Positions 1 to 64,000 of a stretch of DNA of 64,000 bases are shown piece after piece. The notes under the pieces are model-generated. The model was not told the DNA's origin and did not search any database. It saw nothing but the letters and a program-made list of their open reading frames with translations. The translations under genes were made by a program, and so were the position numbers. Positions within the stretch are counted from its first letter, which is position 1. Every line of letters begins with the position of its first letter. The stretch is from an uncultured Candidatus Saccharibacteria bacterium (lineage in GTDB: Bacteria > Patescibacteriota > Dojkabacteria > J137). The stretch is from contig CAZLOI010000001.1 of NCBI GenBank assembly GCA_964561155.1, positions 302,759-366,758 on the forward strand, read 5' to 3'.

Positions 1-1
1 A

Positions 2-1384
2 GATGCTGCAGGAGATGGAACTACAACAGCTGTAGTATTGGCGCAGGCAATTGTTGCAGAGGGATTTAAGAATGTAACAGCGGGTGCAAACCCAATGGAG
101 ATTAGAGTTGGAATTGAGAAGGGAGTAGATGCTGTAGTAGAAGCTTTAAAGAAGGCTGCTGTTCCTGTTAAAGGAAAAGAAGACTACGAAAGAGTAGCTA
201 CAATTTCTGCAAACGGAGATCAGGAAATCGGAAAGATATTAGCAAACATTATTAATAAGGTAGGAGCAGGAGGCGTTGTTACTGTTGAGGATGGACAGAC
301 TTTTGGATTAGTTGAGAAGTATGTTGAAGGAATGCAGTTTGATAAAGGATACCTATCGCCATACTTTGCAGTTAATGCAGATGATCAGACTGTTATTATC
401 GACAAACCAGCAATCCTAATCACAGACAAAAAGATCGGATTAGCGAAGGAGCTATTTACTGCACTAGAAAAGATTGTTGCAGCTGGAACAAGGGACGTTG
501 TTATCATTGCTGAAGATGTAGATGGGGACGCACTAGCGAACCTAATTATTAACAAGCTAAAGGGACACCTAAACGTTGTTGCAGTTAAAGCACCGGCTTT
601 CGGAGATAGAAGAAAAGCTATGCTTGAAGATATAGCTATTCTAACTGGAGGTTCTGTAATTACAGATGATCTAGGAAGAACTCTTGAGAATATGGAAGTT
701 TCTGATTTTGGTAGAGCAGACAAGGTTAAAGTTACAAAGGAAGAAACAACAATCATTCATGGAAATGGAGACAAGAAAACAATCGAAGCAAGAGTTGCAT
801 CAATTAAAAAAGAGATTGAATCAACATCTAGCGACTATGACAAGGAAAAGCTTGCTGAAAGATTGGCAAAGCTTTCTGGAGGTGTAGCAGTACTTGAAGT
901 TGGAGCTGCAAGTGAGATTGAACAAAAGGAAAGAAAGGATAGAATCGATGATGCCCTACAAGCAACAAGGGCAGCTATTGAAGAAGGTGTTGTTGCAGGA
1001 GGAGGAGTTGCTCTTCTAAATGCAAAGGTTGTTTTGGATAGTGTTAAGGTAAACAAGAACAATGATGAAATCATTGGATTAAATATCTTAAGAAATGCAC
1101 TAGAAGCCCCATTCAGACAGATAATGGCAAATGCAGGAAAGGAAGCAGCATCTTTCATAATGGATATGAAGGGAGGTAAAGGATACGATGCTAGAAATGA
1201 CAAAATTGTTGATATGATCGAAGCAGGAATCACAGACCCTGTTAAGGTTACAAGAACAGCTCTTGAGAATGCAGCATCTGTAGCTATGCTTCTATTAACT
1301 ACAGAAGCTATTGTTTCTGAGGTACCAGTAGCAGCTGAACCTAATGCTCATGCAGGACATGATCATGAGATGGATATGATGTAA
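2..1384 (+). CDS. groL: Chaperonin GroEL (Cpn60), C-terminal ~460 aa; 5' end lies outside the window
   Basis: Translation from position 2 gives DAAGDGTTTATVLAQAIVAEG..., the canonical GroEL equatorial/apical sequence. The protein ends in a Met-rich tail (HDHEMDMM) typical of GroEL. The ORF track starts at an internal Met (38), but the frame is open back to the window edge. Confidence 0.95.
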   Translation, partial: DAAGDGTTTAVVLAQAIVAEGFKNVTAGANPMEIRVGIEKGVDAVVEALKKAAVPVKGKEDYERVATISANGDQEIGKILANIINKVGAGGVVTVEDGQTFGLVEKYVEGMQFDKGYLSPYFAVNADDQTVIIDKPAILITDKKIGLAKELFTALEKIVAAGTRDVVIIAEDVDGDALANLIINKLKGHLNVVAVKAPAFGDRRKAMLEDIAILTGGSVITDDLGRTLENMEVSDFGRADKVKVTKEETTIIHGNGDKKTIEARVASIKKEIESTSSDYDKEKLAERLAKLSGGVAVLEVGAASEIEQKERKDRIDDALQATRAAIEEGVVAGGGVALLNAKVVLDSVKVNKNNDEIIGLNILRNALEAPFRQIMANAGKEAASFIMDMKGGKGYDARNDKIVDMIEAGITDPVKVTRTALENAASVAMLLLTTEAIVSEVPVAAEPNAHAGHDHEMDMM

Positions 1385-1406
1385 GGTTACTTATTAAATA
1401 TGATCT

Positions 1407-1979
1407 ATGAGAAGTTGGGCACATGTACAAATGATAAATACTAGAGCCTATAACTGTGCTTGTGGTGAGAAAGTAGCATCAGATAGAGGTTGGATTACAA
1501 ATGATAGTAAGTGGCATATTCACATATGCCCATCCTGTTCCAGGCCTACATTATTTGATGAATTTAGTAATGCTACTCCAGGTACACAATTTGGAGGTAG
1601 TGTAAGTAATATTTCCGATGAGAATGTGGAAAAGCTTTACGAGGAAAACAGAAGAAGTTACTCAGTTAATTCATTCACTAATGTAGTGCTTGGTTGTCGC
1701 AAATTATTAATGCATATTGCAGTCTCCAATGGCGCTCCAGCTGGGAAGAACTTCTTGGAGTATGTTGAGTTCCTTTCAAACAAGAATATAATACCTACTG
1801 GATCTAAGGGATGGGTTGACCACATTCGGAACAAAGGTAATGAGGCAAATCATGAGGTTGTTATCATGGAAAAAGAAGAGGCGGAAACTATGTTAATATT
1901 TTCCGAGATGCTTCTAAAAATGATTTATGAGTTTCCTGCAAGGTTACCTAAGCCACCAGTACCATTAACTATACCATAA
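1407..1979 (+). CDS. Hypothetical protein with an N-terminal Cys4 zinc-ribbon-like segment and a C-terminal DUF4145-like helical domain
   Basis: CACGEKV...HIHICPSCSRP gives a CxxC...CxxC spacing. The C-terminal part (GCRKLLMHIAVSNGAPAGKNFLEYVEFLSNKNIIP...WVDHIRNKGNEANHE) resembles the DUF4145 family by motif memory only; no search was run. Confidence 0.45.
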   Translation: MRSWAHVQMINTRAYNCACGEKVASDRGWITNDSKWHIHICPSCSRPTLFDEFSNATPGTQFGGSVSNISDENVEKLYEENRRSYSVNSFTNVVLGCRKLLMHIAVSNGAPAGKNFLEYVEFLSNKNIIPTGSKGWVDHIRNKGNEANHEVVIMEKEEAETMLIFSEMLLKMIYEFPARLPKPPVPLTIP

Positions 1980-2146
1980 TCGCAGTGGCACTCTGAATAT
2001 TGATAGAAGGGGGTGGAAACATCCCTTTTTCTATATCTGCTATAAACTTTTCGCTTGAATCTTATTTGGAATTATTGTGGTAGTTGTTACGGTTTGATAA
2101 AAATAAATAACAGGACAGACCTGTATTATTTTTTAAATCATACTAT

Positions 2147-2374
2147 ATGTTCACAAAAGAACGAAAACAAAATGCTGTTAGTTCAATAAAACTATTTCCG
2201 CTGGTTGGAAAAGGGAGTTATGAAATTGCTGAAGAAGAGAATAGAATTTACTTTATCAAATATATAGGTGTGAAGGATCCTATAATGCAATATTTTGAGT
2301 ATTCTAGTGAAGAGGAGAAGAATAGAGCTATCAGCACACTAAGAAGGGAAATCCCCCATAGTCTGGGAAAGTAA
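2147..2374 (+). CDS. Small hypothetical protein (75 aa)
   Basis: ORF in an otherwise empty intergenic space, same strand as its neighbours; no recognisable motif. Confidence 0.3.
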   Translation: MFTKERKQNAVSSIKLFPLVGKGSYEIAEEENRIYFIKYIGVKDPIMQYFEYSSEEEKNRAISTLRREIPHSLGK

Positions 2375-2452
2375 TACCAACATTGTTGTTTATTTGGATC
2401 AGTACATTCTTTTGATATGTTATTCATTTTCGCCTTTTGCTAAAATGAATCT

Positions 2453-2773
2453 ATGAAACGATATTTGATTGACCCAATCTACTGGTACTTTTTAATCTTT
2501 TTTAAAGATTTCGCTCAAAAGAACTTTCTTAACCAGTATGTATTCTTCTTGAACAAGAGCAATACAATTCCTATGGCTAGAAACCTCTTTATTCCACTAT
2601 ACCAAGATCAAAGTAGTACAGGAAAGAGCTTGGCATTCATCATTAGATCTATTTGGATAGTATATGGGTCAATTGTTTCCACTATTAGGATAATCCCAAA
2701 TCTATTGGTTGCTGTATTTGTGTTGATGCTTCCATTCATTGGAATATTCTTCATACTTAATGCTTTTATATAA
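2453..2773 (+). CDS. Small hydrophobic/membrane protein (106 aa)
   Basis: The ORF ends 11 nt before the ClpB-like gene and has a hydrophobic C-terminal half (IIPNLLVAVFVLMLPFIGIFFILNAFI), so it is probably co-transcribed. Confidence 0.45.
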   Translation: MKRYLIDPIYWYFLIFFKDFAQKNFLNQYVFFLNKSNTIPMARNLFIPLYQDQSSTGKSLAFIIRSIWIVYGSIVSTIRIIPNLLVAVFVLMLPFIGIFFILNAFI

Positions 2774-2784
2774 TTTCAGAAAGT

Positions 2785-5331
2785 ATGTCAAAGAACGTAA
2801 AGATAGGACAACACTACACAACAGATATCTTCTTTGATTTTAATAAGATAGATAATAAAACAGAAGGAGCTTTAGATAGCTTTGACTATAGCTTTGGAAA
2901 GATACTGAGGTACATATCATTTGGACTTGGAATAATACTTTCACTCCTTCTAGTTAGTGGCTACAGACTAAACGTATTGGTAGCATACAAACAAGATTTA
3001 CTTCTTTCTTTGCTAACAGGCATAGCAATCATGCTCTACATATACTCTTTGTACCTACTTAGAGACAAGGAATACTATACAAAGAAGAATAGTTTAGTAG
3101 CGCTAGATTTAAGAAGAGCTACCAAGGTACAGTTCGATGAATACTTTACATACGGAGTTACAAAGTTACTTAGAAACTCAGTTGAGGAGAAATCTACATT
3201 CTTGCTTAATGTGTTTAAGGAACTTGAGCACACTTCTGACTTTAAGAATGTTTTAGAATCAAGGCTAGGAGTACAGTGGGGTAGCTTTAAACAGAGATCT
3301 GAACTATATTTTTCATCAATTGATATAACGTTCAGAGGCAATATACTAAATCTTCTGAACAATCTATTTACAAACACTGTTCACTTTCAAGAAGAGCATA
3401 TAGATACAGACGTACTAATCTATACCTTTATAAAGATGCACTTAGGTAAGGTATTAGCAGAGTTTGGAGTAACCGATGTCGATTTAGAAGGTTTAAAACT
3501 ATATCAGCAGAACGTAATAAAGAAAAAAAGATACTACGAATCATGGAAGATACTTTCTCAGTTGAAACCTAAAGGAGATATCAATCGTTCATTCACATCC
3601 AGGGCAACACCTAGATTGGATGTATACGGGGAAGATCTAACAAGCAAATATTCAAAAGGAAACATTGAACTATCCATTGGTAGGGAAGAAGAGATTCGAA
3701 ACTTAATAAGAGTGCTAATGAAACCTGAAAATTCTAATGTATTGCTAGTTGGTGATCCAGGAACAGGTAAGACAAGATTCCTAAACTATCTTGCAACAAG
3801 AATGGTTGTTGAAGATATGCCTAAGAATTTGCAAGACTACAGACTAATTAAGCTGGACTTAAACAAAGTGTTTAATATGGCTCGTGGTGCTGATGAGTTT
3901 AAGATATTGCTTCAACAGTTATTCAAAGAAGTTGGTAGCTCTGGAAACATTATCCTAATTCTAGAAGAGATCACTTCAATACTAAACGTTAGAGAAGAAG
4001 CTAGGGTAGAAATTACAAATACGTTAATTGGATTAATCAAGAATTCTCAAATCAAGTTGATTGGTACTACGAATAGAAACAACTATAACAAGTTCATTAA
4101 GCCTAACAAGGCAATGGATAGTCAGTTCGAAGTTGTGAACTTTCCAGAACCAAGCAGGACAGTTACCGTTCAGATTCTCCTTGATGAAGCTAGTGATCTA
4201 GAAAAGAAATATGGAGTTACTGTTCAAGTTAACGTAATAAAACGAATAGTTGAGTTCTCTCCAAGAATTGATTCAGACAGATCGTTACCAGACAAGGCAA
4301 TTAGTCTACTGCAAGAAGGTTTGATACTTGCTCAAACACAGGATCTTAGAGTATTAAACGAAAGAACTATAGATGAACTTCTTTCTTCAAAGACTGGAGT
4401 TAAGGTAGGAGCTATATCTGAATCTGAAGTAGATAAGTTAAAGAAACTAGAAGAAGAGATGCATGGAAGAGTTGTTGGACAAGATGCAGCTATTAAGAGT
4501 ATCGCTATGGCTGTGAGACGTTCAAGAAGCGGGTTGAATGCAGATAATAGACCAACAGCATCATTCCTCTTTTTTGGTCCTACAGGAGTCGGTAAGACTG
4601 AATCTGCAAAAACTCTAGCAGATGTATATTTTGGGAACGAGAATCTACTTATAAGAGTTGATATGTCTGAATATCAGGAAGAAAGAAACCTAGAAAGGTT
4701 AATTGGTTACATTGATGAAAAAGGTAACTATCAAGGTGGTTTTCTAACTGAACGAGTTAGATCAAGACCATTTTCTTTGGTATTGCTAGATGAAATAGAC
4801 AAGGCAAACAAGAAGGTTCTAGATTTGTTTCTTCAAGTACTGGATGAAGGATACCTTACAGATGGTATGGGAAGAAAGACTGATTTTAGAAATACGATAA
4901 TCATCATGACAACCAATGCAGGTTCTTCGGAGATTGCTAAATCTACACAAAGTGGTGATGAGTATAAACAAACGTACGAGAAAGCATACGAAGTATTAAG
5001 AGATTCATTCAGAATAGAATTCTTGAATAGGCTTGATAAGATAATCATGTTTAAGTCATTAACGCTTATTGAAATTGAAAAAATTGTTGAGATAATGCTC
5101 TCTGAGTTTAGAGAGAAGTTATTAAGTAAAGGTATTGAACTAGAGTGGGATCAAGATACGTTACTTGGTTTAGCAAAGCTTGGTTACAACCCAGTGTTCG
5201 GAGCAAGAGAACTAAAGAGAGTTATTCAAGAAAATATTGAAGATCAGGTTGCTCAAGCAATCACAGAAGGTAAGATTCTTACAGGAGGCGATGTGAAGTT
5301 TGAAGGATTAAGCTTAGTTACAAAGGAATAG
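2785..5331 (+). CDS. Membrane-anchored Hsp100/Clp-family double AAA+ ATPase (ClpB/ClpV-like); no Clp_N domain, N-terminal 2-TM anchor instead
   Basis: D1 has Walker A LLVGDPGTGKT and an unusual Walker B LILEEIT (EE instead of DE). D2 has Walker A FLFFGPTGVGKT, Walker B LVLLDEIDKA and a sensor-2-like GARELKRVI. The N-terminal ~100 aa contain two hydrophobic helices (FGLGIILSLLLVSGY, LLTGIAIMLYIYSLYLL) in place of the Clp N-domain. No IGF/L ClpP-docking loop is obvious. Confidence 0.8.
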   Translation: MSKNVKIGQHYTTDIFFDFNKIDNKTEGALDSFDYSFGKILRYISFGLGIILSLLLVSGYRLNVLVAYKQDLLLSLLTGIAIMLYIYSLYLLRDKEYYTKKNSLVALDLRRATKVQFDEYFTYGVTKLLRNSVEEKSTFLLNVFKELEHTSDFKNVLESRLGVQWGSFKQRSELYFSSIDITFRGNILNLLNNLFTNTVHFQEEHIDTDVLIYTFIKMHLGKVLAEFGVTDVDLEGLKLYQQNVIKKKRYYESWKILSQLKPKGDINRSFTSRATPRLDVYGEDLTSKYSKGNIELSIGREEEIRNLIRVLMKPENSNVLLVGDPGTGKTRFLNYLATRMVVEDMPKNLQDYRLIKLDLNKVFNMARGADEFKILLQQLFKEVGSSGNIILILEEITSILNVREEARVEITNTLIGLIKNSQIKLIGTTNRNNYNKFIKPNKAMDSQFEVVNFPEPSRTVTVQILLDEASDLEKKYGVTVQVNVIKRIVEFSPRIDSDRSLPDKAISLLQEGLILAQTQDLRVLNERTIDELLSSKTGVKVGAISESEVDKLKKLEEEMHGRVVGQDAAIKSIAMAVRRSRSGLNADNRPTASFLFFGPTGVGKTESAKTLADVYFGNENLLIRVDMSEYQEERNLERLIGYIDEKGNYQGGFLTERVRSRPFSLVLLDEIDKANKKVLDLFLQVLDEGYLTDGMGRKTDFRNTIIIMTTNAGSSEIAKSTQSGDEYKQTYEKAYEVLRDSFRIEFLNRLDKIIMFKSLTLIEIEKIVEIMLSEFREKLLSKGIELEWDQDTLLGLAKLGYNPVFGARELKRVIQENIEDQVAQAITEGKILTGGDVKFEGLSLVTKE

Positions 5332-5344
5332 TTAAAACTAAATT

Positions 5345-5611
5345 ATGCTAGTACAAATACCAAACCTAAGTCAGATTGATACCTTACCTGAACTATTAAA
5401 CTTGTTGATTGGATTAACTCAAAGAGGTTTCTATCTAACATTTCTTTTGTTCCTAATGTATGGAGCATACATGTACATGGTATCAAGAGGTGATGAAGAG
5501 AAGGTTGTTAAGGCAAGAAACATTCTTGTATATGCAATTATAGGTTTTGTAATTGGAGTATTGGCAAACCCATTTTCACAAATTCTTCTTGGCATCTTGA
5601 ATCAAGGTTAA
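5345..5611 (+). CDS. Two-TM hairpin protein, paralog 1 of 7 (no signal peptide; starts directly with the mature-like VQIPN segment)
   Basis: The segment VQIPNLSQIDTLPELLNLL...SRGDEEKVVKARNILVYAIIGFVIGVLA aligns residue-for-residue with the mature part of the next ORF (VQIPNPTNIDSLEELINAV...AQGDDSKVEKAKKIIVTAIIGFVLAVLA). Confidence 0.6.
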   Translation: MLVQIPNLSQIDTLPELLNLLIGLTQRGFYLTFLLFLMYGAYMYMVSRGDEEKVVKARNILVYAIIGFVIGVLANPFSQILLGILNQG

Positions 5612-5698
5612 CTGCTACCGAACGAAGACACGTTAGAATATTCTAATATTGTTAACACTCCTTGCTCATTAGTATTTATTTGTATAGAATATCTTCAT

Positions 5699-6058
5699 AT
5701 GAAAAAATTCTATACAACTCTCGCAATATTATTCACTTACTTTTCAGCATTCGTTTCTCCTGTATTTGCTACAGGTGGTAGTTTTGTACAGATACCTAAT
5801 CCTACAAACATAGATTCACTAGAGGAATTAATTAATGCAGTAGCGAAGTTAATTGTTCCATTATTTATCCTAACTTTCCTTGCAATGCTTTTATTCGGAG
5901 CATTCACATACTTAACTGCACAAGGAGATGATTCAAAGGTTGAAAAAGCAAAGAAGATTATTGTTACAGCTATCATCGGTTTTGTATTAGCAGTCCTAGC
6001 TCCATCTATCGCTAACTTTGTTGCTAGTCTATTAGGAATCGAAGGGTTATCTTTCTAG
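5699..6058 (+). CDS. Secreted two-TM hairpin protein (VirB2/TrbC-pilin-like topology), paralog 2
   Basis: It has a signal peptide (MKKFYTTLAILFTYFSAFVSPVFATG), then TM1, a charged loop (QGDDSKVEKAKK) and TM2. It is homologous to ORFs 5345, 7263 and 7714. Confidence 0.7.
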   Translation: MKKFYTTLAILFTYFSAFVSPVFATGGSFVQIPNPTNIDSLEELINAVAKLIVPLFILTFLAMLLFGAFTYLTAQGDDSKVEKAKKIIVTAIIGFVLAVLAPSIANFVASLLGIEGLSF

Positions 6059-6059
6059 A

Positions 6060-6698
6060 ATGAAGAAAATATTTTTAGTCACTTTCTTGGTTATAGGATT
6101 CTTTGTAGCATTCCCTACAACAACGCATGCACTTACGGGAAATCCAAAAGCATGTGAGTCACCTGGTGATATACCCAATATCTGCAGAGACAACTATGCT
6201 CCTGATAATGCTTGTAATATTGCAAGAATTGCAAACCCTGAAATTGATTGCTGTATGAATTATTGTCCAGAGTTTCCGAGTACTAGGTACAATGCCGCTG
6301 GAGATTGTGCTTCAGGTAATGAAGCAGCCTGTGAAGCAGCAAGTGTATTCAGTAGCTTAAATATTTTTGGAACTAGGATTCAATATACTCCAGACAAGAT
6401 TCCTTCGTTAATTCAGTTAGCAATTTCCGCAGCGCTAGCAGTCGTTTCATTCTATGCATTATTTAGAGGAATGTTCCTATATGCAATTAAGAGACCTAAT
6501 ACAACAGATGCAGCAGAGGTTGCAAAGATTAATAAAGAGTTTGGAAACATTATTGTTGGGTTTGTACTAGCGTGGTCAGTGATATTTATAGTAGAGTTTG
6601 TTATGAGATTATTAGGGTTACCTTCATTGTCTCAGATTAATGTAAATACTTTAGATGATCCTGCAAATCCAGGTTCAAATGTAATTATTATTCAATAG
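6060..6698 (+). CDS. Secreted Cys-rich protein with a C-terminal two-TM hairpin, paralog 3 (divergent)
   Basis: It has a signal peptide, a ~70-aa ectodomain containing about 10 Cys (CESPGDIPNICRDNYAPDNACNIARIANPEIDCCMNYCPEF...), then two hydrophobic helices separated by the loop KRPNTTDAAEVAKINKEFGN. The topology matches its neighbours, but the GD[DE]xK motif is absent. Confidence 0.55.
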   Translation: MKKIFLVTFLVIGFFVAFPTTTHALTGNPKACESPGDIPNICRDNYAPDNACNIARIANPEIDCCMNYCPEFPSTRYNAAGDCASGNEAACEAASVFSSLNIFGTRIQYTPDKIPSLIQLAISAALAVVSFYALFRGMFLYAIKRPNTTDAAEVAKINKEFGNIIVGFVLAWSVIFIVEFVMRLLGLPSLSQINVNTLDDPANPGSNVIIIQ

Positions 6699-6699
6699 T

Positions 6700-7260
6700 A
6701 TGAAAAGATTAGGTCTAGGAATGATATTGGTATTGTTCTTGTACACCAAAGCAATGGCGCAGGGTATAGGAGATGTGGGAACAGAAGAGTGGGGATTACA
6801 AGCAATTAGGATTCCAATCTTTTCAACTTTGTTTACTGATCTTGCAAACTACAATACTGTTTTATCTTGGATTACATTCGCAGGAAGTATTATAGTTTCT
6901 GGTGTAGTTATCTACTGGATATACAAGATCTTAAGAGCTGGTATTCAAGCAATTCAAGCTGAAGGAGATGATGCAAAGATTACGGATGCTAGATTAAGAC
7001 TACAGGCAGCGTTGTCTGGAGTTGCATTCACTTTGTTGGTTCCAATAGTATTAAGCTTTGTAGGAGTTATATTTGGTTTTGGAACTATGTTCCAGTGGCC
7101 AAAGTCTTTCTCTGGATGTACGCAGCCTAATCAAGGAAATGAATTCTACCCACAATCAGAAGGAGGTTACCAGTATTATTTCCAAGCTTTTCTTCAGGAA
7201 GGAAGTGAAGAAGCTGCTACAGCTGTATGTAACCCAGTTGATGCAAACTTAGATAGATAA
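6700..7260 (+). CDS. Secreted two-TM hairpin protein, paralog 4
   Basis: It has a signal peptide (…KAMAQG), then TM1, the loop AIQAEGDDAKITDARLR, and TM2. The C-terminal tail contains two Cys. Confidence 0.65.
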   Translation: MKRLGLGMILVLFLYTKAMAQGIGDVGTEEWGLQAIRIPIFSTLFTDLANYNTVLSWITFAGSIIVSGVVIYWIYKILRAGIQAIQAEGDDAKITDARLRLQAALSGVAFTLLVPIVLSFVGVIFGFGTMFQWPKSFSGCTQPNQGNEFYPQSEGGYQYYFQAFLQEGSEEAATAVCNPVDANLDR

Positions 7261-7262
7261 AT

Positions 7263-7622
7263 ATGCAAGACGACTCACTATGCGGTATTGTTGGATGTGA
7301 TATTAATCAAGGAGAGAACTATCTTCTTAACTTGGATAATATTGTTCAGACAGGTCTAACTGTTTTGTTCTCTTTGATAATTATCTATGGAATATTCATG
7401 ATTATCAAAGCTGTTGTTAAGATTATTTCTAGTGAAGGAGATGAAGGGAAGCTTGAGTCTGGATTGAAAAGTATTCGTGGAGTTTATTACGGTGTTGTCA
7501 TTATATTCGTAGGATTAATAGGATTGGTAATAATCTTTGCTTTGTTTAATGTAACAGAGCTTCCTGATAATGTAGATCTTCCAGGAGGAGATGGCGGAGT
7601 AATAACCGACCCTTTCAACTAG
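7263..7622 (+). CDS. Two-TM hairpin protein, paralog 5
   Basis: TM1 (LTVLFSLIIIYGIFMII), the loop KIISSEGDEGKLESGLKSIRG, then TM2. It is about 50% identical to ORF 7714 across the hairpin. Confidence 0.65.
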   Translation: MQDDSLCGIVGCDINQGENYLLNLDNIVQTGLTVLFSLIIIYGIFMIIKAVVKIISSEGDEGKLESGLKSIRGVYYGVVIIFVGLIGLVIIFALFNVTELPDNVDLPGGDGGVITDPFN

Positions 7623-7713
7623 AGTAAATCTTCTAGCCTTATTGTCTTTTGGTCTTGTATCTTCTAATAATTTCTAATAGAATAGGTTAAATACATATTA
7701 AGAAAACTATATT

Positions 7714-8166
7714 ATGAAGAAATTCTTCGCAACGCTTTTTGTAATGTTCTTTGCTGTTACACCATTTATAGCTCCTGTAGCACATGGTCAAAATCTAATC
7801 TGTAGAGTATTTCCATTCATTGAACAAATTAAGGCTTTTGGAGTAGATGCTTTATGTGGAGGATTAACTTCAGAGGGACCAATCGATTCTGCTAGATCAC
7901 TAGTTCAAGTAGGATTAAACTTAGTATTTGTTGGTATTATCATCTTAGCAATCTTTATTATTGTTAAGGCTGCTATCAACTATATTAGATCAGAAGGAGA
8001 CGAGGACAAGATCAAGAGTGCAAACAAATCTATCAAAGCTGTATTTACTGGTATCATTGCATTATTCGTAGGAATTATCGGTATTATATTAGTTCTTGCT
8101 ATATTCAATGCTACAGAAGTAGTTCCAAATGAACTACCAGATGAGTTAGACGTACTTAATGAATAG
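7714..8166 (+). CDS. Secreted two-TM hairpin protein, paralog 6
   Basis: It has a signal peptide (…APVAHGQ) and two Cys in the N-terminal ectodomain, then TM1, the loop NYIRSEGDEDKIKSANKSIKA, and TM2. The acidic C-terminal tail matches that of ORF 7263. Confidence 0.7.
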   Translation: MKKFFATLFVMFFAVTPFIAPVAHGQNLICRVFPFIEQIKAFGVDALCGGLTSEGPIDSARSLVQVGLNLVFVGIIILAIFIIVKAAINYIRSEGDEDKIKSANKSIKAVFTGIIALFVGIIGIILVLAIFNATEVVPNELPDELDVLNE

Positions 8167-8172
8167 TAATGA

Positions 8173-8886
8173 ATGAAGATTTGTGCATTTCTAATAATAG
8201 GAATCATATTCCAATCTCTTACAAGTCCTGTTGTCGCACAAACACAGGACTTTGATTTTTCAGGCAATAATCCTGACTCCTACCAGTGCTTCGATGGAAG
8301 CGGACAACCAGATACCACATCAAATATTGTAAAAGATGAGTTACGGGGATTCTTTTTCTGCGATACGAATAATAATGGCTTCTATAATGCTGGTGAAGAA
8401 CAAGCAGTTTTAAGGCCTCCAAGGCTTCAGCAAATTGAAGTCTGGTTCGTAAGAATCATTTATGTGGTTTGGGCACTAGTTGGAGCATACTCGTTCTATC
8501 TTCTAGTAGTTCTTGGATATCAGGTAATGATCTCTCGAGGAGACCCAACATCCCTACCAAAGATTAGACAAAGAATTATTAACTACATGATTGGTTTTGC
8601 TTTAGTATTTCTAGCTATTCCAATATTAGATACGTTCTTTAGACTGCTTGGTATAAATAAAACAGTCAGCTGTTACGATGTTCAGATGCCTGGGTTCCAA
8701 TTCTTCTTTACAACACTATGTAGCGGTACAGATCCTTGTTCCTTCACTGCAGCTCAGCTAGCAGATGGTATTGTATGTCCGATCAGGAATGAAAGGAGAG
8801 CATGTGATACTGGTGCCCAAGGAGAATTTGAAATCTTCCTTTGTGACCCAGAAGCCCAGATTTGGACAAGTATAGGAACTCAATAG
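8173..8886 (+). CDS. Secreted Cys-rich protein with a central two-TM hairpin, paralog 7 (largest ectodomains)
   Basis: It has a signal peptide (…SPVVAQT) and an N-terminal ectodomain with two Cys, then TM1, the loop MISRGDPTSLPKIRQR, and TM2. The C-terminal ectodomain carries 7 Cys (SCYDVQMPG…LCSGTDPCSF…VCPIRNERRACDTG…FLCDPE). Confidence 0.6.
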   Translation: MKICAFLIIGIIFQSLTSPVVAQTQDFDFSGNNPDSYQCFDGSGQPDTTSNIVKDELRGFFFCDTNNNGFYNAGEEQAVLRPPRLQQIEVWFVRIIYVVWALVGAYSFYLLVVLGYQVMISRGDPTSLPKIRQRIINYMIGFALVFLAIPILDTFFRLLGINKTVSCYDVQMPGFQFFFTTLCSGTDPCSFTAAQLADGIVCPIRNERRACDTGAQGEFEIFLCDPEAQIWTSIGTQ

Positions 8887-8887
8887 T

Positions 8888-10390
8888 ATGAACCTAAAAC
8901 TAAAGTCATATAAAATTAATGACGATGTGTACATCGGTGACTATTCTGTATTAAAAACTTCAGACTCATTCATCGCATCCCTTAGAAACCTAGATACCTC
9001 AATATCAGATTCATCAACACATACAATTGAACTAGATATCAATGGCACTATCTGCACGATTACAAAACTTGATGAAACAATAACTGTAATATTCAATGAT
9101 GCTTCATACACTTCTTTAAACGAACTATTCCAGACTGAATTTAAAACTAACTTTAATTCAAATACTTGGAAAGAGCATTTCCTAGATATAAATGAATCAG
9201 GTATTTCTGATGTTGCTTCCTTTAATACATTCTTGTCTGGATTAACAAAGGAAGTTGTTGATACCAATGCACCAAAAAAAGAATTAGATAACCTAATATT
9301 ACAAAGCTTGGAGTCCGCAACAGATGAAAACAAGAAAGCATTGCAACGCTTTCAGGAGTTAACAGCAAAGATTTATACATCTGAAGAAAAAGTGGATGTA
9401 TACAACAACTATCAAAGTATTGTTAAAGCAAAGAAGGAGGAAAAGGATTCAATCCTGAGAGAGAAGGAACGATTGGTACAAGTACTATCTAGTTCAAAAG
9501 AGTTAATCGAATCAAAGGCGAGACTGGAGAATGAAGTTAACGTTGTATTGGAAGGGTCTGATCCTGAAGTACTTAAGAATACAATCACACAAGTTAAAGA
9601 TACTAGAATGAATCATCTTGTAAACTACATGCAAGAAGTGAAAGGTCAACACAAGTACGATGCTGAAGAGAAGGAAAGAGATTTGATGGTACCAAAAGCT
9701 TTTATAGTTATTCTACTAGTTCAATCGCTGGTATCCATTTCTTTGTTCTTTGTAACAGGGGATGTAATAGCGTTTATGTATTTGATTCTTGGTTGGATCC
9801 TAGCAATAGGTGGTGGGATTCTATTTCAAATCTATGCATACGATACAATAGCAGCTCAATTTGATAGCTCAGATGAATCTCAAGATACAGCTCCAAAGCC
9901 ACGAAGAGAATTCACGCTTAAGGTAGATGAGACACAAGACAAAGATTTAATAAAACATGCGTGGGTTGAAGCACTAAGAAGAGATCTACAAGAAGTTGTG
10001 AGTTCATTAAACCAAAGACTTGGCTCTATGACATACGAGGAACTTCAAGATAGGATGAAAGAGTTAGAAACAAAGGGAGTATTATTAGATGAAGAGATAA
10101 AAAAGCTTGATGGAGAGAAGATCGATCAAGATGATTACTATAAATTTAGAAGAGAATTAGATATCTATAGTATCGAAAGAGAGAATCTGCTGGTCAATTT
10201 GGAAGGAAAAGTAGACAATGGACTAATAGAGAATATAAAATATAGTATTAGCCGAATTTCTGACGCCAAGAAAGTTTCAGAAACAAAGCAAATAAAGTTG
10301 CCCTTTATTATTTTTAACCTTAAGGAAAAAGTAGCTTGGATAAAAGATTTACAGGTACAAAACAGTACTCAAGTATTGTTCTTCGAATAA
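8888..10390 (+). CDS. Coiled-coil membrane protein (500 aa) with a central 2-TM hairpin flanked by cytoplasmic coiled-coil domains
   Basis: Hydrophobic helices sit at about aa 272-320 (AFIVILLVQSLVSISLFFVTG / FMYLILGWILAIGGGILFQIYAY). The flanks are rich in heptad-like E/K/L repeats. No catalytic motif was found. Confidence 0.55.
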   Translation: MNLKLKSYKINDDVYIGDYSVLKTSDSFIASLRNLDTSISDSSTHTIELDINGTICTITKLDETITVIFNDASYTSLNELFQTEFKTNFNSNTWKEHFLDINESGISDVASFNTFLSGLTKEVVDTNAPKKELDNLILQSLESATDENKKALQRFQELTAKIYTSEEKVDVYNNYQSIVKAKKEEKDSILREKERLVQVLSSSKELIESKARLENEVNVVLEGSDPEVLKNTITQVKDTRMNHLVNYMQEVKGQHKYDAEEKERDLMVPKAFIVILLVQSLVSISLFFVTGDVIAFMYLILGWILAIGGGILFQIYAYDTIAAQFDSSDESQDTAPKPRREFTLKVDETQDKDLIKHAWVEALRRDLQEVVSSLNQRLGSMTYEELQDRMKELETKGVLLDEEIKKLDGEKIDQDDYYKFRRELDIYSIERENLLVNLEGKVDNGLIENIKYSISRISDAKKVSETKQIKLPFIIFNLKEKVAWIKDLQVQNSTQVLFFE

Positions 10391-12156
10391 CAGCAATATT
10401 CCTCATTGCTATCATTTCAGTTAGCCCTGTATGGGCTAGAAGTTCTACAGAAATTGGACAAGACATTATCAACAAACAAAGAGAGATTGAAGAGAACGAA
10501 CGAAGGCTAGCTGAATCTGCTGCTAATAGACAAAGATACGAAGCAGATGCAGCAAGTCTTCAGGAAGGTGTACCTCAACTAGAGGCTCAAATTAAACAAC
10601 TCGAAGAAGAGTTGAATGGTATTAAGCTTGAAATTAGTATTCTTGAACAGGAACAAGCTCTAAAGGAACTGGAAAGAGAACGAACTCAGTTTAATCAGAA
10701 TCAAACGATTAAGGGTTCATACATGGACTGGAAGAGTACAAGTCATGATGTGCGAATGTTTGTAGATGAAGATGTAGAGTTTAATAGGATACAGCAGTAT
10801 CAATCTGCAATTGCGGGAAACAATAAAGTAACTATAGATAACCTAACAGGGGAATTGATAAAGATAGATGGTCAAATGTCAGTATTAAGTCAAAAGAAAG
10901 CTGACTTAGAAGTTAAAGAAGCAGAAGTTCAGGAACAAAAAAGACAACTAGAAGAAACATTGGCTCGGTTAAGATGGGGAATAAGCTACGAAGCAGGAAA
11001 TCTTGCGGCTATAGATAACTCGATTAAGCAAGCTAGACAAGATATCGATCTACTATCCGCAGAGCAACAAGCTGCAATGGCAAGAGAGCAGGAGATCTTA
11101 CAGAATAACCCGGGTGTTGAAAACTCAGCTGGTTGCGATGGAGCAGTAGCTGGAAGCAATAGTTTCTACTTCTGTGGAAATGGACGAGATTTGTATCAAG
11201 GACACGGTGTAGGTATGAGTCAATATGGAGCTAAAGGTGCTGCAGAGCAGGGTGCGAGTGCTGTTTCGATAGTAGAGTTCTATTATCCTGGAGCGGTTGT
11301 TACAACAATAGCTGAACCTGCAGAAATCTCAATTAAATACTGCCAAGGAAACCCAGGTTTAGCTCCCTATCAAGAAAACTGTTATTACGGAGGTAACTAC
11401 TACGGTCCTGTTATAACTGAAAGAATTAGCTTTATCGACTACCTCGGTGGATTGGGTGAAATGCCATACAGTTGGCCAGTTGAGGCAAGAAAAGCTCAGA
11501 TGATTGCAGCTAGAACATACGCACTTAAAAGAACTAATAACGGAGATCCTAATTACCCAATCTGCCTAACATCATACTGTCAGGTATCGTATGTAAAAAA
11601 TGGTCAGACTCATGAAAGACAGTTAGCGATAGATACTCAAAACCAAGTTCTAATGTATGGCGGAGTTTTAATTGATGCTTTGTATTCTGCAGACAATAGT
11701 CAGAATAACGGTACAGCAGATTACGATACAAGATTTCAAAACGTATATGGTCAAGCAAACGGTAATTATCCATACCTAAGATCAGTAAATGATCAAGGTT
11801 GGGCATGGAATTCAAGAATGTACTATTTCCAGTATTGTGGTTCACATGCATGCGGACTATGGCCATGGAAAACAAGGACGTATTCATATGCAGAATTTGA
11901 TAATTTCTTAACGTGGGTTGGAAATAACTTGTATTGGGAGTTCGGTACTGCAAAAAATGCAGTAGGAAATACAAATTATATTAACTTCGAACGAGATGCA
12001 TCTGGTAGAATTAAGAAGATTTTAATATATGGTACAAATGGATCATATACTCTAGGAGGATGGTGGTTCAAGAACGCATGGATATCTTGGGTAGCATCGA
12101 CTGGAACATATGACTATATATACAGTCAGACTTTAAACGTAGTACAGAATAACTAA
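10336..12156 (+). CDS. Secreted/anchored coiled-coil protein with a C-terminal SpoIID/LytB-type cell-wall lytic domain
   Basis: N-terminal hydrophobic signal/anchor (ITAIFLIAIISVSPVWA), ~230 aa of coiled coil, then the SpoIID-family hallmarks GHGVGMSQYGAKGAA and ALYSADNSQNNGTADYDTRFQNVYG...YPYLRSVND. The annotated start overlaps the preceding ORF by 55 nt, so the true start may be downstream. Confidence 0.75.
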   Translation: MDKRFTGTKQYSSIVLRITAIFLIAIISVSPVWARSSTEIGQDIINKQREIEENERRLAESAANRQRYEADAASLQEGVPQLEAQIKQLEEELNGIKLEISILEQEQALKELERERTQFNQNQTIKGSYMDWKSTSHDVRMFVDEDVEFNRIQQYQSAIAGNNKVTIDNLTGELIKIDGQMSVLSQKKADLEVKEAEVQEQKRQLEETLARLRWGISYEAGNLAAIDNSIKQARQDIDLLSAEQQAAMAREQEILQNNPGVENSAGCDGAVAGSNSFYFCGNGRDLYQGHGVGMSQYGAKGAAEQGASAVSIVEFYYPGAVVTTIAEPAEISIKYCQGNPGLAPYQENCYYGGNYYGPVITERISFIDYLGGLGEMPYSWPVEARKAQMIAARTYALKRTNNGDPNYPICLTSYCQVSYVKNGQTHERQLAIDTQNQVLMYGGVLIDALYSADNSQNNGTADYDTRFQNVYGQANGNYPYLRSVNDQGWAWNSRMYYFQYCGSHACGLWPWKTRTYSYAEFDNFLTWVGNNLYWEFGTAKNAVGNTNYINFERDASGRIKKILIYGTNGSYTLGGWWFKNAWISWVASTGTYDYIYSQTLNVVQNN

Positions 12157-12794
12157 TGAATCCAAATACACCACAAGACAACAAGAAACTTGAGATGATC
12201 AAAAAGATGGATCAGATAGTGCCAAAAGCATCTGGAGGTTTCTTTGGTTCTGTTCAATACAGACCTAATATGAGTTTCGAAGGCCAGAACAGGAACGAGA
12301 AGGTCTATATTATGGCAAGAAGACACTGGTTAACAAATGTAGGGTGGATTATAAATAATGTCATTTATATAATGCTACCGCTTCTAGTTGGATTACTATT
12401 TAATGTATTCGATCCAAAGCTACCACCAGTAAATGGTCAAGTTTTCTCAGTTCTTGTACTTGGATATTATTCATTGGTATTTACAAATATCTTTAAGAAC
12501 TTTGTAGATTGGTATTTTGATATATATTTTGTAACTAACGAAAGAGTTATGGATGTTATCTTTAAGCCATTCGCTTCGTATCAAATTGAAGAGATTCCAT
12601 TGAATAGTATTGAAAGTGTTAGAGAGAAGACTCCTGGAGTTTTGGCTGCAATATTCAATTTTGGAAACATTACAATTACAACTGAAGCCCATGACAGATC
12701 AATGGTATTCCCTTATATTTCAAAACCTACAAAGGTTCGCGATATTATTTCAGACTTAGCATTTGTTGCTCGAACATTTAACAATGGAAATTAA
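12156..12794 (+). CDS. Membrane protein with 2 TM helices and a bacterial PH (bPH_2/YdbS-like, DUF304) domain
   Basis: Two hydrophobic helices (LTNVGWIINNVIYIMLPLLVGLLF; VFSVLVLGYYSLVFTNIF) are followed by DWYFDIYFVTNERVMDVIFKPFASYQIEEIPLNSIESV, which is typical of membrane-flanked bPH domains. Start codon overlaps the stop of the previous gene (ATGA). Confidence 0.55.
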   Translation: MNPNTPQDNKKLEMIKKMDQIVPKASGGFFGSVQYRPNMSFEGQNRNEKVYIMARRHWLTNVGWIINNVIYIMLPLLVGLLFNVFDPKLPPVNGQVFSVLVLGYYSLVFTNIFKNFVDWYFDIYFVTNERVMDVIFKPFASYQIEEIPLNSIESVREKTPGVLAAIFNFGNITITTEAHDRSMVFPYISKPTKVRDIISDLAFVARTFNNGN

Positions 12795-13002
12795 CACATC
12801 AACAGTATTCAGTTTCTTAAAAATATTTGCGATTGTAATCGCATTATTTCATTTGCTTGCTGGGTTATATGTTACTAGGCAAGTAACAAGAATGAATAAA
12901 ATAGTTAAGACTAGAAATGGACCTTTCATATTATTAGTAGCCCTAGCATACATAATCGTACTGCTGTTAGTACTTCTACTAATAATCTCGATACAGGTTT
13001 GA
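12763..13002 (+). CDS. Small 2-TM membrane protein (79 aa)
   Basis: Two strongly hydrophobic helices; overlaps the end of the bPH gene, suggesting operon coupling. Confidence 0.4.
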   Translation: MLLEHLTMEINTSTVFSFLKIFAIVIALFHLLAGLYVTRQVTRMNKIVKTRNGPFILLVALAYIIVLLLVLLLIISIQV

Positions 13003-13031
13003 GAAATTTTCAAAATTCTATATACTAAGGT

Positions 13032-15794
13032 ATGGCAATTAAAGCAGACTTTATAACAGGTAAGCAATCGTTCGGCAACTGGGCAGGGGTTTACGCCTTT
13101 GTACCTGAATCTGGAGAGAGCAAGGAAATGTTCGTTTCTATACGAATATCCGTAGAGAGTGACGAATTTAATTTAGAAAATGCAGGAAAACTTCTTTTAG
13201 ATGAACTTCAAGGTATATATTTCTCAGACAAAAAAGCATATTCAGATCAGGTGAATAGACTTGAGAATGCATTGTGGAAGATGAAGGGAAAGATGGACTA
13301 CATTCTTTCGAAGGAACAATCCTTAATGGAGAAAGGTTTAGATATAGAACTTGCTGTGTGTGTTTATGATGATGTCTTTGCATATACTGCGGTTATAGGT
13401 GAAAGCAAGATAAAGATCTATAGAGAAGAAAAGTTAATAGATATTTCAGACGCATTGTCAGACGCTGCTAATTCAGGTTTCTTTAAAACAGGAAGCCTAG
13501 AATTGGATCCAGAAGACAGAATATTCCTAATCACATCTAAAGCTGCTAGAGAATTCTCTGACAAAGAGATTGAAACAGGAGCTAGGTTACTTGATTTAGG
13601 TAGATTAAGAGCAAGCTATCCTGATTCATCAGAAGGTACTGCTGCTGTAATGATATACAAGGAAGGAGCTACTGCATTAGCTGTTGAAGAGAATATACAA
13701 GCTAATGATCAAGGTATGCAAGCTACGCAATCAGTGGATGGAGCATCAGAAGATAGGAAAATGGATGGTGGCACATATGGAGATCAGAATATTTCTTCAG
13801 GGGCAACAGAAGCTGTATCTCAAACAGTATCTGAAGTAACAACAATAGCTATGATGGGAGAAAAGGCTAAGCAGTTCTCAAGAGTTGCAAAGACTAATCT
13901 TGTTAAAGCAGGTAACTTTACAATAGGAAAACTAAAAGTATTTAGAAACAAAGTAGAGGATTATAGAAACAAGAGAAATGGAGTAGCAATGAATGATGAG
14001 TCAATTAACGATGAAGAAGTAATGTCAAATGATATGGGAGATGAGATTGAACCAGTTGCTCAGAGAGTAAGCAATACTGTTGCACCACAACTTTCAGATT
14101 CAAGATTCTATGACGAGTCAGAAGACGAGATGGAACAACCAGTTGTAGCACCTGTTCAGAATATGGAAACACCAGTGCAAGACTTTGAACCAGAATACGA
14201 TACAGAAGGCAATTTGATTCCACAGTACAAGCCATTCAAGGATGAAGAAGAAGATCTTTCTGTTAACGAAGTTAATTCGGACACAGAGGAAATATACGAT
14301 GATGTTTACGAAGAAGTGCAAGATGAACCAGTAGCTCAATTTGGAGCTAGTACTATGAGACAAAGCCAAAAGGCTCCACAAGGCAGTAGATTCGATAGTG
14401 TAAAGGGAAGCTTTAATAATGTAAACAAAGAGAAATTATCAGGAATAGTTGCCAAGGCTTTAGACTTACTAAAGAGACTTGGAAGTATGCTTTTGGAATT
14501 AACTCTTTGGTTAATTGAGTTATTCAAGAAAGAAATACTAGGTGTTGGTGAGAATAGACGCGATAGATTGTCTAGAGCAAAGAGAAGAAGAAGAAACAGA
14601 ATCATATTAGTTGCTGTAGTAATTATCTTGTTCTTAATAATAAGTAATTCGATTAGAACAGCACAGGATGCTAGATTCCAACAGGAACTATTAGATACAG
14701 CAAGAACAAAGGTATCTGAATTCCAGAATACACATACTTCACTAGATGCAAACATTCAAACAGCAAAGGCTTCGGGCGATGTAGCAATTCAGAATCTAAT
14801 TGCAGACTTTGATAGATTGAACGCAGAAGTTAATGTACAAAAGAGAGAAGGTTTATTAGAAGAAGAGTTCACAACAATTCAGAACGATATTCAATTCTCT
14901 AAAGATGAGCTACTAGATATTATCGCTATCCTAACACCTCAGGTATTGGTAGATGTTGGTAGAAGCTACCCAGACGCAAATCTTGCAGACATTGAATACT
15001 CAAATGGAGGTATCTTTATTAGTGACCAAGGAAGAAACGTTATCTACAGAGTAGGTACAGCATCTTTAAATGGTGTTGCTCAGAGCTTTGTTACTGGATT
15101 AACTCAACCATATGCTCTAGTTAGAAATGTAGATGGAGACATTGTTTTCTATGACAACGATACTACTTCAGCACTTGGTATTGTAGATTATGAATCTGCG
15201 GAAGTTTCTAGAATGCCAGGTTTAACTCCAAGTAGTATAGGAAGAGTTACTGAATCTGCGCTATATACAGGAAATGATTCTTTATATGAAGTTCGAAATT
15301 CTACTACTCAGATCTTTAAAAGAGACAAGAGTGGTTCTGGATATGTAAATGGCGGAGCAACTCAATCAGGAGACTTTAATTCAAACTGGAGAGTAGATTC
15401 TGATTTTGCTAACGCAGTAGACATAGCAGCACCTTACGAAATCTATATGCTGATCAAGGGTCAAGGTATCAAGAGATATTTTGCTAGAGAAGCAAACACA
15501 CTAACATCTGATCTATTCAGTAACATATCTCAAACAGATCTAGCTGCTGTACAGAATGCTAACTCGATGGATGCAGTCGATTCATTCGTAGCTGTTGGAG
15601 ATGCAGCAAACAAGAGAGTGCTACTATTTACAATAGACGATACTCCTCAGAAAGGATTAACTCTTTTCAAGCAATTCGTATATCGAGGATCTGAAAATGT
15701 ATTCAACGATCTAGATGAAGTTGTAATCGTTCCAAGCGAAAGTTCAATCTACGTTCTTGATAACCTAAAGGTTATCAAACTACCACTTCAATAA
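13032..15794 (+). CDS. Large single-pass membrane protein (920 aa): cytoplasmic N-domain (possibly PP2C-like), acidic linker, TM, extracytoplasmic beta-propeller-like C-domain
   Basis: The TM lies at about aa 525-545 (RIILVAVVIILFLIISNSI) after a basic RRRRNR stop-transfer. The C-terminal 380 aa carry repeated blade-like motifs (GIFISDQGRNVIYRV, DIVFYDND, SLYEVRNS, NKRVLLFTIDD, SSIYVLDNL). The N-terminal 230 aa (…ELAVCVYDDVFAYTAVIGESKIKIY…DRIFLITSKAAREFSD) weakly recall the PP2C/SpoIIE fold. Confidence 0.55.
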   Translation: MAIKADFITGKQSFGNWAGVYAFVPESGESKEMFVSIRISVESDEFNLENAGKLLLDELQGIYFSDKKAYSDQVNRLENALWKMKGKMDYILSKEQSLMEKGLDIELAVCVYDDVFAYTAVIGESKIKIYREEKLIDISDALSDAANSGFFKTGSLELDPEDRIFLITSKAAREFSDKEIETGARLLDLGRLRASYPDSSEGTAAVMIYKEGATALAVEENIQANDQGMQATQSVDGASEDRKMDGGTYGDQNISSGATEAVSQTVSEVTTIAMMGEKAKQFSRVAKTNLVKAGNFTIGKLKVFRNKVEDYRNKRNGVAMNDESINDEEVMSNDMGDEIEPVAQRVSNTVAPQLSDSRFYDESEDEMEQPVVAPVQNMETPVQDFEPEYDTEGNLIPQYKPFKDEEEDLSVNEVNSDTEEIYDDVYEEVQDEPVAQFGASTMRQSQKAPQGSRFDSVKGSFNNVNKEKLSGIVAKALDLLKRLGSMLLELTLWLIELFKKEILGVGENRRDRLSRAKRRRRNRIILVAVVIILFLIISNSIRTAQDARFQQELLDTARTKVSEFQNTHTSLDANIQTAKASGDVAIQNLIADFDRLNAEVNVQKREGLLEEEFTTIQNDIQFSKDELLDIIAILTPQVLVDVGRSYPDANLADIEYSNGGIFISDQGRNVIYRVGTASLNGVAQSFVTGLTQPYALVRNVDGDIVFYDNDTTSALGIVDYESAEVSRMPGLTPSSIGRVTESALYTGNDSLYEVRNSTTQIFKRDKSGSGYVNGGATQSGDFNSNWRVDSDFANAVDIAAPYEIYMLIKGQGIKRYFAREANTLTSDLFSNISQTDLAAVQNANSMDAVDSFVAVGDAANKRVLLFTIDDTPQKGLTLFKQFVYRGSENVFNDLDEVVIVPSESSIYVLDNLKVIKLPLQ

Positions 15795-15864
15795 GGCAGG
15801 CTAGCCAAATAGCGTATTCAATACCCTTTCTCTATGGTATTATATTGCTATTTAAATCAAAACA

Positions 15865-16320
15865 TTGAAAATTCTTTCATCAAATAAAAAAGCATACTAT
15901 GACTATGAGGTCCTCGATAAATATGAGGCAGGAATTTCATTGCTTGGTTGGGAAGTAAAATCAATTAAAAATACGAACTTCAATATAACAAATGGCTACA
16001 TAGTACCAAGGGACAATGAACTTCTAATGGTTGGAATGAGGGTAGGTTTATTGCAAGGTTCCTTTGAACAAGACAAGAACAGGGAAACTAGGGATAGAAA
16101 GCTTTTATTAAAGAAATCCGAGATCTTTACTATAATGCACAAGGTTAAGACTAAAGGACTAACAGTAGTTCCTTTGGAAGTATATTTAAATGATCGAGGT
16201 TTAATCAAAGTAGATATAGCGATTGTAAAAGGTAAGAAAAAATATCAGAAAAAGGATAAGATAAAGGAGAGGGATCAAATTAGATCAATCGAAATAGATA
16301 GAAAATCATACAGTATATGA
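15865..16320 (+). CDS. smpB: SsrA-binding protein SmpB
   Basis: NKKAYYDYEVLDKYEAGISLLGWEVKSIK…ELLMVGMRV…DRKLLLKKSEI…KGLTVVPLEVYLNDRGLIKVDIAIVKGKKKYQKKDK matches the SmpB family pattern. No tmRNA (ssrA) is visible next to it. Confidence 0.85.
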   Translation: MKILSSNKKAYYDYEVLDKYEAGISLLGWEVKSIKNTNFNITNGYIVPRDNELLMVGMRVGLLQGSFEQDKNRETRDRKLLLKKSEIFTIMHKVKTKGLTVVPLEVYLNDRGLIKVDIAIVKGKKKYQKKDKIKERDQIRSIEIDRKSYSI

Positions 16321-16883
16321 ACGACACACATCAAAGCCAAGCCATAAAGGATCTAATAATATATCTAGAGAAATTTGGATTTAAATATCTAGGACCTGGA
16401 GAAAACGGAGATGTATTATTCACAGCTCCAAATGGACAAGCAGTTTCTGGAGAAATAGCATACAGATTTGTAAAGACTCAGTTAGAAGATCCAGCAAAGA
16501 CATCTACAGGAGGTACTGAAGCGATGCCTGCAATGCCTAATGTAATACCGACTAACCTAGATTCAGGATTTGATTCAAAGATAGAAGTAGAGAAAAGTCT
16601 AGATGAAGCAAACAAGATTGAAAAGGCGAAGGAGCAAGCATCAGAAGATGCAAATTCTTTAAGCGATTTGAAAGTAAAGAACTCTTCACCAAGAATGAAG
16701 ATTGGAAATACAACAATTCCTCTTCCATTCGGAGATGGCTTTCTACCAAAATCTTTTAGACCAGACGACACAGATAGTATTCAAGATTTCATATCTAAGA
16801 AGGCTTCTGCAAGTCATAGTGATCCAGCCGCATGGCTTAGAGTACTATGGGAAAAGTTTTTGAAGGAATTGTCATCGAAATAA
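16317..16883 (+). CDS. Hypothetical protein (188 aa)
   Basis: Its ORF overlaps the smpB stop and sits directly upstream of the VirB4-like ATPase; no motif was recognised. Confidence 0.45.
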   Translation: MNDTHQSQAIKDLIIYLEKFGFKYLGPGENGDVLFTAPNGQAVSGEIAYRFVKTQLEDPAKTSTGGTEAMPAMPNVIPTNLDSGFDSKIEVEKSLDEANKIEKAKEQASEDANSLSDLKVKNSSPRMKIGNTTIPLPFGDGFLPKSFRPDDTDSIQDFISKKASASHSDPAAWLRVLWEKFLKELSSK

Positions 16884-16910
16884 ATATTTTTTTCCTGTAA
16901 AATAAGTCGT

Positions 16911-19358
16911 ATGTTTAGCTCAGCCGTAATCGGAAATATTCTTATTGTATTCTTAATACTAGTTCTAGCCGGTGTTATTATCTTCAGCTTGTATTCCTGG
17001 CTCTTGACCGAATTAAAAGAAAGAGTCTTAATGGACAAGTCTTTAAACCTAGTATTCTACGAAGTTAGACTAGCAAGAAACAGCGAAGTAGAGATAAAGG
17101 CTATGGAACAGTTGTTCTCAGGACTAACTGGATTCTCTGAAGATCTTAAAGGAATGAAAGGGTTCATAGGAGCTAGAACTTTTGTAAGTTTTGAACTCGT
17201 CGCATATTATCAAAGTATTAGATTCTACGTAGTTTGTCCTAAAAAGATATCAAGTGTTGTTGATAGATTAATCAACGGAACATACCCTAGTGCTGAGATA
17301 ATGAAAGTTAAAGAGTATAACTTGTTCCCTGATCAGGGAAGTGTTTCATACGCTAGTTTGGAAGTAGACAAGGATTGGAAGATACCATTTCAAACATATG
17401 AAGAACTACCAGTAGATAGTTTGGCTACCCTTACAGATGTAATGAGTAAGCTAGGACCAGGTGAAAGTGCTGCTTTCCAGATTGTAATTGCTCCAGCAGG
17501 AGGAGACTGGATTAAATCATCAAAGGAATATGCAAAGAAGATTAGAGAAGATGCGCAGCCAAAGACTGCAAAGGAAGGAGAGCCTGCACCTAAACCTGCA
17601 AAACAGAAGGTGCCAGATGAGACTCTTTCATTAATTGAACGTAAAGCTGAGAAGAATGGTTTCTATACAGATCTTCGTGTTGTAGTTTGTTCTCCGGACA
17701 AGTTTTCTGCAGACAATCATATGACCAATATATTAAGTACCTTCGATCAGTTCTCAAAGATTGGAGGAAGCAAGCTTAAGAAGACCAAAGACAAGAACAA
17801 ACTAAAGACGATATCTAGAGATTTTATATACAGGCTGCCAAGGAACAAGATGGTTTTGAATGCAACGGAGCTTGCAACACTGTACCATTTCCCAAGCAAG
17901 AGTATTCAGGCTCCACATATTAAATGGTTGTTGTCCAAGAAGCTACCTGCTCCTGACTTCACTACAAATCAGTGGGAGAAGGACTATATGTATATTGGAA
18001 AGAATACTTTCAGAGGATCGGAGAAAGAGATATTCTTAAAACCTGATTCAAGACTTAGACACTTCTATATAATCGGACAAACTGGTTCTGGTAAGTCTGG
18101 TTTCATGCTTTCCATGATGGTTAGAGATATTAAGATGGGACATGGTTGTGCATATATAGACCCACACGGATCAGATGCAGAGAAGATATTGCAGCAGATT
18201 CCACCAGAGAGAATAGAGGATGTGATTGTTTTTGATCCATCAGATATCGAAAGACCTATGGGTCTTAATATGTTGGAATTTAAAACTCCTGCACAGAAGA
18301 CTTTGGTTACCAATGAGATGCTTAATATCTTTGATAGTTTGTATAACCTAAAGGTTACTGGAGGACCTATGTTCGAGCAGTACTTTAGATATGGAATCAT
18401 GCTTTTAACAGAGGATGAGGAATCGGGATCAACTCTTCTAGAGATACCTAAGCTATTCGCGGATGAAGGCTACAGAAACTATAAACTATCTAAGTGTAAG
18501 GATCAGGAAGTTATAGACTTCTGGAGAAAGCAGGCAGAGGCAGCCGGAGGAGAAGCTTCCCTTAAGAATATTGTTCCATACGTTGTTTCAAAGCTTGCTC
18601 CTTTCTTAACTAACGCATATCTAAGACCTATTGTTGCTCAACAGAAATCTACTTTAGATTTCAGAGAGATTATGGACAACAAGAAGATTCTAATTGCAAA
18701 ACTTTCTAAAGGACGTATTGGAGAGATGAATGCAAATCTTCTAGGTATGATCTTAATTGGTAAGTTACTTGTTGGAGCGCTAGAGAGAGACGAGATTCCA
18801 GAGGATGACCGTATTCCTTTCTATCTATACATCGACGAGTTCCAGAACTTCTTAACAGATGGTATCCAGATTATTCTTTCTGAGGCTAGAAAATACAAGC
18901 TTTCCCTAACCATCGCTCACCAGTTCCTTGGTCAACTAACAAGACAGGGTGGAGATACAAAGATTAAGGATGCTGTTTTTGGTAACGTTGGTAACAAGGC
19001 TATTTTCAGAGTTGGAGAGGAGGATTCACCGTTCCTAAGGAAAGTATTGGATGGAGAATTGGAGGAATCAGATCTACAACAGATTGAAAACTTAATGGCT
19101 TTTGTAAAGATTCAGGTTGATGGGAAACCAACTCCTGCTTTTACGCTCACAGCGAGATATGGGGAGTCTCCATACGATATGATGTCAGAACCCAACCCAC
19201 AGCTTTCTAACCTCATTAAGCAGGTCTCTAGGCTCAAATATGGCAAGGATGCATCTCTTGTAGAGAATGAAGTTAAGTTAAGGGGTAGTTTCATTAAAGA
19301 GAAGACAGAGGAAACCAAGAAACCAGGAGGAATGTTTGGTGGGTTCCCAGGATTTTAA
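16911..19358 (+). CDS. T4SS-type P-loop ATPase, VirB4/TrbE/CagE-like (alternatively VirD4/TraG-like), with an N-terminal TM anchor
   Basis: An N-terminal 28-aa hydrophobic helix is followed by a Walker A at about 48% of the length (HFYIIGQTGSGKSG) and a Walker B with downstream Gln about 245 aa later (PFYLYIDEFQNFL…EARKYKLSLTIAHQFLGQL). The size (815 aa) and the Walker A position fit VirB4 better than VirD4. This is a motif-memory assignment; no search was run. Confidence 0.65.
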   Translation: MFSSAVIGNILIVFLILVLAGVIIFSLYSWLLTELKERVLMDKSLNLVFYEVRLARNSEVEIKAMEQLFSGLTGFSEDLKGMKGFIGARTFVSFELVAYYQSIRFYVVCPKKISSVVDRLINGTYPSAEIMKVKEYNLFPDQGSVSYASLEVDKDWKIPFQTYEELPVDSLATLTDVMSKLGPGESAAFQIVIAPAGGDWIKSSKEYAKKIREDAQPKTAKEGEPAPKPAKQKVPDETLSLIERKAEKNGFYTDLRVVVCSPDKFSADNHMTNILSTFDQFSKIGGSKLKKTKDKNKLKTISRDFIYRLPRNKMVLNATELATLYHFPSKSIQAPHIKWLLSKKLPAPDFTTNQWEKDYMYIGKNTFRGSEKEIFLKPDSRLRHFYIIGQTGSGKSGFMLSMMVRDIKMGHGCAYIDPHGSDAEKILQQIPPERIEDVIVFDPSDIERPMGLNMLEFKTPAQKTLVTNEMLNIFDSLYNLKVTGGPMFEQYFRYGIMLLTEDEESGSTLLEIPKLFADEGYRNYKLSKCKDQEVIDFWRKQAEAAGGEASLKNIVPYVVSKLAPFLTNAYLRPIVAQQKSTLDFREIMDNKKILIAKLSKGRIGEMNANLLGMILIGKLLVGALERDEIPEDDRIPFYLYIDEFQNFLTDGIQIILSEARKYKLSLTIAHQFLGQLTRQGGDTKIKDAVFGNVGNKAIFRVGEEDSPFLRKVLDGELEESDLQQIENLMAFVKIQVDGKPTPAFTLTARYGESPYDMMSEPNPQLSNLIKQVSRLKYGKDASLVENEVKLRGSFIKEKTEETKKPGGMFGGFPGF

Positions 19359-19374
19359 TACTTAATTCATACAT

Positions 19375-19950
19375 ATGAACCCCCCGCTAGAATCAACACA
19401 AGAGTTTGATGTTCGGAAAGAACATGAAGACTACAAGAAGTTTTTGCGAGAAGTTGTCTTGGACGCTATTAACAATAGGAAAAAGATTGATATGAGTTTT
19501 GATGAAAAGTTAAGTGAAGAGGATACGAATGAAAGAAAGTCAAAAGCAAGCAGCTTAAAGAACTTGGCTGATGAAGATTTTATTAATTTTGGTGATAGTT
19601 ATTCCTACCAGCCTCATCTTGTTTGTGTAAGAGATTCGCATAACTATGCAGTGCTTATAAAAATAGCAGTTGATATATTGCTTGAAAAAGGTGCTATTGA
19701 CACAAAAGAATTGAGAGATAGTATGGAATACAATCTTGAACATGAGTTCGAACATCATGTACAAGCTTTAGGTAAAGTTAAATTAGAATACTGTCTAGAG
19801 TTCTTTGAGGATATTAAGACACGTCGGTTTAGTATAAGGCCAGGAGTTAGACTGCTCGGGGTGACTACGCTAGGAGTGTATAAGGATATCTTAACTGCAC
19901 CATCAGAGCTTTCCCACGGTGATAAGGAGATAGGGGAAACCATAGGTTAA
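19375..19950 (+). CDS. Hypothetical protein (191 aa)
   Basis: Last ORF before the tRNA/integrase junction; acidic, with no recognisable motif. Confidence 0.45.
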   Translation: MNPPLESTQEFDVRKEHEDYKKFLREVVLDAINNRKKIDMSFDEKLSEEDTNERKSKASSLKNLADEDFINFGDSYSYQPHLVCVRDSHNYAVLIKIAVDILLEKGAIDTKELRDSMEYNLEHEFEHHVQALGKVKLEYCLEFFEDIKTRRFSIRPGVRLLGVTTLGVYKDILTAPSELSHGDKEIGETIG

Positions 19951-19957
19951 TGTTACA

Positions 19958-20031
19958 TAGGCCCAGGTGGACTCGAACCACCGACCCCAGCTTTATAAGA
20001 ACTGTGCTCTAACCACCTGAGCTATGGGCCT
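19958..20031 (-). tRNA. tRNA-Ile with anticodon UAU (decodes AUA)
   Basis: Reverse complement folds as AGGCCCA/TGGGCCT acceptor, D arm GCTC-AGGTGGTTA-GAGC, anticodon stem CAGTT/AGCTG, loop CUUAUAA, T arm GGTGG-TTCGAGT-CCACC, discriminator A; no encoded CCA. The D arm is identical to the ITS tRNA-Ile(GAU). Confidence 0.75.
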
Positions 20032-20082
20032 TTGTCCCGAAATTATATCAAATGGAAGGGGAATATTACATTAAGAAATATA

Positions 20083-20937
20083 TCAGATCTCCTTTAAACC
20101 TCTAAACTCTTTCTCTTTGTATTTCTTTGATAGTAGTTCTAGGTATCTTTCAGTTGTTCCTGGGGATTTGTGTCCTACGATGTGAGATAGGTCACTGATT
20201 GGTACACCGTTAGATAGTTGGAATACGATGAATGCATTCCTGAAATCATTTACAGATGCACTGGATACCTTTGCTCTCTGGAAATATCTGGATAGAGAAG
20301 CTCTAATGTTTCTAATCTCCATTCTTCGATTCTTCTTTGTACAGAACACATACTTCTCTGGATTATTCTCAACAATATATGCCTTAAGTATTCCGTAGAT
20401 CTTGTCACACATAGGAATATCTCTTGCTGGTATGGAATCCTGCTGATTGATGTGAATATTAGGATTCTTACGATCAAAAGTTATATCCAGAACCTGCAGA
20501 TTCGCAAGCTCAGATATCCTAATACCAGTTTGAATCAGTAATTCAAGCATCGTATAGATCTTATCGTTCTCCTTACAAACCTCTCTAATCTTATTAATCT
20601 CTAAAAGACTTAAAGTTCTTGGTTTAGACTGAATATATTTAGGGTGAACAATCTTACCTGAGAAGTCTTCTTCGATGATCTTTCTTTCAGCGAGGAACTT
20701 AACAAAGGTTCGGTATGTATTAATTTTTCTTGCAACGGTCTTAATGGCACTATAGGATTTTTTAATTTCTCGGTATATTTCGTTGTAGTCATCAAGCGAA
20801 AGGGTAACTACTTCTTTGTTTCCGGAGATACTGATTAACTGCTTAATATCAGCAATGTACGCGATGAGGGTTGACTTACTCTTCTTCTTTCTCTTAAGAT
20901 ATTCTTGGAACTGATTTAATGCTGTTTGGTTGTTCAT
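20083..20937 (-). CDS. Tyrosine site-specific recombinase (phage-integrase/Xer family)
   Basis: It has an N-terminal SAM-like core-binding domain. The catalytic motifs are box I RISELANL, …HIVGHKSPGTTERYLEL (the H-x-x-G-H…Y nucleophile region), and RNAFIVFQLSNGVPISDL. It lies immediately 5' of tRNA-Ile(UAU) on the same strand. Confidence 0.85.
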   Translation of the reverse strand: MNNQTALNQFQEYLKRKKKSKSTLIAYIADIKQLISISGNKEVVTLSLDDYNEIYREIKKSYSAIKTVARKINTYRTFVKFLAERKIIEEDFSGKIVHPKYIQSKPRTLSLLEINKIREVCKENDKIYTMLELLIQTGIRISELANLQVLDITFDRKNPNIHINQQDSIPARDIPMCDKIYGILKAYIVENNPEKYVFCTKKNRRMEIRNIRASLSRYFQRAKVSSASVNDFRNAFIVFQLSNGVPISDLSHIVGHKSPGTTERYLELLSKKYKEKEFRGLKEI

Positions 20938-20978
20938 CTTATAGTATTTGATCGGTTGATATTATCACATATAAAAAA

Positions 20979-21356
20979 ATGCGGTCAACAACAAAACAAG
21001 AGAATTCTGGGTCATTCATTGGAACCGCTTTGCTGGTAATGCTTTCTATGGTTCTAATAATTAACACTTTACGTGTTGTAGTGAACGGAAGAAATAATTA
21101 TTCCACATATTTGGAAGAACAAAAGAGTTTGGAGAAGATTCAGGATAGAAATTCAGATCTTCAAGAAGAGAAACAGTATGTAACGAGTGAAGAATATAAG
21201 TTAATTCTTTTAAGAGATGCTGCAAGGCTTGCACAGGGAGGTGAAACCCTTTATCAGATTAAGAGTTCTCCGGTATACCTAGATGAGGAGGTTACGTTAC
21301 TTGATATTACCGAGAAGGACAACTTCTTTGATTGGTGGTTAAAGTTAATATTCTAG
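20979..21356 (+). CDS. Septum-formation initiator family protein (FtsB/DivIC-like): TM plus coiled coil
   Basis: An N-terminal TM (IGTALLVMLSMVLIINTL) and a coiled coil are followed by EEYKLILLRDAARLAQGGETLYQI, which resembles the DivIC/FtsB C-terminal signature. Confidence 0.5.
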   Translation: MRSTTKQENSGSFIGTALLVMLSMVLIINTLRVVVNGRNNYSTYLEEQKSLEKIQDRNSDLQEEKQYVTSEEYKLILLRDAARLAQGGETLYQIKSSPVYLDEEVTLLDITEKDNFFDWWLKLIF

Positions 21357-21430
21357 TCCCCTATTTGAAGTACAGGATTGAAGAAGGTTGAAGTTTCACA
21401 CTTAAAATTATATAATACAACACAACTTAC

Positions 21431-21505
<75 letters not shown>

Positions 21506-21508
21506 AAA

Positions 21509-21536
21509 GCCCCTACACGTTTGCAGGGGCTTTTTT
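21509..21536 (+). terminator. Rho-independent terminator after tRNA-fMet
   Basis: GCCCCT-acacgtttgc-AGGGGC hairpin followed by TTTTTT. Confidence 0.65.
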
Positions 21537-21599
21537 GATTTAGATTGTTAGCAAAAAAACACCCCATCTGCTAAAATTGAGAAGCTAAAACGCTTATAT

Positions 21600-21673
21600 G
21601 TCAGAGTAGCTCAGTTGGCTAGAGCACAGGATTCATAAACCTGAGGTCGGCAGTTCGATCCTGCCCTCTGATA
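21600..21673 (+). tRNA. tRNA with CAU anticodon (elongator Met or lysidine-type Ile2)
   Basis: Acceptor GTCAGAG/CTCTGAT (G1:U72), D arm GCTC-AGTTGGCTA-GAGC, anticodon loop UUCAUAA, T arm GGCAG-TTCGATC-CTGCC; no encoded CCA. Confidence 0.8.
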
Positions 21674-21726
21674 TAAATATCACAATGGCTTAGAATATAA
21701 TTAAACCTAACTAACTTCATAAAAAT

Positions 21727-24108
21727 ATGGACAAAACTAAAACACCAGAGAAGAAGAAAGATATTGAGAAAGTAAGGGCAGAAATGTCTAGGAAAGTAAT
21801 GGAGATGAATAAGAAGAATGGTTCGAAAGGATCAACTGTGTTCTCATTTGGATTTGGAAGAAATCCACTAATTGTTTTAGTAGTCTCAATATTATTAATA
21901 TTCTTTATTCTTCAACTCTTCAATAGAGGTGTTGGAACTGGAAATATTGGTATTACAGATACTATCAATGGAATTAAGGAGAACAGATTCTCTCAATTCA
22001 TAGTTCAGAATGATGGAACTGTTCAGGTATATGGAAAGCAGTACTATGTTGTTGCTGACGCAGATACATTGGCTGACTCTCTAAAGGATTCAACTGAATA
22101 CAAGTTTACTGATTCAAGAGTTGGAGGTATTGAAGAGATTACTCTAGATAGACTTATAGAGGAATTAAACGACAACGATCTAATTGCACAGTTACGAAGT
22201 GCTTTAAGTAGAGGTGGAAGCGGTATATCGGAACTTGTTATAGCAGATAACTTTATCCTAGCTTTGAGAAGCGGTGCTCAGTTAGACTTCATTGTTAGAG
22301 GCGCTACAGAAGCAGATATAGAGGCAAAGCTACAGACAAAGAACCTATCTTTGGCTACAATCCCTCAGAAGGTTAGTAAATTAAAGTATCTAGCAAAGAG
22401 TGTAGATAATTCATTGTTTGTTGATACTCTAAATAGCAATGCATTCAGTAATGTAATCTATCTAGAAGAAAATGGACTTGCTTTAGCTAAGCTTAAGACA
22501 AGTACTACTTTCAGGGCAGCAATAGATTGGACTCCAGTTATTTCAACATTCACAACGCTACTACAGCAGGAAGATATTAATCTAAGTGCTACTAACTTCG
22601 AAATCATTACTCAAAATATAAGTGAAGGTATTTCATTTAGCGATATATTAACTCTACTAACTCTTGTTGGATTCGTTGTAATAGCATTCATGCTGTTCAG
22701 AGGTGTTCAGGGAGGAGGAGGAATGGGTATTGCTCAATTTGGTCAGAGTAAGGCAAAGCTTTTCTTTGGATCAAAGATTGATACTACATTTAAGGATGTA
22801 GCTGGTATTGATGAAGCTAGAGATGAGTTGAATGAAGTTGTAGATTTCTTAAGAAATCCTGCAAAGTTTAGAAAGCTAGGTGCAAGAATACCAAAGGGAA
22901 TCCTTATGGTTGGAGCTCCTGGAACTGGAAAAACATTGCTTGCAAGAGCTATTGCTGGAGAAGCAGGTGTTCCATTCTTTCATACATCAGGTTCAGAATT
23001 CGAAGAGATGCTTGTTGGAGCAGGTGCTTCTAGAGTTAGAGATCTATTTACCAAAGCAAAGAAAGCAGCTCCTGCATTAATCTTTATTGATGAAATAGAT
23101 GCTGTTGCAAGAAAGAGAGGTACAAAGGTTCAATCTGGAACTACAGAACAGACGTTGAATCAGATATTGGTTGAGATGGATGGTTTTGAAAAGAACGTTA
23201 ATGTAATAGTATTGGCGGCAACTAACAGACCTGATGTATTAGACCCAGCTATCTTAAGGCCTGGAAGATTCGACAGACAAATTAGAATTGAGCTTCCTGA
23301 TATGCAGGGTAGAAAAGAAATTCTTGCTGTACACGGAGCTAATAAGCCATTTGATGAAACTGTTGATTTGGAAAGAGTAGCTAAGAGAACTGTAGGGTTC
23401 ACTGGAGCAGATCTTGAGAATATCTTAAACGAAGCAGCCATTATTGCTGCAAGAGAAGGAAAGACAAAGGTTTCAGATGATGATATTGATGAAGCTATAT
23501 CTAAGGTTGTATTAGGCCCTGCAAAGAAGTCTAGAAAGAGAACAGAGGCAGAACTTAGCTTGGTTGCATACCACGAAGCAGGACACGCTGTCGTAGCAAA
23601 GATGATTCCTGAGGCTACTCCTGTTGATAGGATTTCTATCATTTCAAGAGGTTCATCTGGAGGAGTAACTATGTTCCTTCCTGAAAAGGATGAATATATT
23701 GTTTCAAAGAGAAAGCTTCTTGCTGAGATTGCAGTATCATTAGGAGGAAGAGCTGCGGAGGAGATTGCATTAGATGATATCTCAACAGGAGCATCTAGCG
23801 ATATTGAAAAGGCTACAAACGTTGCAAAGAGAATGATTCAAAGATTTGGTATGAGTGAAAAGATGGGATTGGTACAGTATGGAGACTTTGAAGAGAATGA
23901 CTATCTTGGATATGCATACTCAAACTCAAAGGAATATTCAGACAAGACAGCGCAGGATATCGATGCAGAAGTTAAGTTGCTGGTAACAGAAGCTTATGAA
24001 AGAGCAAAGAAGATTCTTAACGACAACAGAGAAAAATTGGATTCTGTAGCTAAGGAGTTATTGGAAAAGGAGGTTCTTGGAAAGGAAGACTTCGATAGAT
24101 TGTTCTAG
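21727..24108 (+). CDS. ftsH: ATP-dependent zinc metalloprotease FtsH with an extended ~300-aa extracytoplasmic domain
   Basis: It has two TMs flanking a long ectodomain. The AAA motifs are [27 protein letters not shown], Walker [11 protein letters not shown] and the SRH region. The zinc site is HEAGHAVVA. Confidence 0.95.
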
Positions 24109-24125
24109 TTAGTTTAGAAACTAAA

Positions 24126-24150
24126 AGGCTCTGGAAACAGAGCCTTTTTT
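24126..24150. terminator. Bidirectional rho-independent terminator between ftsH (+) and the 536-aa gene (-)
   Basis: AGGCTCTG-gaaa-CAGAGCCT hairpin with T-run on the + side and A-run (T on minus) on the other. Confidence 0.6.
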
Positions 24151-24151
24151 G

Positions 24152-25762
24152 TTATCCTTCAATCTCATCATCCTTCACTTCTATCACTTCTGGAGTTTTA
24201 TTTAGTGCAGCTAAGACTCTTGGTTTATAGATTTCAATTGCATGGACAGTATCAATCTCGAACCAACCTACGCTGTTGTATATAAAGTTGTTTATAGCAG
24301 TATGTAGAACTGCAGAGAGCAGTGCATCCATGCCTTCTGGGTCATCATTAAGGCTATAGGTAGAAGCAAGGTTTAGGTAGTTTTTTCTAGCTGCTGTAGC
24401 TAAGTGTGCAAACTCAGCACCAACTTGTTCCCCGTCTTTAAGCAAGTCCATAATGTAGATACCAAACCTAATTGCGGCAGGTACAATGTCTTGTTCTGAA
24501 GTAGGTGCAAATGTGCCTTCTCTAACTAGAAAATATGCAAGAAGATCAAATGATCCACCTATGTTGTGTCCTATCGATAGGTCTTGAATTGTATCTTTAA
24601 GCCGCACATTGTCATAGTTTAGTATTCTAGCCAATTCCTCTTCAGGCGATCCTGTTTGTGTTACTTCTGCCTCTGTTTCTGTAACTCCAAAACCTCTGCT
24701 TACAAATGATCGGTAGATTTTTCTTGCTATTTGTTCTAGAAGAATACGTTGTTGTTCTTCGGAGAGACTAACATACTTATTGTAGAAGGTATCTAGATAT
24801 GATCGGTTAGCTGATCTAACTGATCTTGTAGCAATCTTCCCTTGTGTAATATCGAGTAACATCCAAAGTAAATTTGTTAACTGTTCATTACTCATACTAG
24901 GAAGATCTATATTTGTTTTCAGAGTGGTAACTAGACCTACATATTCGGGAGTTACCTCAAATTGTTCTTGGTTTAGGACGTTGTATAGGTTATTGCCTAG
25001 TTCCTGTAGCATCTCTTGGCTAGCTTCTAGTAGCTCATCTTGGGTAGGAGATTTCTGAGCAAACTTATACGCAAGGAGGTTCAATATATCAAAAACTTTG
25101 ATAAAAAAGGTTGTGCTCTCTACACCAGGAGCAAAGGGAATTGTTCGAAGCTCAGGGAAGTTCAAGTAGTATCTCTCTATATCACTATTTGCTTGTACCC
25201 TTTGCATCTCAAGTATTCGTTGTTCACGAAGTTCATCAAGAACAACATCCTCACTAGCCCTTAATGCTATATTGTTAGCTTCCTTGTGTAATCGGGCTAG
25301 GAAATCCTGGGAATTTCTTTCCTCTGTGTATAGTTTTCCATAGAAATTAGCGTAGGGAAGATCTGCATATATTTTTGCTGCAGCTTTCATAATTATTTCG
25401 ATTAATTCCTGTCTTTGTGTCTCATCAAGGCTGTTTGTAGCTACGATGCTCACGAACAGTGTTTCAATTTCTCCAAGTTCGTTTGAGTCAGCAATGCTTG
25501 GATTTAAATTCAAAGCGCGTAGAGATTTAGCTAATCCCATAAAGAATTCTTTCCCACGTTCCTCATATTTTTCTTCAAGTGTGTCTGCTTTGTAGCGGCC
25601 AAACAAACTTCTTCTTTTATCCCATTCATCATTAGACATTAACTTGCTTTGGTGGAGATTAGCGATGATTGGAGTAATTTGCTTGGTAAAGATTCTAACA
25701 AAAGGTGATCTGTTTCCATCCGTAAATACTAGGCTTTCGATGGATATAGGAGTATCTGACAT
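24152..25762 (-). CDS. Hypothetical protein (536 aa), mostly alpha-helical by composition
   Basis: Long ORF with no paralog in the window and no recognisable catalytic motif. Confidence 0.55.
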   Translation of the reverse strand: MSDTPISIESLVFTDGNRSPFVRIFTKQITPIIANLHQSKLMSNDEWDKRRSLFGRYKADTLEEKYEERGKEFFMGLAKSLRALNLNPSIADSNELGEIETLFVSIVATNSLDETQRQELIEIIMKAAAKIYADLPYANFYGKLYTEERNSQDFLARLHKEANNIALRASEDVVLDELREQRILEMQRVQANSDIERYYLNFPELRTIPFAPGVESTTFFIKVFDILNLLAYKFAQKSPTQDELLEASQEMLQELGNNLYNVLNQEQFEVTPEYVGLVTTLKTNIDLPSMSNEQLTNLLWMLLDITQGKIATRSVRSANRSYLDTFYNKYVSLSEEQQRILLEQIARKIYRSFVSRGFGVTETEAEVTQTGSPEEELARILNYDNVRLKDTIQDLSIGHNIGGSFDLLAYFLVREGTFAPTSEQDIVPAAIRFGIYIMDLLKDGEQVGAEFAHLATAARKNYLNLASTYSLNDDPEGMDALLSAVLHTAINNFIYNSVGWFEIDTVHAIEIYKPRVLAALNKTPEVIEVKDDEIEG

Positions 25763-25904
25763 AAGAGTTAGATAACGTTAATTCTTGGATTATATTCGGA
25801 GGGTTTTCATTCTACAAGAGTGTGAATTATAAAAAGACTATAAGATTAAAACTCTAAAACTTTCGATTTAGCTCATGTTAAACTTACATAGTTAAAAAAA
25901 CAAA

Positions 25905-28442
25905 GTGTCCAAGAACAAACTACTAATAATCGATTCCTTTGCTTTAATATTCAGAGCCTATTACGCTTTTCCACCAACATTAACCAATGCACAAGGGGAA
26001 CCTGTTAATGCAGTCTTTGGTTTCTCAACACTTTTGCTTGATGTAATCCTTAAATTCAATCCAACACATATAGTTGCTGTAATGGATTCAGCAGGACCAA
26101 CCGTTAGGCAGACGGAGCATTCGTTCTATAAATCTAACCGAGATTCAGCAGATGACCTAATGACTGTCCAGATACCGCGCATCGTTGGAGTGTTAGATTC
26201 ACTAGGTATCCAATTGCTAAGAGCAGATGGGATAGAGGCGGATGACATAATTGGGACTGTAACAAAAAATATGTCCAAAAGCTGGGCGGATACAATCGTA
26301 GTAACAGGAGACCAAGATCTCTTTCAATTGATTGATGAAGACACTCAGATATATCTAGCTGCTAGAAAATTTTCGGACTCAAAATTATTCCAAAGAGAAG
26401 ATGTTAAGGACAAGCTTGGTGTGTATCCAGAGCAAGTGGCCGATTATAAAGCTATAGCAGGAGACTCATCGGACAATATACCAGGTGTGCGAGGAATAGG
26501 TCCGAAAGGAGCTGTTGACCTAATAACTAAGTTTGGTAGTCTTGAAAATATATATACAAAAATTGATGAAGTTGATAAGAAATATAAAGAAAAAATGATA
26601 GAAAATGTTGAGATCGCACAAACCTCAAAACATCTAGCTACTATTAATACAGATATTCCAATCTCCTACGATATAAACAATGCTAAATTCGAGAATCCAA
26701 ACCTTTCTCAGACAAGAGAGATATTCACAGAACTTGAATTCAAGAGCTTGTTAACAAAACTTGATAGACTCGCAAAGATGTATATGCCATCTGCTAGTAT
26801 TGGTTTGTTCTCGCAAGAGAATCTAATGCCAGAAGTGGCGATAGAATATTCAAAGAAAATTGAGGAGTTGAAGGATGAGCAAGAGCTTTACCTTTACAAG
26901 AACGGTAACAGTGATTATCTAATCTCTGGTAGCACAGACACAATCTATACTGGAGAACTATCAAAACTTCTAGAGATTGTTAAAGGAAAGAAATTGATCT
27001 CATTCAATCTTAAGGATCACAAGGAACTGTTAGCAGTAGCTAGCTCGTATATGGATTTAATGATATCTGGAGTTGTTGTAGGTGGAGGCAGAGTTACTCC
27101 TACTATAAACAGCGTCCTAAGATTCTTTGGTGCTACACCAAGTGAAGAGCCAGGTATTCTTCTACTTCAGATGAAGATTGCGTACAAGAATATGCTTGAA
27201 GAATACAAGGAGAATAAGGTAATAGCCTTAGAGAATGAGATCCTTCCTGTTGTTATCAGAATGGAAGAGAATGGTATTTCTTTAGATAAAAAACAGTTAG
27301 AGAAAGACTTGGCTACCCTTCAGAAGGAAAGAGAATCTGTTCAAGCAAAGATATTTGAACTAGCAGGACACGAAATCAATGTTAATTCACCAAAACAAAT
27401 AGGAGAGCTTCTTTTCGTTGAAAGGCAGTTGTCTGGAGCAAGAAAGACAAAGACTGGCGCATACAGTACAGATGAAAGAACTCTACGGGATCTTTTGGAT
27501 CAAGATCCAATTATTTCCTTAATTCTAGAATTCAGAGAGCTCGACAAGATTATCGGAACATATCTTTCACCATTACCTGATTATATATATCCGCTAGATG
27601 GAAGAGTTCATGGAACTTTTGATCAAATAGGAGCTGTTAGTGGTAGGTTTGCATCGCGTAATCCAAATATTCAAAATATTCCAAAGGGAGAATTCTACGG
27701 AGTTAATATTAGGAACTCGTTTAAGGCAGAGGAAGGGAGCGTTCTAATATCATTCGACTATTCTCAACAGGAGCTTAGAATACTTGCAGCACTTGCTGAG
27801 GAAGATAATATGCTCGAATATTACAATACTGGAAGAGACGTTCATATTCTCACAGCTTCTCAGTTATTTGAGGTAGATGAATCAGCTGTAACTAAACAGC
27901 AAAGAGATGTAGGCAAAACTGTCAATTTCAGTATCATATATGGTATATCAACATTCGGACTTTCGGACAGACTAAAGATTCCTAGAGAAACTGCTGATAC
28001 TTTTATTAAAAAATTCTACGAAGCATATCCAAAGATTAGAATTTTCATGGACCAAGTTTTGGAAGATGCAAAATCTTCGGGATTTACTGAAACTATTTTG
28101 GGTCGAAGAAGGTATAACGAGATGATTAAGTCCAACAACAGGAACTTAAGGGCTGCTGCAGAGAGAGAGCTATTCAACTTTATAATCCAGGGGAGTGCGG
28201 CAGATGTTATGAAGATGGTTTTAACAAAAATTGATGATGTTTGTGATGTAGAAAACAAGCTAGTAGCACAGATACATGATGAGTATCTTTTTGAGTGTAA
28301 AAATACTTCGGACAATATTGAAGTCTTTGTCCGAAAGATATATCATATTATGAAAGATGTTTACGATATGGGCGTCGAATTCAAGGTGGAAGCCAGTATC
28401 GGAGAACAATGGGGTAGCTTAATTAAATATGATATTAAATAA
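25905..28442 (+). CDS. polA: DNA polymerase I (5'-3' exonuclease plus polymerase domains; apparently no 3'-5' proofreading domain); GTG start
   Basis: The N-terminal FEN domain has LLIIDSFALIFRAYYAF and DNIPGVRGIGPKGA. The polymerase motifs are DYSQQELRILA, RDVGKTVNFSIIYG and FNFIIQGSAADVMK. Confidence 0.9.
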   Translation: MSKNKLLIIDSFALIFRAYYAFPPTLTNAQGEPVNAVFGFSTLLLDVILKFNPTHIVAVMDSAGPTVRQTEHSFYKSNRDSADDLMTVQIPRIVGVLDSLGIQLLRADGIEADDIIGTVTKNMSKSWADTIVVTGDQDLFQLIDEDTQIYLAARKFSDSKLFQREDVKDKLGVYPEQVADYKAIAGDSSDNIPGVRGIGPKGAVDLITKFGSLENIYTKIDEVDKKYKEKMIENVEIAQTSKHLATINTDIPISYDINNAKFENPNLSQTREIFTELEFKSLLTKLDRLAKMYMPSASIGLFSQENLMPEVAIEYSKKIEELKDEQELYLYKNGNSDYLISGSTDTIYTGELSKLLEIVKGKKLISFNLKDHKELLAVASSYMDLMISGVVVGGGRVTPTINSVLRFFGATPSEEPGILLLQMKIAYKNMLEEYKENKVIALENEILPVVIRMEENGISLDKKQLEKDLATLQKERESVQAKIFELAGHEINVNSPKQIGELLFVERQLSGARKTKTGAYSTDERTLRDLLDQDPIISLILEFRELDKIIGTYLSPLPDYIYPLDGRVHGTFDQIGAVSGRFASRNPNIQNIPKGEFYGVNIRNSFKAEEGSVLISFDYSQQELRILAALAEEDNMLEYYNTGRDVHILTASQLFEVDESAVTKQQRDVGKTVNFSIIYGISTFGLSDRLKIPRETADTFIKKFYEAYPKIRIFMDQVLEDAKSSGFTETILGRRRYNEMIKSNNRNLRAAAERELFNFIIQGSAADVMKMVLTKIDDVCDVENKLVAQIHDEYLFECKNTSDNIEVFVRKIYHIMKDVYDMGVEFKVEASIGEQWGSLIKYDIK

Positions 28443-28447
28443 ATAAT

Positions 28448-29017
28448 ATGAAATTCATCTATAAGTGGCTAGCTATTATTGGAATGTTATCTACAGCTTA
28501 CTTGTATGTAAGAAATACAAAGAGCGTAACTAAAGATATTAAAACAATCACTAATAAAGCTAATGGCTTATATGAGAAGTTTTCTGACACTATAGAGAAG
28601 AACAAGAAGAGTGTCATGGATGATGTTAAGGACTTTGAAAGAGAGATTTCTAAGAATAAAGAAATAATGAAGGTAAAAGAGAGTGTTCAGGAGTTTGTTA
28701 ATAATGTTCCAGAGAAGGTGGCAGAGGCTGTAGAGAAGTTCCAGTTAAGAGTAGAGGCTAAGAAATCTAATCCAGTAAAGAAAGCTGCAAAGAAAGTTGT
28801 TAAGAAGGCTACAAAAACACTTTCAACAGGTGTTGGAAGGATTGATCAGCTACATGGTTTCATTGGTAGCAAATCAGAAATTACTATCCCAGAAATCAGA
28901 AAGCATTTCTCATCTGTGTCTGAACGAACTCTAAGAAGAGACATGGACAAGCTTGAAAAGATGGGAGTAGTTAAGCAGGTTGGTAAAACTAAGAACTCTT
29001 TCTATAGAGTTTTATAA
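28448..29017 (+). CDS. Membrane-anchored protein with a C-terminal DeoR-type winged HTH
   Basis: It has an N-terminal TM (WLAIIGMLSTAYLYV) and a Lys-rich helical middle. The C-terminal IPEIRKHFSSVSERTLRRDMDKLEKMGVVKQVG matches the DeoR HTH signature. Confidence 0.5.
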   Translation: MKFIYKWLAIIGMLSTAYLYVRNTKSVTKDIKTITNKANGLYEKFSDTIEKNKKSVMDDVKDFEREISKNKEIMKVKESVQEFVNNVPEKVAEAVEKFQLRVEAKKSNPVKKAAKKVVKKATKTLSTGVGRIDQLHGFIGSKSEITIPEIRKHFSSVSERTLRRDMDKLEKMGVVKQVGKTKNSFYRVL

Positions 29018-29091
29018 AAAACTTTTAAATTCTTGCAAAATCTCTTCAAATAGGTAAGAATATACCTGCACTAATTAACTATTTTTACAGT

Positions 29092-30717
29092 ATGAGAAAG
29101 ATTTTTCTTTCTGCATGCATAACTTTTGCAGCTCTTGCTGCTTCAGTTGTCACTTCTTTCGTATTCGTCTTTATTATTTCCAGCGTTTTTTTTAATGTAA
29201 TAGACAAAGATAGAATTCTTCCTAATATATACCTTAAGGAAGCATACGTAGGGCTTGAAAGTATTCAGGATGTTCAGATTGAATATCAGGAAGAGGCTTT
29301 AGAGTTACTTCCTTCAACTATTACACTAACAATAGGTACCGAGACCAAAGAGTATCCAACTAGTGAGCTTTCCCCAGAACTATATCTAGAGGAAGTTAGA
29401 GATGTGGGAAGAAGTGGGAATATATTTGGAGCTATGGTTGAGTTGGCTAGTGTATCTAGTGCATTAAGCTTTGATTATGAATACAAATTTAATGTAGAAA
29501 AAATAATAAGCGAGTTTAGCTTGTTCGCAGATGATGATATTAAGTTCTTTGAAGAAGATGGTAGGGTAGTTGGTTGCACCAATGATTTAGTATCTTCTAA
29601 ATTAATAGATGTACAGAAGTTTAATAAGCAGCTATCAGTTAGCGCTCAATCAGATACAGAGATAAAGCTTGAGAAAGCAGAGATCCTATCAGAAGGTGTT
29701 TCTACAGATCTATTCTTGATATGTAATAAGTTCAAACATGATACAAAGACAATCCTTACCAAGTTTGAAAGATTTGGAGATGTGGATCCAGTAGAAGTTC
29801 TTGGCTTCATGGGTCTGTATATGTCTCCTGAAGGAACTCTTTCTTGGAAGATGTATAGCGATGAGAATCTAAGGAAGTTCCTAGACTCTTTGAAATTAAG
29901 AACTCAAATAGTACTAGATGAAGGAGAATATCAAGAGGTAGATGGTAAAGTGCGATTGTTTAGACAATATAAAGAAGGGAAAGAGGTAGATATAGAAGCA
30001 AGTTATCGGAATATGATTAAGTGGAGTCTAAATCCACTGTCTGAGAATATTAAAATGGTCTATAAGGTAACTGCTCCTTGGTATGTAAAGGAAGGAAAGG
30101 AGATCGTTGATTTTACATATGAATTGAGTAGAGGAGAAAGTAGGCTTAACTATAATATAGAGAATGGTAGGGTAGGTGTTCAGGAAATAGATGGTTATAT
30201 CTTAAATCCTGGGAGTGAGTACTCATTCTATAATATGCTTCAGCCTAGACTTCTTGATATCTGGAGAACAGCGAATGGTAGAGCAATAGAAATGGGGATA
30301 TGTAGTTCAAGTACTACTATATTTAGAGCAGCAATTCATGCAGGGTTCCCAATTACAGAAAGGTACAGTCATGGATGGAGTCTTCCTAAGTATGAGTGGC
30401 CATATGAGCAGAACGTTGTAGATGCAACTTACCTAACCAATCCAAAGGTAGACCTAAAGTTCGTAAACGATCTAGCTTACCCTGTTATCTTCAAATCAGA
30501 AATTTGGAGTGATGGAGGATGGGATTATCAGAGAGTTAGGATCATGACATCGCCAAAAGCTAAAGATAGGAGTGTAGAACTCACAAGATTTAGGAAATGG
30601 GATGAGCGCTTACCTGGGATTTACAAGGGTAGTTTTGACAGGATAATTAGAGAAAAAGGTGTAGTTACGAGGCAAGATTACTTCGAAAGTAACTACTATA
30701 TGTATGCTCCATACTAA
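29092..30717 (+). CDS. VanW-family protein (541 aa) with an N-terminal membrane anchor
   Basis: The C-terminal GICSSSTTIFRAAIHAGFPITERYSHGWSLPKYEWPYEQNVVDATY matches the VanW core (GxCQxSTTLYNA…ER.NHS…DATV). Confidence 0.55.
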   Translation: MRKIFLSACITFAALAASVVTSFVFVFIISSVFFNVIDKDRILPNIYLKEAYVGLESIQDVQIEYQEEALELLPSTITLTIGTETKEYPTSELSPELYLEEVRDVGRSGNIFGAMVELASVSSALSFDYEYKFNVEKIISEFSLFADDDIKFFEEDGRVVGCTNDLVSSKLIDVQKFNKQLSVSAQSDTEIKLEKAEILSEGVSTDLFLICNKFKHDTKTILTKFERFGDVDPVEVLGFMGLYMSPEGTLSWKMYSDENLRKFLDSLKLRTQIVLDEGEYQEVDGKVRLFRQYKEGKEVDIEASYRNMIKWSLNPLSENIKMVYKVTAPWYVKEGKEIVDFTYELSRGESRLNYNIENGRVGVQEIDGYILNPGSEYSFYNMLQPRLLDIWRTANGRAIEMGICSSSTTIFRAAIHAGFPITERYSHGWSLPKYEWPYEQNVVDATYLTNPKVDLKFVNDLAYPVIFKSEIWSDGGWDYQRVRIMTSPKAKDRSVELTRFRKWDERLPGIYKGSFDRIIREKGVVTRQDYFESNYYMYAPY

Positions 30718-30884
30718 GATAGCTTAGTAATTTCTTCGCCAGTAAGGATTCCGGGGGTTCATAGAACTTATCTTCAATCTTTCTATTATTATCACGAAAA
30801 TAGCGGTCAAATTTGGGTCAAAATGCACAAAACTCAATGTACTCCATAGCCCTATGTACCTTAAATTTTCTCTACTTTTTCTGC

Positions 30885-30914
30885 TTGACCAGATGTTACT
30901 TTCTTTGATACAAT
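30885..30914 (+). promoter_or_regulatory. Candidate sigma70-type promoter upstream of the rRNA operon
   Basis: TTGACC-N18-TACAAT lies ~250 nt upstream of the 16S 5' end. The spacer is 1 nt long of optimal, so the call is weak. Confidence 0.3.
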
Positions 30915-31160
30915 CACTTCACACTTATCTTAAAGCAATTTAAGAAGTGCTAAACAATTATCCCAAACAATAAATTGAACTTTTAAAAGTGATAAGGAAC
31001 GTCAAGTTTTCTTTGAGTTTAATCTAAACTCTTGTAAACGTTCTGTTTTGGAATCGACAGAATGTTATTCCAGAAATACTAAGCAATTAGTTATTTCTAA
31101 ATTATTCCGCTATTAAATTAGCAAACTTAAATATGGAATCTCGATTTATCGAGATGAAAT

Positions 31161-32684
<1,524 letters not shown>

Positions 32685-32841
32685 CAAAAGGAGTTTGATT
32701 ATAAGTAATTTATAATCTGACCCAAGTTTTAGATTTGCTCAAAGTACTTGACGTTTCCTTATCACTTTTTAAGAGTTTAAAAGAACCTTAAATCAAAATA
32801 TCACTAATGGTGAACTACCCATGGTAGCTAGCCTGCATCAC

Positions 32842-32915
32842 AGGCGATTAGCTCAGGTGGTTAGAGCGCTCCTCTGATAAGGGAGAGGTCCCAAGTTCGA
32901 GTCTTGGATCGCCTA
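32842..32915 (+). tRNA. tRNA-Ile (GAU) in 16S-23S spacer
   Basis: Acceptor AGGCGAT/ATCGCCT, anticodon loop CUGAUAA, T loop TTCGAGT. Confidence 0.9.
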
Positions 32916-32984
32916 TTTAATTATAGGAGGGGTCAAGTAAGGAACACGAGCAATTTGCTCGAAACGGCCTACTAGCCGTTTCTC

Positions 32985-33057
32985 GGGGTCTTAGCTTAGC
33001 TGGTAGAGCGCCTCATTTGCAATGAGGAGGTCATGGGTTCGAATCCCATAGACTCCA
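32985..33057 (+). tRNA. tRNA-Ala (UGC) in 16S-23S spacer
   Basis: Acceptor GGGGTCT/AGACTCC with the G3:U70 Ala identity pair, anticodon loop UUUGCAA. Confidence 0.9.
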
Positions 33058-33164
33058 TTTAATATTTAGTAATCTGCTTTCTCGCAAGAGAGAGTAGATA
33101 ACTGAAAGTTAAAACTTTTAGTGATTAATTGATCTTTAACAACTGAATAGAAGGTGAATAACCG

Positions 33165-36200
<3,036 letters not shown>

Positions 36201-36342
36201 CCGGTTATACACCCTTCTATTCAGTTTCTAGAGATTAATTAACGTATAGTGTAGTAAAATACACCATACGTTAGTATCTTAGAACTTTTAAAATTATGAC
36301 TTCTGTCACTAGATATCTGGGAAGCTCCAACTTCCTAGATAT

Positions 36343-36458
36343 CCGGTGATAGGATCGCTCTGGAACCACCCCATCCCATCCCGAACTGGGCAGTGAAACG
36401 GAGTTGAGCCGAAGATACTTATCCGCACCGCGGATTGGGAAAATAGGTAATCGCCGGT
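36343..36458 (+). rRNA. rrf: 5S rRNA
   Basis: A terminal helix CCGGTGAT…ATCGCCGG encloses CCCGAACTGGGCAGTGAAAC. The gene sits right after the 23S, preceded by a processing-stem-like inverted repeat. Confidence 0.75.
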
Positions 36459-36465
36459 ATAAAAA

Positions 36466-36493
36466 AGACTCTTAGAAATAGGAGTCTTTTTTT
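36466..36493 (+). terminator. Rho-independent terminator of the rRNA operon
   Basis: AGACTC-ttagaaata-GGAGTCT hairpin followed by TTTTTTT. Confidence 0.65.
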
Positions 36494-36568
36494 ATTGAGT
36501 TTTTTATGAAAACTGTTGAACACCTTAGGTAATTCTTAGCTATGAAGCTTGTGTGCTAGAATAGACTT

Positions 36569-37030
36569 ATGGATAGAAACAACGAAGTAATTACTGCAGC
36601 AGAATTAGGATTAAACATAGAAATGTTGTCTCAGAATGTTGAAGCAATGAGACTTGCTAGCGAATCAAATAGCAGAACCTCTTTAAGATTACACATAAGT
36701 AACTGTTTGAAATATGATTTACAACCAGTACTTAAGAGACATATTGAAACGAAGTACGGTGAAGGAACAGAAAACGCTGTAGGAAGTGATACTGCTGAAA
36801 TAGTATGGAAAGATATTGAAGATTATATTGAATATCTAAGACCACAAGGAAAACTTAGAGAAAAGGCAACTGATTTTACCTTTAGAGTGCTTAACGAAGT
36901 CTTCTCAGATCTACTTGGAAAGTTATCTCTAGATCTAAATCTTAGATTACTACTGTTGCAGTTTATTAAGTACAGCAGCAAAGATCTTATATACGAGGAT
37001 GAGTTACTAGCTCGAACCTCAGTAGTTTAA
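36569..37030 (+). CDS. Hypothetical protein (153 aa)
   Basis: ORF between the rRNA operon and rpsA; no motif recognised. Confidence 0.4.
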   Translation: MDRNNEVITAAELGLNIEMLSQNVEAMRLASESNSRTSLRLHISNCLKYDLQPVLKRHIETKYGEGTENAVGSDTAEIVWKDIEDYIEYLRPQGKLREKATDFTFRVLNEVFSDLLGKLSLDLNLRLLLLQFIKYSSKDLIYEDELLARTSVV

Positions 37031-37151
37031 CTCCCCATATTCCTATTTGTTTACAGAAGCCCCTTCTGATATAATCCGATCAAGGAATCTTAAGTCTATC
37101 TTCATTCGAAAGGGTGTTGGTAAAACAAAAACTTAGGACACACTTAAATAT

Positions 37152-38375
37152 ATGAGTAAAATCAAAAAACACTCAGAAGAAGAGATGAACGCTCTTCTAG
37201 AAGGGGTAGCAATCCCTAAAACTTTCAAGAAAGGAGATATCATCGAGGGAACAGTTGTTTCTATGAATGACTTTGGAATGATCGTCAATGTTGGCGGTAG
37301 AACTGAAGGAATCGTTGGTGGTAAGCACTTAAAGCTTGGAGGAAAAAAGGTTGTTAAAAAACCTGGAGATATAATTCTATCTTATGTTCTAAAAACAGAA
37401 TCTGAAGACGGACAAATTCAATTGTCTGTAAGCAAGACTGGACCTGAACTAAAATGGCACGAGCTTGAACTCGCTAAGAAGATGGATACTTCTATCAAAG
37501 TGAAAGTCATAGAGGCTAACACTGGAGGAGTAATCGTTGAAATTAACGAAGGATTAAGAGGATTCGTACCTAGTTCTCAGTTAAGGAACAATAGAATCTA
37601 TACTACAGAGACATACTCTGGAAAGGTTGATGCTGTTAAAGCACTTCAAACTAAACTAGCCGAGATGATCGGAGAGGAACTTGAAGTAGTTGTAATGGAG
37701 ATCAACAAAGACAAGAACAAGGTTATTCTTTCTGAAAAGAGAGCATTCAACGACGGCGTAGACGTTAAAGAAATGGAGGCAACTCTATTGAGTCTAAAGG
37801 TTGGAGATGCACTAGAAGGAGAGGTAACTGGAATTGCTCCATTCGGTCTATTTGTTAACGCAAAGGGATTGGAAGGATTGGTTCACTTATCTGAAATTTC
37901 TTGGGATAAAGTATCTAACCCTGCAGATTTCTACAAGGTTGGAGAAAAGGTTCAAGTACAGGTGTTAGGATTACAGGATAACGGTAAGAGAGTAGCATAC
38001 TCGATTAAACGACTTGTACCAGACCCATGGAAGAACATCGTAAAGAAATACAAGGTTAACCAAATTGTTGACGGAGTAGTAAAGAGCGTTGCTGACTACG
38101 GGGTATTCGTAAAGATTGAAGAAGGTCTAAATGGCTTAATTCACATCAGCGAATTATCTAACAAGTTAGTAAAGCACCCTTCACAGATAGTTGCAGCTGG
38201 AGACGCAATCAAAGTCATGATTATTTCTATCTCTAACGATGATAGACATCTAGGCTTGAGCTTAAAGAGAGTAACTGGTCCTGCGGAAGCAGAAACAGAA
38301 GCTCCTCAAGCAGCTAATTCAGAAGCTTCTAGAGAAATGGAAGGTTTAGATAAGTTATTAAACGATACAAAGTAA
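37152..38375 (+). CDS. rpsA: 30S ribosomal protein S1, short 4-domain form
   Basis: It contains four S1/OB repeats (GDIIEGTVVSMNDFGMIVNVGG; VKVIEANTGGVIVEINEGLRGFVPSSQL; GDALEGEVTGIAPFGLFVNAKGLEGLVHLSEIS; VDGVVKSVADYGVFVKIEEGLNGLIHISELS). Confidence 0.85.
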   Translation: MSKIKKHSEEEMNALLEGVAIPKTFKKGDIIEGTVVSMNDFGMIVNVGGRTEGIVGGKHLKLGGKKVVKKPGDIILSYVLKTESEDGQIQLSVSKTGPELKWHELELAKKMDTSIKVKVIEANTGGVIVEINEGLRGFVPSSQLRNNRIYTTETYSGKVDAVKALQTKLAEMIGEELEVVVMEINKDKNKVILSEKRAFNDGVDVKEMEATLLSLKVGDALEGEVTGIAPFGLFVNAKGLEGLVHLSEISWDKVSNPADFYKVGEKVQVQVLGLQDNGKRVAYSIKRLVPDPWKNIVKKYKVNQIVDGVVKSVADYGVFVKIEEGLNGLIHISELSNKLVKHPSQIVAAGDAIKVMIISISNDDRHLGLSLKRVTGPAEAETEAPQAANSEASREMEGLDKLLNDTK

Positions 38376-38511
38376 TTTGTATATTAATATTATCTTTGCT
38401 GGAAATAGATTAGCCCAATCGCAAGAAAGGGCTAATTTTTTATCCCAACTGTTAGCAGGTACTCACTTGACCTGCTATAATATGAGGCATAAACGTTAAT
38501 CAATTATAAAC

Positions 38512-40998
38512 ATGGCAGACTTGAAAGGCCTTAACAGACTTACAGATAATGCAAAGAGAGTACTCTCTCAAGGAGAAGAAATCGCACGACTAAATAACTC
38601 AAAAGAATACAAAGTTATTCACTTATTCTATTCAATTTTAAACGATCGTTCATCTATCATAAATGAGCTATTCGCTAAACTAGGTATAGAATATGATGAA
38701 ACAAAAGATAGAGTAGCAAACGAGATTAAGATCACATCGTTTAGAAATGAGAAGGTAAATAAAGTAGTATTCTCAGAAGAACTGAAGAAAGTAATCAACG
38801 ATTCAATAGTAATAGCACAGGAGCTAAGCACTGTGTATGTAGGTATTGAACACCTGTTCCTATCCATCTTCAAACAAACAGATATTGATTTTGTTAAATC
38901 AATAAATAACTCTGGAATACACTATCAACTTGTAAAGGATTCTTTAATGGGAATCGTTACATACCCAGCACTTTCAGTCCTAGGAAGAGGAGATGATTTC
39001 CAAGAATTTGAAGATGAAAAAGATGGAACATACTACAGCAGGAATATGAACGAAGCGAGTATCAATGGAGAGATTTCAAACATTACAGGAAGAGACAAAG
39101 AGATTCAAAGATTAATTCATATACTAGCAAGAAAGAGCAAGAATAACCCAATTCTTGTAGGAGAAGCAGGTGTTGGTAAGACTGCTATCGTTGAAGGATT
39201 TGTAAACATGATAGTTCAAAAGAAAGTACCCGCAAGCTTTATTAACAAGAAGGTTTTAAGTGTAGATATAGCAGGGATTGTTGCTGGAGCTAGGTTAAGA
39301 GGAGATGTAGAAGAAAGAATAACTTCAGTTATTAATGAAGCAATAGATGATGGTAATACAATTCTCTTTATTGATGAAATTCATATGATTGTAGGAGCAG
39401 GTTCTACAGGAGGAAAGGATTCACTAGATATAGCAAACATTCTAAAACCATACCTTACAAAACCAAACCTAAGTGTTATTGGAGCAACTACACACGATGA
39501 ATACACAAAATACTTCGAAGAAGACACAGCGCTATCTAGAAGATTTCAACCAATATTTATAGACGAGTTAAGTGAAGAAAGTGCCAAAGAGGTTATATAT
39601 CAACTAATTCCAGAGTTCGAAGCATTCCACAGCCTAAAGATACAAAAAGAAGCAGTGGATATGGCTGTAACTTTATCTGCAAAATTCATTCAAGACAGAT
39701 TTCTTCCAGACAAGGCCTTGGACATAATTGACGAGGCAGCAGCGAGTGTAAAGATAGGTCGAGAGTTCGCTATAGAGCCCGAATTAAGCGAGTTAGGTAA
39801 CAACCTGATGAAAATCCAGTCTCGAAAAAATAAGGCCCTTAAAGAGGCTAATTTTGAGTTGGCGTCCAAATATAAATTGGACGAAGAAAAAGTAATCGAC
39901 AATATCGAAGCAACAGTAGAAGGAAAGAAGAAAGTGAAGAAAAAATATGCGAAGGTAGTAACCGCTGACCTGATTAAGGACATTGTTGTTGAGATGACAA
40001 AGATTCCAATCGCTGCTAGCGATATCTCGAATAAGAATTTGAAGGATTTATCAGTAAATTTAAAAGCAAGGATAATTGGCCAAGACACGGTCATAGATAA
40101 TGTCTCTAAAGCTATACAAAGGTCTCACTTAGGATTGAATGGAGACAAGCGACCATTGTCTTCTTTCTTGTTCTTGGGTCCAACTGGTGTAGGTAAGACA
40201 GAGCTTGCAAAGAGTTTGGCACGTGAGGTATTTGGTTCTGAATCCTTAATGTATCAGATTAATATGAGTGAATTCATGGAAATGCACTCAGTTGCTAAGT
40301 TGGTTGGTGCTCCTCCTGGGTACATTGGATATCAAGAAGGTGGTCAACTAACATCGTTTGTTAATCGAAAACCATATTCAGTAGTGTTATTCGATGAAAT
40401 TGAGAAGGCGCATCCAGACACATTGAATATACTGCTTCAGATACTAGAAGAAGGATCATTAACAGACGGAAAGGGAGGCAAGGTAAGCTTCCGTAATACT
40501 ATAGTAATTCTAACCTCAAACATAGGCGCATCATACGTAAAGAACGATGCAAGAATGGGATTCGACATTTCTTTTGATAGTAGCGACAAGGCTGAATTTG
40601 ATAGGGCGTATGAAGATATGAAGGAAGTTATATTAGAAAAGCTTAAAGAAGATCTACGTCCAGAGCTAATTAACCGAATAGATTCTATCGATGTCTTTAG
40701 AGGTTTAAGTCGTGAAGATACTGACCAGATAGCGAGATTGATCGTTGATGAAACAAGGATTAAGCTACTTTCAAAGGGTATTAGGTTAAGTGTTTCCGAG
40801 GAAGTGATCTTAAAGATTAATGAACTTGGATATAGTAAAGAGTATGGTGCTAGGAATATTAGAAGACAGGCTATAGAATTCTTGGAAAATAGGCTCTCTG
40901 AGTTCCTTCTTACACTTAATATTGGAAAGAAGAGGACCGAAGTTCTGGAGCTTCAAGCTAAGCTAGTAAGTGGAAATGTTACGTTTACCGTGAAATAG
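38512..40998 (+). CDS. clpC: ATP-dependent Clp ATPase ClpC-like (canonical Hsp100 with Clp_N domain and short UVR-type middle domain)
   Basis: It has Clp_N repeats (NAKRVLSQGEEIARLNNSKEYKVIHLFYSIL). D1 has GEAGVGKTAIVEGF and ILFIDEIHMIVGAG. D2 has FLFLGPTGVGKTELAKSLA and VVLFDEIEKAHPD. The middle domain is short and contains ANFELASKYK. Confidence 0.9.
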   Translation: MADLKGLNRLTDNAKRVLSQGEEIARLNNSKEYKVIHLFYSILNDRSSIINELFAKLGIEYDETKDRVANEIKITSFRNEKVNKVVFSEELKKVINDSIVIAQELSTVYVGIEHLFLSIFKQTDIDFVKSINNSGIHYQLVKDSLMGIVTYPALSVLGRGDDFQEFEDEKDGTYYSRNMNEASINGEISNITGRDKEIQRLIHILARKSKNNPILVGEAGVGKTAIVEGFVNMIVQKKVPASFINKKVLSVDIAGIVAGARLRGDVEERITSVINEAIDDGNTILFIDEIHMIVGAGSTGGKDSLDIANILKPYLTKPNLSVIGATTHDEYTKYFEEDTALSRRFQPIFIDELSEESAKEVIYQLIPEFEAFHSLKIQKEAVDMAVTLSAKFIQDRFLPDKALDIIDEAAASVKIGREFAIEPELSELGNNLMKIQSRKNKALKEANFELASKYKLDEEKVIDNIEATVEGKKKVKKKYAKVVTADLIKDIVVEMTKIPIAASDISNKNLKDLSVNLKARIIGQDTVIDNVSKAIQRSHLGLNGDKRPLSSFLFLGPTGVGKTELAKSLAREVFGSESLMYQINMSEFMEMHSVAKLVGAPPGYIGYQEGGQLTSFVNRKPYSVVLFDEIEKAHPDTLNILLQILEEGSLTDGKGGKVSFRNTIVILTSNIGASYVKNDARMGFDISFDSSDKAEFDRAYEDMKEVILEKLKEDLRPELINRIDSIDVFRGLSREDTDQIARLIVDETRIKLLSKGIRLSVSEEVILKINELGYSKEYGARNIRRQAIEFLENRLSEFLLTLNIGKKRTEVLELQAKLVSGNVTFTVK

Positions 40999-41170
40999 GT
41001 GGATAACTTGCAAGAAACACGTAGTTTCTAGTAAAAATAGATGTTTTGCCATTGATTTTCCCAGAAAATACACAACTAAAATAAGTCACCGGAGTAGAGT
41101 GACGCTGAAATGCCCTACTCAATGGTGTCTTCGGAGGGGTAGGGTTACACCTACGAGTTTACTATAGGAC

Positions 41171-41198
41171 TTGACATGAAAAGATTATAGGGTATAAT
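41171..41198 (+). promoter_or_regulatory. Near-consensus sigma70 promoter (TTGACA-N16-TATAAT) driving the rho leader
   Basis: TTGACA at 41171-41176, TATAAT at 41193-41198. Confidence 0.5.
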
Positions 41199-41230
41199 AT
41201 TATTTGTAACTTAAAAATAGAAGCACTGAT

Positions 41231-41381
41231 GGTTAATCCCAAGATCTAGTTCGCGTGCACAATCATGTAAATGATTGACTTACTGGATTTTCGGATTAAC
41301 CCTCACAAGCTACTTAATCCCAGAGTCTGGTTCGCGTACACAATTGCGTAAGTAATTGACTTACTGGACTCTCGGATTAGG
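41231..41381 (+). repeat. Two tandem ~70-nt imperfect direct repeats, each a long stem-loop, in the rho 5' leader
   Basis: Unit 1 (41231-41302) is GGTTAATCCcaagatctag-TTCGCGTGCACAATCATGTAAATGATTGACTTACTGG-attttcGGATTAACC. Unit 2 (41314-41381) is TTAATCCcagagtctgg-TTCGCGTACACAATTGCGTAAGTAATTGACTTACTGG-actctcGGATTAgg. The outer 9-bp stem and the inner CAATCAT/ATGATTG hairpin are conserved. Confidence 0.6.
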
Positions 41382-41501
41382 TAGTTACCTTCTATTTTAT
41401 TTTCATTTATCCTTTCAACTGATATACTATTTTTAAATCCCAGCTATTTTCCCTACAACCGAACAACTATTCACTTATTTATACAAATTTACATTTAATT
41501 T

Positions 41502-42791
41502 ATGCCAACAAAGAAAGACGCAATCGCTAAATCTACTAGTATTCATGATCTAGAAGAGAAGACATTGGTAGATCTTAGAAAGATCGCAGAGGAACTTAAT
41601 ATTCCTAACCACTTAGATTTTCAGAAATCAGATTTAATACTAGCTATTGTAGCGGAGGAAACAAAGAGAGGAGGTAATATCTTCGCAGAAGGTTTCCTAG
41701 AAATTATAAAGGACTCACATGGAGTTTTAAGAAGTGGAACAATGCTTCCAGGAGAGAACGATGTATACATATCAGGTTCTCAAATAAAGAGGTTCAACTT
41801 AAGACAAGGAGACTTCATTTCTGGACAAGCTAGACCACCAAAAGAAGGAGAAAGATATTTAAGTCTTCTAAAGGTTGAAGCTATCAATAACATGAGTCCA
41901 GACAAGGCTTTAACTAGAGATGGATTTCAAAAGTTAACTCCAATTTTCCCAGATCAACAGATTAAACTAGAAACATCACAGCATGTTTTATCTACACGTC
42001 TAATCGACCTACTATGTCCAATTGGAAAAGGTCAAAGAGGTATGATTGTAGCTCCACCAAAGGCTGGTAAGACATGGTTACTAAAAGACATTGCTGCAGG
42101 TATTGCAGAAAACCATCCAGAGATTCATTTAATGGTTCTTTTGGTTGGAGAACGTCCAGAGGAAGTTACTGACTTACAAAGATTTGTTAAAGGAGAGGTT
42201 ATTGCTGCAAACTTTGATGAACAGCCAGAATATCATACAAAAATAGCTGAAATGGCCGTAGAACGAGCTAAGAGGCTTGTTGAATATGGAAAGGATGTTG
42301 TGATACTAATGGACAGTTTGACTAGGCTTGCAAGAGCTTATAACATCATAGCGCCACCATCAGGTAGAACATTGTCTGGAGGTTTTGACCCAGTTGCTAT
42401 ATTCCCACCAAAGAAGTTCTTCGGAGCTGCTAGGAACATGGAAAATGGAGGATCTTTAACAATCATTGCTACAGCTTTGGTTGATACTGGTTCAAAGATG
42501 GACGAAGTTATCTTCGAAGAGTTCAAGGGTACTGGAAACATGGAAGTTAAGTTAGATAGAAGACTTGCAGAGAAAAGAATATATCCTTCAATCGACGTTA
42601 CTCAGTCATATACTAGAAATGAAGACAAGTTATTGTCTCCAGAAGTTCTAGCACAGACTTGGAGAGTTGTAAGAATGTTGGATACTATCAAATCTGAAAC
42701 AAATTCAAATCCTGCTGAGATTTTAATCAGTAGAATTAAAAAGACTAAGACTAACGAGGAGTTCTTGGCAACCCTTCACGAGAGTTTCTAA
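41502..42791 (+). CDS. rho: Transcription termination factor Rho
   Basis: It has the N-terminal Rho_N domain (IHDLEEKTLVDLRKIAEELNIP), an OB/RNA-binding domain, the P-loop GKGQRGMIVAPPKAGKT, and the Q/R loops. Confidence 0.95.
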   Translation: MPTKKDAIAKSTSIHDLEEKTLVDLRKIAEELNIPNHLDFQKSDLILAIVAEETKRGGNIFAEGFLEIIKDSHGVLRSGTMLPGENDVYISGSQIKRFNLRQGDFISGQARPPKEGERYLSLLKVEAINNMSPDKALTRDGFQKLTPIFPDQQIKLETSQHVLSTRLIDLLCPIGKGQRGMIVAPPKAGKTWLLKDIAAGIAENHPEIHLMVLLVGERPEEVTDLQRFVKGEVIAANFDEQPEYHTKIAEMAVERAKRLVEYGKDVVILMDSLTRLARAYNIIAPPSGRTLSGGFDPVAIFPPKKFFGAARNMENGGSLTIIATALVDTGSKMDEVIFEEFKGTGNMEVKLDRRLAEKRIYPSIDVTQSYTRNEDKLLSPEVLAQTWRVVRMLDTIKSETNSNPAEILISRIKKTKTNEEFLATLHESF

Positions 42792-42866
42792 GCTAACTAT
42801 CTTAGGTGCCGGGCAACTGGTACCTAAGGGTAGCTTGAATACTTAAATTATCATATAATTGGTACT

Positions 42867-43982
42867 ATGGAATTTAAACAGAAAGATCCTGAACCTTCCA
42901 GTTTAAGGGAGAAGATGCTTTTGAATTTACAAATGCAACAGTCCAAGTTGATCGCAAGATCATATTGGGGTAGAAGTACTTTGTATAAACAGCTTATCCA
43001 TATCTCGATTATAGTTATAACAACTATTGTTTTAGCTACTGGTTTAAACGCTAGATCTACTTCAGCAAATACTCAAATAGCTTATCAAAATCCATCTGCT
43101 TATCAGAATGTAGATACATTGGAGCAGGGTGGTTTTGTTGTTACTGAGTTTATAGCTACAGACAACTTTAAGTTTAAAGTTAACTCATATACCGTTGTAG
43201 ATGGAGATAGTGTTCAGTCTGTTGCTGACAAGTTCGGTGTTACAAAGGAGACCGTTAAATGGTCAAATCCAGTTATCGATTATTACAGTGAAGACATAAG
43301 CCCAGGATCAACATTGTTCATACCTGAAATAAATGGTGTCCTTTGGGAGGTCAAGGATGGAGATACGATTGACTATGTTCTTTCGAAGACAAGTGGTGAT
43401 AGATTCTTGATGATTGAGATTAATGATTTGAATGAAGCTCAACAAAACCTAACTGCTGGAGCAAAGATATTTGTTCCTGGAGGAAACTTACCACCACCAC
43501 CTAAACCACAACCTGTATATTATGCTCCTGTTTATTCAGGTGTTCCTTGCGGACAGAGTGCACCAATTAATGCAGATGGAAGTATTAACGGTATTACTCT
43601 AACAAATCCTGTAGGAGACTCATGTTGTGGAGGATACATCGAGACTAGAGGTTTGTTCTATATCGATGGTTTCTTTCATGATGGTACAGACCTTTCAAAG
43701 GGAGGAGGTTGTCCTTTAAGAGCTTCTTCTGATGGTTATGTAGAATATGCAGGATGGGGACCATATGGAGAAGGTCTACACGTTAAGATTAGTCATGCAA
43801 ATGGTGTTAAAACATACTACTACCATATGAATGATGTATGGGTTTCTCAAGGTCAGCAGGTAACAATGGGACAAAACATTGGATATATGGGTTGTACAGG
43901 TAACTGTACTGGTACTCACTTACACTTCATTCTAAAGCTAGATGGAGGAGCAGTTAATCCTAGAAGTTATTTGAACTACTAA
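42867..43982 (+). CDS. LysM-LysM-M23 peptidoglycan endopeptidase with an N-terminal membrane anchor
   Basis: It has two LysM-like repeats (YTVVDGDSVQSVADKFGVTKETVKWSNP; WEVKDGDTIDYVLSKTSG), a PPPPKPQP linker, and the M23 motifs HDGTDL…GYMGCTGNCTGTHLHF. Confidence 0.8.
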   Translation: MEFKQKDPEPSSLREKMLLNLQMQQSKLIARSYWGRSTLYKQLIHISIIVITTIVLATGLNARSTSANTQIAYQNPSAYQNVDTLEQGGFVVTEFIATDNFKFKVNSYTVVDGDSVQSVADKFGVTKETVKWSNPVIDYYSEDISPGSTLFIPEINGVLWEVKDGDTIDYVLSKTSGDRFLMIEINDLNEAQQNLTAGAKIFVPGGNLPPPPKPQPVYYAPVYSGVPCGQSAPINADGSINGITLTNPVGDSCCGGYIETRGLFYIDGFFHDGTDLSKGGGCPLRASSDGYVEYAGWGPYGEGLHVKISHANGVKTYYYHMNDVWVSQGQQVTMGQNIGYMGCTGNCTGTHLHFILKLDGGAVNPRSYLNY

Positions 43983-44353
43983 CCTTCAACTGTAGTTTCT
44001 GAATGTTTTCTGAATAGCGTTACACTTGTCTCGAAAGCTTTGAATAATTCAATATCCTTACTTCGAATATACGCAGGTCTCCATTCATTGCTCTTTAAGA
44101 TTCGGACAAGTCTAGAAAGATTCTCGTAGAAACCATCATCCAGTAATGCTTTGGCAACGTATTCACTTTCTCCACCGTCATTTGCTGCTTCAATTAGCCC
44201 AGCTTTGAATTGTCTGTAATTAGGTTTTGATTCTAGGGGATTAAGTCGTAGCTTTGCTATTAGTTGAGATCGCTTTTCTGCTGTTTGTATGGCATCAACC
44301 GCAGCAAGATCCATTAGGTATCTAGAGTCACTTATATTTATCGTATCTGACAT
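43979..44353 (-). CDS. Hypothetical protein (124 aa)
   Basis: ORF convergent with the M23 peptidase gene; no motif. Confidence 0.45.
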   Translation of the reverse strand: MSDTINISDSRYLMDLAAVDAIQTAEKRSQLIAKLRLNPLESKPNYRQFKAGLIEAANDGGESEYVAKALLDDGFYENLSRLVRILKSNEWRPAYIRSKDIELFKAFETSVTLFRKHSETTVEG

Positions 44354-44401
44354 ATGTTTTTATTAATTAGGGGATTATATCATCTAGAAGTATTTAGTAA
44401 A

Positions 44402-44475
44402 TATCCTTGGTAGGAGTCGAACCTACAACCTCTCCCTTAGGACGGGAATGCTCTATCCAATTGAGCTACAAGGAC
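44402..44475 (-). tRNA. tRNA-Arg (CCU)
   Basis: Reverse complement: acceptor GTCCTTG/CAAGGAT (G1:U72), D arm GCTC-AATTGGATA-GAGC, anticodon loop GUCCUAA, T arm GTAGG-TTCGACT-CCTAC, discriminator A. Confidence 0.8.
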
Positions 44476-44487
44476 ATCTTCGTATTA

Positions 44488-44516
44488 TATCAAAAGACCC
44501 CAGATTAGGGGTCTTT
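44488..44516 (-). terminator. Rho-independent terminator downstream of ndk (minus strand)
   Basis: GACCCC-agatta-GGGGTC hairpin with a U-tract when read on the minus strand. Confidence 0.5.
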
Positions 44517-44540
44517 ATCATTGTATTAAGTTTTAATTTC

Positions 44541-45161
44541 CTAGTCTGATTCAACTAGCTTGTCTCTTGTAGCTTCCCATTCAACAGAGTAGAGGATCTT
44601 TTCAATAGCTAGATCGTAGTTATGAATCTCTTCTTCTGTAAACCATATACTGATCTCGTTGTTAGCTTCATCAACTGTTCCTGAAGCATGTACAAGGTTT
44701 CTAACTGCTCTTTCTGAGTCATCGGCTATGAAGTATGAGTCTATTGAAAGATCAGCTGTAATGGATCCCATATCAGCAGACAGAGGGTTTGTTGCACCTC
44801 TAATCTTTCTTACATGAGCGATTGCATGTGCTCCTTCAATGATAAATACAACAACAGGGCCTGCTGTGATGTATGTTAATAGTTTCTTCTGAATATTCTT
44901 TGCTATTTCAATTGGAGTCTTGTTCATTTCGATTCCCTTCTCTTTGTATGCAGCCAATGTTCTTTCTCCTAGAGTAATCATTGCTGACTCTGGTTGATCA
45001 TAGTGTCTCTTTGCTTGATCTATTGTAGGCCATACCATCTTCATAGCTACAATCTTAAGACCTTTCTTCTCAAATCTAGTTAATATCTCTCCAATCAAAC
45101 CTCTTTGTACTGAGTCTGGTTTAAGGATAACTAGGGATCTCTCGTGATGTTTGTTCAACAT
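44541..45161 (-). CDS. ndk: Nucleoside diphosphate kinase with an internal insertion (206 aa)
   Basis: LVILKPDSVQRGLIGEILTRFEKKGLKIVAMKM…GPVVVFIIEGAHAIAHVRKIRGATNP…NLVHASGTVDEANNEISIWF. The catalytic His context NxxHxS is retained. An extra ~25 aa sits before the active-site segment. Confidence 0.85.
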   Translation of the reverse strand: MLNKHHERSLVILKPDSVQRGLIGEILTRFEKKGLKIVAMKMVWPTIDQAKRHYDQPESAMITLGERTLAAYKEKGIEMNKTPIEIAKNIQKKLLTYITAGPVVVFIIEGAHAIAHVRKIRGATNPLSADMGSITADLSIDSYFIADDSERAVRNLVHASGTVDEANNEISIWFTEEEIHNYDLAIEKILYSVEWEATRDKLVESD

Positions 45162-45180
45162 AGTGTAAATTTAATAATTA

Positions 45181-45813
45181 TTAACCTAGAGTTACATTCT
45201 TTTTTACTACTTCTAGGATAGAGGATTTTACCTCTTCTATCGATCCATTTCCATCTATTTTGACCCAATCTCCGAACTCATGACGCGAAGCCATTAGCTT
45301 GTATATTTCTCTTAATCTCTTCTGCTTATCAATACTTCGTTCAAACATGTCTAAACCTTCATCATGTCCTTCTTCTATAGCTTTTCTTTTCATTGCTACT
45401 TCTGGATCTACATCGATAAAGATGTTTAGGTCTGGTTGAGGTATTCTAAAGTCTTTGGCGTAAGAGAGAAGTTTTTCATGAGCTATCTGACCCATCAAAT
45501 GAGACTGATATGCGATGGTGGTAGTGAAATATCCATCTGCAAGATAAAGGCTGGTATTTGTGCCAACGTAGGGCCAAATTTGATCTGTTTCAAGTGTCTT
45601 GTCTAGAAGGAATGCTAGTATCCAAGATTCGTTATTCATTTCTATCTCACCTTGAAGTGCTCTATGAGTTAATACATTGTAGAAATCGTTATGTAGTGGG
45701 AATCCTTGCGATCGTAGATTGAATTCAGCGTTATTTTCGAGGATTATATTCGTTATTTCCTCTCTCTGTTTACCTTTTCCTCCTCCATCAATTGATTCAA
45801 GAACTATGAACAT
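45181..45813 (-). CDS. tmk: Thymidylate kinase-like P-loop nucleotide kinase
   Basis: The N-terminal MFIVLESIDGGGKGKQ matches the Tmk P-loop (fIvfEGiDGsGKsT); the size (210 aa) fits. Confidence 0.55.
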   Translation of the reverse strand: MFIVLESIDGGGKGKQREEITNIILENNAEFNLRSQGFPLHNDFYNVLTHRALQGEIEMNNESWILAFLLDKTLETDQIWPYVGTNTSLYLADGYFTTTIAYQSHLMGQIAHEKLLSYAKDFRIPQPDLNIFIDVDPEVAMKRKAIEEGHDEGLDMFERSIDKQKRLREIYKLMASRHEFGDWVKIDGNGSIEEVKSSILEVVKKNVTLG

Positions 45814-45883
45814 ATGTGAGTGTTAACTAGTTCATATTATATTTTAATGATGCATATTGTCCAGGTAAACTTACTTTTTTGTG

Positions 45884-45915
45884 AATAAAAAAGAACCCAG
45901 ATTGCTCTGGGTTCT
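45884..45915 (-). terminator. Rho-independent terminator after rplL (minus strand)
   Basis: AGAACCCAG-agcaat-CTGGGTTCT hairpin followed by TTTTTTATT on the minus strand. Confidence 0.65.
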
Positions 45916-45936
45916 TAAAGAATAGGGTAGTGTAGA

Positions 45937-46323
45937 TTATTTAACTTCTACTTCTCCACCTTCAGCTTCGATCTGTTTCTTGATCTCTTCTGCTTCTTCT
46001 TTCTTTGCACCTTCCTTTACAGTCTTTGGTGCTCCATCAACAAGATCCTTAGCCTCTTTTAGACCTAATCCTGTGATGCCTTTAACTACTTTGATAACAC
46101 CAATCTTCTTGTCTGCAGGAACAGATTTTAGAATTACGTCGAATTCTGTCTTCTCTTCTACAGCTTCTGCTGGTGCACCTGCCATAGGCATTGCTGCCAT
46201 AGCCATTGGAGCTGATGCCTTAACATCAAAAGTTTCCTCTAGAGCTTTCTTTAATTCGAAAGCTTCTACTACAGAAAGCTCTTTGATTGCATCTACAATC
46301 TTTTGAACTTTGTCTGCTGCCAT
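45937..46323 (-). CDS. rplL: 50S ribosomal protein L7/L12
   Basis: [34 protein letters not shown], an Ala/Pro-rich hinge, and [44 protein letters not shown]. Confidence 0.95.
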
Positions 46324-46346
46324 AAAATAAAAATAATAAAGTAAAA

Positions 46347-46880
46347 TTACTTACCTTCGTAAGCTAGATCGATAATTGTTGCTAATGATCGTACTGGATC
46401 TTCAAGTACGTTCACTACAGAGCTCATTGCGTTATCAAGTACACCTAGGATCATTCCGACTGACGTCTTCTTGTCTGGCATATCTGCTAACTCTTTGACC
46501 TGTTCTGCACTTAAAAGTGAGTTCTCAAGGTAACCTGCAACGAGGCTAACTTTTGGCTCTTTATCTTTTGTCTTTGCTGCCTCAGAAAATTTCTTTAGCA
46601 TTTTTGATGGATCGATATAATTCGATTCCATGAACAATACTGCGTATTCTCCTGATGGTAACTCTAGACCTTCGATATTAGATTCCTTCAATGCAATCTT
46701 GAACAATGAGTTCTTGATAACACTAAAGTTTGCTCCAAAATCAAAGATATCCTTTCTAAATTGAGATACTTCGTTAGGTGTAAGCTTTGTAGGCTTTACA
46801 ATTACGAAAGATGTCGCCTTAGCAATTCTATCCTTGTAGATTGACACAACACTTTTCTTTTGGTCTTTTGTCTTTGCCAT
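46347..46880 (-). CDS. rplJ: 50S ribosomal protein L10
   Basis: Its position between rplA and rplL matches the conserved order; the N-terminal [38 protein letters not shown] fits L10. Confidence 0.9.
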
Positions 46881-46908
46881 AGTAGCAAATTAAATAAAAG
46901 TAAATATT

Positions 46909-46929
46909 AAAAAAACGCTCTTTCGAGCG
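46909..46929 (-). promoter_or_regulatory. Hairpin plus U-tract in the rplA-rplJ intergenic leader (candidate attenuator of the L10 leader)
   Basis: On the minus strand, CGCTC-GAAA-GAGCG is followed by UUUUUUU. It sits where the rplJ leader attenuator is found in other bacteria. Confidence 0.4.
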
Positions 46930-47048
46930 CTTTAATAATCAAGTTGAAATTCTATAGTTACCTATTAGAATTGATATTAAAGTCTCGGTAGGATTTACGA
47001 TTTCTCGACCCACTGTCTTTGACCTTCTAAAGTTTTTAAGGCTTTAGT

Positions 47049-47702
47049 TTATAAGTTTTTAATTATATCATTAACATCGATCTTAATGCTAGATCCCATT
47101 GTAGGTTTTACTAAAACCTGTTTGAATGGATTCGCAGCATACTTTCTTACTTCTGTCTGAACTGATTTAAAGAAAGCAATCATGTTCTCTTTAATCTGCT
47201 CTGGAGTCATATCAAGCTTAGCAATTCTAATTTTGATTACACCATGATCCTGAATAGACTTGAAATTTAGTTTTCCAGATTTGAAACTAGAAACTGCTTT
47301 TCCAACCTCCTGAGAGATTGTTCCATTCTTTGGGTTTGGCATTAATCCTTTTGGACCTAAGATCTTTCCAAGTTTTACAAGTTTTGGCATAGCTGATGCT
47401 GTTGCAACTACTATATCGAAATCTGAGAAACCTGCTTCTAATTCTTTTGCTAGATCATCCATTCCAGCTTTTGTAGCACCTGCATCTAAAGCCTCTTTTA
47501 CAAGGTTTTCTTCGCAGAATACAATAACTTTCTTGTCTTCACCGAAAGAGAAGGGTAGAGAAACTGATCCTCTTATTACCTCTTTCTTCTGTTTGTCTTT
47601 TAGATTTAATAAAACATCAACATCAACAGAACCAACAAACTTTGATTTGCTTACTTCTGGTAATAATTTGATTGCCTCATCTAATGATACTGGGTTGTTC
47701 AT
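47049..47702 (-). CDS. rplA: 50S ribosomal protein L1
   Basis: Conserved order plus family-typical sequence (…VDVDVLLNLKDKQKKEVIRGSVSLPFSFGEDKKVIVF…). Confidence 0.95.
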   Translation of the reverse strand: MNNPVSLDEAIKLLPEVSKSKFVGSVDVDVLLNLKDKQKKEVIRGSVSLPFSFGEDKKVIVFCEENLVKEALDAGATKAGMDDLAKELEAGFSDFDIVVATASAMPKLVKLGKILGPKGLMPNPKNGTISQEVGKAVSSFKSGKLNFKSIQDHGVIKIRIAKLDMTPEQIKENMIAFFKSVQTEVRKYAANPFKQVLVKPTMGSSIKIDVNDIIKNL

Positions 47703-47704
47703 AT

Positions 47705-48130
47705 TTATTCTGTAACTTCTATACCTAAGCTTTTTGCAACACCAACTACTGTATTCAGAGCTGATTCTACATTTTTAGTATTTAAATCAGGAAGCTTCTT
47801 CTCTGCGATTTCTCTAAGATCAGATTTCTTTACTGTTTTAACTTTGTCTTTGTTTGGTGTTCCAGATCCTTTCTCGATCTTGTACTTTGCCTTCAACATA
47901 CCTGCAACTGTAGGTTGCTTGTATTCCATTTTGAATGTTCTATCCTTGAATACTGTAACAATAACTGGGATTTCTAAGTTTCCTTCTCCAGCTGTTCTTG
48001 CGTTGAACTGAGAACAGAAGTCTTGAATGTTAATTCCATTTTGTCCTAGTACAGGTCCTAAAGGAGGAGCTGGATTAGCCTTTCCTGCCATGATCTGAAC
48101 CTTAAATGTGTTTGTTATTTCCTTTGCCAT
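47705..48130 (-). CDS. rplK: 50S ribosomal protein L11
   Basis: KVQIMAGKANPAPPLGPVLGQNGINIQDFCSQFNARTAG is the L11 N-terminal hallmark. Confidence 0.95.
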   Translation of the reverse strand: MAKEITNTFKVQIMAGKANPAPPLGPVLGQNGINIQDFCSQFNARTAGEGNLEIPVIVTVFKDRTFKMEYKQPTVAGMLKAKYKIEKGSGTPNKDKVKTVKKSDLREIAEKKLPDLNTKNVESALNTVVGVAKSLGIEVTE

Positions 48131-48140
48131 ATAATTTTAC

Positions 48141-48746
48141 TTAATTTGTCTCTGATAACTTAGATAACATCAAAATATCGATATCAACCTGTGTATCTCT
48201 ATCGAATAGAGATAATAACACTTTTGCCTTCCCTTTGTCTTCACTAATGCTTTCAATTGTTCCAATAAATTCTTTGAATGGACCTTCGATAACTTTAACA
48301 GCATCTCCGATATTGAATGCAACCTTGTATGTAGGTTCATTCCTTACTTCGATGAATCCTAACTGCTTATCATCTAGAGCAGTAGGGGACTTTGGCTTAG
48401 CAGTCATACCTAAGAAGCTTTGTACTCCTTCTGTATTTCTAACTAACTGTAAAGTATTGTCGTTAGCTATCATTCTTACGAATACGTAGCCTGGGTAGAT
48501 TCGTTCTTTTATTGTTACTTTCTTACCTCTACTAATAGCAATCTTCTCTTGTTCAGGTACTACAGCATCAATTATCTCGTTTTCAAGATTATTAGCTCTT
48601 GCTCTTTGTTTGATAAGTTTTGCAACGCTGTTCTCTTTTCCAGAAGCGCTAGCTAGTATATACCACTTCAAATTAGGATTACTCTCGATACTTGGATCAA
48701 GCTTAACCTCCTCATCTTTGATTTCATTCTTTGTTTCGTCTGCCAT
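48141..48746 (-). CDS. nusG: Transcription antiterminator NusG
   Basis: NGN domain (KWYILASASGKENSVAKLIKQRA) and C-terminal KOW (FNIGDAVKVIEGPFKEFIGTIESI). Confidence 0.95.
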   Translation of the reverse strand: MADETKNEIKDEEVKLDPSIESNPNLKWYILASASGKENSVAKLIKQRARANNLENEIIDAVVPEQEKIAISRGKKVTIKERIYPGYVFVRMIANDNTLQLVRNTEGVQSFLGMTAKPKSPTALDDKQLGFIEVRNEPTYKVAFNIGDAVKVIEGPFKEFIGTIESISEDKGKAKVLLSLFDRDTQVDIDILMLSKLSETN

Positions 48747-48747
48747 A

Positions 48748-48942
48748 TTAGAAAATGATTACGTCTCTTAACTTAATTATAACAACATCCAATAAGAATA
48801 TTACGAATACGCTTACAACAACAAATATAAACACAAAGAAGCCCCATCCAAAAGCTTTCTTTCCAGGGATATAGTCTACCTGCTTTATTTCAGATACTAC
48901 TTTACTGAAAAATTCTCTTGTATTTTTTATTATTCTAAACAT
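48748..48942 (-). CDS. secE: Preprotein translocase subunit SecE
   Basis: Single-TM 64-aa protein (KQVDYIPGKKAFGWGFFVFIFVVVSVFVIFLLDVVI) directly upstream of nusG. Confidence 0.8.
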   Translation of the reverse strand: MFRIIKNTREFFSKVVSEIKQVDYIPGKKAFGWGFFVFIFVVVSVFVIFLLDVVIIKLRDVIIF

Positions 48943-48958
48943 ATTATTTTTTTGTAAT

Positions 48959-49033
48959 TGGCAGGGCCGCCAGGATTTGAACCCGGGCGAAGGATTTTGG
49001 AGATCCTCATGCTACCAGCTACATCACAGCCCT
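48959..49033 (-). tRNA. tRNA-Trp (CCA) with encoded 3' CCA
   Basis: Acceptor AGGGCTG/CGGCCCT, anticodon loop CUCCAAA, T arm CCGGG-TTCAAAT-CCTGG; classic rpmG-tRNATrp-secE position. Confidence 0.9.
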
Positions 49034-49057
49034 ATAGGCCTTTATTTTAAATATCGA

Positions 49058-49240
49058 TTACTTAACTTTCTTACTTACTTTAAAAGCTGTATGTTTCCTA
49101 AGCTTCTTGCTGTATTTCATTACAACCTTGTCAGTTAGATCCTCTACAGATTTCTTAGATAGTTTCAAAGTATAGTGTTCTCCTGTTTCAGTATTGATGA
49201 ACCTAAAAGTATTAGCCTTTTTCTTCTTTGATGATGCCAT
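49058..49240 (-). CDS. rpmG: 50S ribosomal protein L33 (Cys-less form)
   Basis: 60-aa basic protein (RFINTETGEHYTLKLSKK…KYSKKLRKHTAFKVSKK) in the conserved position upstream of tRNA-Trp/secE. Confidence 0.8.
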   Translation of the reverse strand: MASSKKKKANTFRFINTETGEHYTLKLSKKSVEDLTDKVVMKYSKKLRKHTAFKVSKKVK

Positions 49241-49278
49241 AAGATATGTAATTAAACTTGAAGATTATATCGTTATAT

Positions 49279-50139
49279 CTAGATTTTTTCAATTCTATTT
49301 TGATATTTTACCCCTTCGTACTGAGTCTCTATTTCGTAGTGCTCCTGAAAGACTCGAATTCTAAGGTTCCCATGTAGGTCGGTTCTTAGTATTTCACTCC
49401 CAAAATGCTTTAGATTCTCAAGGATTATAGCTGAAGGGTGCCCGTAGGAGTTATTCTTTCCAGTAGAGATTAAGGATACTTCAGGTTTTATATTTTCTAA
49501 TAAATATCGAGAAGTGGAGGTGTTGCTACCGTGGTGGGAGACCTTAAGTACATCTATGTCTCCAAGGGCATTCGTAAGCTTGTCTTCAAAGGGAGTTGAA
49601 ATATCTCCTCCGAAGAATGATTTAAAGCTTCCTGAGTTAAGTACAAACGATATGGATGAATCGTTGCTAGAGATCTTGTTGTATTGAGCTACGTTTGGCC
49701 AAATGAATTCTAGTTTGGTTGCTTGGTCTACCTGTATTGAAGAACCTAGTTCTGGAGTCAATATCATTACGTTTTTATTGTTCAAGATTGATTTAAGAGT
49801 TTTGGTAGAATAGTTCTTTTTATAGTCAGGTGGGAGTATTAGAGTTTTAATATCGTATACTTTAAGTATCTCGTCTAGTTGTCCAAAGTGATCTGAGTCA
49901 AAATGGGTGATTATCATTAGATCTATAATCTTCCTTGGAAAGAGTAGGGTATCTAGCTCTTGAACTACAACATCCTTGTTCCCTGAATCTATAAGTATGC
50001 TCTTGTTATCCATAGTTTTAATTAGAGTTGCGTCCCCTTGATCTACATTAAGAACGGTTATTTCCAGATATTCGCTTAGCGAATAAGTGCTTAATTTATA
50101 GGAAAGAGAAAAGACTATCAGGATTAGTAACCACTTCAT
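49279..50139 (-). CDS. Secreted metallo-beta-lactamase-fold protein = ComEC/Rec2 C-terminal domain encoded as a separate gene
   Basis: It has a signal peptide, the MBL motif LMIITHFDSDHFGQL, and a later SHHGS. It overlaps the upstream ComEC membrane gene by 4 nt (ATGA). Confidence 0.7.
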   Translation of the reverse strand: MKWLLILIVFSLSYKLSTYSLSEYLEITVLNVDQGDATLIKTMDNKSILIDSGNKDVVVQELDTLLFPRKIIDLMIITHFDSDHFGQLDEILKVYDIKTLILPPDYKKNYSTKTLKSILNNKNVMILTPELGSSIQVDQATKLEFIWPNVAQYNKISSNDSSISFVLNSGSFKSFFGGDISTPFEDKLTNALGDIDVLKVSHHGSNTSTSRYLLENIKPEVSLISTGKNNSYGHPSAIILENLKHFGSEILRTDLHGNLRIRVFQEHYEIETQYEGVKYQNRIEKI

Positions 50140-51512
50140 ATTCTACTTATCTTAAATATTTTAGCTAACATAAACATTAGGAAGAGTAGGGTGAGCAGGA
50201 ATATTGCAGGGCTTATCATTACAGATATTTTAGATAGGTTTGATGTTAATTTAAGTACTAACCTAATAGCTGCATCACAAAGTGAAAGTAGTGGGGTTAG
50301 TATCTGAGCTATTACTAATACAAGCGAAAGAAGCGATACTAAAGGTGAAAGAACTATATTTATCAGTATACTTAGGAGGTTGAATGAGGTCGAGATTACA
50401 ACCAAAGATGGTAGGGTAAATAGAGCTACTGTTACTTGTTCAAGTAGTAGTTTCTTAATAACATTCCCCTTGAAGCTACTTGCTGTAATTATTCCAAGAT
50501 ATGCTGAATAGGATAGAACTAGGCTTAGACTGTAAACATTTAGTGGATTTAGAACTAAGAATATTACTAAGGTGATAAGAATGAGCTTTGCCTTACTTAC
50601 GTAGATCCCATGGTAGGTGAATACTGTGTTTAGAATAAAGAAAAGCAGTGCTCTTAATCCTGACATGTTTGTTATTCCAGCTATCAAAAGGTAAAGAATC
50701 CCAAAAGGGATTGATATAAGGCCTCTTTTTCTTACATCTATAAAAAAGAGACTAGAGTTTACAAGCCCCAGGATTAGAATGAAGTTGTAACCAGAGAGTG
50801 CAATTACATGAAGTATTCCAATTTCTCTAAAGTCTTCCTTCACATCCTTCTCAACTAAAGAGCTATCTCCGAATATGAGTGATTTAGCAAAATCTGCTGC
50901 ACTTTTAGTTAAAGAGTAATCTAGGTTTTGAGTTATGTAATCTTTAATATCGGTTATGAATGGAACACCATTCGTCAGTACATTTATTTCTTTCGGCGAA
51001 ATACTTAAGATTGAGTTCTTTGAGAGCGAGTAGTATGGGTTAGTTTTGCTAACTTTAAATTCACCTTCTACGTTAACTTCTGAAAACAAGTTTAAATCTT
51101 CTTCAGAATATATTCGGACAATCGTGTTGTTAGACATTGAATATCCTTCGTAGTAGTCGCGATACTGGGATATTATTACAAACTCATTGTCAATATTGTT
51201 TGTACCTATCTTAGCTATATTATTTATAAATATAAAGGAGTAGAGGATACCTATGATTGAAATTAGTATTACTTTAAAAGCTTGTTTCCCATCATGATTT
51301 ATTAGTATGCCTAAGCCGATAAGTACAATGGGTATTGAATATGAGGCTATTCCAATTATAAGAGCTAGGCAATACTTGCTTATATTGGAGTTGAGCAGGT
51401 ATCGAATAGATCTTGATAGTTTTCTTTTGACAGATAACAAATATCTGATGCTATTCCAGAAAAAGGTCCTCATAGAAGATTCCACTAAATGTGAATGTAG
51501 AGTAGTTTTCAA
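50136..51512 (-). CDS. ComEC/Rec2-like polytopic membrane protein (competence channel domain, lacking the MBL domain)
   Basis: It has ~8-10 TM helices, and its gene immediately precedes and overlaps the MBL gene. In other bacteria this architecture is a single ComEC polypeptide. Confidence 0.6.
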   Translation of the reverse strand: MKTTLHSHLVESSMRTFFWNSIRYLLSVKRKLSRSIRYLLNSNISKYCLALIIGIASYSIPIVLIGLGILINHDGKQAFKVILISIIGILYSFIFINNIAKIGTNNIDNEFVIISQYRDYYEGYSMSNNTIVRIYSEEDLNLFSEVNVEGEFKVSKTNPYYSLSKNSILSISPKEINVLTNGVPFITDIKDYITQNLDYSLTKSAADFAKSLIFGDSSLVEKDVKEDFREIGILHVIALSGYNFILILGLVNSSLFFIDVRKRGLISIPFGILYLLIAGITNMSGLRALLFFILNTVFTYHGIYVSKAKLILITLVIFLVLNPLNVYSLSLVLSYSAYLGIITASSFKGNVIKKLLLEQVTVALFTLPSLVVISTSFNLLSILINIVLSPLVSLLSLVLVIAQILTPLLSLCDAAIRLVLKLTSNLSKISVMISPAIFLLTLLFLMFMLAKIFKISRI

Positions 51513-51595
51513 GCATGAATAGCTTAAGTGCTAGTGCTATGCAAAGAAGAATTAGGAGTAAGTAGTTCCTTGGTTTCATTCAAGGATTGTAGCTC

Positions 51596-52357
51596 TTAGA
51601 GAGTTTGGATTACTATGTTCTGCAATACAATATCTTCTACAGGTCTTGAGAAGTTGGAATCTGCTTCGTCTACAGTTACGCTATTGATACTCTGTAGTGT
51701 ATCGGTACCGCTAGTCACTATGCCTATTGGTGTAAACTTCCCATTGAAGTAGTTGTGAATGTTGTTAGAACTATCCGCAAGAACGACGAAGAACTGTGTA
51801 GAAACTGTGTCATATCCGTCTGTGGCCATGAATACCGTATATTGAGTTGAAGCAGGTGTTGTTACTGAGAAGTTTTCTTCTAAACCTGAGTTAACTAGCT
51901 CTTGCTTGTATTCATCTGTTAAGGGAAGCAAGCTTAAGTTTATTTCATCTTTCATTACGTATCCCGCCCTACCTTGACCATCGTTTTGAAGATCATCGTC
52001 TAGTGTATTTCTATCACCTCCTTGAAGAAGTACATGAGGAACTAGCCTATGAAATATTGTATCTACATAGAAGTCACTGTTAGAGAGGTATATGAAGTTG
52101 TTTACATTCTGAGGGGCGGTCTTCTCGTATAAGTCTACTGTAAAGCTTCCTTTGCTTGTATTGAATATAGCAATGTAGTTATTGTCTGTATTGATTGTGT
52201 ACTCTGGAGCATCAGCAAACTCATCTGCTGGATTAAAAACGTTACCGAAGGATAGGATCTTACCTACCGAGATGTTCTGGCCTACCATTATGAATATTCC
52301 GAAGAATACTAGTATTCCAACCAGGTATAGAAAAATTTGATTTTCTTCTTTAAACAT
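51596..52357 (-). CDS. Cyclophilin-type peptidyl-prolyl cis-trans isomerase with an N-terminal membrane anchor
   Basis: DTIFHRLVPHVLLQGGD matches the cyclophilin core (FHRvI.gFMiQGGD). Confidence 0.75.
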   Translation of the reverse strand: MFKEENQIFLYLVGILVFFGIFIMVGQNISVGKILSFGNVFNPADEFADAPEYTINTDNNYIAIFNTSKGSFTVDLYEKTAPQNVNNFIYLSNSDFYVDTIFHRLVPHVLLQGGDRNTLDDDLQNDGQGRAGYVMKDEINLSLLPLTDEYKQELVNSGLEENFSVTTPASTQYTVFMATDGYDTVSTQFFVVLADSSNNIHNYFNGKFTPIGIVTSGTDTLQSINSVTVDEADSNFSRPVEDIVLQNIVIQTL

Positions 52358-53054
52358 TAGCGTTTTGTCTAACTACTTCAAACATTATTATAGAAGCAGC
52401 GACACTCATGTTCAATGAGTTTACTAGGCCAAATTGAGGAATTGTTAAAATTTCATCACATTTCTCTGTGACTTCGGCAGACAAACTCTTGTCTTCACCA
52501 CCGATAATGTATAACCCATTGTTGTTTAGAACTTTGTCTGTATATACATCACCACCTCTCTCAATTCCGTAAATAAAGTAACCTCGATCTTTAAAATCCT
52601 TAATTGTTTGGAATATAGATCCTTGTATTACATTTGTATGAAAAACAGCTCCTGTAGAGATCTTTGCCACTGTAGAGGTAACTTTAACATCTTTAGGGAC
52701 GATAACTCCACCAAAACCTGAGCATTCTACGGAACGAATTATAGCTCCTACATTCTGTTCGAATGTCGAATCGTATATGTAGATAAAGGGTTTCTCTTCG
52801 TAGAATAGTTCGCCGTTTAGTTCTGAATACGTATAATCAACATAACAGGCAACACCTTGGTGTTCCTTGTTATCAGTCATTCGACTTAATTCTTTTCGGG
52901 AGATTTCTTTAATAGCGGTTTTTGTTTTCTTCGCAAGGTTTCTAATTAGTGTGATCTTTTCAGAATCATCAATTCCTTGTTCTAGGAATAGAGTATCTAC
53001 GTTGAATTTAGATCTAAGGGATTCTAATACAGTGTTTCTTCCGTAAGCTAACAT
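52350..53054 (-). CDS. SpoU/TrmH-family RNA 2'-O-methyltransferase (RlmB-like)
   Basis: A SpoU_sub_bind-like N-terminus (YGRNTVLESL), and a C-terminal IIGGEDKSLSAEVTEKCDEILTIPQFGLVNSLNMSVAASIIMFE SPOUT knot. Confidence 0.75.
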   Translation of the reverse strand: MLAYGRNTVLESLRSKFNVDTLFLEQGIDDSEKITLIRNLAKKTKTAIKEISRKELSRMTDNKEHQGVACYVDYTYSELNGELFYEEKPFIYIYDSTFEQNVGAIIRSVECSGFGGVIVPKDVKVTSTVAKISTGAVFHTNVIQGSIFQTIKDFKDRGYFIYGIERGGDVYTDKVLNNNGLYIIGGEDKSLSAEVTEKCDEILTIPQFGLVNSLNMSVAASIIMFEVVRQNANV

Positions 53055-53080
53055 GGTTGTGTGTTAAAGAAGTAGTGGGA

Positions 53081-53323
53081 TTACTTAGTATGTTCAGCTT
53101 CAGCCATTTTTCGTAGCTTTTTGTAAGCCTTCATTGAAATCTTTACTCTTTTTACTGTACCGTTAACTTCCAATTTTACTTTTCGTAAGTTTGGTTTCCA
53201 AGTTCTTCTTGTGTTCTGTGCTTTGAACGACCATTTACCTCCTCCTCCTGAAGATCCTCGTCTATGTTTCTTGTTTCCACCAAAAGATGTTTTTTTGCCT
53301 AATATTTCGTCTACTCTTGCCAT
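53081..53323 (-). CDS. rpmB: 50S ribosomal protein L28 with a Gly-rich insertion
   Basis: MARVDEILGKK…GNKKH…NTRRTWKPNL…VKRVKISMKAYK matches the L28 pattern; it carries an extra RRGSSGGGGK. Confidence 0.75.
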   Translation of the reverse strand: MARVDEILGKKTSFGGNKKHRRGSSGGGGKWSFKAQNTRRTWKPNLRKVKLEVNGTVKRVKISMKAYKKLRKMAEAEHTK

Positions 53324-53459
53324 ATGATTTTTCTTTGAATAACGTCGAATTTTAAACGATTTTGGTTAACTTTACAACCCTAAAATGCTATACTTTCGAG
53401 AATTTCTGGATTGACAATGAATAAATATCATTTAAAATCACAGAGCCTTTAAAAATTAT

Positions 53460-53532
53460 GCCGCTTTAGCTCAGTTGGTAGAGCAACTGTTTTGTAAACA
53501 GTGGGTCCTGGGTTCGAGTCCCAGAAGCGGCT
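53460..53532 (+). tRNA. tRNA-Thr (UGU)
   Basis: Acceptor GCCGCTT/AAGCGGC, anticodon stem ACTGT/ACAGT, loop UUUGUAA. Confidence 0.9.
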
Positions 53533-53541
53533 TATTAATGT

Positions 53542-53625
53542 CCGAGAATGGCGGAGTGGTCAAACGCACCTGACTGTAAATCAGGCAGCCTACGGCTTTC
53601 GGAGGTTCGAATCCTTCTTCTCGGA
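53542..53625 (+). tRNA. tRNA-Tyr (GUA), type II with long variable arm
   Basis: Acceptor CCGAGAA/TTCTCGG, anticodon stem CCTGA/TCAGG, loop CUGUAAA, variable arm CAGCCTACGGCTTTC, T loop TTCGAAT. Confidence 0.85.
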
Positions 53626-53705
53626 TATTTACAAAAATACCCTCACTTTCCTATATTCAGGAATAATTTCCAATAATTATCTTTATATTGATATAATTCC
53701 AATGC

Positions 53706-53778
53706 GCTGAAATAGCTCAGTTGGTAGAGCACACCCATGGTAAGGGTGAGGTCTCGGGTTCGACTCCCGATTTCAGCT
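53706..53778 (+). tRNA. tRNA-Thr (GGU)
   Basis: Acceptor GCTGAAA/TTTCAGC, anticodon stem CACCC/GGGTG, loop AUGGUAA, T loop TTCGACT. Confidence 0.9.
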
Positions 53779-53836
53779 TTTTATTCTTCAAATCAATACT
53801 TCTCCAGTTTATAATGATCATATATTAAATAAAAAT

Positions 53837-54202
53837 ATGTCAGCAGCAAACCCAAAGTTCAAAGATATAGATGACTACGCAAGTAAATTCTCCCCTGAAA
53901 TCCAAGAAGTAATACAGAAATTGAGACATATAATTAAAGAAGTAGCGCCTGATTGTGATGAATCAATAAGCTACGATATGCCTGCTTTTAAACTCAATGG
54001 ACAATACCTTACATACTTTGCTGCTTGGAAGACTCATATTGGTTTCTATGGTACTTTTGGAATGGAATCCTTTAAAGAAGAGTTATCAGAGTATGAATCT
54101 TCAGGAAGAGGTACTGTTCAATTTCCTTTCGACAAACCTTTCCCTTACGATCTAATCAGAAGAATTATAGAGAAAAGGGTAGCTGAGATTAAAACAGCGT
54201 AA
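53837..54202 (+). CDS. DUF1801 (YdhG-like) domain protein
   Basis: KFKDIDDYASKFSPEIQEVIQKLRHIIKEVAPDCDESISYDMPAFKLNGQYLTYFAAWKTHIGFY fits the YdhG/DUF1801 pattern (from memory). Confidence 0.55.
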   Translation: MSAANPKFKDIDDYASKFSPEIQEVIQKLRHIIKEVAPDCDESISYDMPAFKLNGQYLTYFAAWKTHIGFYGTFGMESFKEELSEYESSGRGTVQFPFDKPFPYDLIRRIIEKRVAEIKTA

Positions 54203-54304
54203 CCTTCAATCAGTAATCTCTACAGACTTTCCCCCATTATTATTATAGGTGGTTCTCAATTTCCGATGACAAAGTTAGAATCCATGATAAGTTAAAAAAA
54301 TAAT

Positions 54305-55288
54305 ATGCCTAAAAGAAGAAACTATGATGGAATCGATGGAGAGAGGAAAATTGTTAGAGATAATTCATTAGATCAAGAGAAGATATCAAGAAGCGGAAGA
54401 CTTGTTGAAAGAGTTAAAAAGAGATACACCAGAGAACTGACCGAGAGAGAAAAGAAAGACAGGAGAACATTAATTAAGGTAGCCCTAGGTTTAGGTCTAA
54501 TGGCAGGTTCTGGAGCTGCTGGTCTTTACGCGCTACTTAACCCAAGCAAACCTAACCCTATTACAGGGGAAGCGGTTAAGCAACCAGTAGTTGAGAACAA
54601 GATAGCTGCAGAGTTAAGTCCTGAAGAACTTGAAATAGTTAATGCAGCAATTAATGATTTCTATAGAACATACGGAGTTGCTGGAGTATATCTAGAACTT
54701 TTGGATAATCAATTCGATGATGGAGTAGAAGTATACGCATCCCCAAGTGAGCTTATCCTAGATATAGAACAGATTAAACTATCCGCGTCTGAATCAAATC
54801 TAACTGTTGAGGAGTATTTGAGATTCATAATACTTGGAAACATGAGTGCTACATTACAAATACCAGGAAGTAGAGAGATAGAAGGTGAATTCTTCTTGAG
54901 AACAGGGTTTATGAAGGAATATAAAGGCTTTGGAGTTAATCTAGTAGATAGAGAAGGGGGATTATCATCTTTATCTAGTGTTGAAATTAGCTTTCGAGAT
55001 GCCTTTGCATCAGTTGTAGATGGAGAGTACTTAGATGTATCACAAAACGCTGAAGGTATCCTTCTAGCAGGAAAGTTACTTCAAAGTAGCGGTATTTCCA
55101 TTAACCAAGCATTGGAGCTTAACAAAAATCATTCCTTCTATGAGTTTCTAGGTGCAATTACTGGAGTTGATCAACCATTGGTTGAAGATGTTGACTTTGT
55201 AATTGGTCTATTTGATAGAGCATTGGTTGGTGAGAATGCAGATGCTTTGTTCGAAGAATTCCAAACAAAATTCAGCAAAGAATCATAA
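54305..55288 (+). CDS. Hypothetical single-pass membrane protein (327 aa)
   Basis: A basic N-terminus, then a TM (LIKVALGLGLMAGSGAAGLYALL), then a soluble domain of unknown function. Confidence 0.5.
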   Translation: MPKRRNYDGIDGERKIVRDNSLDQEKISRSGRLVERVKKRYTRELTEREKKDRRTLIKVALGLGLMAGSGAAGLYALLNPSKPNPITGEAVKQPVVENKIAAELSPEELEIVNAAINDFYRTYGVAGVYLELLDNQFDDGVEVYASPSELILDIEQIKLSASESNLTVEEYLRFIILGNMSATLQIPGSREIEGEFFLRTGFMKEYKGFGVNLVDREGGLSSLSSVEISFRDAFASVVDGEYLDVSQNAEGILLAGKLLQSSGISINQALELNKNHSFYEFLGAITGVDQPLVEDVDFVIGLFDRALVGENADALFEEFQTKFSKES

Positions 55289-55340
55289 ATTGTATTGCAA
55301 TACATAGTTCAGGTGGTCTCTTTCATGAGATAACATCTGA

Positions 55341-56165
55341 ATGAAAAATTTAGAATTTCAAATTAATCTTCTATTGCAAAAAGGTTTTGGTAATAGAAAT
55401 GTGAATAAGGTACTAAAGGATAGTCCTACAGCTAGCACTTTCGAGAAAAATATAGCTAACATATTTAAGAATGCTGGCAAAGAAATCAAACACTACTTTC
55501 TTCAGGTACAAAAGATGCTAACCAAAGCAGATCTAAGTGGGGTTAAACTCTTATCCTACTATGATAAAGAGTATCCAGAGTTACTAAGACAAATACCAGA
55601 TTCACCATTAGTAATCGCCTACAAGGGAGACATCTCATTACTGAAAAGTAATTGTATTAGTATCGTTGGAACTAGAAACCCAAGTCATTATGGAATTACT
55701 GTGACTAAAGAGTTATGTAATTACCTAAGCGGAAAAGGGCTTACTACAGTTAGCGGAATGGCGTTTGGTATAGATTCCTTGGTACATATTAACTCCACTA
55801 AGACTATTGCTGTTTTGCCTACATTCCCTTCGAAACCTATTCCTGTAAGCAACAAAGATATCTATGAAGACATTCTTAACAAGGGTGGACTTATTATTTC
55901 AGATAACTTATTCGATGAAGGTATTCAAAACTATATGTATGTAAGCAGGAATAGAATAATTGCAGGCTTATCAAGAAAGACTGTAGTAACAGAGGCTGGA
56001 GAGACAAGTGGTGCCTTAATTACCGCACAGTATGCTCTAGATTACGATCGAGATGCGTATGCAATTCCTGGTAGTATTTCTTCTAAAGAATCTTTGGGTT
56101 GCAACAAATTAATCGATACAAATGTTGCGAAGATTCTAACCAGTTTTGAAGATCTCATTGACTAG
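55341..56165 (+). CDS. dprA: DNA-processing protein DprA (Smf)
   Basis: Rossmann-fold core ISIVGTRNPSHYGITVTKELCNYLSGKGLTTVSGMAFGIDSLVH; classic dprA-topA gene order. Confidence 0.8.
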   Translation: MKNLEFQINLLLQKGFGNRNVNKVLKDSPTASTFEKNIANIFKNAGKEIKHYFLQVQKMLTKADLSGVKLLSYYDKEYPELLRQIPDSPLVIAYKGDISLLKSNCISIVGTRNPSHYGITVTKELCNYLSGKGLTTVSGMAFGIDSLVHINSTKTIAVLPTFPSKPIPVSNKDIYEDILNKGGLIISDNLFDEGIQNYMYVSRNRIIAGLSRKTVVTEAGETSGALITAQYALDYDRDAYAIPGSISSKESLGCNKLIDTNVAKILTSFEDLID

Positions 56166-56267
56166 AAACTTGACAGAAAGCTTAACTAGAACTAATATGC
56201 GTTTTCGTAAGGGCAATATGTTAGGATATATTTTGAAGGGCAAAACGTATTTAAATTAAGATTAATT

Positions 56268-58556
56268 ATGAAACTAGTTATTGTTGAGTCTCCGTCTAAG
56301 GCTTCTACTATAAAGAAGTATTTGGGAGAGGGCTACATTGTAAAGGCTTCGAAAGGTCATGTAATTGATCTTCCTAAGTCAGGTCTTGGTGTAGATGTTG
56401 AAAACAACTTTAAACCAGAGTACATAGTTACAAAGAAGGATTCTCTATCAGAACTAAAGAAAGCATACAAAGGTGCAGATAAACTAATACTGGCTGTCGA
56501 CTTGGACCGGGAGGGAGAAGCGATTGGATGGCATATAGCTCGTGAGCTAGGTGCTATTACAGATGATGGTAAAGCAAAGAAAGGAAAGAGTATTGAAAGA
56601 ATTGTATTCAGTGAAATTACTAAGGATGCTATTCAAGCAGCAATAAATTCTCCAAGAGAAATAGATGTGAATCTAGTTAACGCTCAACAAGCAAGAAGAG
56701 TTCTTGATAGATTGGTTGGTTACAAGCTTTCACCGCTACTTTGGAAGAAGATATCATTCGGACTTTCAGCGGGTAGAGTTCAATCAGTAGCACTAAGACT
56801 AGTTTGTGAACGAGAGGATGAAAGAGATGCATTTAAATCAGAAGAATATTGGAGCGTTGAATCATATACAGATTCTAAAAAAGGTGCAGTAAATTTTCAG
56901 TATCAGATTAAAGATTCAGAAGAGGAAGATGATGATTCAGAAGGAGGTGATACACACAAGGAAGTTGAAGAAAGCAAAGATCTATTAAAATTTGTCTTAT
57001 TCAAGATAAATGAAAAGGATCCAGAGATTAAGAACAAGGCACAAGCAGAGAAAATTATTGAATTTGTCACACCAAAGGATTGGATAATATCTGCAAATGA
57101 CAAGAATAGATCAAAAAGAGCAACGAAACCACCATTTATCACAAGTACATTCCAGCAAGCAGCAGTTAATATCTTAGGATATTCAGCAAAGAGAGCTATG
57201 AGTATTGCTCAGAAACTATACGAATCTGGAAACATTACTTACATGAGAACAGACTCTGTTTACATGGGTGAATCTGCTCAGAAGCAGGGAGAAGCATACA
57301 TTCTTAAGGAATTTGGAAAGGAATACCTTCCAGAAAAACGAAATTTCTTTAAATCAAGCAACAAGGCAGCACAAGAAGCACACGAATGTATTCGTCCAAC
57401 AGATCTTACTAGATCTGGAGATGCACTAGGATTGGAGATGGAATCAAAGAGAGTTTACGACTTAATTAGAAACAGAGCTTTGGCGTCTCTTATGGCACCA
57501 GCAGAGATTGAAGGCTTGGTAATTGATGTTGTTATTGGAGAATACAAGTTTAGAGCAAATGGAAAGAGAGTCATTTTCCCAGGATATTTGAGAGTGATGA
57601 AAGAGAAACTAGGTGAAGTCGAGTTACCAGATCTACAGATAGGGGACAAGGTATACCCAAGAGATGTTCTAGGAATACAGCACTTTACACAACCACCTGG
57701 AAGATATTCAGAAGCAACTTTAATTAAAAAGATGGAAGAACTAGGAATAGGTCGACCTTCTACATACGCATCGATAATTTCTACCTTAATGGATAGAAGA
57801 TATGCAGAGAATGTAAGTCGATATCTTGTTCCAACAGATGTAGGAAGATTAGTAAACAAGCTTTTGACAATGTATTTCATGGATATTGTTGACTATGAGT
57901 TCACAGCTCAAATGGAAGACAAGCTAGATATTATTGCTGAAGGAAAACTAGAATGGACCAAGATGTTAACAGAATTCTACTTCCCATTTGAGAAGGAGAT
58001 TGCCAAGCAGGATAAGAATATAGATAGAAACTTGTTCAAACAGCTAGGTACATCAGATGAGAAGTGTCCGGAGTGCGGAAAGCCTATGGTTATTAAGTTA
58101 GGCAAGTATGGCAAGTTCTTAAGTTGTAGCGATTACCCTACATGTAAAGGAATCATGGCTTTGGAGGAATCTGTCCAAGATATGAAACTGGATCCTGAGA
58201 AGTTTGAATCAGCACCATTGACTGAAGACAAGAGAGAGTTTCAACTAAAAAAAAGTAGGTTCGGAACATTCTGGGCTCACCCAGATTATCCTAAGGTTAA
58301 GGATGCTAGACCATTGCTACTAAAAGAGAAATGTCCTGAGTGCGGAAGTGCAACTGTAGAGAGAAAAGGAAAGTTTGGAAGAACATTTATCGGTTGTTCA
58401 AGTTATCCTGCATGTAAGTATATTAAGGGAGCAAAATTCAAGAAGGATGATGCAGAAGGAGACAAGGAAAAAGAGGGCGAAGTTAAAGCAAAGAGCGTAA
58501 AAAAGGCTATCAAGAAAACAAAATCTAAGACTAAAACAAAATCAAAGACAAAGTAG
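56268..58556 (+). CDS. topA: DNA topoisomerase I with C-terminal Zn-ribbon repeats and a Lys-rich tail
   Basis: It has a TOPRIM N-terminus (MKLVIVESPSKASTIKKYLG…AVDLDREGEAIGWHI) and the catalytic region ITYMRTDS. The C-terminus has three Cys4 ribbons (CPECGKPMV…CSDYPTCK and others) and a KTKSKTKTKSKTK tail. Confidence 0.95.
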   Translation: MKLVIVESPSKASTIKKYLGEGYIVKASKGHVIDLPKSGLGVDVENNFKPEYIVTKKDSLSELKKAYKGADKLILAVDLDREGEAIGWHIARELGAITDDGKAKKGKSIERIVFSEITKDAIQAAINSPREIDVNLVNAQQARRVLDRLVGYKLSPLLWKKISFGLSAGRVQSVALRLVCEREDERDAFKSEEYWSVESYTDSKKGAVNFQYQIKDSEEEDDDSEGGDTHKEVEESKDLLKFVLFKINEKDPEIKNKAQAEKIIEFVTPKDWIISANDKNRSKRATKPPFITSTFQQAAVNILGYSAKRAMSIAQKLYESGNITYMRTDSVYMGESAQKQGEAYILKEFGKEYLPEKRNFFKSSNKAAQEAHECIRPTDLTRSGDALGLEMESKRVYDLIRNRALASLMAPAEIEGLVIDVVIGEYKFRANGKRVIFPGYLRVMKEKLGEVELPDLQIGDKVYPRDVLGIQHFTQPPGRYSEATLIKKMEELGIGRPSTYASIISTLMDRRYAENVSRYLVPTDVGRLVNKLLTMYFMDIVDYEFTAQMEDKLDIIAEGKLEWTKMLTEFYFPFEKEIAKQDKNIDRNLFKQLGTSDEKCPECGKPMVIKLGKYGKFLSCSDYPTCKGIMALEESVQDMKLDPEKFESAPLTEDKREFQLKKSRFGTFWAHPDYPKVKDARPLLLKEKCPECGSATVERKGKFGRTFIGCSSYPACKYIKGAKFKKDDAEGDKEKEGEVKAKSVKKAIKKTKSKTKTKSKTK

Positions 58557-58677
58557 GTTAATTGATTTTGTGTATATAGTATTAGATGATATAATTACCC
58601 CCAAACCAACACTCATTCAAAATTCCACACCATACGGTGATGAATGGGGAAGTATATTTAATTATTAAATTTAAAAA

Positions 58678-59724
58678 ATGGAAGATAAGATGGAGGATGC
58701 AAATTTTTTCCCAACAGCTTCAGATCTACTTAAAGCAGGTGCTCAGTTTGGACACGAAAAGAGTAGATGGAACCCAAAAATGGCTAAATACATTTTCGGT
58801 GTGAAGAATGGAATACATGTTATTGATTCAACAAAGACTTTAGAGAACCTTGAAAAGGCTCATACCTTCTTGAAGGATGCAGCATCTAGAGGAAATATTC
58901 TATTTGTAGGTACCAAGATGCAAGCTTCTCAGATAATCAAAGATGAGGCTATCAGAGCAGGAGCATTCTTTGTAACTAACAGATGGGCTGGAGGTTTGTT
59001 TACAAACTTCAACATGATTAAACAGAGTCTTGCAAAACTACTTGATTTAGAGAAGCAGTTTGAAGAAGGAGTACAGGGAAGAACAAAGTATGAAGTTGCT
59101 CTAATGAAGAAAGAATGGCAGTCACTAACAAGATTGTACGGAGGAATCAAAGCATTAACTGCAAAGCCAACAGCAGTTGTTGTATTAGATACAAAATTTG
59201 AAAAAGCAGCTGTTAGAGAAGCAAGAAAGGTTGGAATTCCAGTAATTGGAATAGTAGATACAAACTGTGACCCAGAAGTAGCTGACTATGTAATTCCAGC
59301 AAATGATGATGCACTAAATGCAATTAAAATGATCTTTAGAACTCTAGGAAATGCAGTTATGTCTGGAAACGGAGGTAACGGTATCAAACATGAGTTGAAA
59401 GATTACGCTAAACAGGAAGTTAAGATTACAAAAGCTGAAGAGACTGATTCACTAGAAGTTGAAAGAGTATCTTTGGAAGGTGTTGTTGAAGAGGAAACTA
59501 GCAGAACTGTGAGAGCAGTTGCTGAGAAACCAGTTAAATCAACAAGCAAAGCTAAAGGAATCCTAGAGAGAGTAAAGGAAGAAGCTGAAGTAAAGAAAAC
59601 TAAAGTAGAGACAAAGGAAGTGGTTGCAAAGGCTGAAACTGTAAAAGAAAAAGCACCAAAAGCAGCAAAGAAAGTAGAAGAAAAGGATTCGAAGAAGATT
59701 GTAAAAGCAAAGGCAAAGAAGTAA
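58678..59724 (+). CDS. rpsB: 30S ribosomal protein S2 with a ~100-aa Lys/Glu-rich C-terminal extension
   Basis: LLKAGAQFGHEKSRWNPKMAKYIFGVKNGIHVIDSTKT…GTKMQASQII…VVVLDTKFEKAAVREARKVGIPVIGIVDTNCDP. Confidence 0.9.
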   Translation: MEDKMEDANFFPTASDLLKAGAQFGHEKSRWNPKMAKYIFGVKNGIHVIDSTKTLENLEKAHTFLKDAASRGNILFVGTKMQASQIIKDEAIRAGAFFVTNRWAGGLFTNFNMIKQSLAKLLDLEKQFEEGVQGRTKYEVALMKKEWQSLTRLYGGIKALTAKPTAVVVLDTKFEKAAVREARKVGIPVIGIVDTNCDPEVADYVIPANDDALNAIKMIFRTLGNAVMSGNGGNGIKHELKDYAKQEVKITKAEETDSLEVERVSLEGVVEEETSRTVRAVAEKPVKSTSKAKGILERVKEEAEVKKTKVETKEVVAKAETVKEKAPKAAKKVEEKDSKKIVKAKAKK

Positions 59725-59765
59725 GGTTTCTTTAGCCAATAATTTTAAATATTACGTTTAACAAA

Positions 59766-60380
59766 ATGATAAGTTTAGACCAAATCAAAGAGCTAAGAGC
59801 AATATCAGGAGTAGGTGTTAATAACGTTAGAGAAGCGTTAGAGGCAACAAACGGAGATATGGAAGCTGCAATGAGATACTTGAGAGAGAAGGGAATGGCA
59901 AAGGCTGACAAAAGAAAGGATAGAGTAGCTGTAAATGGAGTACTTGGTACTTACATTCACGCTAATCATAAAGTAGTTGTAGTTGTTGAAGTTGGATGTG
60001 AGTCTGATTTCGCTGCAAAGAGTCCTGACCTATTAGTTTTTGCTAATAAAGTTGCTTTGCACGTTGCTGCTATGAATCCAAGATATGTATCTGAAGGAGA
60101 TATCCCAGCAGACTATTTAGAGACAGAGAAGAAAGCAATGGAAGATGACCTACAAGGAAAACCAGATGAGGTTAAAACAAAGATTGTTGCAGGTAAATTA
60201 GAGAAGCTATACAAAGATATAGTTCTAGTTCACCAACCAATGTTTGGAGAAGATGGACTTACTGTTAACGATGCTTTAAATGGCTTGATTGCAAAGGTTG
60301 GAGAGAAGATTATTATCACTCAATTCCATAGATTTGCAGTTTCAGAAGCACCAGTTTCTGCATTACTAACAGCAGAATAA
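59766..60380 (+). CDS. tsf: Elongation factor Ts (short form)
   Basis: An N-terminal UBA-like segment (IKELRAISGVGVNNVREALEATNGDMEAAMRYLREKG) immediately downstream of rpsB. Confidence 0.85.
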   Translation: MISLDQIKELRAISGVGVNNVREALEATNGDMEAAMRYLREKGMAKADKRKDRVAVNGVLGTYIHANHKVVVVVEVGCESDFAAKSPDLLVFANKVALHVAAMNPRYVSEGDIPADYLETEKKAMEDDLQGKPDEVKTKIVAGKLEKLYKDIVLVHQPMFGEDGLTVNDALNGLIAKVGEKIIITQFHRFAVSEAPVSALLTAE

Positions 60381-60498
60381 TATTGTTTCGATCTTAAACC
60401 TGTAGATGTACTAAAATGCATCTGCAGGTTTTTTAGTTTCTGTATAAGCAAAGCTTAACCTTTGGTATAATCAACTTAATATATTTTACAAATACCTT

Positions 60499-61047
60499 AT
60501 GCTTTTTGATGAAGCAAAATACAAAGCAGGACTCGATAATGTCATTTCTAGATTCAAAGATGAGATTTCTACATTAAGAACAGGAAAAGCATCCAAGGAC
60601 ATGTTCGACAACATTATGGTTGAAGCCTACGGATCAAGTATGCCTGTAAGTAATCTAGCAAGCTTAGTTTTTGAAGGTGCTATTAGCGTTAGTGCAAAGG
60701 TATTTGATAAAAGCATAAGTCCAAAGGTAGTACAGGCTTTAACAGATGCTCTGCAAGGTGCAAGTGTTACTGACCAAGGTGAAGTTATTAGAATAAACTT
60801 TAGACCAATTACTCAGGAAGATAGAGATGCTAGAGTAAAGGAGCTAAAGAAAATGTTAGAAGATGCAAGAATAGCTGCAAGACTTGTAAGACAAGACTAC
60901 ATGCAGAAAGTTAAAGCATTGGAAGGCGTTTCAGAAGATGAACAGAAACTTGCCGAGAAAGATATTCAAGAAACCCTTGAAAAATATATCGAGCAACTAG
61001 AAGAAGTCTCTCTACAAAAGGAAATCGAATTGTCTCCAAATAAATAA
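60499..61047 (+). CDS. frr: Ribosome recycling factor
   Basis: LDNVISRFKDEISTLRTGKASKDMFDNIMVEAYGSSMPVSNLASL…RDARVKELKK…; no pyrH lies between tsf and frr. Confidence 0.9.
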   Translation: MLFDEAKYKAGLDNVISRFKDEISTLRTGKASKDMFDNIMVEAYGSSMPVSNLASLVFEGAISVSAKVFDKSISPKVVQALTDALQGASVTDQGEVIRINFRPITQEDRDARVKELKKMLEDARIAARLVRQDYMQKVKALEGVSEDEQKLAEKDIQETLEKYIEQLEEVSLQKEIELSPNK

Positions 61048-61088
61048 CAGAAATATCCCTTACAATTCACCTAGAATCTGTAGGGGAT

Positions 61089-62249
61089 ATGTTATATTTG
61101 AAAGGTATGTCAGCAATTATAACCATCGTCGCTTTATTATTACTAATCAGCATCTTAGTCTTTGTACATGAACTAGGGCACTTCCTAGCAGCTAAGTTAC
61201 AAGGAATACCAGTTAAGGAATTTGCTATTGGTTTTGGTAGGAAGTTATTTTCATTCGAAAGAGGAGAGACTACTTATGCTCTTAGAATATTCCCACTAGG
61301 TGGATTCGTTCAACTAGAAGGAGAGGAGACAGGTGAGTTTAGAAATAGACCAGCATATCAGAAACTGATCGTAATGCTTGCTGGAGTATTCATGAACATT
61401 ATCTTTGCAATGCTTCTTCTTGGTTTATACCTTCCAAAACTTGAATACATATTCTCGCTACCTGCAATTGTTGAATTTGATTTTACAAATGTAGATGTGC
61501 AAGAGAAAGCATTCCCATTAACAGCAGTTGAGATCCTTGATTACAGTGCTGCCAAGGGAGATATAGAAGTAGGTGAGACAATAATCGGAGTTAACGGAAC
61601 AAGATTCAATAGTTTTAATGAGTTCAAGGAACTTCTTGATAAGAATCAAGGAACAGATGCTGAGTTTGAATTAATCGATCTTAGTACTCTAGAAACTTCA
61701 ACCAAAGAAGTTACAATTGGAATTCCAGCGGAAGACAAAGGCACACTAGGAGTCGTATTCGATGGAGGATTTGCAGAGGTTGGTCAGGCAGGATACTTTA
61801 TAAAGTATAAGCCAACATTCCTTTCTGGTGTTTCGTTAACCTACGATATTGCTAGATTCCAACTTAAAGCTATTGGTAGTTTACTAAGCACATCATTCCA
61901 AAGTGGTGACTTTACAGAAGTAGGTGAAAATGTGGGCGGATTGCCTGCTATTTCCTCTCAAGTTAGTCAGGTAGTAAGTTTAGGCGACCTGAGCTTTTTA
62001 ATCCCTCTAGCGGCTATTATATCCATTTCTTTGGCTATATTTAATATACTACCTCTTCCTGCATTGGATGGAGGACAGTCATTGATAGTAGTAATCGAAA
62101 CTATTTTTAGAAGAAAAGTTCCTGATCACATTATCAGTAAGATTAATCTGGCAGGCTTCGTATTCTTAATATCTCTGGCATTGCTAATTAATGTCAAAGA
62201 TCTATTCCAATTTGGATGGATAGAAGGAATCCTAAATATCTTTAGATGA
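61089..62249 (+). CDS. rseP: Site-2 protease RseP-like (M50 zinc metalloprotease with PDZ)
   Basis: HELGHFLAAK HExxH in TM1, a central PDZ-like segment, and the C-terminal LDGG motif (ILPLPALDGGQ). Confidence 0.85.
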   Translation: MLYLKGMSAIITIVALLLLISILVFVHELGHFLAAKLQGIPVKEFAIGFGRKLFSFERGETTYALRIFPLGGFVQLEGEETGEFRNRPAYQKLIVMLAGVFMNIIFAMLLLGLYLPKLEYIFSLPAIVEFDFTNVDVQEKAFPLTAVEILDYSAAKGDIEVGETIIGVNGTRFNSFNEFKELLDKNQGTDAEFELIDLSTLETSTKEVTIGIPAEDKGTLGVVFDGGFAEVGQAGYFIKYKPTFLSGVSLTYDIARFQLKAIGSLLSTSFQSGDFTEVGENVGGLPAISSQVSQVVSLGDLSFLIPLAAIISISLAIFNILPLPALDGGQSLIVVIETIFRRKVPDHIISKINLAGFVFLISLALLINVKDLFQFGWIEGILNIFR

Positions 62250-62273
62250 TAAGTACTTTATAATCTAAGCTTC

Positions 62274-62975
62274 ATGAATAACGATTTTCCAACAACTAAA
62301 GAATCAACAAAGGTAGAAGAACTAAGAGAGATAATCTCGAAGATAAATCTAGCCTGTTCCCAAAGAGAAACTGTAGAGCATCTAGCAGATCTTTTTAGAC
62401 AGATACCGGTACCAGTATGTGTAGATTGGAACAATGTTATAGCTAATAATGAATCTTTATTAAGATTGAACCCAGGAGCAGTGAAGCTTTTAGCTGAGTT
62501 AAAGAAACTAGGAACTGTGATTATTGTTACTACCGCCTCTGATTACGAGGTACTTGTAGACTTCTTTAAAGTACATAATATATTCTCAGAAGACATGATC
62601 TTTCTTGCTAAACCAAACTACAAACCTTTGGCAACATACTTCCAAATAGATTCAGAAGGCGATTATGAAAAGATAAGGCAGTTAAGACTAGAATTTCTTC
62701 AAACACACCCTAGTTTCCAAGAATCGGATCTATATGGATCATCTTTTGAAAAGAAGTTAGGACCACTTTTTAACAAGCCTTGGGATGTTCCTATAATCGA
62801 TGATGCAAGAAAGGCAACGATGGGTAATCCAGGTATGTTTGGTGTTCACGTAATGCCTTGGACTGAACAAGGGTACGATCAAATGGAGAAAAGATTGTCA
62901 GATGGAGAGCTTACACTTGAGCTAGCTCTAGAGAAGGTAAAGACACATTTAAGATCCCAGGGAGTTGCAGAATAG
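62274..62975 (+). CDS. Hypothetical protein (233 aa), possibly HAD-like
   Basis: VPVCVDWNNVIAN…GTVIIVTTASDYEV loosely recalls a HAD core, but the catalytic DxD is not clear. Confidence 0.4.
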   Translation: MNNDFPTTKESTKVEELREIISKINLACSQRETVEHLADLFRQIPVPVCVDWNNVIANNESLLRLNPGAVKLLAELKKLGTVIIVTTASDYEVLVDFFKVHNIFSEDMIFLAKPNYKPLATYFQIDSEGDYEKIRQLRLEFLQTHPSFQESDLYGSSFEKKLGPLFNKPWDVPIIDDARKATMGNPGMFGVHVMPWTEQGYDQMEKRLSDGELTLELALEKVKTHLRSQGVAE

Positions 62976-63055
62976 ATTATCTGTGAGGCATCTTCAGATT
63001 TTGAGGTTTTCCTGTTATACTTGCTAAGCTATTTTATTTAAAACCAAGGAGAAAT

Positions 63056-63259
63056 ATGTCAGTAGTAGTACACGATGACATGCCAATTGATTTGGCTCTA
63101 AGACTTTTGTGGAGAGAGGCAACTAGAGAAGGTGTTCTTGAAAAGAGAGAAGCACTTCGATACTATGCACCTAAATCACAAGCAAAGCACCAGAAGAAAA
63201 AGGTGTGGGAAAAGATGAAGAGACGAAGCAGTGCAGCAAAACGAAAGAAACTAAAGTAA
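63056..63259 (+). CDS. rpsU: 30S ribosomal protein S21
   Basis: 67-aa basic protein (DLALRLLWREATREGVLEKREALRYYAPKSQ…AKRKKLK) matching the S21 pattern. Confidence 0.75.
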   Translation: MSVVVHDDMPIDLALRLLWREATREGVLEKREALRYYAPKSQAKHQKKKVWEKMKRRSSAAKRKKLK

Positions 63260-63428
63260 TATAAACGTGCTTTTAAAAACCCTGGATTCGAAATACAGTT
63301 CAGGGTTTTTGCATTCCTATAAATATAGTGAAAATGTCATAGACTATATTAACTTCCGTAGCTTATACTATCTTTAAATTAACTTTTTTAAGTTAGTATA
63401 TTCACCCAGAATTTTTCAAATCAAATCC

Positions 63429-64000
63429 TATGGCAGATGTTCTTTACAGGAAATACAGATCAAAAACTTTCGCTGAACTAGTAGGTCAAGAAACTACGGT
63501 ATCTATCCTTACAGAAGCAATTAAACAGAATAGAGTAGCTCATGCATATCTATTCTCAGGACCAAGAGGCACAGGAAAAACTTCAGCAGCAAGAATATTC
63601 AGTAAAGCAATAAATTGTGAGAGATTTTATGAAAATGGAGATGTATGCAATGAATGTCCTTACTGTATTGCGATAAATAATTCTCAGACACAGGATGTTC
63701 TAGAAATGGATGCAGCTTCAAATAGGAAAGTTGATGATATTCGAGATCTAAAGAATAATATCGACTATCTTCCTACAATGTTAAAGAGACGAATCATCAT
63801 TATCGATGAAGCTCATATGCTTACCAACGAGGCTTTTAATGCGTTACTTAAAACTCTTGAAGAGCCACCTGAGCATATAATCTTTATCTTCGCTACTACC
63901 GAGGCACACAAGATGCCAATAACAATTCTATCCAGAGTGCAGAGATTCGACTTTAGATTAGGCAACAAAGATGCAATTATAACTAAGTTAGCAAAGATAG
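63429..64000 (+). CDS. dnaX: DNA polymerase III subunit gamma/tau, N-terminal 190 aa; 3' end lies outside the window
   Basis: YRKYRSKTFAELVGQETTVSILTEAIKQNRVAHAYLFSGPRGTGKTSAARIFSKAINCE…CNECPYCIAI…; Walker B IIIIDEAHML. Confidence 0.9.

Follow-up and report, generated by a model that had tools for sequence, protein, structure and literature searches.

The gene of interest in the window (the whole stretch of DNA that was analyzed, 64,000 nucleotides) encodes an 848-aa ATPase, which the ORF list and domain search identified as a real ORF and a two-ring Hsp100. It is preceded by an ORF for a small membrane protein and followed by an array of pilin genes; the features are listed in Table 1. Four Pfam domains were found above their cut-offs in the ATPase, namely AAA (D1, 77 bits), AAA_lid_9, AAA_2 (D2, 173.7 bits), and ClpB_D2-small (76 bits). 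The protein has the traits of class-1 Clp/Hsp100 members: two AAA+ modules, the second of which is of the AAA_2 type with a ClpB_D2-small domain, and a double-repeat Clp N-domain. The order of the domains is a predicted N-terminal TM hairpin, a divergent Clp N-domain, D1, and D2.

Table 1. Features of the window, with positions counted from its first nucleotide.
Feature	Position	Strand	Basis
groEL, 5' end cut by window edge; conserved upstream neighbor in Dojkabacteria	38..1384	+	ORF translation
Small membrane partner protein, 106 aa	2453..2773	+	Family HMM, adjacency, fusions
Membrane-anchored (predicted) Hsp100, class-1 Clp/Hsp100 AAA+	2785..5331	+	Pfam domains, ClpB alignment, family conservation
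N-terminal hydrophobic hairpin, predicted TM1 aa 40-60 and TM2 aa 72-92, then invariant L91-x-R93	2902..3060	+	Hydropathy, conserved positions in alignment A1
Highly divergent Clp N-domain fold, aa ~115-250	3127..3534	+	Profile-profile and fold comparison; undetected by Pfam
Clade-specific linker motif SQLKPKGDINRSFTSRATPRLDVYGEDLT, aa 258-286	3556..3642	+	Invariant or nearly so in alignments A1 and A3
D1 AAA+ module, degenerate	3652..4329	+	Residue alignment to E. coli and T. thermophilus ClpB; family/clade conservation
D2 AAA+ module and D2-small domain	4417..5298	+	Pfam, ClpB alignment, family/clade conservation
Seven VirB2-like T4SS pilin paralogs (5345-5611, 5699-6058, 6060-6698, 6700-7260, 7263-7622, 7714-8166, 8173-8886)	5345..8886	+	Pfam PF18895, iterated HMM, NCBIfam
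SpoIID/LytB-domain protein, cell-wall enzyme, same conserved block	10336..12156	+	Domain/NCBIfam matches; syntenic in loci L001 and L002
VirB4/VirD4-like T4SS ATPase	16911..19358	+	Pfam DUF87 and TraG-D_C; weak NCBIfam TraD, TrbC, VirD4, VirB4
FtsH of normal type	21727..24108		
Canonical ClpC	38512..40998		

The preliminary description of this DNA had taken the protein for a second, specialized Hsp100 besides a canonical ClpC, and both parts of that claim were borne out. The ClpC of the window possesses Clp_N, a DE Walker B, RR fingers, a GYIG pore loop, and an MGF ClpP loop at residue 682. In contrast, an IGF, IGL, or VGF ClpP-docking tripeptide was absent from aa 706-752 of the ATPase and from every clade member checked. 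TM-anchored Hsp100s (TM-Hsp100s) formed a single clade, separate from canonical ClpB and ClpC, with its own predicted anchor, a degenerate D1, and an invariant small partner. Members of the wider clade share the predicted TM anchor, the motif KPKGDVNRAYT..TP.LD, a D1 predicted to be dead, and the upstream small ORF. The linker motif, used as a search pattern, retrieved 48 CPR loci. Alignment A2, the broad one, was too divergent for the genome scan, and the narrower A3 was used instead.

When the ATPase was compared with equivalog profiles, it scored below the cut-offs of ClpB, ClpA, and ClpV. For ClpB (TIGR03346 / PRK10865), the scores were 496.4 against a cut-off of 1232.1 bits and 410.1 against 1417. 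The best sequence matches were nevertheless to ClpB/Hsp104, through D2 and D2-small, and a ClpP loop is absent in both. The differences are the predicted membrane anchor, the degenerate D1, the lack of conservation at Tyr251 and Tyr653, and the absence of an M-domain; ClpB residues ~391-506 had no counterpart, the query being contiguous at aa 509-514. The alignment with ClpA was collinear over 165-732, including the D1-D2 junction. The ATPase resembles ClpA/ClpC in the order of N-domain, D1, and D2, in having no long M-domain, and in carrying most of the catalytic machinery in D2. However, TM-Hsp100 adds a predicted TM hairpin, its D1 has no Arg fingers or pore-loop Tyr, and the IGL/VGF loop is missing; scores were 457.6 against the ClpA cut-off of 993.15 bits and 352 against 1350. 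ClpV/TssH was likewise rejected (399 against 884.95 bits, with no T6SS genes among the annotated neighbors). ClpV is a soluble protein whose pore loops remain functional. The linkage of TM-Hsp100 to a secretion locus is confined to one lineage. Membership in EccA of the T7SS was rejected as well (25 against 466.65 bits).

Two TM helices had been described as standing in place of a Clp_N domain. The hydrophobic segments were confirmed, with Kyte-Doolittle 19-aa means of 2.0 and 1.96 for the first and second, respectively; they were kept in position across 16 relatives, down to 39% identity, and the position of both peaks (~2.0) was also conserved clade-wide. From hydropathy and conservation, the hairpin is predicted to consist of TM helices and to serve as a membrane anchor. 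When ten N-region fragments were run against Pfam (E<=10), the Dojkabacteria proteins had no match to Clp_N. However, profile-profile and fold comparison placed a divergent Clp N-domain fold behind the hairpin. The N-terminal 275 aa on their own matched nothing in a word-indexed homology search, as this region evolves too fast.

Alignment to ClpB upheld the report of an intact D1 Walker A (GDPGTGKT, aa 323-330) alongside a variant Walker B. The latter reads ILILEE, with E394 and E395 aligned to D278 and E279 of E. coli ClpB, and E394 was invariant in the family. Two other changes had been overlooked: the D1 arginine fingers are SQ instead of RR, and the pore-loop position of ClpB Tyr251 is occupied by Gly368. 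With a P-loop present but an EE Walker B and no arginine fingers, D1 appears by its motifs to be catalytically incompetent. Outside Dojkabacteria, the P-loop Thr and the Walker B are lost as well; the Dojkabacteria branch alone within the clade has kept a canonical D1 P-loop.

D2 had been called fully canonical. This was correct for its ATPase motifs, all of which were found (Walker A GPTGVGKT, Walker B LLDE, sensor 1 N711, Arg finger R749, and sensor 2 GARELKR), but not for its pore loop, GYIDEKGNYQGG, in which K646 aligns to ClpB Tyr653. In most clade members, both pore loops are devoid of aromatic residues. The D1 aromatics are missing clade-wide and those of D2 in nearly all members outside Dojkabacteria, where the D2 loop is shortened (e.g., RLIGSP----QNSTPGLLTE). 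The D2 loop of the Dojkabacteria branch is near full-length and has a conserved Tyr/Phe, with the aromatics Y642 and Y649 beside the canonical position and not at it. The scarcity of pore-loop aromatics in the clade is difficult to square with canonical threading, which counts against the extraction machine proposed below.

The small ORF upstream of the ATPase had also been overlooked. Its family HMM matched the ORF directly upstream of TM-Hsp100 in 48 of 49 loci, the remaining locus being cut by an edge, and matches were also obtained in loci L057 and L059. In all loci with upstream sequence, the partner ORF either touches the ATPase gene or overlaps it; in most, the overlap is 4 or 13 nt. 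Its signature is WWY ... NLFxP(L/M)Yx(D/Q)xSxxG(R/K)xxxFxxR, followed by a hydrophobic C-terminal helix, and an AF2 model (pLDDT 96.5) predicts a helix at residues 2-35, the conserved loop at 44-54, and a second helix at 55-105. Fusion of the partner to the Hsp100 in one full-length protein was seen in P0055 and in no fewer than 15 further cluster representatives. These fusions carry two hydrophobic segments, which is consistent with the C-terminal helix of the partner taking the place of TM1. Among 33 loci outside Dojkabacteria, the partner was the sole universal neighbor, and the other neighbor clusters were housekeeping only (TGT, an MraY/WecA-like gene, and GlyRS). The invariant associate of the ATPase is the upstream small membrane protein, not the pilins.

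Downstream, the gap of 13 nt between the ATPase stop and the next ORF was confirmed. Scores against PF18895 (gathering cut-off 26.6 bits) were 33.0 for the first pilin ORF, 52.7 for the second, and 20.2, below the cut-off, for the last. An iterated pilin HMM matched 7 of 7 array ORFs, and the NCBIfam match was to pilin-like conjugal transfer. The preliminary description had proposed that the ATPase is a dedicated partner of this array. Its adjacency held in relatives, with the array directly downstream in 14 of 14 distinct Dojkabacteria-type loci with downstream sequence as protein identity fell from 100% to 39%; however, a pilin was nearby (within about 8-10 kb) in 0 of 36 loci of other CPR lineages. 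The adjacency probably goes back to one event, inherited within a single lineage. Also part of this conserved Dojkabacteria block are groES-groEL, upstream, and smpB, inside; because the block includes these genes, its order is conserved regardless of function. Dedication to the pilin array is possible for the Dojkabacteria lineage. It is not the ancestral role of the ATPase, since the invariant associate lies upstream. The adjacency may be mere inherited gene order in small, syntenic genomes, which speaks against pilins as clients. A promoter and terminator scan returned sites no more numerous than in shuffled sequence.

We propose that the ATPase forms a membrane-tethered Hsp100 hexamer in complex with the small membrane protein. 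D1 would serve in ATP binding and assembly, leaving D2 as the sole motor. Only ~20 residues separate the predicted N-terminal anchor from the N-domain, a geometry from which we infer that the substrate-entry face (N-domain/D1) is held against the membrane on its cytoplasmic side, as it is in FtsH and Msp1. With its entry face there, the machine would act on membrane-embedded or membrane-proximal proteins, which could be gripped and pulled or remodeled toward the cytoplasm with no handover to ClpP. The module may thus be a general CPR device for membrane proteostasis or remodeling. In Dojkabacteria it would have been placed in front of the T4SS pilin array, with which it is probably co-transcribed, and the most plausible local clients would be the abundant VirB2-like pilins, through quality control or recycling of the membrane pool. 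We give this reading as a whole, that of a D2-driven, membrane-tethered remodeling or extraction machine that is complexed with a small partner and possibly serves pilins in Dojkabacteria, a probability of roughly 0.45. The chaperone-type genes that adjoin the module in three separate lineages, described below, count in its favor. Somewhat more tentatively, the helical-hairpin partner and the TM-anchored Hsp100 might together be an undescribed, CPR-wide, two-component membrane AAA+ machine in which D1 is dead, D2 is the single motor, and the pore loops lack tyrosine, that is, a new bacterial membrane-protein dislocase or remodeler recruited to the T4SS pilin pool in Dojkabacteria.

A narrower model, advanced in the preliminary description by analogy with ClpV and the T6SS sheath, confines the ATPase to disassembling or unfolding the T4SS pilin array or pilus, as a dedicated motor that has no general role. 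The short spacing to the first pilin ORF and the constant adjacency in Dojkabacteria-type loci favor this model, and the canonical D1 P-loop and D2-loop aromatics, which Dojkabacteria alone possess, would fit a lineage-specific specialization. We consider it unlikely, however, given that the rest of the clade has no pilin nearby, that the adjacency probably arose only once within a block whose order is kept regardless of function, and that two published accounts of CPR T4SS loci and pilin arrays name no Clp, AAA, or chaperone component.

The M-domain is needed by ClpB and Hsp104 for DnaK coupling, and its absence, like that of the canonical pore-loop tyrosines, argues against the ATPase being a stress chaperone of the upstream groESL operon, a disaggregase of cytosolic proteins merely parked at the membrane. 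Such a role would account for the chaperone-type genes that adjoin the module in three separate lineages, namely groESL in Dojkabacteria (Cpn10-Cpn60 directly upstream in loci L001-L004, and groEL upstream in the window too), dnaJ directly upstream in L057, and a PpiC-type rotamase in L006, and it agrees with the best sequence matches being to the D2 of ClpB. However, ~1 kb including a DUF4145 ORF parts groEL from the ATPase-partner module in the window, and why a cytosolic disaggregase should have a conserved, predicted membrane anchor and an obligatory membrane partner is left unexplained; we regard this role as quite improbable. Of similarly low probability is a non-threading, Torsin-like switch or scaffold, in which ATP turnover by D2 would drive the assembly, licensing, or remodeling of a membrane complex by way of the N-domain and partner, with no polypeptide translocation. 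The loss of pore aromatics, the shortened D2 loop outside Dojkabacteria, and a D1 that appears catalytically degenerate throughout the clade would suit a switch, and in depending on a membrane partner the ATPase would resemble Torsin with LAP1/LULL1. Unlike Torsin, however, D2 has its own arginine finger and sensor 2, and the near full-length D2 loop with its conserved Tyr/Phe in the Dojkabacteria branch does not fit a switch. Some AAA+ proteins, moreover, can grip substrates with non-aromatic pore loops.

The remodeling and extraction machine that we favor would share its layout with FtsH and Msp1/ATAD1, in which an N-terminal TM anchor puts the entry face of the ring at the membrane; the task proposed here, pulling proteins from the bilayer, is likewise shared. 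However, FtsH and Msp1/ATAD1 have a single classical-clade AAA ring with aromatic pore loops, and FtsH has a protease domain, whereas TM-Hsp100 consists of two Hsp100 rings, carries no protease, and would have its small membrane subunit as a separate protein. An FtsH-like protease was rejected as an identity for the ATPase, which has no protease domain, and the normal FtsH lies elsewhere in the window. Torsin (with LAP1/LULL1) differs in being lumenal, with one ring and no Arg finger of its own. In Plasmodium PTEX (HSP101 with EXP2), it is the D2 face that docks on the membrane pore and not the N-terminal face, and HSP101 has no TM segment. No homology was found between the small partner and the Torsin or PTEX partner proteins; as analogies, both systems appear alike in principle only.

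Hsp100 machines are textbook soluble unfoldases. In the literature, we found no description of a membrane-anchored bacterial Hsp100 clade in which a small membrane subunit is obligatory, D1 is a pseudo-ATPase, and the pore loops lack the canonical tyrosines. Attached to host cells, CPR bacteria rely on envelope machines such as T4SS and pilin arrays. Because of this dependence, a conserved ATP-driven membrane remodeler would be a concrete candidate for the maintenance or recycling of envelope proteins in reduced CPR cells. In a cultured relative, T4SS and pilin arrays are essential (PMC10633639). TM-Hsp100 is, in addition, a natural case in which to test to what extent an Hsp100 needs the canonical pore-loop mechanism. 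The partner family is new to Pfam and NCBIfam, with no model in either and matches to neither (0 of 40 members for Pfam), and it comprises at least 158 clusters, a lower bound from a narrow 5-sequence profile.

The putatively membrane-anchored ATPase scored 496 bits against the NCBIfam equivalog for ClpB (cut-off 1232), 458 bits for ClpA (993), 399 bits for ClpV (885), and 25 bits for EccA (467). All of these are far under the cut-off, and the protein is thus an Hsp100 outside every named subfamily. It had been described as a second, specialised Hsp100 in addition to a canonical ClpC elsewhere in the window. That ClpC was confirmed at 38512-40998: it carries Clp_N and a short M-domain, its Walker B reads ILFIDE, and its arginine-finger motif is SRRF. 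The pore loop of its D2 is a normal GYIG, that of its D1 (GARLRGDVEE) has Leu for Tyr, and its ClpP loop is MGF. ClpA residues 165-732 aligned collinearly with the ATPase, and neither an IGF/IGL/VGF ClpP loop nor, on alignment to ClpB, a counterpart of the ClpB M-domain (residues ~391-506) was found in it.

Features of the window and of related loci
Feature	Location	Strand	Remark
ATPase ORF	2785-5331	+	848 aa, one long ORF
AAA domain of ATPase	aa 319-442		Pfam match
AAA_lid_9 of ATPase			Pfam match
AAA_2 of ATPase	aa 589-753		Pfam match
ClpB_D2-small of ATPase	aa 760-838		Pfam match
Small ORF	2453-2773		11-nt gap to ATPase
Tyrosine recombinase/integrase	20083-20937	-	just past VirB4-like ATPase block, opposite strand
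16S rRNA	31161-32684		
tRNAs (n = 2)			within rRNA operon
23S rRNA	33164-36204		
5S rRNA	36342-36459		
groES/groEL	L001-L004		just upstream of pair
dnaJ	L057, 3619-4494		just upstream of pair
PpiC/SurA-type rotamase	L006, 8467-9561		just upstream of pair

Maxima of 19-residue hydropathy were located at aa 40-58 and 72-92. Pfam returned no Clp_N for the N-region even at E<=10, and none for the nearest relatives, which are Candidatus Dojkabacteria proteins of 840-864 aa (39-100% identity). The family N-region aligned in register with canonical Clp_N by hhalign (E 6.6e-5), and an AlphaFold2 model of aa 91-300 had eight helices with a core pLDDT of about 90. Four more distant membrane-anchored relatives (P0020-22 and P0024) gave weak Pfam Clp_N matches C-terminal to their TM segments, suggesting that the anchor was added ahead of the domain, not swapped for it. 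The preliminary description, in which the anchor replaces the Clp N-domain, was therefore incorrect on this point; the domain is retained behind the anchor. P0020, P0021, and P0022 (loci L005 and L023, outside Dojkabacteria) also carry a zinc-ribbon-like CxxC...CxxC N-terminal to the TM segment.

Motifs were called by aligning the protein residue by residue with ClpB of E. coli and of T. thermophilus. The D1 Walker A is complete (GDPGTGKT), and E394/E395 correspond to ClpB D278/E279, which verifies the reported Glu-Glu Walker B. ClpB pore-loop Tyr251 corresponds to Gly368, and the arginine-finger pair (ALERRFQ) to AMDSQFE; as judged from this alignment, the degeneracy of D1 goes far beyond a D-to-E swap. 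D2 had been called fully canonical, and its Walker A and B, sensor 1, arginine finger, and sensor 2 are present, but its pore loop, GYIDEKGNYQGG, is atypical, with K646 at the position of ClpB Tyr653. In a 16-sequence family alignment, both hydrophobic segments keep their position, and the L91-x-R93 after them, the P-loop of D1, E394 at the site of the Walker B Asp, and every D2 ATPase motif are conserved; the D2 loop consensus is GY[T/I]DxKGN[F/Y]xGG. None of the 16 has arginine fingers in D1 or an aromatic residue in the pore loop of D1.

A genome scan with the clade motif [LF]KP[KTS]G[DAG][IVM]NR[AS] also recovered loci from Uhrbacteria, Komeilibacteria, Falkowbacteria, and Parcubacteria. 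These proteins share the putative TM anchor, linker motif, and degenerate D1 with the target, and an NJ tree of D2, without bootstrap, placed them with it in one clade separate from canonical ClpB and ClpC. Across the clade, the D1 Walker B is highly variable (EE, DD, EN, TD, PN, HD), the P-loop Thr of D1 is frequently missing outside Dojkabacteria, and D1 lacks both arginine fingers and a pore-loop aromatic in every member compared. The D2 ATPase motifs are invariant. This pattern suggests that D2 is the motor, with D1 serving as a pseudo-ATPase or assembly ring. Most members outside Dojkabacteria have a shortened D2 pore loop without an aromatic residue, and only the one in L047 retains GAPPGYRG. 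This casts doubt on canonical tyrosine-based threading in the clade, though less so in the Dojkabacteria branch.

Wherever a locus includes upstream sequence, the small ORF lies immediately 5' of the ATPase (48 of 49 loci, the other being cut by the locus edge, plus L057 and L059), usually with a start overlap of 4 or 13 nt, and was the sole universal neighbor among 33 non-Dojkabacteria loci. These ORFs are mutually homologous, with the signature FPxWWY ... KNLFxPMYGQxDxxGRxISFFxR and then a hydrophobic tail with a conserved LP. The partner domain is fused to the ATPase N-terminus in protein P0055. An exhaustive HMMER search, with D2 motifs as confirmation, added at least 15 full-length cluster representatives with this fusion. 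Two hydrophobic segments are present in the fusions, suggesting that the partner C-terminal helix stands in for TM1 and that the conserved hairpin is cytoplasmic.

Four relatives at 72, 49, 47, and 39% identity (L001-L004) had identical gene order: groES and groEL, small ORF, ATPase, pilin array, more ORFs (in L001 and L002 one encodes a SpoIID-domain protein), and a protein of ~820-950 aa. In L003 this is followed by smpB and a large ORF that reaches the edge of the locus; in the window, the VirB4-like ATPase comes after smpB. Chaperone-type genes lie just 5' of the pair in three separate lineages. About 1 kb (1385-2452, including a DUF4145 ORF at 1407-1979) separates groEL from the small ORF in the window, compared to only about 100-200 nt in L001-L004, and looks like a local insertion.

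The 13 nt reported between the ATPase stop and the next ORF was correct, and the adjacency recurs: an iterated pilin HMM matched 5-7 ORFs directly 3' of the ATPase in all 14 distinct Dojkabacteria-type loci with downstream sequence (window and genome-scan loci included; L001 and L009, on the same contig, counted once). Gaps were 3-134 nt, except in L004, where another ORF intervenes. In contrast, the same HMM found no pilin within the fetched flanks of 36 non-Dojkabacteria loci (scan and further look-ups), and PF18895 was matched only by the positive control among 35 small multi-TM ORFs. Several loci are closely related, so locus counts exceed the number of independent observations. VirB2-like pilin arrays in CPR have been described previously and are essential in Southlakia (PMC12102498; PMC10633639); both papers are silent on any Clp, AAA, or chaperone gene. 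The proposed dedicated pilin-array unfoldase is thus a possibility only as a lineage-specific role, and a motor dedicated to pilins or the T4SS is unlikely overall.

The original observation was largely right, with three corrections (N-domain, D1, D2 pore loop). We favor, at a probability of roughly 0.45, a membrane-tethered machine made of the ATPase and the small membrane subunit, in which D2 would power remodelling or extraction and the pilins would be plausible local clients. A stress disaggregase linked to groESL would fit the Dojkabacteria gene order; we consider it improbable. A non-threading, Torsin-like switch would suit the shortened D2 pore loops, and we give it an equally low chance, the Dojkabacteria branch having kept a nearly full-length loop with aromatic residues.

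The pilin ORF nearest the ATPase (5345-5611, 88 aa) begins exactly at the mature-region motif VQIPN, without a signal peptide. The following pilin (5699-6058) does have a signal peptide, and its mature part shares 51% identity over 85 aa with the 88-aa ORF. The latter could be a tandem duplicate that has been truncated, or a pseudogene; L001 had six pilin matches compared to seven in the window. Among L021-L056, a MraY/WecA-like glycosyltransferase lies directly 3' of the ATPase in 14 non-Dojkabacteria loci and a tRNA-guanine transglycosylase about 1 kb 5' in 17, probably reflecting inherited gene order. Many L010-L054 records with this CPR-specific gene pair bear the title 'uncultured Gammaproteobacteria' or 'uncultured Candidatus Saccharibacteria'. 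These titles look like mislabels, since the nearest relatives with a name belong to Dojkabacteria, Uhrbacteria, and Komeilibacteria. The GC-rich, ORF-poor stretch of the window is due to a complete rRNA operon (31161-36459). The AAA domain of FtsH (21727-24108, 793 aa) begins only at aa 392, and hydrophobic segments lie close to aa 47 and aa 306; this points to an extracytoplasmic region of about 250 aa, which is unusually large.

Follow-up and report, generated by a model that had tools for sequence, protein, structure and literature searches.

Patescibacteria have been reported to carry 441 VirB2-like arrays of 2-11 genes, with a mean identity of 25% and a maximum of 54% (Quinonero-Coronel et al. 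2025, PMC12102498). The VirB2-like pilin arrays of this phylum include the 'Sec secreted array' of N. lyticus TM7x. In S. epibionticum, the pilin series lies within a T4SS cluster (SEML1_0006-0019 in strain ML1; PMC10633639) and is essential (Wang et al. 2023, PMC10633639; PMC12857230); the T4CP of S. epibionticum is not essential (PMC12102498). Monoderm T4SSs normally do without a pilus, and filaments of the VirB2 type have yet to be seen in any Patescibacterium (PMC12857230). In Ca. M. amalyticus, cryo-EM resolved filaments of Ig-like Pam pilins, which are unrelated to the VirB2-like proteins.

We analysed a stretch of 64,000 nucleotides (the window) from an ultrasmall bacterium, a Dojkabacteria-type Patescibacterium, in which seven small membrane proteins encoded on the + strand at 5345-8886 are a real tandem set of chromosomal VirB2-like pilin paralogs. 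The array is a good example of a kind described for the phylum in 2023-2025 rather than a discovery. All seven co-oriented ORFs are present at the coordinates given in a first-pass annotation, whose description of them as tandem paralogs with a two-TM hairpin was borne out:

5345..5611, + strand: ORF1, 88 aa; additional copy of the VirB2-like hairpin, lacking a signal peptide
5699..6058, + strand: ORF2, 119 aa; signal peptide, QIPNP lead, TM1, AQGDDSK turn, TM2; Cys-free, minimal pilin
6060..6698, + strand: ORF3, 212 aa; signal peptide, N-terminal ectodomain of ~80 aa with 8 Cys, hairpin with diverged loop
6700..7260, + strand: ORF4, 186 aa; signal peptide, hairpin (AEGDDAK), C-terminal tail of ~50-60 aa, one conserved Cys pair
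7263..7622, + strand: ORF5, 119 aa; no signal peptide, acidic N-tail with conserved CxxxxC, hairpin (SEGDEGK)
7714..8166, + strand: ORF6, 150 aa; signal peptide, ectodomain of ~25 aa with conserved Cys pair, hairpin (SEGDEDK)
8173..8886, + strand: ORF7, 237 aa; signal peptide, single Cys pair in the N-ectodomain, hairpin (SRGDPTS), C-terminal module of ~70 aa with six conserved Cys

As in the other Patescibacteria arrays (PMC12102498), the genes are tandem, co-oriented, chromosomal and PF18895/VirB2-like, and a relaxase was not seen nearby. The S. epibionticum array also has six genes, and the count in the window (6+1) falls within the reported range; the earlier remark that there are far more paralogs than usual holds against classical T4SSs but not within Patescibacteria, where 2-11 copies are normal (PMC12102498). 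Identity within the array is low, with a mean of 21% over the seven cores and a maximum of 45-50%, close to the reported values. The two most similar pairs, previously put at ~45-50% protein identity, measured 50% (ORF1 and ORF2, over 86 aa, E 1e-23) and 41.7% (ORF5 and ORF6, over 108 aa, E 1e-19), in keeping with that estimate, and the remaining pairs 22-37%. No long DNA repeats were found between the copies, confirming that their nucleotide sequences are diverged. Spacers inside the array are 1-6 nt, except for one of 91 nt, implying that the genes are co-transcribed and co-expressed.

The core common to all seven ORFs consists of a lead segment, TM1, a short GD[D/E]xK turn and TM2, with two strongly hydrophobic helices flanking a short charged segment. 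Lys and Arg are concentrated in the loop while both flanks are acidic, in agreement with the positive-inside rule, and the AF2 model gives the hairpin core a pLDDT of ~90-96, consistent with the hydrophobic stretches being TM helices. The six loop motifs quoted earlier are exact; the loop of ORF3 (KRPNTTDAAEV) is diverged and retains only the invariant Asp. A loop of ~15 aa had been proposed, and the hydrophilic stretch is indeed of that length, but the modelled turn spans only ~5 residues, the remainder being the predicted start of helix 2. Signal peptides of the n-h-c type, with small residues at -3/-1, occur in five of the seven ORFs rather than in six, since ORF5 as well as ORF1 has none at its N-terminus. 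Close ORF5 orthologs at three related loci (L002, L005 and L006) likewise lack a signal peptide, the ortholog at L009 bears one, and other longer distant orthologs probably do too.

As single sequences, ORF1 (33.0 bits) and ORF2 (52.7 bits) score above the 26.6-bit cutoff of the Pfam family PF18895 (T4SS_pilin). The other five members miss this threshold: ORF3 (16.3 bits), ORF5 and ORF7 (20.2 bits) match below it, ORF4 has no Pfam match, and the ORF7 ortholog at L005 has a PF18895 match on record. When ortholog-group profiles of positions 3-7 were aligned with hhalign to the independent PF18895 alignment, however, probabilities of 97.1-98.5% were obtained (ORF3, 97.2%; ORF4, 97.5%; ORF5, 97.1%; ORF7, 98.5%). 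These independent profiles match one another as well as PF18895, with 99.9% for position 5 against position 6. Since a core HMM retrieved only the seven array ORFs from 242 ORFs in the window, and since the ortholog profiles match, the similarity is not due to chance. A profile of the seven cores retrieved 85 proteins, 60 of which belong to PF18895 (7 of these also to PF04956, TrbC) and none to holin or PrsW families; among 1.84 billion proteins it matched 36,990 cluster representatives. ORF2 scores 19.7 bits against PF04956 (TrbC/VirB2), below the 27.9 threshold. We conclude that all seven share one helical-hairpin core homologous to PF18895 proteins, and they are very probably members of the VirB2-like pilin family. 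The first-pass comparison with VirB2/TrbC-type pilin sets is therefore supported; none of the outcomes named as telling against it (non-TM stretches, a complete lack of signal peptides, a profile dominated by another family) was seen.

The best structural matches of the array models are filament-forming conjugation pilins, the same two taking ranks 1 and 2 for ORF6. At the sequence level there is no match to the archaeal conjugation/Ced-type pilins known from cryo-EM structures (Aeropyrum pernix, 8dfu; Pyrobaculum calidifontis, 8dft), which belong to another domain of life and are only 8-12% identical to the window proteins; the likeness is one of a simple two-helix fold. The Mycoplasma ICE pilin-like protein (NF045849, Mbov_0395/MMCAP2_0565) is also a VirB2-like hairpin of a wall-less/monoderm T4SS; unlike the window array, it is a single gene in ICEs and tied to conjugation. 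Five of the seven members match NF045849 over the hairpin, below its cutoff of 40 bits (four at 15.0-30.4 bits, ORF5 at 12.9). Classical VirB2 proteins (PF18895/PF04956: VirB2, TrbC, TrwL) lack the 50-100-aa disulfide-rich extensions of several window members; the host of the window array is a monoderm.

The leaderless ORF1 is an additional gene specific to this strain. As annotated previously, it begins 13 nt past the stop of a ClpB-like gene. Its start (MLVQIPN) lies about four residues into the inferred mature N-terminus of ORF2 (TGGSFVQIPNP), and it sits in ~300 nt (5343-5643) missing from strain L001, which is 94-97% identical. Most relatives have no ortholog, the nearest being a signal-peptide-bearing extra first copy at L006. 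ORF1 has a long branch in the tree and forms a singleton cluster among ~15 billion proteins. Its absence from L001 and its long branch fit the earlier suggestion that it may be degenerate.

By contrast, ORF2-ORF7 have one-to-one best matches by position in eight related loci, of which six carry six members and two carry seven; L006 has its extra first copy, and at L009 position 6 is duplicated. Identity to the L002 orthologs is 60-79%, against the mean of 21% between paralogs, and the positions are kept across genomes whose orthologous pilins are only ~30-64% identical to those of the window. In the two relatives tested, dN is far below a saturated dS. This conservation agrees with the view that the duplications are ancient and maintained. 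Kept in nine of nine orthologs are Cys 42, 52, 64 and 69 of ORF3 (Cys65 in eight), C140 and C177 of ORF4, C7 and C12 of ORF5, and eight Cys columns of ORF7, whose core (65%) is the most conserved among positions 3-7. The six positions are thus one-to-one orthologs with their own conserved Cys pairs, all in predicted outside segments. Cys-rich modules had been assigned to ORF3, the ORF4 tail and ORF7; this stands for ORF3 and ORF7, but ORF4 has a single conserved pair, and the conserved pairs of ORF5 and ORF6 had gone unmentioned.

These data bear on the idea that each paralog can act as the major pilin, only one being in use at a given time or with a given host strain, as a means of immune/defence evasion or host-range switching. 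Quinonero-Coronel et al. suggested such variation for Patescibacteria, with the VirB2 arrays of Bartonella and Anaplasma as precedents (PMC12102498), and the window array resembles those of Bartonella and Anaplasma phagocytophilum in being a tandem amplification in a host-associated bacterium. Copy number at the array edge does vary, with ORF1 present or absent between near-identical strains and further copies at L006 and L009, and ecto-segments are somewhat less conserved than cores. However, whereas the Bartonella and Anaplasma arrays are thought to serve antigenic/host-range variation, the window holds fixed orthologs with distinct architectures; strict orthology across such divergent genomes, position-specific Cys patterns and a dN far below dS are contrary to what diversifying turnover would give. 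The DNA has no repeats that could drive recombination or cassette switching, the short spacers imply co-expression, and the multi-module fusions of other arrays speak for hairpins being used alongside one another. We regard a variation repertoire as quite improbable.

Unlike the S. epibionticum series, the window array is not next to virB4 but stands in a Dojkabacteria-specific block with the following neighbours:

2785..5331, + strand: membrane-anchored Clp/Hsp100 double-AAA+ ATPase (Pfam AAA, AAA_2, ClpB_D2-small)
8888..15794, + strand: downstream block of tightly spaced or overlapping genes (Pfam, NCBIfam, TM predictions)
16911..19358, + strand: VirD4/TraD-like coupling-protein-type ATPase, 815 aa (Pfam TraG-D_C, DUF87)

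The Clp/Hsp100 ATPase has two N-terminal TM helices (TM segments 38-92) in place of a Clp_N domain, Walker A motifs at 323 and 598, no M-domain and, by inspection, no IGL/IGF ClpP loop. It scores far under the ClpB, ClpA and ClpV equivalog cutoffs, and its D1-D2 linker is ~60 aa shorter than in the canonical ClpC-like paralog elsewhere in the window. Every Dojkabacteria-type locus that reaches far enough upstream has this gene immediately before the array. Downstream follow a 500-aa TM/coiled-coil protein (p500), a SpoIID/LytB-domain cell-wall protein, a bPH protein, a 79-aa 2-TM protein (p79) and a 920-aa single-TM protein (p920), at spacings of 1, -55, -1, -32 and 29 nt.

The order p106, Clp-like ATPase, array, p500, SpoIID, bPH, p79, p920 is kept in all Dojkabacteria-type loci, which, together with the unusual ATPase and its canonical paralog, could point to a lineage-specific, VirB4-independent machine. 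By analogy with ClpV and the T6SS sheath, the ATPase would extract or recycle the hairpins, the SpoIID-type wall enzyme and the large downstream membrane proteins acting along with it. However, the whole GroEL-to-SmpB region and the T4CP are syntenic in this lineage, housekeeping genes included, so that the adjacency may be inherited gene order. Moreover, the Clp/Hsp100 gene is absent beside two other Patescibacteria arrays, Dojkabacteria genomes are scored VirB4-positive (PMC12102498 Table S1), and a homolog search with the N-terminal region of the ATPase gave no usable match. Such a machine is very unlikely; the ATPase is a conserved upstream neighbour, linked to the array by adjacency and not by an established function.

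The window encodes just one T4SS-type ATPase, at 16911..19358, 8 kb downstream of the array. It is VirD4/TraD-like and not a VirB4; it has a single TM helix at its N-terminus, a Walker A motif at 389, partial NCBIfam matches to TraD and CD1115 VirD4-like proteins and a weak PDB sequence match to DotL, and is 62-88% identical at the same position in related loci.

No homologs of VirB4, VirB3, VirB6 or TrsD were found among the scanned ORFs, which included every ORF of at least 400 aa in the window, or in the +/-10 kb flanks of related loci; their lack near the array counts against a T4SS pilus. In two other Patescibacteria arrays, the preceding gene encodes a solute-binding protein, and T4SS genes are absent within 10 kb. 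The hairpins might accordingly not leave the cytoplasmic membrane but serve there as small subunits of an envelope complex, such as a translocon/channel collar or a partner of neighbouring membrane proteins, 'pilin' being a family label only, as would suit the lack of pili in monoderm T4SSs, the absence of observed VirB2-type filaments in the phylum (PMC12857230) and the Pam nature of the filaments solved in a CPR bacterium. We consider this unlikely, since the best structural matches form filaments, surface exposure is the easier explanation for conserved outside modules that bear disulfides, a pilin lies near virB4 in ~58% (1135/1948) of assemblies with both (PMC12102498), and the S. epibionticum series is inside a T4SS cluster (PMC10633639).

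The best reading, which we hold to be moderately probable, is a heteromeric T4SS pilus or conduit in which ORF2 is the major pilin and the others have specialised roles. The proteins would be exported by Sec and cleaved by signal peptidase I, ORF1 and ORF5 inserting leaderless, in an N-out/loop-in/C-out orientation. A T4SS with VirB4 encoded elsewhere in the genome would then extract and polymerise them into a pilus or short conduit reaching the host cell, with the GD[D/E]xK turn perhaps lining the lumen or lipid-facing side, like the inter-helix loop of solved conjugative pili. ORF2 is the likely major subunit, given its minimal, Cys-free make-up, its place at the head of the conserved array and its conservation, which is the strongest. 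The disulfide-stabilised N- and C-terminal modules of ORF3-ORF7 would project from the outer surface, and these proteins probably have non-redundant functions as minor or specialised subunits, for instance in initiation, at the tip or in adhesion. We infer these major and minor roles from conservation and architecture only. Chances are about even that the proteins come together in a single heteromeric filament whose major subunit is ORF2; fused modules elsewhere count in favour of co-assembly.

Other pilin arrays include proteins in which one signal peptide precedes 3-8 fused hairpin modules, and such proteins are a new observation. Position-by-position orthology of ORF2-ORF7 with position-specific conserved Cys pairs in Dojkabacteria relatives, and a leaderless copy gained or lost between strains, are also new; these, like the Cys modules, are not described in the available portions of PMC12102498 or PMC10633639. 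New, too, is the conserved block that joins a membrane-anchored Clp/Hsp100 ATPase, the pilin array, SpoIID and a VirD4-like ATPase.

Seven adjacent plus-strand genes starting at 5345, 5699, 6060, 6700, 7263, 7714 and 8173 (ORF1–ORF7) occupy positions 5345-8886 of the window (G+C ∼36%), exactly where a first-pass annotation had placed them, and in each of the seven products two long hydrophobic helices surround a short charged stretch, as described there. A MAFFT alignment placed the seven ORFs in register over ∼88 residues, the core consisting of a lead segment, TM1, the motif [S/A]-x-G-D-[D/E]-x-K and TM2 with a conserved G-[FV]. The six loop strings quoted previously match this alignment exactly; in ORF3 the loop has diverged, and the invariant Asp is the sole motif residue retained. 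By BLASTP, ORF1 and ORF2 are 50% identical over 86 aa and ORF5 and ORF6 41.7% over 108 aa, with the remaining pairs at 22–37%. No extended DNA repeats join the copies, in agreement with the divergence at the nucleotide level noted earlier. When a core HMM was run against 242 window ORFs, only the seven array members matched.

Family assignment of single sequences was uneven. The gathering cutoff of PF18895 (T4SS_pilin, 26.6 bits) was passed by ORF1 (33.0) and ORF2 (52.7) only; ORF7 (20.2), ORF3 (16.3) and ORF5 (11.9) remained below it, and the Pfam scan returned no PF18895 match to ORF4 or ORF6. An ortholog of ORF7 in the related array locus L005 has a PF18895 match on record. With PF04956 (TrbC/VirB2, gathering cutoff 27.9 bits), ORF2 scored 19.7 bits (E 1e-3), below the cutoff, and the same scan gave zero matches for the other array members. 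NCBIfam models yielded sub-threshold matches to a Mycoplasma ICE pilin-like family. Searching 5.8 billion proteins with a profile built from the seven cores gave 85 matches, of which 60 carry PF18895 and 7 carry PF04956 and PF18895 together; the remaining matches are unannotated proteins of 69–160 aa (the 27 aligned ones resemble ORF5/ORF6). Among 1.84 billion cluster representatives, 36,990 proteins were matched by this profile at E ≤ 1e-3, showing that the hairpin family is very large. Ortholog-group profiles for positions 3–7 of the array, built from nine genomes, were also compared by hhalign with an alignment (A4) of PF18895-positive proteins containing none from these positions. Probabilities of 97.1–98.5% and E-values of 5e-11 to 2e-15 were obtained over the hairpin core, scores that may be inflated by membrane-protein composition. 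Searches of family profiles against PDB chains gave chance-level matches only.

Five of the seven ORFs carry n-h-c leaders with small residues at −3/−1, with cleavage predicted at VFA↓T, THA↓L, AMA↓Q, AHG↓Q and VVA↓Q. Contrary to the earlier description, ORF1 is not alone in lacking a signal peptide, since ORF5 (7263) has none either. An AlphaFold2 model of ORF2 (56 homologs, pLDDT 82.9) shows the signal peptide as a helix, followed by a hairpin (H41-72, H78-111; pLDDT ∼90–96), and this predicted hairpin is superposable on solved conjugative pilins. The turn in the model is ∼5 residues, not the ∼15-aa inter-helix loop first proposed. Lys and Arg cluster in the loop, between two acidic flanks, a charge distribution that fits the N-out/loop-in/C-out topology of VirB2. 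Every conserved Cys pair falls in a predicted outside segment. The attribution of Cys-rich modules to ORF3, ORF4 and ORF7 stood in part: ORF4 has just one pair, and conserved pairs that had gone unmentioned are also present in ORF5 and ORF6.

Homology, fold and topology together make it secure that the seven ORFs belong to the VirB2-like pilin family, a conclusion that we hold with high confidence, and the VirB2/TrbC-type interpretation put forward initially was essentially right. Type IV pilins were rejected, because the class III signal peptide (G-1, F/M+1, E+5) is absent from all seven ORFs, which encode a two-TM hairpin and not a single N-terminal helix. Holins and PrsW, named in the first-pass annotation as families that would speak against a pilin, were rejected as well: neither appeared in the Pfam and NCBIfam scans or among the 85 profile matches. 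Pam pili of CPR bacteria were likewise set aside, being built from Ig-like donor-strand pilins of unrelated fold.

Arrays of this kind are known. In a survey applying PF18895 and PF04956 to 3,035 Patescibacteria genomes, VirB2-like pilins were found in 1,948 VirB4-bearing assemblies, near virB4 in 1,135 of these, and 441 arrays of 2–11 pilin genes were reported (Quinonero-Coronel et al. 2025, PMC12102498). The array definition used there, at least two VirB2-like genes in tandem or one gene apart with low mutual identity, describes the seven adjacent genes. Identity in the reported arrays has a mean of 25% and a maximum of 54%, compared with a mean core identity of 21% and a maximum of 45–50% among the seven, and the impression of far more paralogs than usual does not hold, the number being normal for the phylum. 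A pilin series within the T4SS cluster of S. epibionticum is essential (Wang et al. 2023, PMC10633639), and T4SS and pilin series are required for epibiotic growth of this sole genetically tractable Patescibacterium (PMC10633639, PMC11665869). Given the 441 arrays and the S. epibionticum series, the locus adds one more case to a type of array already described.

Close relatives of ORF2 are found in MAGs of Candidatus Dojkabacteria. A scan with ORF7 orthologs, taking one genome per species, returned eight loci, all from Dojkabacteria or from MAGs labelled 'uncultured Saccharibacteria', with six pilin-like genes in six of the loci and seven in the other two. By best-hit analysis, ORF2–ORF7 correspond one to one, position by position, with orthologs in all eight loci. 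Orthologs are 60–79% identical to those of the related locus L002 and 42–59% to those of L005, against the paralog mean of 21%. Because dS is saturated, dN/dS values are unreliable and we use only the observation that dN is far below dS. Position-specific Cys patterns are kept in nine of nine genomes: C140/C177 at position 4, C7/C12 at position 5, C30/C48 at position 6 and eight Cys at position 7. Taken together, the one-to-one orthology, the identities, the dN and dS comparison and the Cys patterns indicate that the array is old, that its composition is fixed and that its members are not interchangeable copies; the proposal of ancient, maintained duplications is thus borne out by the eight loci. 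Copy number also changes inside the array, as seen in a tandem duplication of position 6 in another related locus (L009:8569-9843), where, in the second copy, the signal peptide is followed by a long insert of low complexity rich in N, G and S.

The first gene behaves differently. A segment of ∼300 nt holding ORF1 (window 5343-5643) is absent from strain L001 (L001:3994-4030), whose flanks are 94–97% identical, and the junctions of this indel show no obvious direct repeats. An ORF1 counterpart is missing in most relatives. The array at locus L006 begins with an additional, signal-peptide-bearing copy, with which ORF1 clusters weakly, itself sitting on a long branch. Relative to ORF2, the ORF1 product starts some four residues inside the mature N-terminus inferred there, and a cluster look-up among ∼15 billion proteins returned ORF1 as a singleton. 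We read ORF1 most readily as an accessory or decaying copy, fast-evolving and leaderless, whose product may be inserted without a leader, as in ORF5. Close by, the ORF2 start codon forms the centre of a near-perfect palindrome of 19+19 nt (5680-5717, 38 nt). L001 has the identical sequence, more distant relatives do not preserve it, and we therefore did not treat the palindrome as an element; it is probably not a conserved regulatory one.

In all Dojkabacteria-type loci the array lies in a block of conserved order:

106-aa TM protein
2785-5331, plus strand, divergent Clp/Hsp100 ATPase paralog, membrane-anchored, with two N-terminal TM helices replacing Clp_N
5345-8886, plus strand, pilin array
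8888-10390, plus strand, 500-aa protein (coiled coil, TM hairpin) matching neither a Pfam nor an NCBIfam family
SpoIID/LytB-domain protein
bPH protein
79-aa 2-TM protein
13032-15794, plus strand, 920-aa protein (single, central TM helix) matching neither a Pfam nor an NCBIfam family
SmpB
188-aa protein
16911-19358, plus strand, 815-aa VirD4/TraD-like ATPase

From ORF2 to the bPH gene, neighbouring genes overlap or are spaced by 1–6 nt, save for one 91-nt gap. A promoter scan did no better than shuffles, and scanning for promoters and terminators gave no operon limits. The 500-aa and 920-aa proteins, always found downstream of the array with the SpoIID/LytB-domain protein, are possible envelope-spanning partners or analogues of VirB6/VirB8/VirB1. 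Just past the VirD4-like ATPase, at 19958-20937, tRNA-Ile(TAT) is followed by a minus-strand tyrosine-recombinase gene (phage-integrase family), an arrangement that may reflect either XerC/D-like housekeeping or the border of an integrated element. An rRNA operon region of 45–47% G+C lies at ∼31000-36100, with tRNA-Ile/tRNA-Ala in the spacer; short minus-strand ORFs within it (34888-36028) are probably spurious.

No VirB4 was detected among all window ORFs of at least 400 aa that were scanned, nor were VirB4, VirB3 or VirB6 found in the window or in the flanks of related loci. The VirD4-like ATPase, 8 kb downstream of the array, was considered as a VirB4 and rejected, its matches being to TraD/VirD4-type families. 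Two other Patescibacteria arrays, of 6 and 9 PF18895 genes, are preceded by a gene for a solute-binding protein and have no Clp-like ATPase and no T4SS gene within 10 kb, so that arrays remote from virB4 are not unusual. VirB4 is scored 'Yes' for at least two Dojkabacteria assemblies in Table S1 of PMC12102498. In the mechanism that we infer, the Sec pathway would export the array proteins, signal peptidase would remove their leaders, and the resulting hairpins would be kept in the membrane until extracted and polymerised by a T4SS encoded elsewhere in the genome. Several points weigh against a pilus: VirB4 is not nearby, T4SSs of monoderms normally lack pili and reports of a VirB2-type filament are lacking for the phylum (PMC12857230), and the CPR filaments solved so far are the unrelated Ig-like Pam pili. 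The same 2025 review counts six VirB2-like pilins in S. epibionticum and describes the pilus itself as undemonstrated.

The strongest matches to the hairpin profile (P0100, P0104, P0111 and P0147) are single chains in which one signal peptide precedes 3–8 tandem VirB2-like hairpin modules, with the module turn S/T-x-GDEE-x-A-x-x-AK. These poly-pilins are encoded inside pilin arrays; at L017:1777-3435, for example, a six-module protein lies within an array of four single PF18895 genes. We found no mention of such fusions in those parts of the literature on Patescibacterial pilins that were covered. They bear on whether the paralogs constitute a variation repertoire, used one at a time, or are assembled together. 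A repertoire is disfavoured by the fixed orthologous positions, by spacing as in co-transcribed genes, by the lack of DNA repeats as recombination substrates and by the joining of hairpins in one chain. Per-position orthologs, each with its own disulfide pattern, and fused hairpins elsewhere lead us to favour a multi-subunit assembly. In such a co-assembly the major subunit would be ORF2, the best-conserved member, which lacks Cys, has the minimal architecture and heads the conserved array, and ORF3–ORF7 would be specialised subunits with disulfide-locked modules facing outward.

The Clp/Hsp100 paralog has ClpA-like Walker A spacing (no M-domain) and lacks an obvious ClpP-binding loop of the IGL/IGF type, and a canonical ClpC-like gene is located at 38512-40998. 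A homolog search with the N-terminal 300 aa of the Clp/Hsp100 paralog gave no usable matches. By analogy with ClpV, this TM-anchored ATPase might act as an accessory to the pilins: it is conserved, lacks the M-domain and lies directly upstream of the array in every Dojkabacteria-type locus reaching far enough upstream. We rate such a role low, because the synteny there takes in housekeeping genes too.

Classical T4SSs manage with one VirB2 and a VirB5 tip, and to our knowledge a six-pilin design of the pilus is unknown among them. A more far-reaching proposal, which we consider unlikely, is that a single heteromeric filament or conduit of VirB2 type, with disulfide-locked surface modules, requires all six fixed positions as subunits that cannot replace one another. 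In Dojkabacteria its servicing would fall to a membrane-anchored Hsp100 dedicated to it, in place of VirB4 or alongside it, and the poly-pilins would be a covalent version of this assembly. What the analysis adds is modest: positional orthology, Cys modules, a strain-level indel of the leaderless copy, a Dojkabacteria-specific neighbourhood and poly-pilin fusions. The existing picture of the Patescibacterial T4SS is left unchanged, while the question of a multi-subunit assembly is sharpened into a testable one, with the membrane-anchored Hsp100 directly upstream as a candidate accessory factor. If all six pilins were obligatory, the result would be a 'six-pilin' T4SS pilus.

Follow-up and report, generated by a model that had tools for sequence, protein, structure and literature searches.

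Patescibacteria are dependent on host bacteria. In one species tested a chromosomal T4SS of these organisms was found to be essential (Quinonero-Coronel et al., 2025; PMC12102498), and orphan homologues of coupling proteins (T4CPs) are near-universal in the phylum, with thousands already catalogued. The window studied here, i.e. the whole 64-kb stretch of DNA that was analyzed, is part of a Candidatus Dojkabacteria (Patescibacteria/CPR) chromosome, rich in housekeeping genes, in which an array of pilin genes lies upstream of a gene for an 815-aa P-loop ATPase. An earlier note on this DNA had taken the protein for a VirB4, which raises the question whether it is a VirB4 or a coupling protein of the VirD4 type, and which apparatus it serves. 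The answer is of practical interest, as relabelling from VirB4 to T4CP prevents the mis-annotation of the core ATPase of a system.

The gene and the parts of its product are as follows:

16911..19358, + strand: gene of an 815-aa DUF8128-type T4CP homologue (ORF with ATG start; homologues; AF2 model)
16923..17003, + strand: single N-terminal TM helix, aa ~5-31 (hydropathy, AF2 helix, basic residues after the helix)
17043..17945, + strand: DUF8128 (PF26449), aa ~45-345 (precomputed Pfam match on an identical protein; probable VirB4-N-like fold)
17958..19190, + strand: RecA-like nucleotide-binding domain of T4CP type, aa ~350-760 (Pfam, NCBIfam, PDB profile, Foldseek, tblastn)
18075..18101, + strand: Walker A GQTGSGKSG, aa 389-397 (invariant G389, G392, G394, K395)
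18822..18851, + strand: Walker B YLYIDEFQNF, aa 638-647 (invariant D642, E643)
19311..19355, + strand: disordered C-terminal tail ending in GGMFGGFPGF (pLDDT <50 for aa 801-815)

The gene is regarded as real, because more than 4,500 homologues were found at E <= 1e-5, including a database entry with 100% identity. They display the architecture PF26449 plus PF10412/PF02534/PF12696, with PF26449 on nearly all listed homologues according to precomputed Pfam matches, and NCBI names the relatives 'TraM recognition domain-containing' or 'T4SS DNA-binding domain-containing' protein. The whole-protein AF2 model has a pLDDT of 86.9. Its N-terminus forms a single long helix (aa 4-44), within which lies the sole strong hydrophobic segment of the protein (aa 6-24, Kyte-Doolittle peak 3.12). 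Since basic residues come after the TM helix in every member of a 33-sequence family alignment, the topology would be N-out/C-in with the remainder cytoplasmic. The tails of the family combine a Gly-rich or acidic stretch with a terminal Phe. A large cytoplasmic N-domain together with a single TM helix departs from the usual build of TrwB, VirD4 and other textbook T4CPs. Thus far the earlier description agrees with our results: the ORF and the Walker A, Walker B and AHQFLGQL motifs are all present, and profiles, hydropathy and the AF2 model bear out a P-loop ATPase of the T4SS superfamily that has a single TM helix at its N-terminus. The VirB3-like segment thought to be fused to the N-terminus, on the other hand, turned out to be a bare TM helix in front of DUF8128, for which no VirB3 match was obtained in Pfam.

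The ATPase half was compared with both families in question. Walker A begins at aa 389, at 47.7% of the length, and Walker B is followed by an arginine motif, EARKY (aa 658-662, with R660), and then by AHQ (aa 669-671), the start of AHQFLGQL at aa 669. Along with the invariant residues listed above, R660, H670 and Q671 are shared by all 33 sequences, so that every catalytic position is intact, and the Walker B, arginine and glutamine motifs align with LFIDEL...GRKAGL...GLQ of TrwB. In the AF2 model Walker A and Walker B are separated by a helical insertion (aa ~460-590), a candidate counterpart of the all-alpha domain that T4CPs have within their nucleotide-binding domain. With Foldseek, this half superposes on Cagbeta (TMt 0.52-0.58), DotL (TMt 0.55) and TrwB (TMt 0.62-0.69); for the TrwB chains (~412-427 residues), alignments of 412-468 columns span TMt 0.58-0.69, values that hold at chain level only.

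In profile searches, Pfam TraG-D_C (PF12696) reaches 25.7 bits on the protein against a gathering cutoff of 22 and matches the whole family (33/33); TrwB_AAD_bind (PF10412) was found in 30/33 and T4SS-DNA_transf (PF02534) in 16/33 members. The VirB4 model CagE_TrbE_VirB (PF03135) matches 0/33 and AAA_10 (PF12846) 3/33, weakly, while PF19044, which CPR VirB4s match, was not matched in the 33 members. Three of these, CagE_TrbE_VirB, TraG-D_C and TrwB_AAD_bind, were the profiles on which the earlier note would have had its VirB4 assignment judged, and they speak against it. NCBIfam VirB4_CagE (TIGR00929) gives 14 bits (E = 0.009) against a cutoff of 643, and partial NCBIfam matches were to TraD, VirD4-like CD1115 and CedD. 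When the family profile was searched against PDB sequences, DotL (3.9e-5) and TrwB (1.9e-3) came first, followed by HerA (0.06), with no VirB4 among the matches. The probability in hhalign against a profile of Gram-positive TcpF-type VirB4s was 46%, and an HMM built from that profile did not match the protein. By sequence, it can be assigned with high confidence to the T4CP type and not to VirB4; the VirD4 that had been reported as missing from the locus is, on this assignment, the gene itself.

Another reading is an ATPase of HerA/FtsK-like or defence type unrelated to secretion, e.g. MADS mad8-like or HerA-type. DUF87 (PF01935), the central domain of HerA, matches 32/33 members and scores 22.5 bits on the protein, PADLOC reports mad8 (E = 7.7e-10) and weak HerA matches, Foldseek a HerA match (5e-11) and PHROGs a match to phrog_5156, a family of unknown function (E = 1.9e-76). 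However, DUF87 stays under its gathering cutoff of 23.2, FtsK (PF01580) reaches 13.7 bits against a cutoff of 24, and HerA ranks below DotL and TrwB. The best match was hence to neither FtsK/SpoIIIE nor HerA/DUF87, the families that the earlier note had set against its own call, with DUF87 a close second. The gene is accompanied neither by NurA nor by further mad genes, defence neighbours are absent too, PADLOC on four neighbours was without matches, and unlike genes of defence islands it is vertically conserved at a stable chromosomal position. In addition, Foldseek found no HAS-barrel-type or HerA N-domain match for the DUF8128 model. We consider this reading extremely improbable. A defence or phage origin was likewise rejected, the PADLOC mad8/HerA matches being without system partners and the PHROGs match uninformative.

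The resemblance to VirB4 has its source in the other half of the protein. A model of the DUF8128 domain alone (pLDDT 90.4) was compared with the PDB by Foldseek, and the top 13 matches were all to the N-domain of TrwK/VirB4 (E = 4.6e-7 to 8e-6, TMq 0.45-0.54), a likeness at fold level only and by this one method. DUF8128 therefore probably has a VirB4-N-domain-like fold, judged from the model, which would account for the VirB4-like proportions of the protein; what the earlier note had seen in these proportions thus has a real basis, although no VirB4 sequence model matches. Used alone as a query, the domain retrieved 1,467 representative clusters, and no literature on 'PF26449' or 'DUF8128' was found. 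If the likeness is genuine, it bears on the divergence of VirD4 and VirB4.

On these grounds the protein could still be read as an orthologue of VirB4/TrbE/CagE to which a VirB3-like segment is fused and which serves a T4SS as the ATPase for its assembly and for pilus biogenesis. It has about 800 aa in two domains with Walker A near mid-length, and the lowest Foldseek E-value of the whole model belongs to a full-length colinear alignment with TrwK/VirB4 (3e-14, ~900 columns). Yet as a rigid body the whole model superposes badly on VirB4 (TM 0.30, rmsd 17 Å), the N-terminus offers one TM helix in place of a VirB3 domain, and T4CP models match throughout the family where VirB4 models fail. Dojkabacteria genomes of the published set, moreover, have a separate VirB4, and the CPR VirB4s there match PF19044, as far as the available part of that source goes (PMC12102498).

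A plasmid relative argues in the same direction. Reference VirB4 and T4CP sequences for this comparison were taken from a Bacillus plasmid. On B. subtilis plasmid NZ_CP154917.1 an 885-aa 'DUF87 domain-containing protein' is encoded immediately before a replication-relaxation (relaxase) gene; the operon also has a separate 847-aa VirB4. In hhalign 633 columns of the family profile, with DUF8128 among them, are aligned to the 885-aa protein (E = 2.4e-39), whereas the VirB4 of the plasmid matches in the P-loop only (E = 0.064). The homologue consequently sits by a relaxase and coexists with a genuine VirB4. By tblastn, plasmid T4CPs reach up to 33% identity (E = 3e-66). At the sequence level the VirB4 reading is largely refuted, and we hold it to be very improbable overall.

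Which apparatus the protein serves was approached through its neighbourhood, with these features upstream of the gene:

5699..8886, + strand: array of six VirB2-like (T4SS) pilin genes (Pfam T4SS_pilin, common topology, synteny)
8888..15794, + strand: block between the pilins and smpB (Pfam, TM prediction, synteny)
15865..16320, + strand: smpB, a housekeeping gene (Pfam SmpB, E = 1.7e-44)
16317..16883, + strand: 188-aa ORF, candidate partner (start overlaps the smpB stop; 27-bp gap to the ATPase gene)

Two of the six array ORFs match Pfam T4SS_pilin (5699-6058 and 8173-8886; E = 4.5e-14 and 6e-4), and all six are small membrane proteins with a common topology by TM prediction. The pilin-like array of the earlier note is hence real, only its distance had to be corrected from 7 kb to 8.0 kb, measured from the array end to the ATPase gene. 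The block that follows encodes a 500-aa coiled-coil single-TM, a 606-aa SpoIID-domain, a 212-aa bPH_3 and a 920-aa single-TM protein. Then comes, by spacing in the sequence, a tightly packed run of smpB, the 188-aa ORF, the ATPase gene and a 191-aa ORF, smpB being first; within it no convincing terminator was found, and promoter and terminator scans stayed at chance level. Ten Dojkabacteria-type loci keep the order from pilins to ATPase, even where the ATPase has no more than 38-39% identity (L019, L080), and SpoIID-bPH(-SmpB) is also close to the gene in three Levybacteria loci (L038, L039, L046). As the housekeeping gene smpB sits within the block, this synteny may represent inherited gene order and not a functional operon.

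Homologues of the 188-aa ORF hold the equal position in Dojkabacteria-type loci, and the 191-aa ORF downstream is not conserved. Directly upstream of the gene, a same-strand ORF of 90-260 aa is present in 72/88 loci, and one of at least 60 aa in 77/88. A single conserved upstream partner was rejected: the ORFs fall into class-specific families (at least three, three or four) whose homology is unsupported (hhalign <=32%), and a jackhmmer link between those of Dojkabacteria and Paceibacteria probably reflects low-complexity sequence.

Throughout the window the protein is the only ATPase of the VirB4/VirD4 superfamily, the one point of gene context in favour of a VirB4. Among all ORFs of at least 100 aa in the window, Pfam detected no relaxase and no VirB4, so that the earlier note was right in seeing no relaxase. 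In a 72%-identical relative the array is preceded by a ClpB-like gene, and the 10 kb upstream of this gene contain no VirB4. The 89 related CPR loci likewise yielded no relaxase or VirB4 in searches of low sensitivity; the TcpF-type VirB4 HMM, which found none in these loci or the window, is a weak negative, because no divergent CPR VirB4 served as its positive control. Classical conjugation by this locus is unlikely, as no relaxase is present, and the chromosomal context without relaxase argues against an ICE transfer module, in agreement with the earlier judgement.

Taken together, we favour the reading, with a probability of roughly 0.6, that the gene encodes a DUF8128-type T4CP of the VirD4/TraG/TraD/TrwB superfamily, which feeds a chromosomal T4SS-like apparatus of Patescibacteria. 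That it works with a VirB2-pilus T4SS in particular is close to an even call, if slightly short of one. By analogy with its family the protein would be a membrane-anchored ring ATPase on the cytoplasmic face, presumably a hexamer stimulated by DNA or substrate, and ATP hydrolysis would serve to recruit a substrate, protein or nucleic acid, and feed it into the apparatus. DUF8128 may act as a docking module, comparable to the VirB4 N-domain with its contacts to VirB3/VirB8 tails, and candidates for adaptor contacts are the tail at the C-terminus and the small ORF upstream. In this manner a T4CP without a VirB10 partner could dock onto a monoderm T4SS.

The distribution of the family opens a different path, an exapted orphan: a T4CP by descent that is independent of any T4SS in Patescibacteria and might be a stand-alone membrane-anchored translocase of DNA or nucleoprotein (uptake, export, or chromosome handling with a nearby Xer-type recombinase) or have another housekeeping role. 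Across CPR classes the family was met in no fewer than 599 species-level genomes; it is strongly conserved, with 53% mean column identity across classes in the 33-sequence alignment, and its loci lie mostly among housekeeping genes (tRNA synthetases, CorA, sigma factor, DnaX, ribosomal proteins). Proximity of the gene to pilins or to any other T4SS gene is confined to Dojkabacteria-type genomes and a few Levybacteria. Published data fit in: 5,713 T4CP homologues (VirD4- or TcpA-type) were reported from 2,918 Patescibacteria genomes, only 148 of them near virB4; in Southlakia epibionticum the T4SS is essential and the T4CP homologue, which may or may not be of DUF8128 type, dispensable; and exaptation was raised by the authors themselves (PMC12102498). 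Further points in its favour are an Xer-like integrase, present 3-9 kb downstream of the gene in 22/89 loci, and a weak NCBIfam match to CedD, a DNA-translocating ATPase (E = 1.5e-4). Against this, the integrase linkage is distant and on the opposite strand, no partner genes indicating a specific alternative process were found, and the linkage to pilins, SpoIID and bPH in Dojkabacteria and Levybacteria would be left unexplained. A replacement of FtsK is not needed, since FtsK-type (t4cp2) proteins are tabulated separately in CPR genomes in the available part of the supplement (PMC12102498). An exapted orphan is accordingly judged unlikely, and a T4CP that feeds a T4SS-like apparatus remains the preferred reading.

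A bolder extension of it concerns the origin of the domain combination. DUF8128-type T4CPs might be a surviving 'VirB4-shaped' lineage, or evolutionary intermediate, that retained the N-terminal docking domain of VirB4 and, where it is the sole VirB4/VirD4-type ATPase near a pilin array, docks onto the base of the T4SS, either beside VirB4 or instead of it. If so, the protein could contribute to the biogenesis of pili or to host-directed transfer and would not be a classical relaxosome receptor. We regard this as speculative and decidedly unlikely.

Compared with known systems, the protein shares with canonical T4CPs (TrwB of R388, VirD4, TraD/TraG, Cagbeta, DotL) the membrane-anchored RecA-like ATPase, with aligned Walker A, Walker B, arginine and glutamine motifs and TMt of 0.55-0.69, at a sequence identity of ~14-15%. 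In canonical T4CPs, as described in the literature, a membrane domain of usually two helices leads directly into the nucleotide-binding domain; here, by contrast, one TM helix is followed by an extra cytoplasmic domain of 300 aa. VirB4 (TrwK of R388; TcpF/PrgJ of Gram-positives) is alike in size, two-domain layout, N-domain fold and ATPase superfamily, but the present protein differs in its own TM anchor, its T4CP-type ATPase motifs and profiles, and the lack of any matching VirB4 sequence model. The Bacillus 885-aa protein has the same colinear DUF8128 and T4CP nucleotide-binding domain at ~25% identity, in a conjugation operon with relaxase and separate VirB4, whereas the Dojkabacteria gene is accompanied by neither. 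On haloarchaeal plasmids the two domains are split over adjacent genes, and a 'VirB4-shaped' T4CP lineage may be common to CPR bacteria, Firmicutes plasmids and haloarchaea. Closest in description are the Patescibacteria T4CP homologues (VirD4-type, CONJScan t4cp1) of Quinonero-Coronel et al. (2025; PMC12102498), from the same phylum, chromosomal, usually far from virB4 and without relaxase; they bear the database names of our family, the likeness being one of description and not accession by accession. The position 8 kb from a VirB2-like array in this Dojkabacteria lineage is not general for them, and the DUF8128 N-domain with its probable VirB4-like fold is absent from that study. The protein is thus an ordinary member of an already catalogued family, to which a modestly interesting domain observation can be added.

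An open reading frame (ORF) coding for a homologue of DUF8128-type type IV coupling proteins (T4CPs) and its C-terminal tail are located in the window as follows:

16911..19358, forward strand: ORF of 815 aa with ATG start
19311-19355, forward strand: disordered C-terminal tail, seen across the C-termini of the alignment A1 (33 family members)

The ORF is a real gene with more than 4,500 homologues at E <= 1e-5 in the database search, one identical entry among them, and its nearest named relatives belong to Candidatus Dojkabacteria. All sequence features listed in the earlier note were recovered from the ORF listing, motif positions and hydropathy: GQTGSGKSG begins at residue 389 (47.7% of the way along the protein), YLYIDEFQNF at residue 638 and AHQFLGQL at residue 669, and the one strong hydrophobic segment (residues 6-24) was modelled by AlphaFold2 (AF2) within one long helix (residues 4-44). 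In A1 the disordered tail includes a stretch that is acidic or rich in Gly, and a Phe stands at or close to the very C-terminus (...GGFPGF, ...EEDIF, ...DEDMFF). TraD of the F plasmid binds TraM through an acidic, Phe-terminated tail, which the tails of the A1 family appear to resemble.

The ATPase is of the coupling-protein type, because T4CP models, the canonical T4CPs DotL and TrwB and a Bacillus plasmid homologue match it, whereas VirB4 models and a VirB4 profile do not. TraG-D_C was the sole Pfam family above its gathering cutoff (25.7 bits vs 22), with DUF87 (22.5), TrwB_AAD_bind (16) and FtsK_SpoIIIE (13.7) below threshold and no match at all to CagE_TrbE_VirB. Among NCBIfam models those of TraD, VirD4-like-CD1115 and CedD type matched partially, and VirB4_CagE reached only E = 0.009 and 14 bits (cutoff 643). 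When each member of A1 (42-100% identity) was scanned with Pfam, TraG-D_C was found in 33/33, DUF87 in 32/33, TrwB_AAD_bind in 30/33 and T4SS-DNA_transf in 16/33, and of the VirB4-type models AAA_10 in 3/33 and CagE_TrbE_VirB in 0/33. Against all PDB chain sequences the A1 profile ranked DotL (3.9e-5) and TrwB (1.9e-3) top, with HerA marginal (0.06) and no VirB4 among the matches. The A1-TrwB alignment set the family's IDEF...ILSEARKYKLSL...AHQ opposite IDEL...LTKGRKAGLRV...GLQ of TrwB, pairing the Walker B, arginine and glutamine motifs. Furthermore, phrog_5156 (PHROGs, function unknown, 824 positions) matched residues 243-801 at E = 1.9e-76; relatives therefore also figure among sequences labelled as phage or prophage.

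On a 27.5-kb plasmid of Bacillus subtilis an 885-aa homologue heads the conjugal-transfer operon immediately 5' of the replication-relaxation (relaxase) gene, and the same operon encodes, as a separate 847-aa ATPase, a genuine VirB4 of the Gram-positive kind (TcpF/AAA_10 type). In this conjugation system the T4CP-type homologue occupies the T4CP slot beside the relaxase, alongside VirB4. The 885-aa protein matched the A1 profile over 633 columns, comprising N-terminal domain and ATPase (E = 2.4e-39), and the match of the 847-aa VirB4 was confined to the P-loop region (E = 0.064). Comparison of A1 with A3, a profile of 20 TcpF-type VirB4 sequences, gave a probability of 46% (E = 2e-4, residues 252-424), and an HMM from A3 had no match in the window or in 89 loci of Patescibacteria (CPR). 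The VirB4 label of the earlier note should read T4CP (VirD4-type) with a DUF8128 N-terminal domain. That the protein is a VirB4 after all is very unlikely, being largely excluded by the CagE_TrbE_VirB and A3 results and by context, and a HerA or defence ATPase, likewise largely excluded by sequence tests and context, is scarcely credible.

PF26449 (DUF8128) is present in all close homologues according to precomputed database annotation, and a literature search found no mention of it. Residues 41-340, searched alone, retrieved 1,467 representative clusters at E <= 1e-3, mostly proteins of ~800-860 aa or fragments. In Foldseek searches of the PDB, the full-length AF2 model (pLDDT 86.9, pTM 0.74) obtained its lowest E-values (3e-14) with TrwK, the VirB4 of R388, colinear over the full length (~900 columns) and with a poor rigid-body fit (TM 0.30, rmsd 17 Å), and the ATPase half alone fitted well on TrwB (TMt 0.62-0.69), Cagbeta (0.52-0.58) and DotL (0.55). 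For residues 41-345, modelled on their own (pLDDT 90.4, pTM 0.89), the top 13 matches were all TrwK/VirB4 (E = 4.6e-7 to 8e-6, probability 1.0, TMq 0.45-0.54), followed by unrelated flavoenzymes (E >= 1e-4, TM ~0.3), which suggests for DUF8128 a fold like the VirB4 N-terminal domain, a likeness from a single method on predicted models at 8-10% identity. This resemblance would account for the VirB4 proportions remarked on earlier. The VirB3-like N-terminal fusion proposed with them is absent: no VirB3-like domain was detected in the protein, and a bare TM helix runs directly into DUF8128.

Sequence and models thus show that the protein is anchored by a TM helix and that, in the cytoplasm, a module resembling the VirB4 N-domain is joined to a catalytically intact RecA ATPase of T4CP type; this ATPase has a modelled helical insertion separating Walker A from Walker B, and a disordered tail with terminal Phe closes the protein. 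By comparison with its family, it would assemble into a membrane-bound ATPase ring and there recruit and drive substrate, DUF8128 being the likely docking module.

The window is a chromosomal CPR stretch and not a mobile element; it holds GroEL, two Clp ATPases, SmpB, FtsH, PolA, S1, Rho, ComEC, DprA and TopA, ribosomal and translation-factor genes and ten tRNAs. Features around the T4CP gene and elsewhere are:

2785-5331, forward strand: ClpB/ClpC-like double-AAA+ protein without Clp_N domain, directly upstream of the pilin array
5699-8886, forward strand: VirB2-like pilin array, six tandem small ORFs (Pfam and shared topology)
8888-15794, forward strand: CPR-specific envelope-protein block between pilin array and smpB
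Block member between array and T4CP gene: 500-aa coiled-coil single-TM protein
Block member between array and T4CP gene: 606-aa SpoIID-domain protein with long coiled coil
Block member between array and T4CP gene: bPH_3 protein
Block member between array and T4CP gene: 920-aa protein with one central TM and acidic low-complexity N-half
16317-16883, forward strand: 188-aa ORF, preceded by smpB, the last two genes ahead of the T4CP gene
19958-20031, reverse strand: tRNA-Ile, anticodon TAT, adjoining the recombinase
20083-20937, reverse strand: Xer-like tyrosine recombinase, adjoining tRNA-Ile
32842-33057: tRNA-Ile(GAT) and tRNA-Ala(TGC)
49279-50139, reverse strand: ComEC metallo-beta-lactamase domain ORF
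50136-51512, reverse strand: ComEC Competence domain ORF
55341-56165: DprA

The pilin-like array reported earlier was confirmed: all six ORFs begin with a signal-like segment and carry two hydrophobic helices at the C-terminal end, the first and last matching Pfam T4SS_pilin/TrbC-VirB2 and the other four assigned by topology. Such arrays have been described in CPR (Quinonero-Coronel et al., 2025; PMC12102498). The 188-aa ORF and smpB overlap at the start codon of the former and the stop codon of the latter (ATGA); the T4CP gene follows the 188-aa ORF after 27 bp and is in turn followed, 16 bp on, by a 191-aa ORF; promoter and terminator scans around the gene remained at chance level. The ClpB/ClpC-like gene also directly precedes the array in two relatives (L091, 1436-3982; L092, 10001-12550), and the window has a canonical ClpC/B with Clp_N at 38512-40998; an unfoldase kept beside a pilin array may merit attention. 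ComEC is split over two overlapping ORFs (49279-51512, reverse strand), and the region ~30700-36500 looks like a putative rRNA operon because of raised GC content (up to 0.45-0.47), the tRNA-Ile/tRNA-Ala pair and the lack of long ORFs.

Ten loci of Dojkabacteria type retain the whole block from pilins to T4CP gene, even where the T4CPs share as little as 38-39% identity, the envelope block travelling with both in these genomes. No member of the envelope block is known to belong to a T4SS. In three Levybacteria loci SpoIID-bPH lies near the gene but downstream, with SmpB also in two of the three. Because of this synteny, a link to a VirB2-pilus T4SS has moderate support. That the protein was exapted and acts independently of the T4SS is a less likely but live rival. 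In its favour, linkage is generally missing in other CPR classes, neighbours in Paceibacteria/ABY1-type loci being unrelated housekeeping genes, and in Southlakia epibionticum the T4CP homologue is dispensable though the T4SS is essential, for which reason exaptation ‘cannot be ruled out’ according to the authors (PMC12102498). The essential Southlakia T4SS cluster was described as lacking recognizable coupling and relaxase proteins (Wang et al., 2023). A same-strand ORF of 90-260 aa lies directly 5' of the T4CP gene in 72/88 loci (>=60 aa in 77/88) across CPR classes, often with a low-complexity N-half; homology among its three or four class-specific families could not be shown by sequence comparison, so that conservation is positional only. 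A Xer-like integrase follows 3-9 kb downstream in 22/89 loci.

The survey of 3,035 Patescibacteria genomes reported 5,713 T4CP homologues (VirD4- or TcpA-type) in 2,918 of them, only 148 near virB4, with relaxases almost absent, and a separate, monophyletic CPR VirB4 in 2,417 genomes, at least two Dojkabacteria genomes among them (Quinonero-Coronel et al., 2025; PMC12102498). The family is therefore already catalogued in CPR, and the present protein is a further member of it. A second paralogue that joins DUF8128 to a T4CP ATPase occurs less than 10 kb from the first in some CPR genomes (L009, 18202-21108, reverse strand, 968 aa; L042). In agreement with the earlier note no relaxase, and no VirB4 either, was found in the Pfam scan of window ORFs of 100 aa or more, nor within 10 kb upstream of the array-preceding ClpB-like gene in a 72%-identical relative. 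Since a relaxase is missing, a conjugative relaxosome is an unlikely substrate; a protein, or DNA handled another way, is possible.

Outside CPR, 281 annotated plasmid records matched the ATPase half in tblastn (up to 33% identity, E = 3e-66), their hosts coming from Proteobacteria, Actinobacteria, Bacillus and Archaea, annotated as ‘type IV secretion system DNA-binding domain-containing’, ‘TraM recognition domain-containing’, ‘type IV secretory system conjugative DNA transfer family’ or ‘DUF87 domain-containing’. The point of added interest is that DUF8128 has a VirB4-like fold and is present in bona fide conjugative T4CPs, a hint at a possible docking mode of such T4CPs and at the relationship of VirB4 to VirD4. 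T4CPs of Bacillus plasmids carry the same N-terminal domain fused to the ATPase as in CPR, whereas on haloarchaeal plasmids the DUF8128-like domain is an ORF of its own immediately upstream of the T4CP-like ATPase, as on the Haladaptatus plasmid NZ_CP085328.1 (L090; 350 aa, 8785-9837, then 930 aa, 9922-12714) and similarly on plasmids of Natrinema, Halomontanus and Halobacterium. Fused in Bacillus and split in haloarchaea, the module of two parts is therefore ancient, in keeping with the MPF-FATA (Firmicutes/Archaea-type) background that has been proposed for the T4SS of CPR (PMC12102498).

Follow-up and report, generated by a model that had tools for sequence, protein, structure and literature searches.

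A genome-encoded tRNA-Ile(UAU) beside a conserved Xer-type recombinase in Patescibacteria: a probable case of vertical inheritance in an old chromosomal neighbourhood

Most bacteria read the isoleucine codon AUA with a lysidine-modified CAU tRNA. Nearly all bacteria possess tilS (PMC1635315, PMC8007984), which in Mycoplasma lies upstream of ftsH (PMC1635315). Lysidine (TilS)-based AUA decoding is treated as nearly universal and essential, the known exceptions being a few genera, namely Mycoplasma, Bifidobacterium and Neorickettsia. In tRNAscan-SE 2.0, 17 genomes of these genera were reported in which tRNA-Ile3(UAU) replaces Ile2 (PMC8450103). One such case is tRNA-Ile2(UAU) of Mycoplasma mobile, a tRNA-Ile reserved for AUA in which the UAU anticodon is encoded by the genome and A37 is available for t6A (Taniguchi et al., 2013, PMC3575796). 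Known systems of this kind show an adaptation of IleRS to the UAU anticodon, either an Arg865-type change (Trp-to-Arg in the Zn-binding domain) or the use of IleRS2 (PMC3575796), and in Bifidobacterium and Neorickettsia the tRNA-Ile(UAU) that replaces tRNA-Ile2(CAU) is accompanied by an IleRS of eukaryote type (PMC3575796; PMC8450103). Bacteria carrying both AUA systems are known as well (PMC3575796); Taniguchi et al. (2013) place them at a "redundant stage" of their model. Unlike these genera, the bacterium studied here belongs to Patescibacteria (CPR), a phylum unmentioned in the literature that we found on the topic; our searches for tRNA-Ile(UAU) or TilS in Patescibacteria/CPR returned nothing relevant.

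We analysed a 64-kb stretch of DNA (hereafter the window) with 10 tRNA genes, part of which is summarized in Table 1. ARAGORN called one of these genes as tRNA-Ile(tat), and with the Rfam tRNA model (RF00005) it reached 65.3 bits, the gathering score being 29. Manual folding gave a complete cloverleaf composed of the acceptor stem AGGCCCA/TGGGCCT with discriminator A73, the D stem GCTC/GAGC, the anticodon stem CAGTT/AGCTG closing a 7-nt loop, CTTATAA, with U33 and A37, and the T stem GGTGG/CCACC. The UAU anticodon which the preliminary description had read from the letters is thereby confirmed, in a well-formed tRNA of apparent isoleucine identity.

Table 1. Positions of the genes and elements discussed in the text (window coordinates)
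Feature	Position	Strand	Basis
TraG/VirD4-like ATPase (DUF8128)	16911..19358	+	Pfam TraG-D_C and DUF87; DUF8128 in relatives
ORF191, uncharacterised 191-aa protein with conserved HExxH motif	19375..19950	+	Family and structure searches
tRNA-Ile(UAU), AUA decoder, CCA not encoded	19958..20031	-	ARAGORN and Rfam tRNA model
Putative extended -10 promoter TGATATAAT	20042..20050	-	Read from sequence; function inferred
Xer-type tyrosine recombinase, 284 aa	20083..20937	-	Pfam, NCBIfam, PDB relatives
ORF125, small membrane protein with coiled coil, possibly FtsB/DivIC-like	20979..21356	+	Translation
Initiator tRNA-fMet(CAU), CCA encoded	21431..21505	+	ARAGORN, Rfam
Elongator tRNA-Met(CAU)	21600..21673	+	ARAGORN, Rfam
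FtsH, conserved downstream neighbour	21727..24108	+	Pfam Peptidase_M41 and AAA; synteny
tRNA-Ile(GAU), rRNA spacer	32842..32915	+	ARAGORN, Rfam, sequence comparison with tRNA-Ile(UAU)

The D arm which the same description had found in common with the spacer tRNA-Ile(GAU) is indeed identical in both genes over 17 nt (GCTCAGGTGGTTAGAGC) and occurs in none of the other tRNAs of the window. We found that the two isoleucine tRNAs also have in common AGGC/GCCT at pairs 1-4, including C4-G69, as well as A73, the T loop and A37/A38. It is most likely that IleRS would recognise tRNA-Ile(UAU) through the set held in common with tRNA-Ile(GAU), i.e., A73, C4-G69, the D arm and A37/A38. As for expression, a putative extended -10 element is located 10 nt 5' of position 1 of the tRNA, inside a conserved block (20033-20056, reading CATTTGATATAATTTCGGGAC on the minus strand). 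In the relatives L001, L085, L086, L087 and L150 this motif likewise stands ahead of the tRNA or of its leader, although the remaining spacer differs. A sigma-70 scan did not flag this promoter because it has no -35 match; our proposal is based on the perfect TGnTATAAT and on its conservation, from which the tRNA appears to be transcribed from an extended -10 promoter of its own.

The gene is no oddity of one genome. Among Patescibacteria relatives we collected 94 tRNA-Ile(UAU) genes representing 74 distinct sequences, in which 99.9% of pair cells are paired, compensatory changes affect 19 of the 21 cloverleaf pairs and C32-A37 is invariant. When either pyrimidine was allowed at position 34, the anticodon-arm pattern matched 47 metagenome sequences, every one of them with T34; in this search the backbone of the tRNA was not encountered with C34. 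The earlier remark that a UAU tRNA is uncommon therefore holds for bacteria overall, as judged from the 17 genomes mentioned above, and fails for this Patescibacteria lineage, where such a tRNA is standard. The codon count of the present DNA gave 317 ATA among 938 isoleucine codons (34%), which corresponds to 28 in every 1000 codons. Since this AT-rich genome uses AUA as a major codon, tRNA-Ile(UAU) is needed.

These features bring the locus closest to M. mobile, with which it has in common the genome-encoded UAU, a dedicated tRNA-Ile and the available A37. Also the usual site of tilS is vacant, as neither tilS nor hpt was found upstream of ftsH in the window. The two cases differ in that M. 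mobile is a single species, whereas here tRNA-Ile(UAU) marks a lineage of class level, and in the very high AUA usage found here. Compared with the canonical pair of TilS and tRNA-Ile2 (CAU to lysidine-AU), the task is common, namely to read AUA, but not AUG, as isoleucine; yet here the anticodon is encoded as TAT, and neither an Ile2-type CAU tRNA in the 64-kb window nor tilS among its annotated ORFs (scanned by Pfam annotation) was found. In the proposed scheme, the chromosomal tRNA-Ile(UAU), inherited vertically in this Patescibacteria bacterium, would read AUA by direct pairing of U34 with A, and it would probably be the sole AUA decoder, independent of TilS as in M. mobile or Bifidobacterium. 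We lean slightly towards such TilS-independent decoding with a single decoder.

A different and quite possible arrangement, which we rate as somewhat short of probable, is that tRNA-Ile(UAU) is supplementary and that a canonical TilS/tRNA-Ile2(CAU) pair coexists with it elsewhere in the genome, as in the redundant stage. The near universality of tilS and the existence of bacteria with both systems speak for this arrangement, and our data cover 64 kb of the genome alone. It is opposed by the heavy use of AUA, by the missing C34 variant and by the nature of the CAU tRNAs. The preliminary description had left open whether the second CAU tRNA next to ftsH, a real gene according to ARAGORN and Rfam, was an elongator Met or an Ile2 species. 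Following published criteria (PMC1635315), we determined that it carries C3-G70, A4-U69 and G5-C68, without C4-G69/C5-G68, and that this type is common to the non-initiator CAU tRNAs of relatives, while the first CAU tRNA displays the C1xA72 mismatch together with A11-T24 and G12-C23. The two are accordingly classified as elongator and initiator Met. Likewise, all 106 CAU tRNAs that we examined in the first set of related loci were of initiator or Met type, having neither G3/A3 nor the combination of C4-G69 with C5-G68. A weaker argument against coexistence is that tilS was found neither before ftsH nor by tblastn in 1.26 Mb of related loci, a biased sample that was searched with unverified E. 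coli and B. subtilis TilS query sequences.

The data presented here describe a genome-encoded tRNA-Ile(UAU) that is fixed across a broad CPR lineage with heavy AUA use. If tilS is truly missing there, a large share of bacterial diversity would read AUA in the "eukaryotic/M. mobile" way, and this would matter for the discrimination of AUA from AUG with U34, for the evolution of IleRS and for the standing of TilS as a drug target presumed to be universal.

On its 5' side, the tRNA is neighbored at a distance of 51 nt by a tyrosine recombinase gene on the same strand, and its 3' end points to orf191 and the TraG-like gene; both the adjacency and this arrangement are as originally described. The protein matches Pfam Phage_integrase (PF00589, E-value 1.8e-23) and contains an N-terminal SAM-like domain (PF02899/PF13495). 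Among NCBIfam models it aligns over the full length with XerD (1.1e-32), XerA (7.8e-31) and XerC (4.6e-29), but stays below the curated cutoffs (113.5, 107.6 and 101.7 bits against 329.6, 220 and 335), and its PDB relatives are XerA and XerD only. By these scores it is classified as Xer-like, outside the XerC, XerD and XerA equivalog families. We found 136 homologs (E <= 1e-10) of uniform size, 285-295 aa; among the 120 matches listed, the source names given all belong to lineages of the Patescibacteria group. Like XerD, archaeal XerA and the single-Xer enzymes XerS and XerH, the protein retains the size, the two-domain architecture, similarity over the full length and the R...R-H...Y positions: in pairwise HMMER alignments R (TGIRISEL), R, H and Y coincide with those of XerD/XerA. 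It differs from Xer enzymes in the sub-cutoff scores, in its constant proximity to tRNA genes, in Asn at the position of the first catalytic His of XerD and in that no Lys is aligned with the Lys of GKGxK. In view of these scores and of the Asn/Lys positions, an orthodox Xer function cannot be taken for granted.

For xerS and xerH the dif site is adjacent to the recombinase gene. Here, no conserved palindrome common to the window and its relatives and no skew switch were detected beside the gene; cumulative GC skew climbs steadily through the recombinase/tRNA locus, so that no replication terminus is apparent at this place. The wide occurrence of the recombinase in the lineage and its fixed neighbourhood look like those of a housekeeping gene. 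Judged from sequence, it is the conserved Xer-type enzyme of the lineage, not a phage integrase, and would presumably act in chromosome dimer resolution.

This assignment bears on the idea of a mobile element, which the preliminary description had cautiously raised. On such a view a mobile element, integrated or by now decayed, would have used the tRNA for attachment, with the recombinase as its integrase and ORF191 or the T4SS-like locus as its cargo. Such a reading, suggested by the adjacency of a tyrosine recombinase and a tRNA, is in our opinion very unlikely. The recombinase is conserved across Microgenomates-type Patescibacteria with constant neighbours, i.e., the TraG-like ATPase, tRNA-fMet, tRNA-Met, FtsH and PolA. 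We found the locus to be syntenic in relatives whose recombinase identity lies anywhere between 99% and about 35%, including L001 (82%), L004 (48%) and around 80 further genomes. The TraG-like gene, convergent with the recombinase gene, adjoins it in about 40 related loci, and of the 47 loci with both genes, 37 have the tRNA between them. In comparison with relatives, therefore, no block is missing as a whole: flanking genes keep their order on both sides and only ORF191 (576 nt) varies. The TraG-like gene is the final gene of the T4SS-like "apparatus" locus, which contains smpB (Pfam) and is kept syntenic in relatives, and which is on these grounds core chromosome. GC content is uniform across the region.

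Nor did searches for att-like sequences point to an element. The 3' half of the tRNA, a direct repeat of which the preliminary description had hoped to use to define att sites, has no second copy in the 64-kb window (24-mer, up to 3 mismatches); blastn-short searches of the window with its whole tRNA and with the L001-type tRNA returned other tRNA genes and chance 10-mers only. In IMG/VR, the 3' half sought as a phage attP gave 14 matches, each of which proved to be a phage tRNA array or a piece of some other tRNA, so that no matching attP was found. With the att repeat missing and synteny unbroken, the two grounds on which the preliminary description itself would have given up the idea, the mobile-element reading is close to refuted for the window, and the proximity of recombinase and tRNA represents ancient synteny rather than an integrase/att pair, with no integrated element in the window. 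We consider it probable that the whole is explained by a vertically inherited tRNA-Ile(UAU) beside a conserved Xer-type recombinase in an old chromosomal neighbourhood. The old gene order comprises the TraG-like gene, tRNA-Ile(UAU), xer, orf125, tRNA-fMet, tRNA-Met and ftsH, with polA slightly further downstream. For annotation, this means that the recombinase should not be taken as a prophage or island marker, that the adjoining CAU tRNA is tRNA-Met and that the T4SS-like locus belongs to the core chromosome.

In detail, the slot is unstable, and this runs against the explanation preferred here: a block is inverted, ORF191 comes and goes, and partial tRNA copies occur in relatives.

ORF191 is the variable occupant between the TraG-like gene and the 3' end of the tRNA. 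It is missing from the close relative L085 and from L001 and L086, which would suit a cargo gene. Yet L087, L088 and L150 possess homologs in the matching slot and L046 encodes a 33% homolog in a matching neighbourhood, so we regard it as a variable resident, not as foreign cargo. The protein was assigned to no family in Pfam, NCBIfam, PADLOC or PHROG. Its homologs form 80 cluster representatives; E124 and H127 never vary, and H123 is almost invariant. The AF2 model is of high confidence (pLDDT 92), and Foldseek gave no significant match for it in the PDB and BFVD libraries.

As for the inverted block, it comprises 135 nt with promoter and tRNA and lies in the opposite orientation in L085, whose DNA is 92-95% identical to that of the window. 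Among relatives, the tRNA is oriented with the TraG-like gene in 25 cases and with the recombinase in 12, and both orientations occur within the group at 82% recombinase identity or higher. In many more distant relatives, an older copy of the gene is broken at positions 35-37, and its anticodon loop accommodates an intact tRNA-Ile(UAU) with inverted repeats on either side; the lineages concerned have 34-82% recombinase identity. Inverted repeats that add 8-16 bp to the acceptor stem were seen in 12 of 91 tRNA-Ile(UAU) genes, as compared with 1 of 162 other tRNAs. The window itself is devoid of nested copies and of acceptor-extending repeats.

Integrases leave anticodon-loop scars at tRNA genes, and crossover in the anticodon loop defines one of the integrase sublocation classes. 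The partial copies in relatives resemble att duplications in that one of their ends falls in the anticodon loop. This, together with the T stem of the window tRNA (GGTGG/CCACC, unlike the CGCAG/CTGCG common to L001, L004, L086 and L087), could be taken in favour of a mobile element. In contrast to tRNA-targeting integrases, the "inserts" in relatives are about 100-250 nt long and contain an intact tRNA but no genes, the nearby recombinase is the conserved Xer-type gene and the window has no such copies.

The always nearby recombinase, the inversion, the variable orientation, the nested copies and the acceptor-extending repeats could instead mean that the tRNA cassette is a substrate of site-specific recombination by the neighbouring enzyme, through inversion or anticodon-loop insertion, in the manner of an invertible switch or an integron attI site. 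We find this improbable. The 135-nt block is not delimited by any conserved inverted repeat or core site, an imperfect 10/12 match within AT-rich DNA coming closest. Lineages whose tRNAs are nearly the same have wholly different flanking repeats, and this speaks against a terminal site that is recognised as such. As the DNA of L085 diverges from that of the window by 5-8%, the inversion is an evolutionary change and not observed switching. Other possible explanations of the pattern are template switching at the acceptor-stem palindrome and ordinary integrase scars. We similarly doubt that the tRNA and the Xer-like recombinase make up a recombination module, with repeated flips and IR-bounded copies arising from a self-replacing cassette or from anticodon-loop recombination by the enzyme; to our knowledge, no system of such kind has been described. 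The instability of the slot (inversion, ORF indel and nested copies) weakly keeps a link between the tRNA and recombination alive.

On its other side, the recombinase gene is neighbored by the divergent orf125, and we found this pair adjoining in 14 loci. The sole hint to the nature of ORF125 is a weak Pfam match to DivIC (E-value 0.017).

The tRNA-Ile with a UAU anticodon named in the preliminary description is recognized both by ARAGORN, which called ten tRNAs in the window, and by the Rfam tRNA model. Its cloverleaf is canonical, with acceptor stem AGGCCCA/TGGGCCT, D stem GCTC/GAGC, T stem GGTGG/CCACC, discriminator A73, and an anticodon stem CAGTT/AGCTG that contains one T-G pair and carries the loop CTTATAA. 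The D arm, described as common to this gene and the rRNA-spacer tRNA-Ile(GAU) (32842-32915), is identical over 17 nt in the two and differs in every other tRNA of the window; they also have in common acceptor pairs 1-4 (C4-G69 included), A73 and the T loop. Located 10 nt 5' of tRNA position 1 is a perfect extended -10 element, TGATATAAT. The motif CATTTGATATAATTTCGGGAC is kept in five related loci from other genomes (L001, L085, L086, L087, and L150), the remaining spacer being variable. We regard this region as the putative promoter of tRNA-Ile(UAU); a simple sigma-70 scan did not flag it. Among the 938 Ile codons of the window's confidently annotated ORFs, 317 are ATA (28 per 1000 codons) and, therefore, an efficient AUA reader is required.

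We aligned the homologs of the adjacent recombinase and took 80 related loci from species-representative genomes, all of them Patescibacteria MAGs labeled Dojka-, Gottesman-, Woese-, Shapirobacteria, WWE3 and similar. About half contain tRNA-Ile(UAU) within 6 kb. A metagenome scan with an anticodon-arm pattern permitting either C or T at position 34 gave 47 loci, and T occupies this position in every one. In total, 94 genes with 74 distinct sequences were collected. The consensus cloverleaf derived from them comprises 21 pairs, with standard pairing in 99.9% of pair cells, and 19 of these pairs have changed on both sides within the family. C32-U33-U34-A35-U36-A37 is invariant, the anticodon itself having been the selection criterion. 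As judged from these sequences, tRNA-Ile(UAU) is a functional gene family that evolves vertically and is not peculiar to the source genome. Our literature search found no report of this tRNA occurring throughout a Patescibacteria lineage.

As for the CAU tRNAs, we determined that the second one is an elongator of the Met type and not of the Ile2 type, because it possesses C3-G70, A4-U69, and G5-C68, in line with the criteria of Silva et al. (PMC1635315) that separate the two. The 106 CAU tRNAs examined in the first set of related loci all belong to the same two classes, initiator and Met-type. No TilS-like protein was found among the window ORFs scanned against Pfam. In Mycoplasma, tilS is positioned upstream of ftsH (PMC1635315); the corresponding site in the window is taken by two tRNA-Met genes. 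A tblastn search for tilS in 1.26 Mb of related loci, a biased sample probed with approximate queries, gave no match and carries little weight. In the elongator tRNA-Met, position 32 is U and the anticodon loop appears to be closed by an A31xA39 mismatch (GGATTCATAAACC); these features are kept in many relatives.

The gene, its anticodon, conservation, codon demand, the identity of its neighbors and the absence of att sites were established directly, and a decoding scheme may be proposed beside them. U34 would pair with the A of AUA, IleRS would accept the tRNA through an identity set common with tRNA-Ile(GAU), and the reading of AUG would be limited by a property of U34, of the body of the tRNA or of the ribosome, as in M. 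mobile (PMC3575796, PMC1635315, PMC8450103). The window tRNA probably acts in the way of the tRNA-Ile(UAU) of M. mobile and of Bifidobacterium/Neorickettsia, and would be a further member of that kind.

The integrase-family recombinase reported on the 5' side of the tRNA was likewise confirmed, as an ORF ending 51 nt upstream on the same strand. In L001 and L004, with 82 and 48% recombinase identity, the gene order is SmpB, a 186-aa ORF, TraG-like (DUF8128), tRNA-Ile(UAU), and recombinase, followed by ORF125, tRNA-fMet, tRNA-Met, and FtsH, with PolA further downstream. Among the 89 sequences with any match across the class (loci plus the window), the TraG-like gene is present in 43 and FtsH in 29. 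Of the 47 loci holding both the TraG-like gene and the recombinase, 37 have tRNA-Ile(UAU) between the two. ORF125, which shows a weak match to the septum formation initiator DivIC (E 0.017), is kept beside the recombinase in closer relatives. The recombinase neighborhood is ancient. The cautious idea of a mobile element is refuted for the window by the criteria that the preliminary description had set: no part of tRNA-Ile(UAU) has a second, att-like copy in the 64 kb, and synteny is kept in relatives. Base composition is flat across the tRNA/recombinase region. The T4SS-like locus also contains several ORFs without known family. The housekeeping gene smpB is embedded in it. The locus is kept in relatives and, therefore, belongs to the core chromosome rather than to a conjugative element. 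Directly after groEL, a 190-aa DUF4145 protein (1407-1979, +) gives a weak PADLOC match to PD-T7-4 (E 3.7e-4).

Full-length NCBIfam alignments of the recombinase were obtained with XerD (1.1e-32), archaeal XerA (7.8e-31), and XerC (4.6e-29), all under curated cutoffs, and in the PDB it is matched at E<=1e-5 by two XerA structures and by XerD of E. coli alone. The box I Arg, second Arg, His, and Tyr align with XerD/XerA; Asn replaces the first His, and the GKGxK Lys has no aligned Lys. We found 136 homologs at E<=1e-10; those listed are uniform in size (285-295 aa), and each given source name is a Patescibacteria-group lineage. Because of the Xer matches, this uniformity and the source names, we consider the protein Xer-type: it appears to work like a divergent Xer and most probably is one. 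We infer a housekeeping role. Throughout the family (alignment A2), Asn-Asp is invariant at the first catalytic His of Xer proteins (NDLRHTF vs. HxLRH), and SxPxRxVPLN stands against GKGxKxRxVPL of XerD and XerA.

Coordinates of features in the window and in related loci (L numbers)
Feature	Sequence	Position	Strand	Remarks
T4SS-like locus	window	5699-19358		two T4SS_pilin-domain proteins, SpoIID-domain protein, TraG/VirD4-like DUF8128 ATPase
ORF191	window	19375-19950	+	HExxH-bearing ~190-aa protein family, uncharacterised
tRNA-Ile(tat)	window	19958-20031	-	ARAGORN; Rfam tRNA model 65.3 bits
Tyrosine recombinase	window	20083-20937	-	Pfam Phage_integrase + N-terminal SAM-like domain
ORF125	window	20979-21356	+	N-terminal membrane helix, coiled coil; divergent from recombinase
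Initiator tRNA-fMet(CAU)	window	21431-21505		C1xA72, A11-T24, G12-C23
Elongator tRNA-Met(CAU)	window	21600-21673		
Nested tRNA copies	L001; L004; L006; L044; L066	10940-11260; 14660-14840; 6880-7130; 3500-3730; 2650-3030		
Nested tRNA copies	L074; L086; L102; L150	7480-7720; 3320-3630; 7390-7620; 4440-4650		
Nested tRNA copies	L046, L135			
Acceptor-extending repeats	L102	7443-7540		
Acceptor-extending repeats	L127, L110, L129, L104, L006, L001, L004, L135, L086, L150			
Palindromes in outer fragments	L006; L046; L086; L150	6904; 6132; 3375; ~4590		
Palindromes in outer fragments	L127			downstream copy
GC-rich palindromes, further positions	L035; L093; L121	9827; 6549; 5134		

The tRNA slot itself is unstable. 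In L085, whose recombinase protein is 99% identical to that of the window and whose flanks share 92-95% DNA identity, the promoter and tRNA block (135 nt, 92.6% identical; window 19949-20083, L085 1376-1510) is inverted with respect to the genes on either side. There, only 2 nt separate the tRNA 3' end from the stop codon of the recombinase gene, and no ORF191 is present. The block is bounded only by an imperfect 10/12 inverted repeat, TTAATGTTACAT (19947-19958) and ATATTACATTAA (20063-20074). In the 37 loci that have the tRNA at this place, it is oriented with the TraG-like gene in 25 and with the recombinase in 12, and both orientations are found within the closest group. Close relatives differ in whether they carry ORF191 (present in L087, L088, and L150; absent from L001 and L086); wherever it occurs, it follows the TraG-like gene in this slot. 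Its family comprises 80 cluster representatives and conserves the HExxH motif, with invariant E124 and H127 and nearly invariant H123; the protein matched no known family, and for its confident AlphaFold model (pLDDT 92) Foldseek retrieved nothing significant from the PDB or BFVD libraries.

Many relatives have an intact tRNA-Ile(UAU) flanked by the two fragments, 5' and 3', of a further copy. The outer copy is broken in the anticodon loop, its 5' fragment ending at positions 35-37 and its 3' fragment beginning there, and its acceptor strands are mutually complementary and differ in sequence from the inner ones. Within the clade to which the window belongs, inverted repeats often accompany the intact gene; they run through the discriminator and lengthen the acceptor stem by 8-16 bp. 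Such repeats were found in 12 of 91 tRNA-Ile(UAU) genes vs. 1 of 162 other tRNAs, and lineages whose tRNAs are nearly the same carry repeats with no similarity in sequence. A clean form, with the promoter fused to the tRNA, is seen in the window, L085, and L087. Possible candidates for the nested copies, repeats and inversion are integrase scars, template switching at acceptor palindromes, a small cassette carrying the tRNA, or a helix used in RNA processing; it is unlikely, though conceivable, that the slot acts as a recombination module together with the neighboring recombinase. CCTGCC(N)GGCAGG-type palindromes are absent from the window outside 23S rRNA. In distant lineages, such GC-rich palindromes are inserted behind GGTTA/GGTA (D-loop position 22/23) in the outer fragments of the tRNA, and further intergenic sites in relatives carry similar ones.
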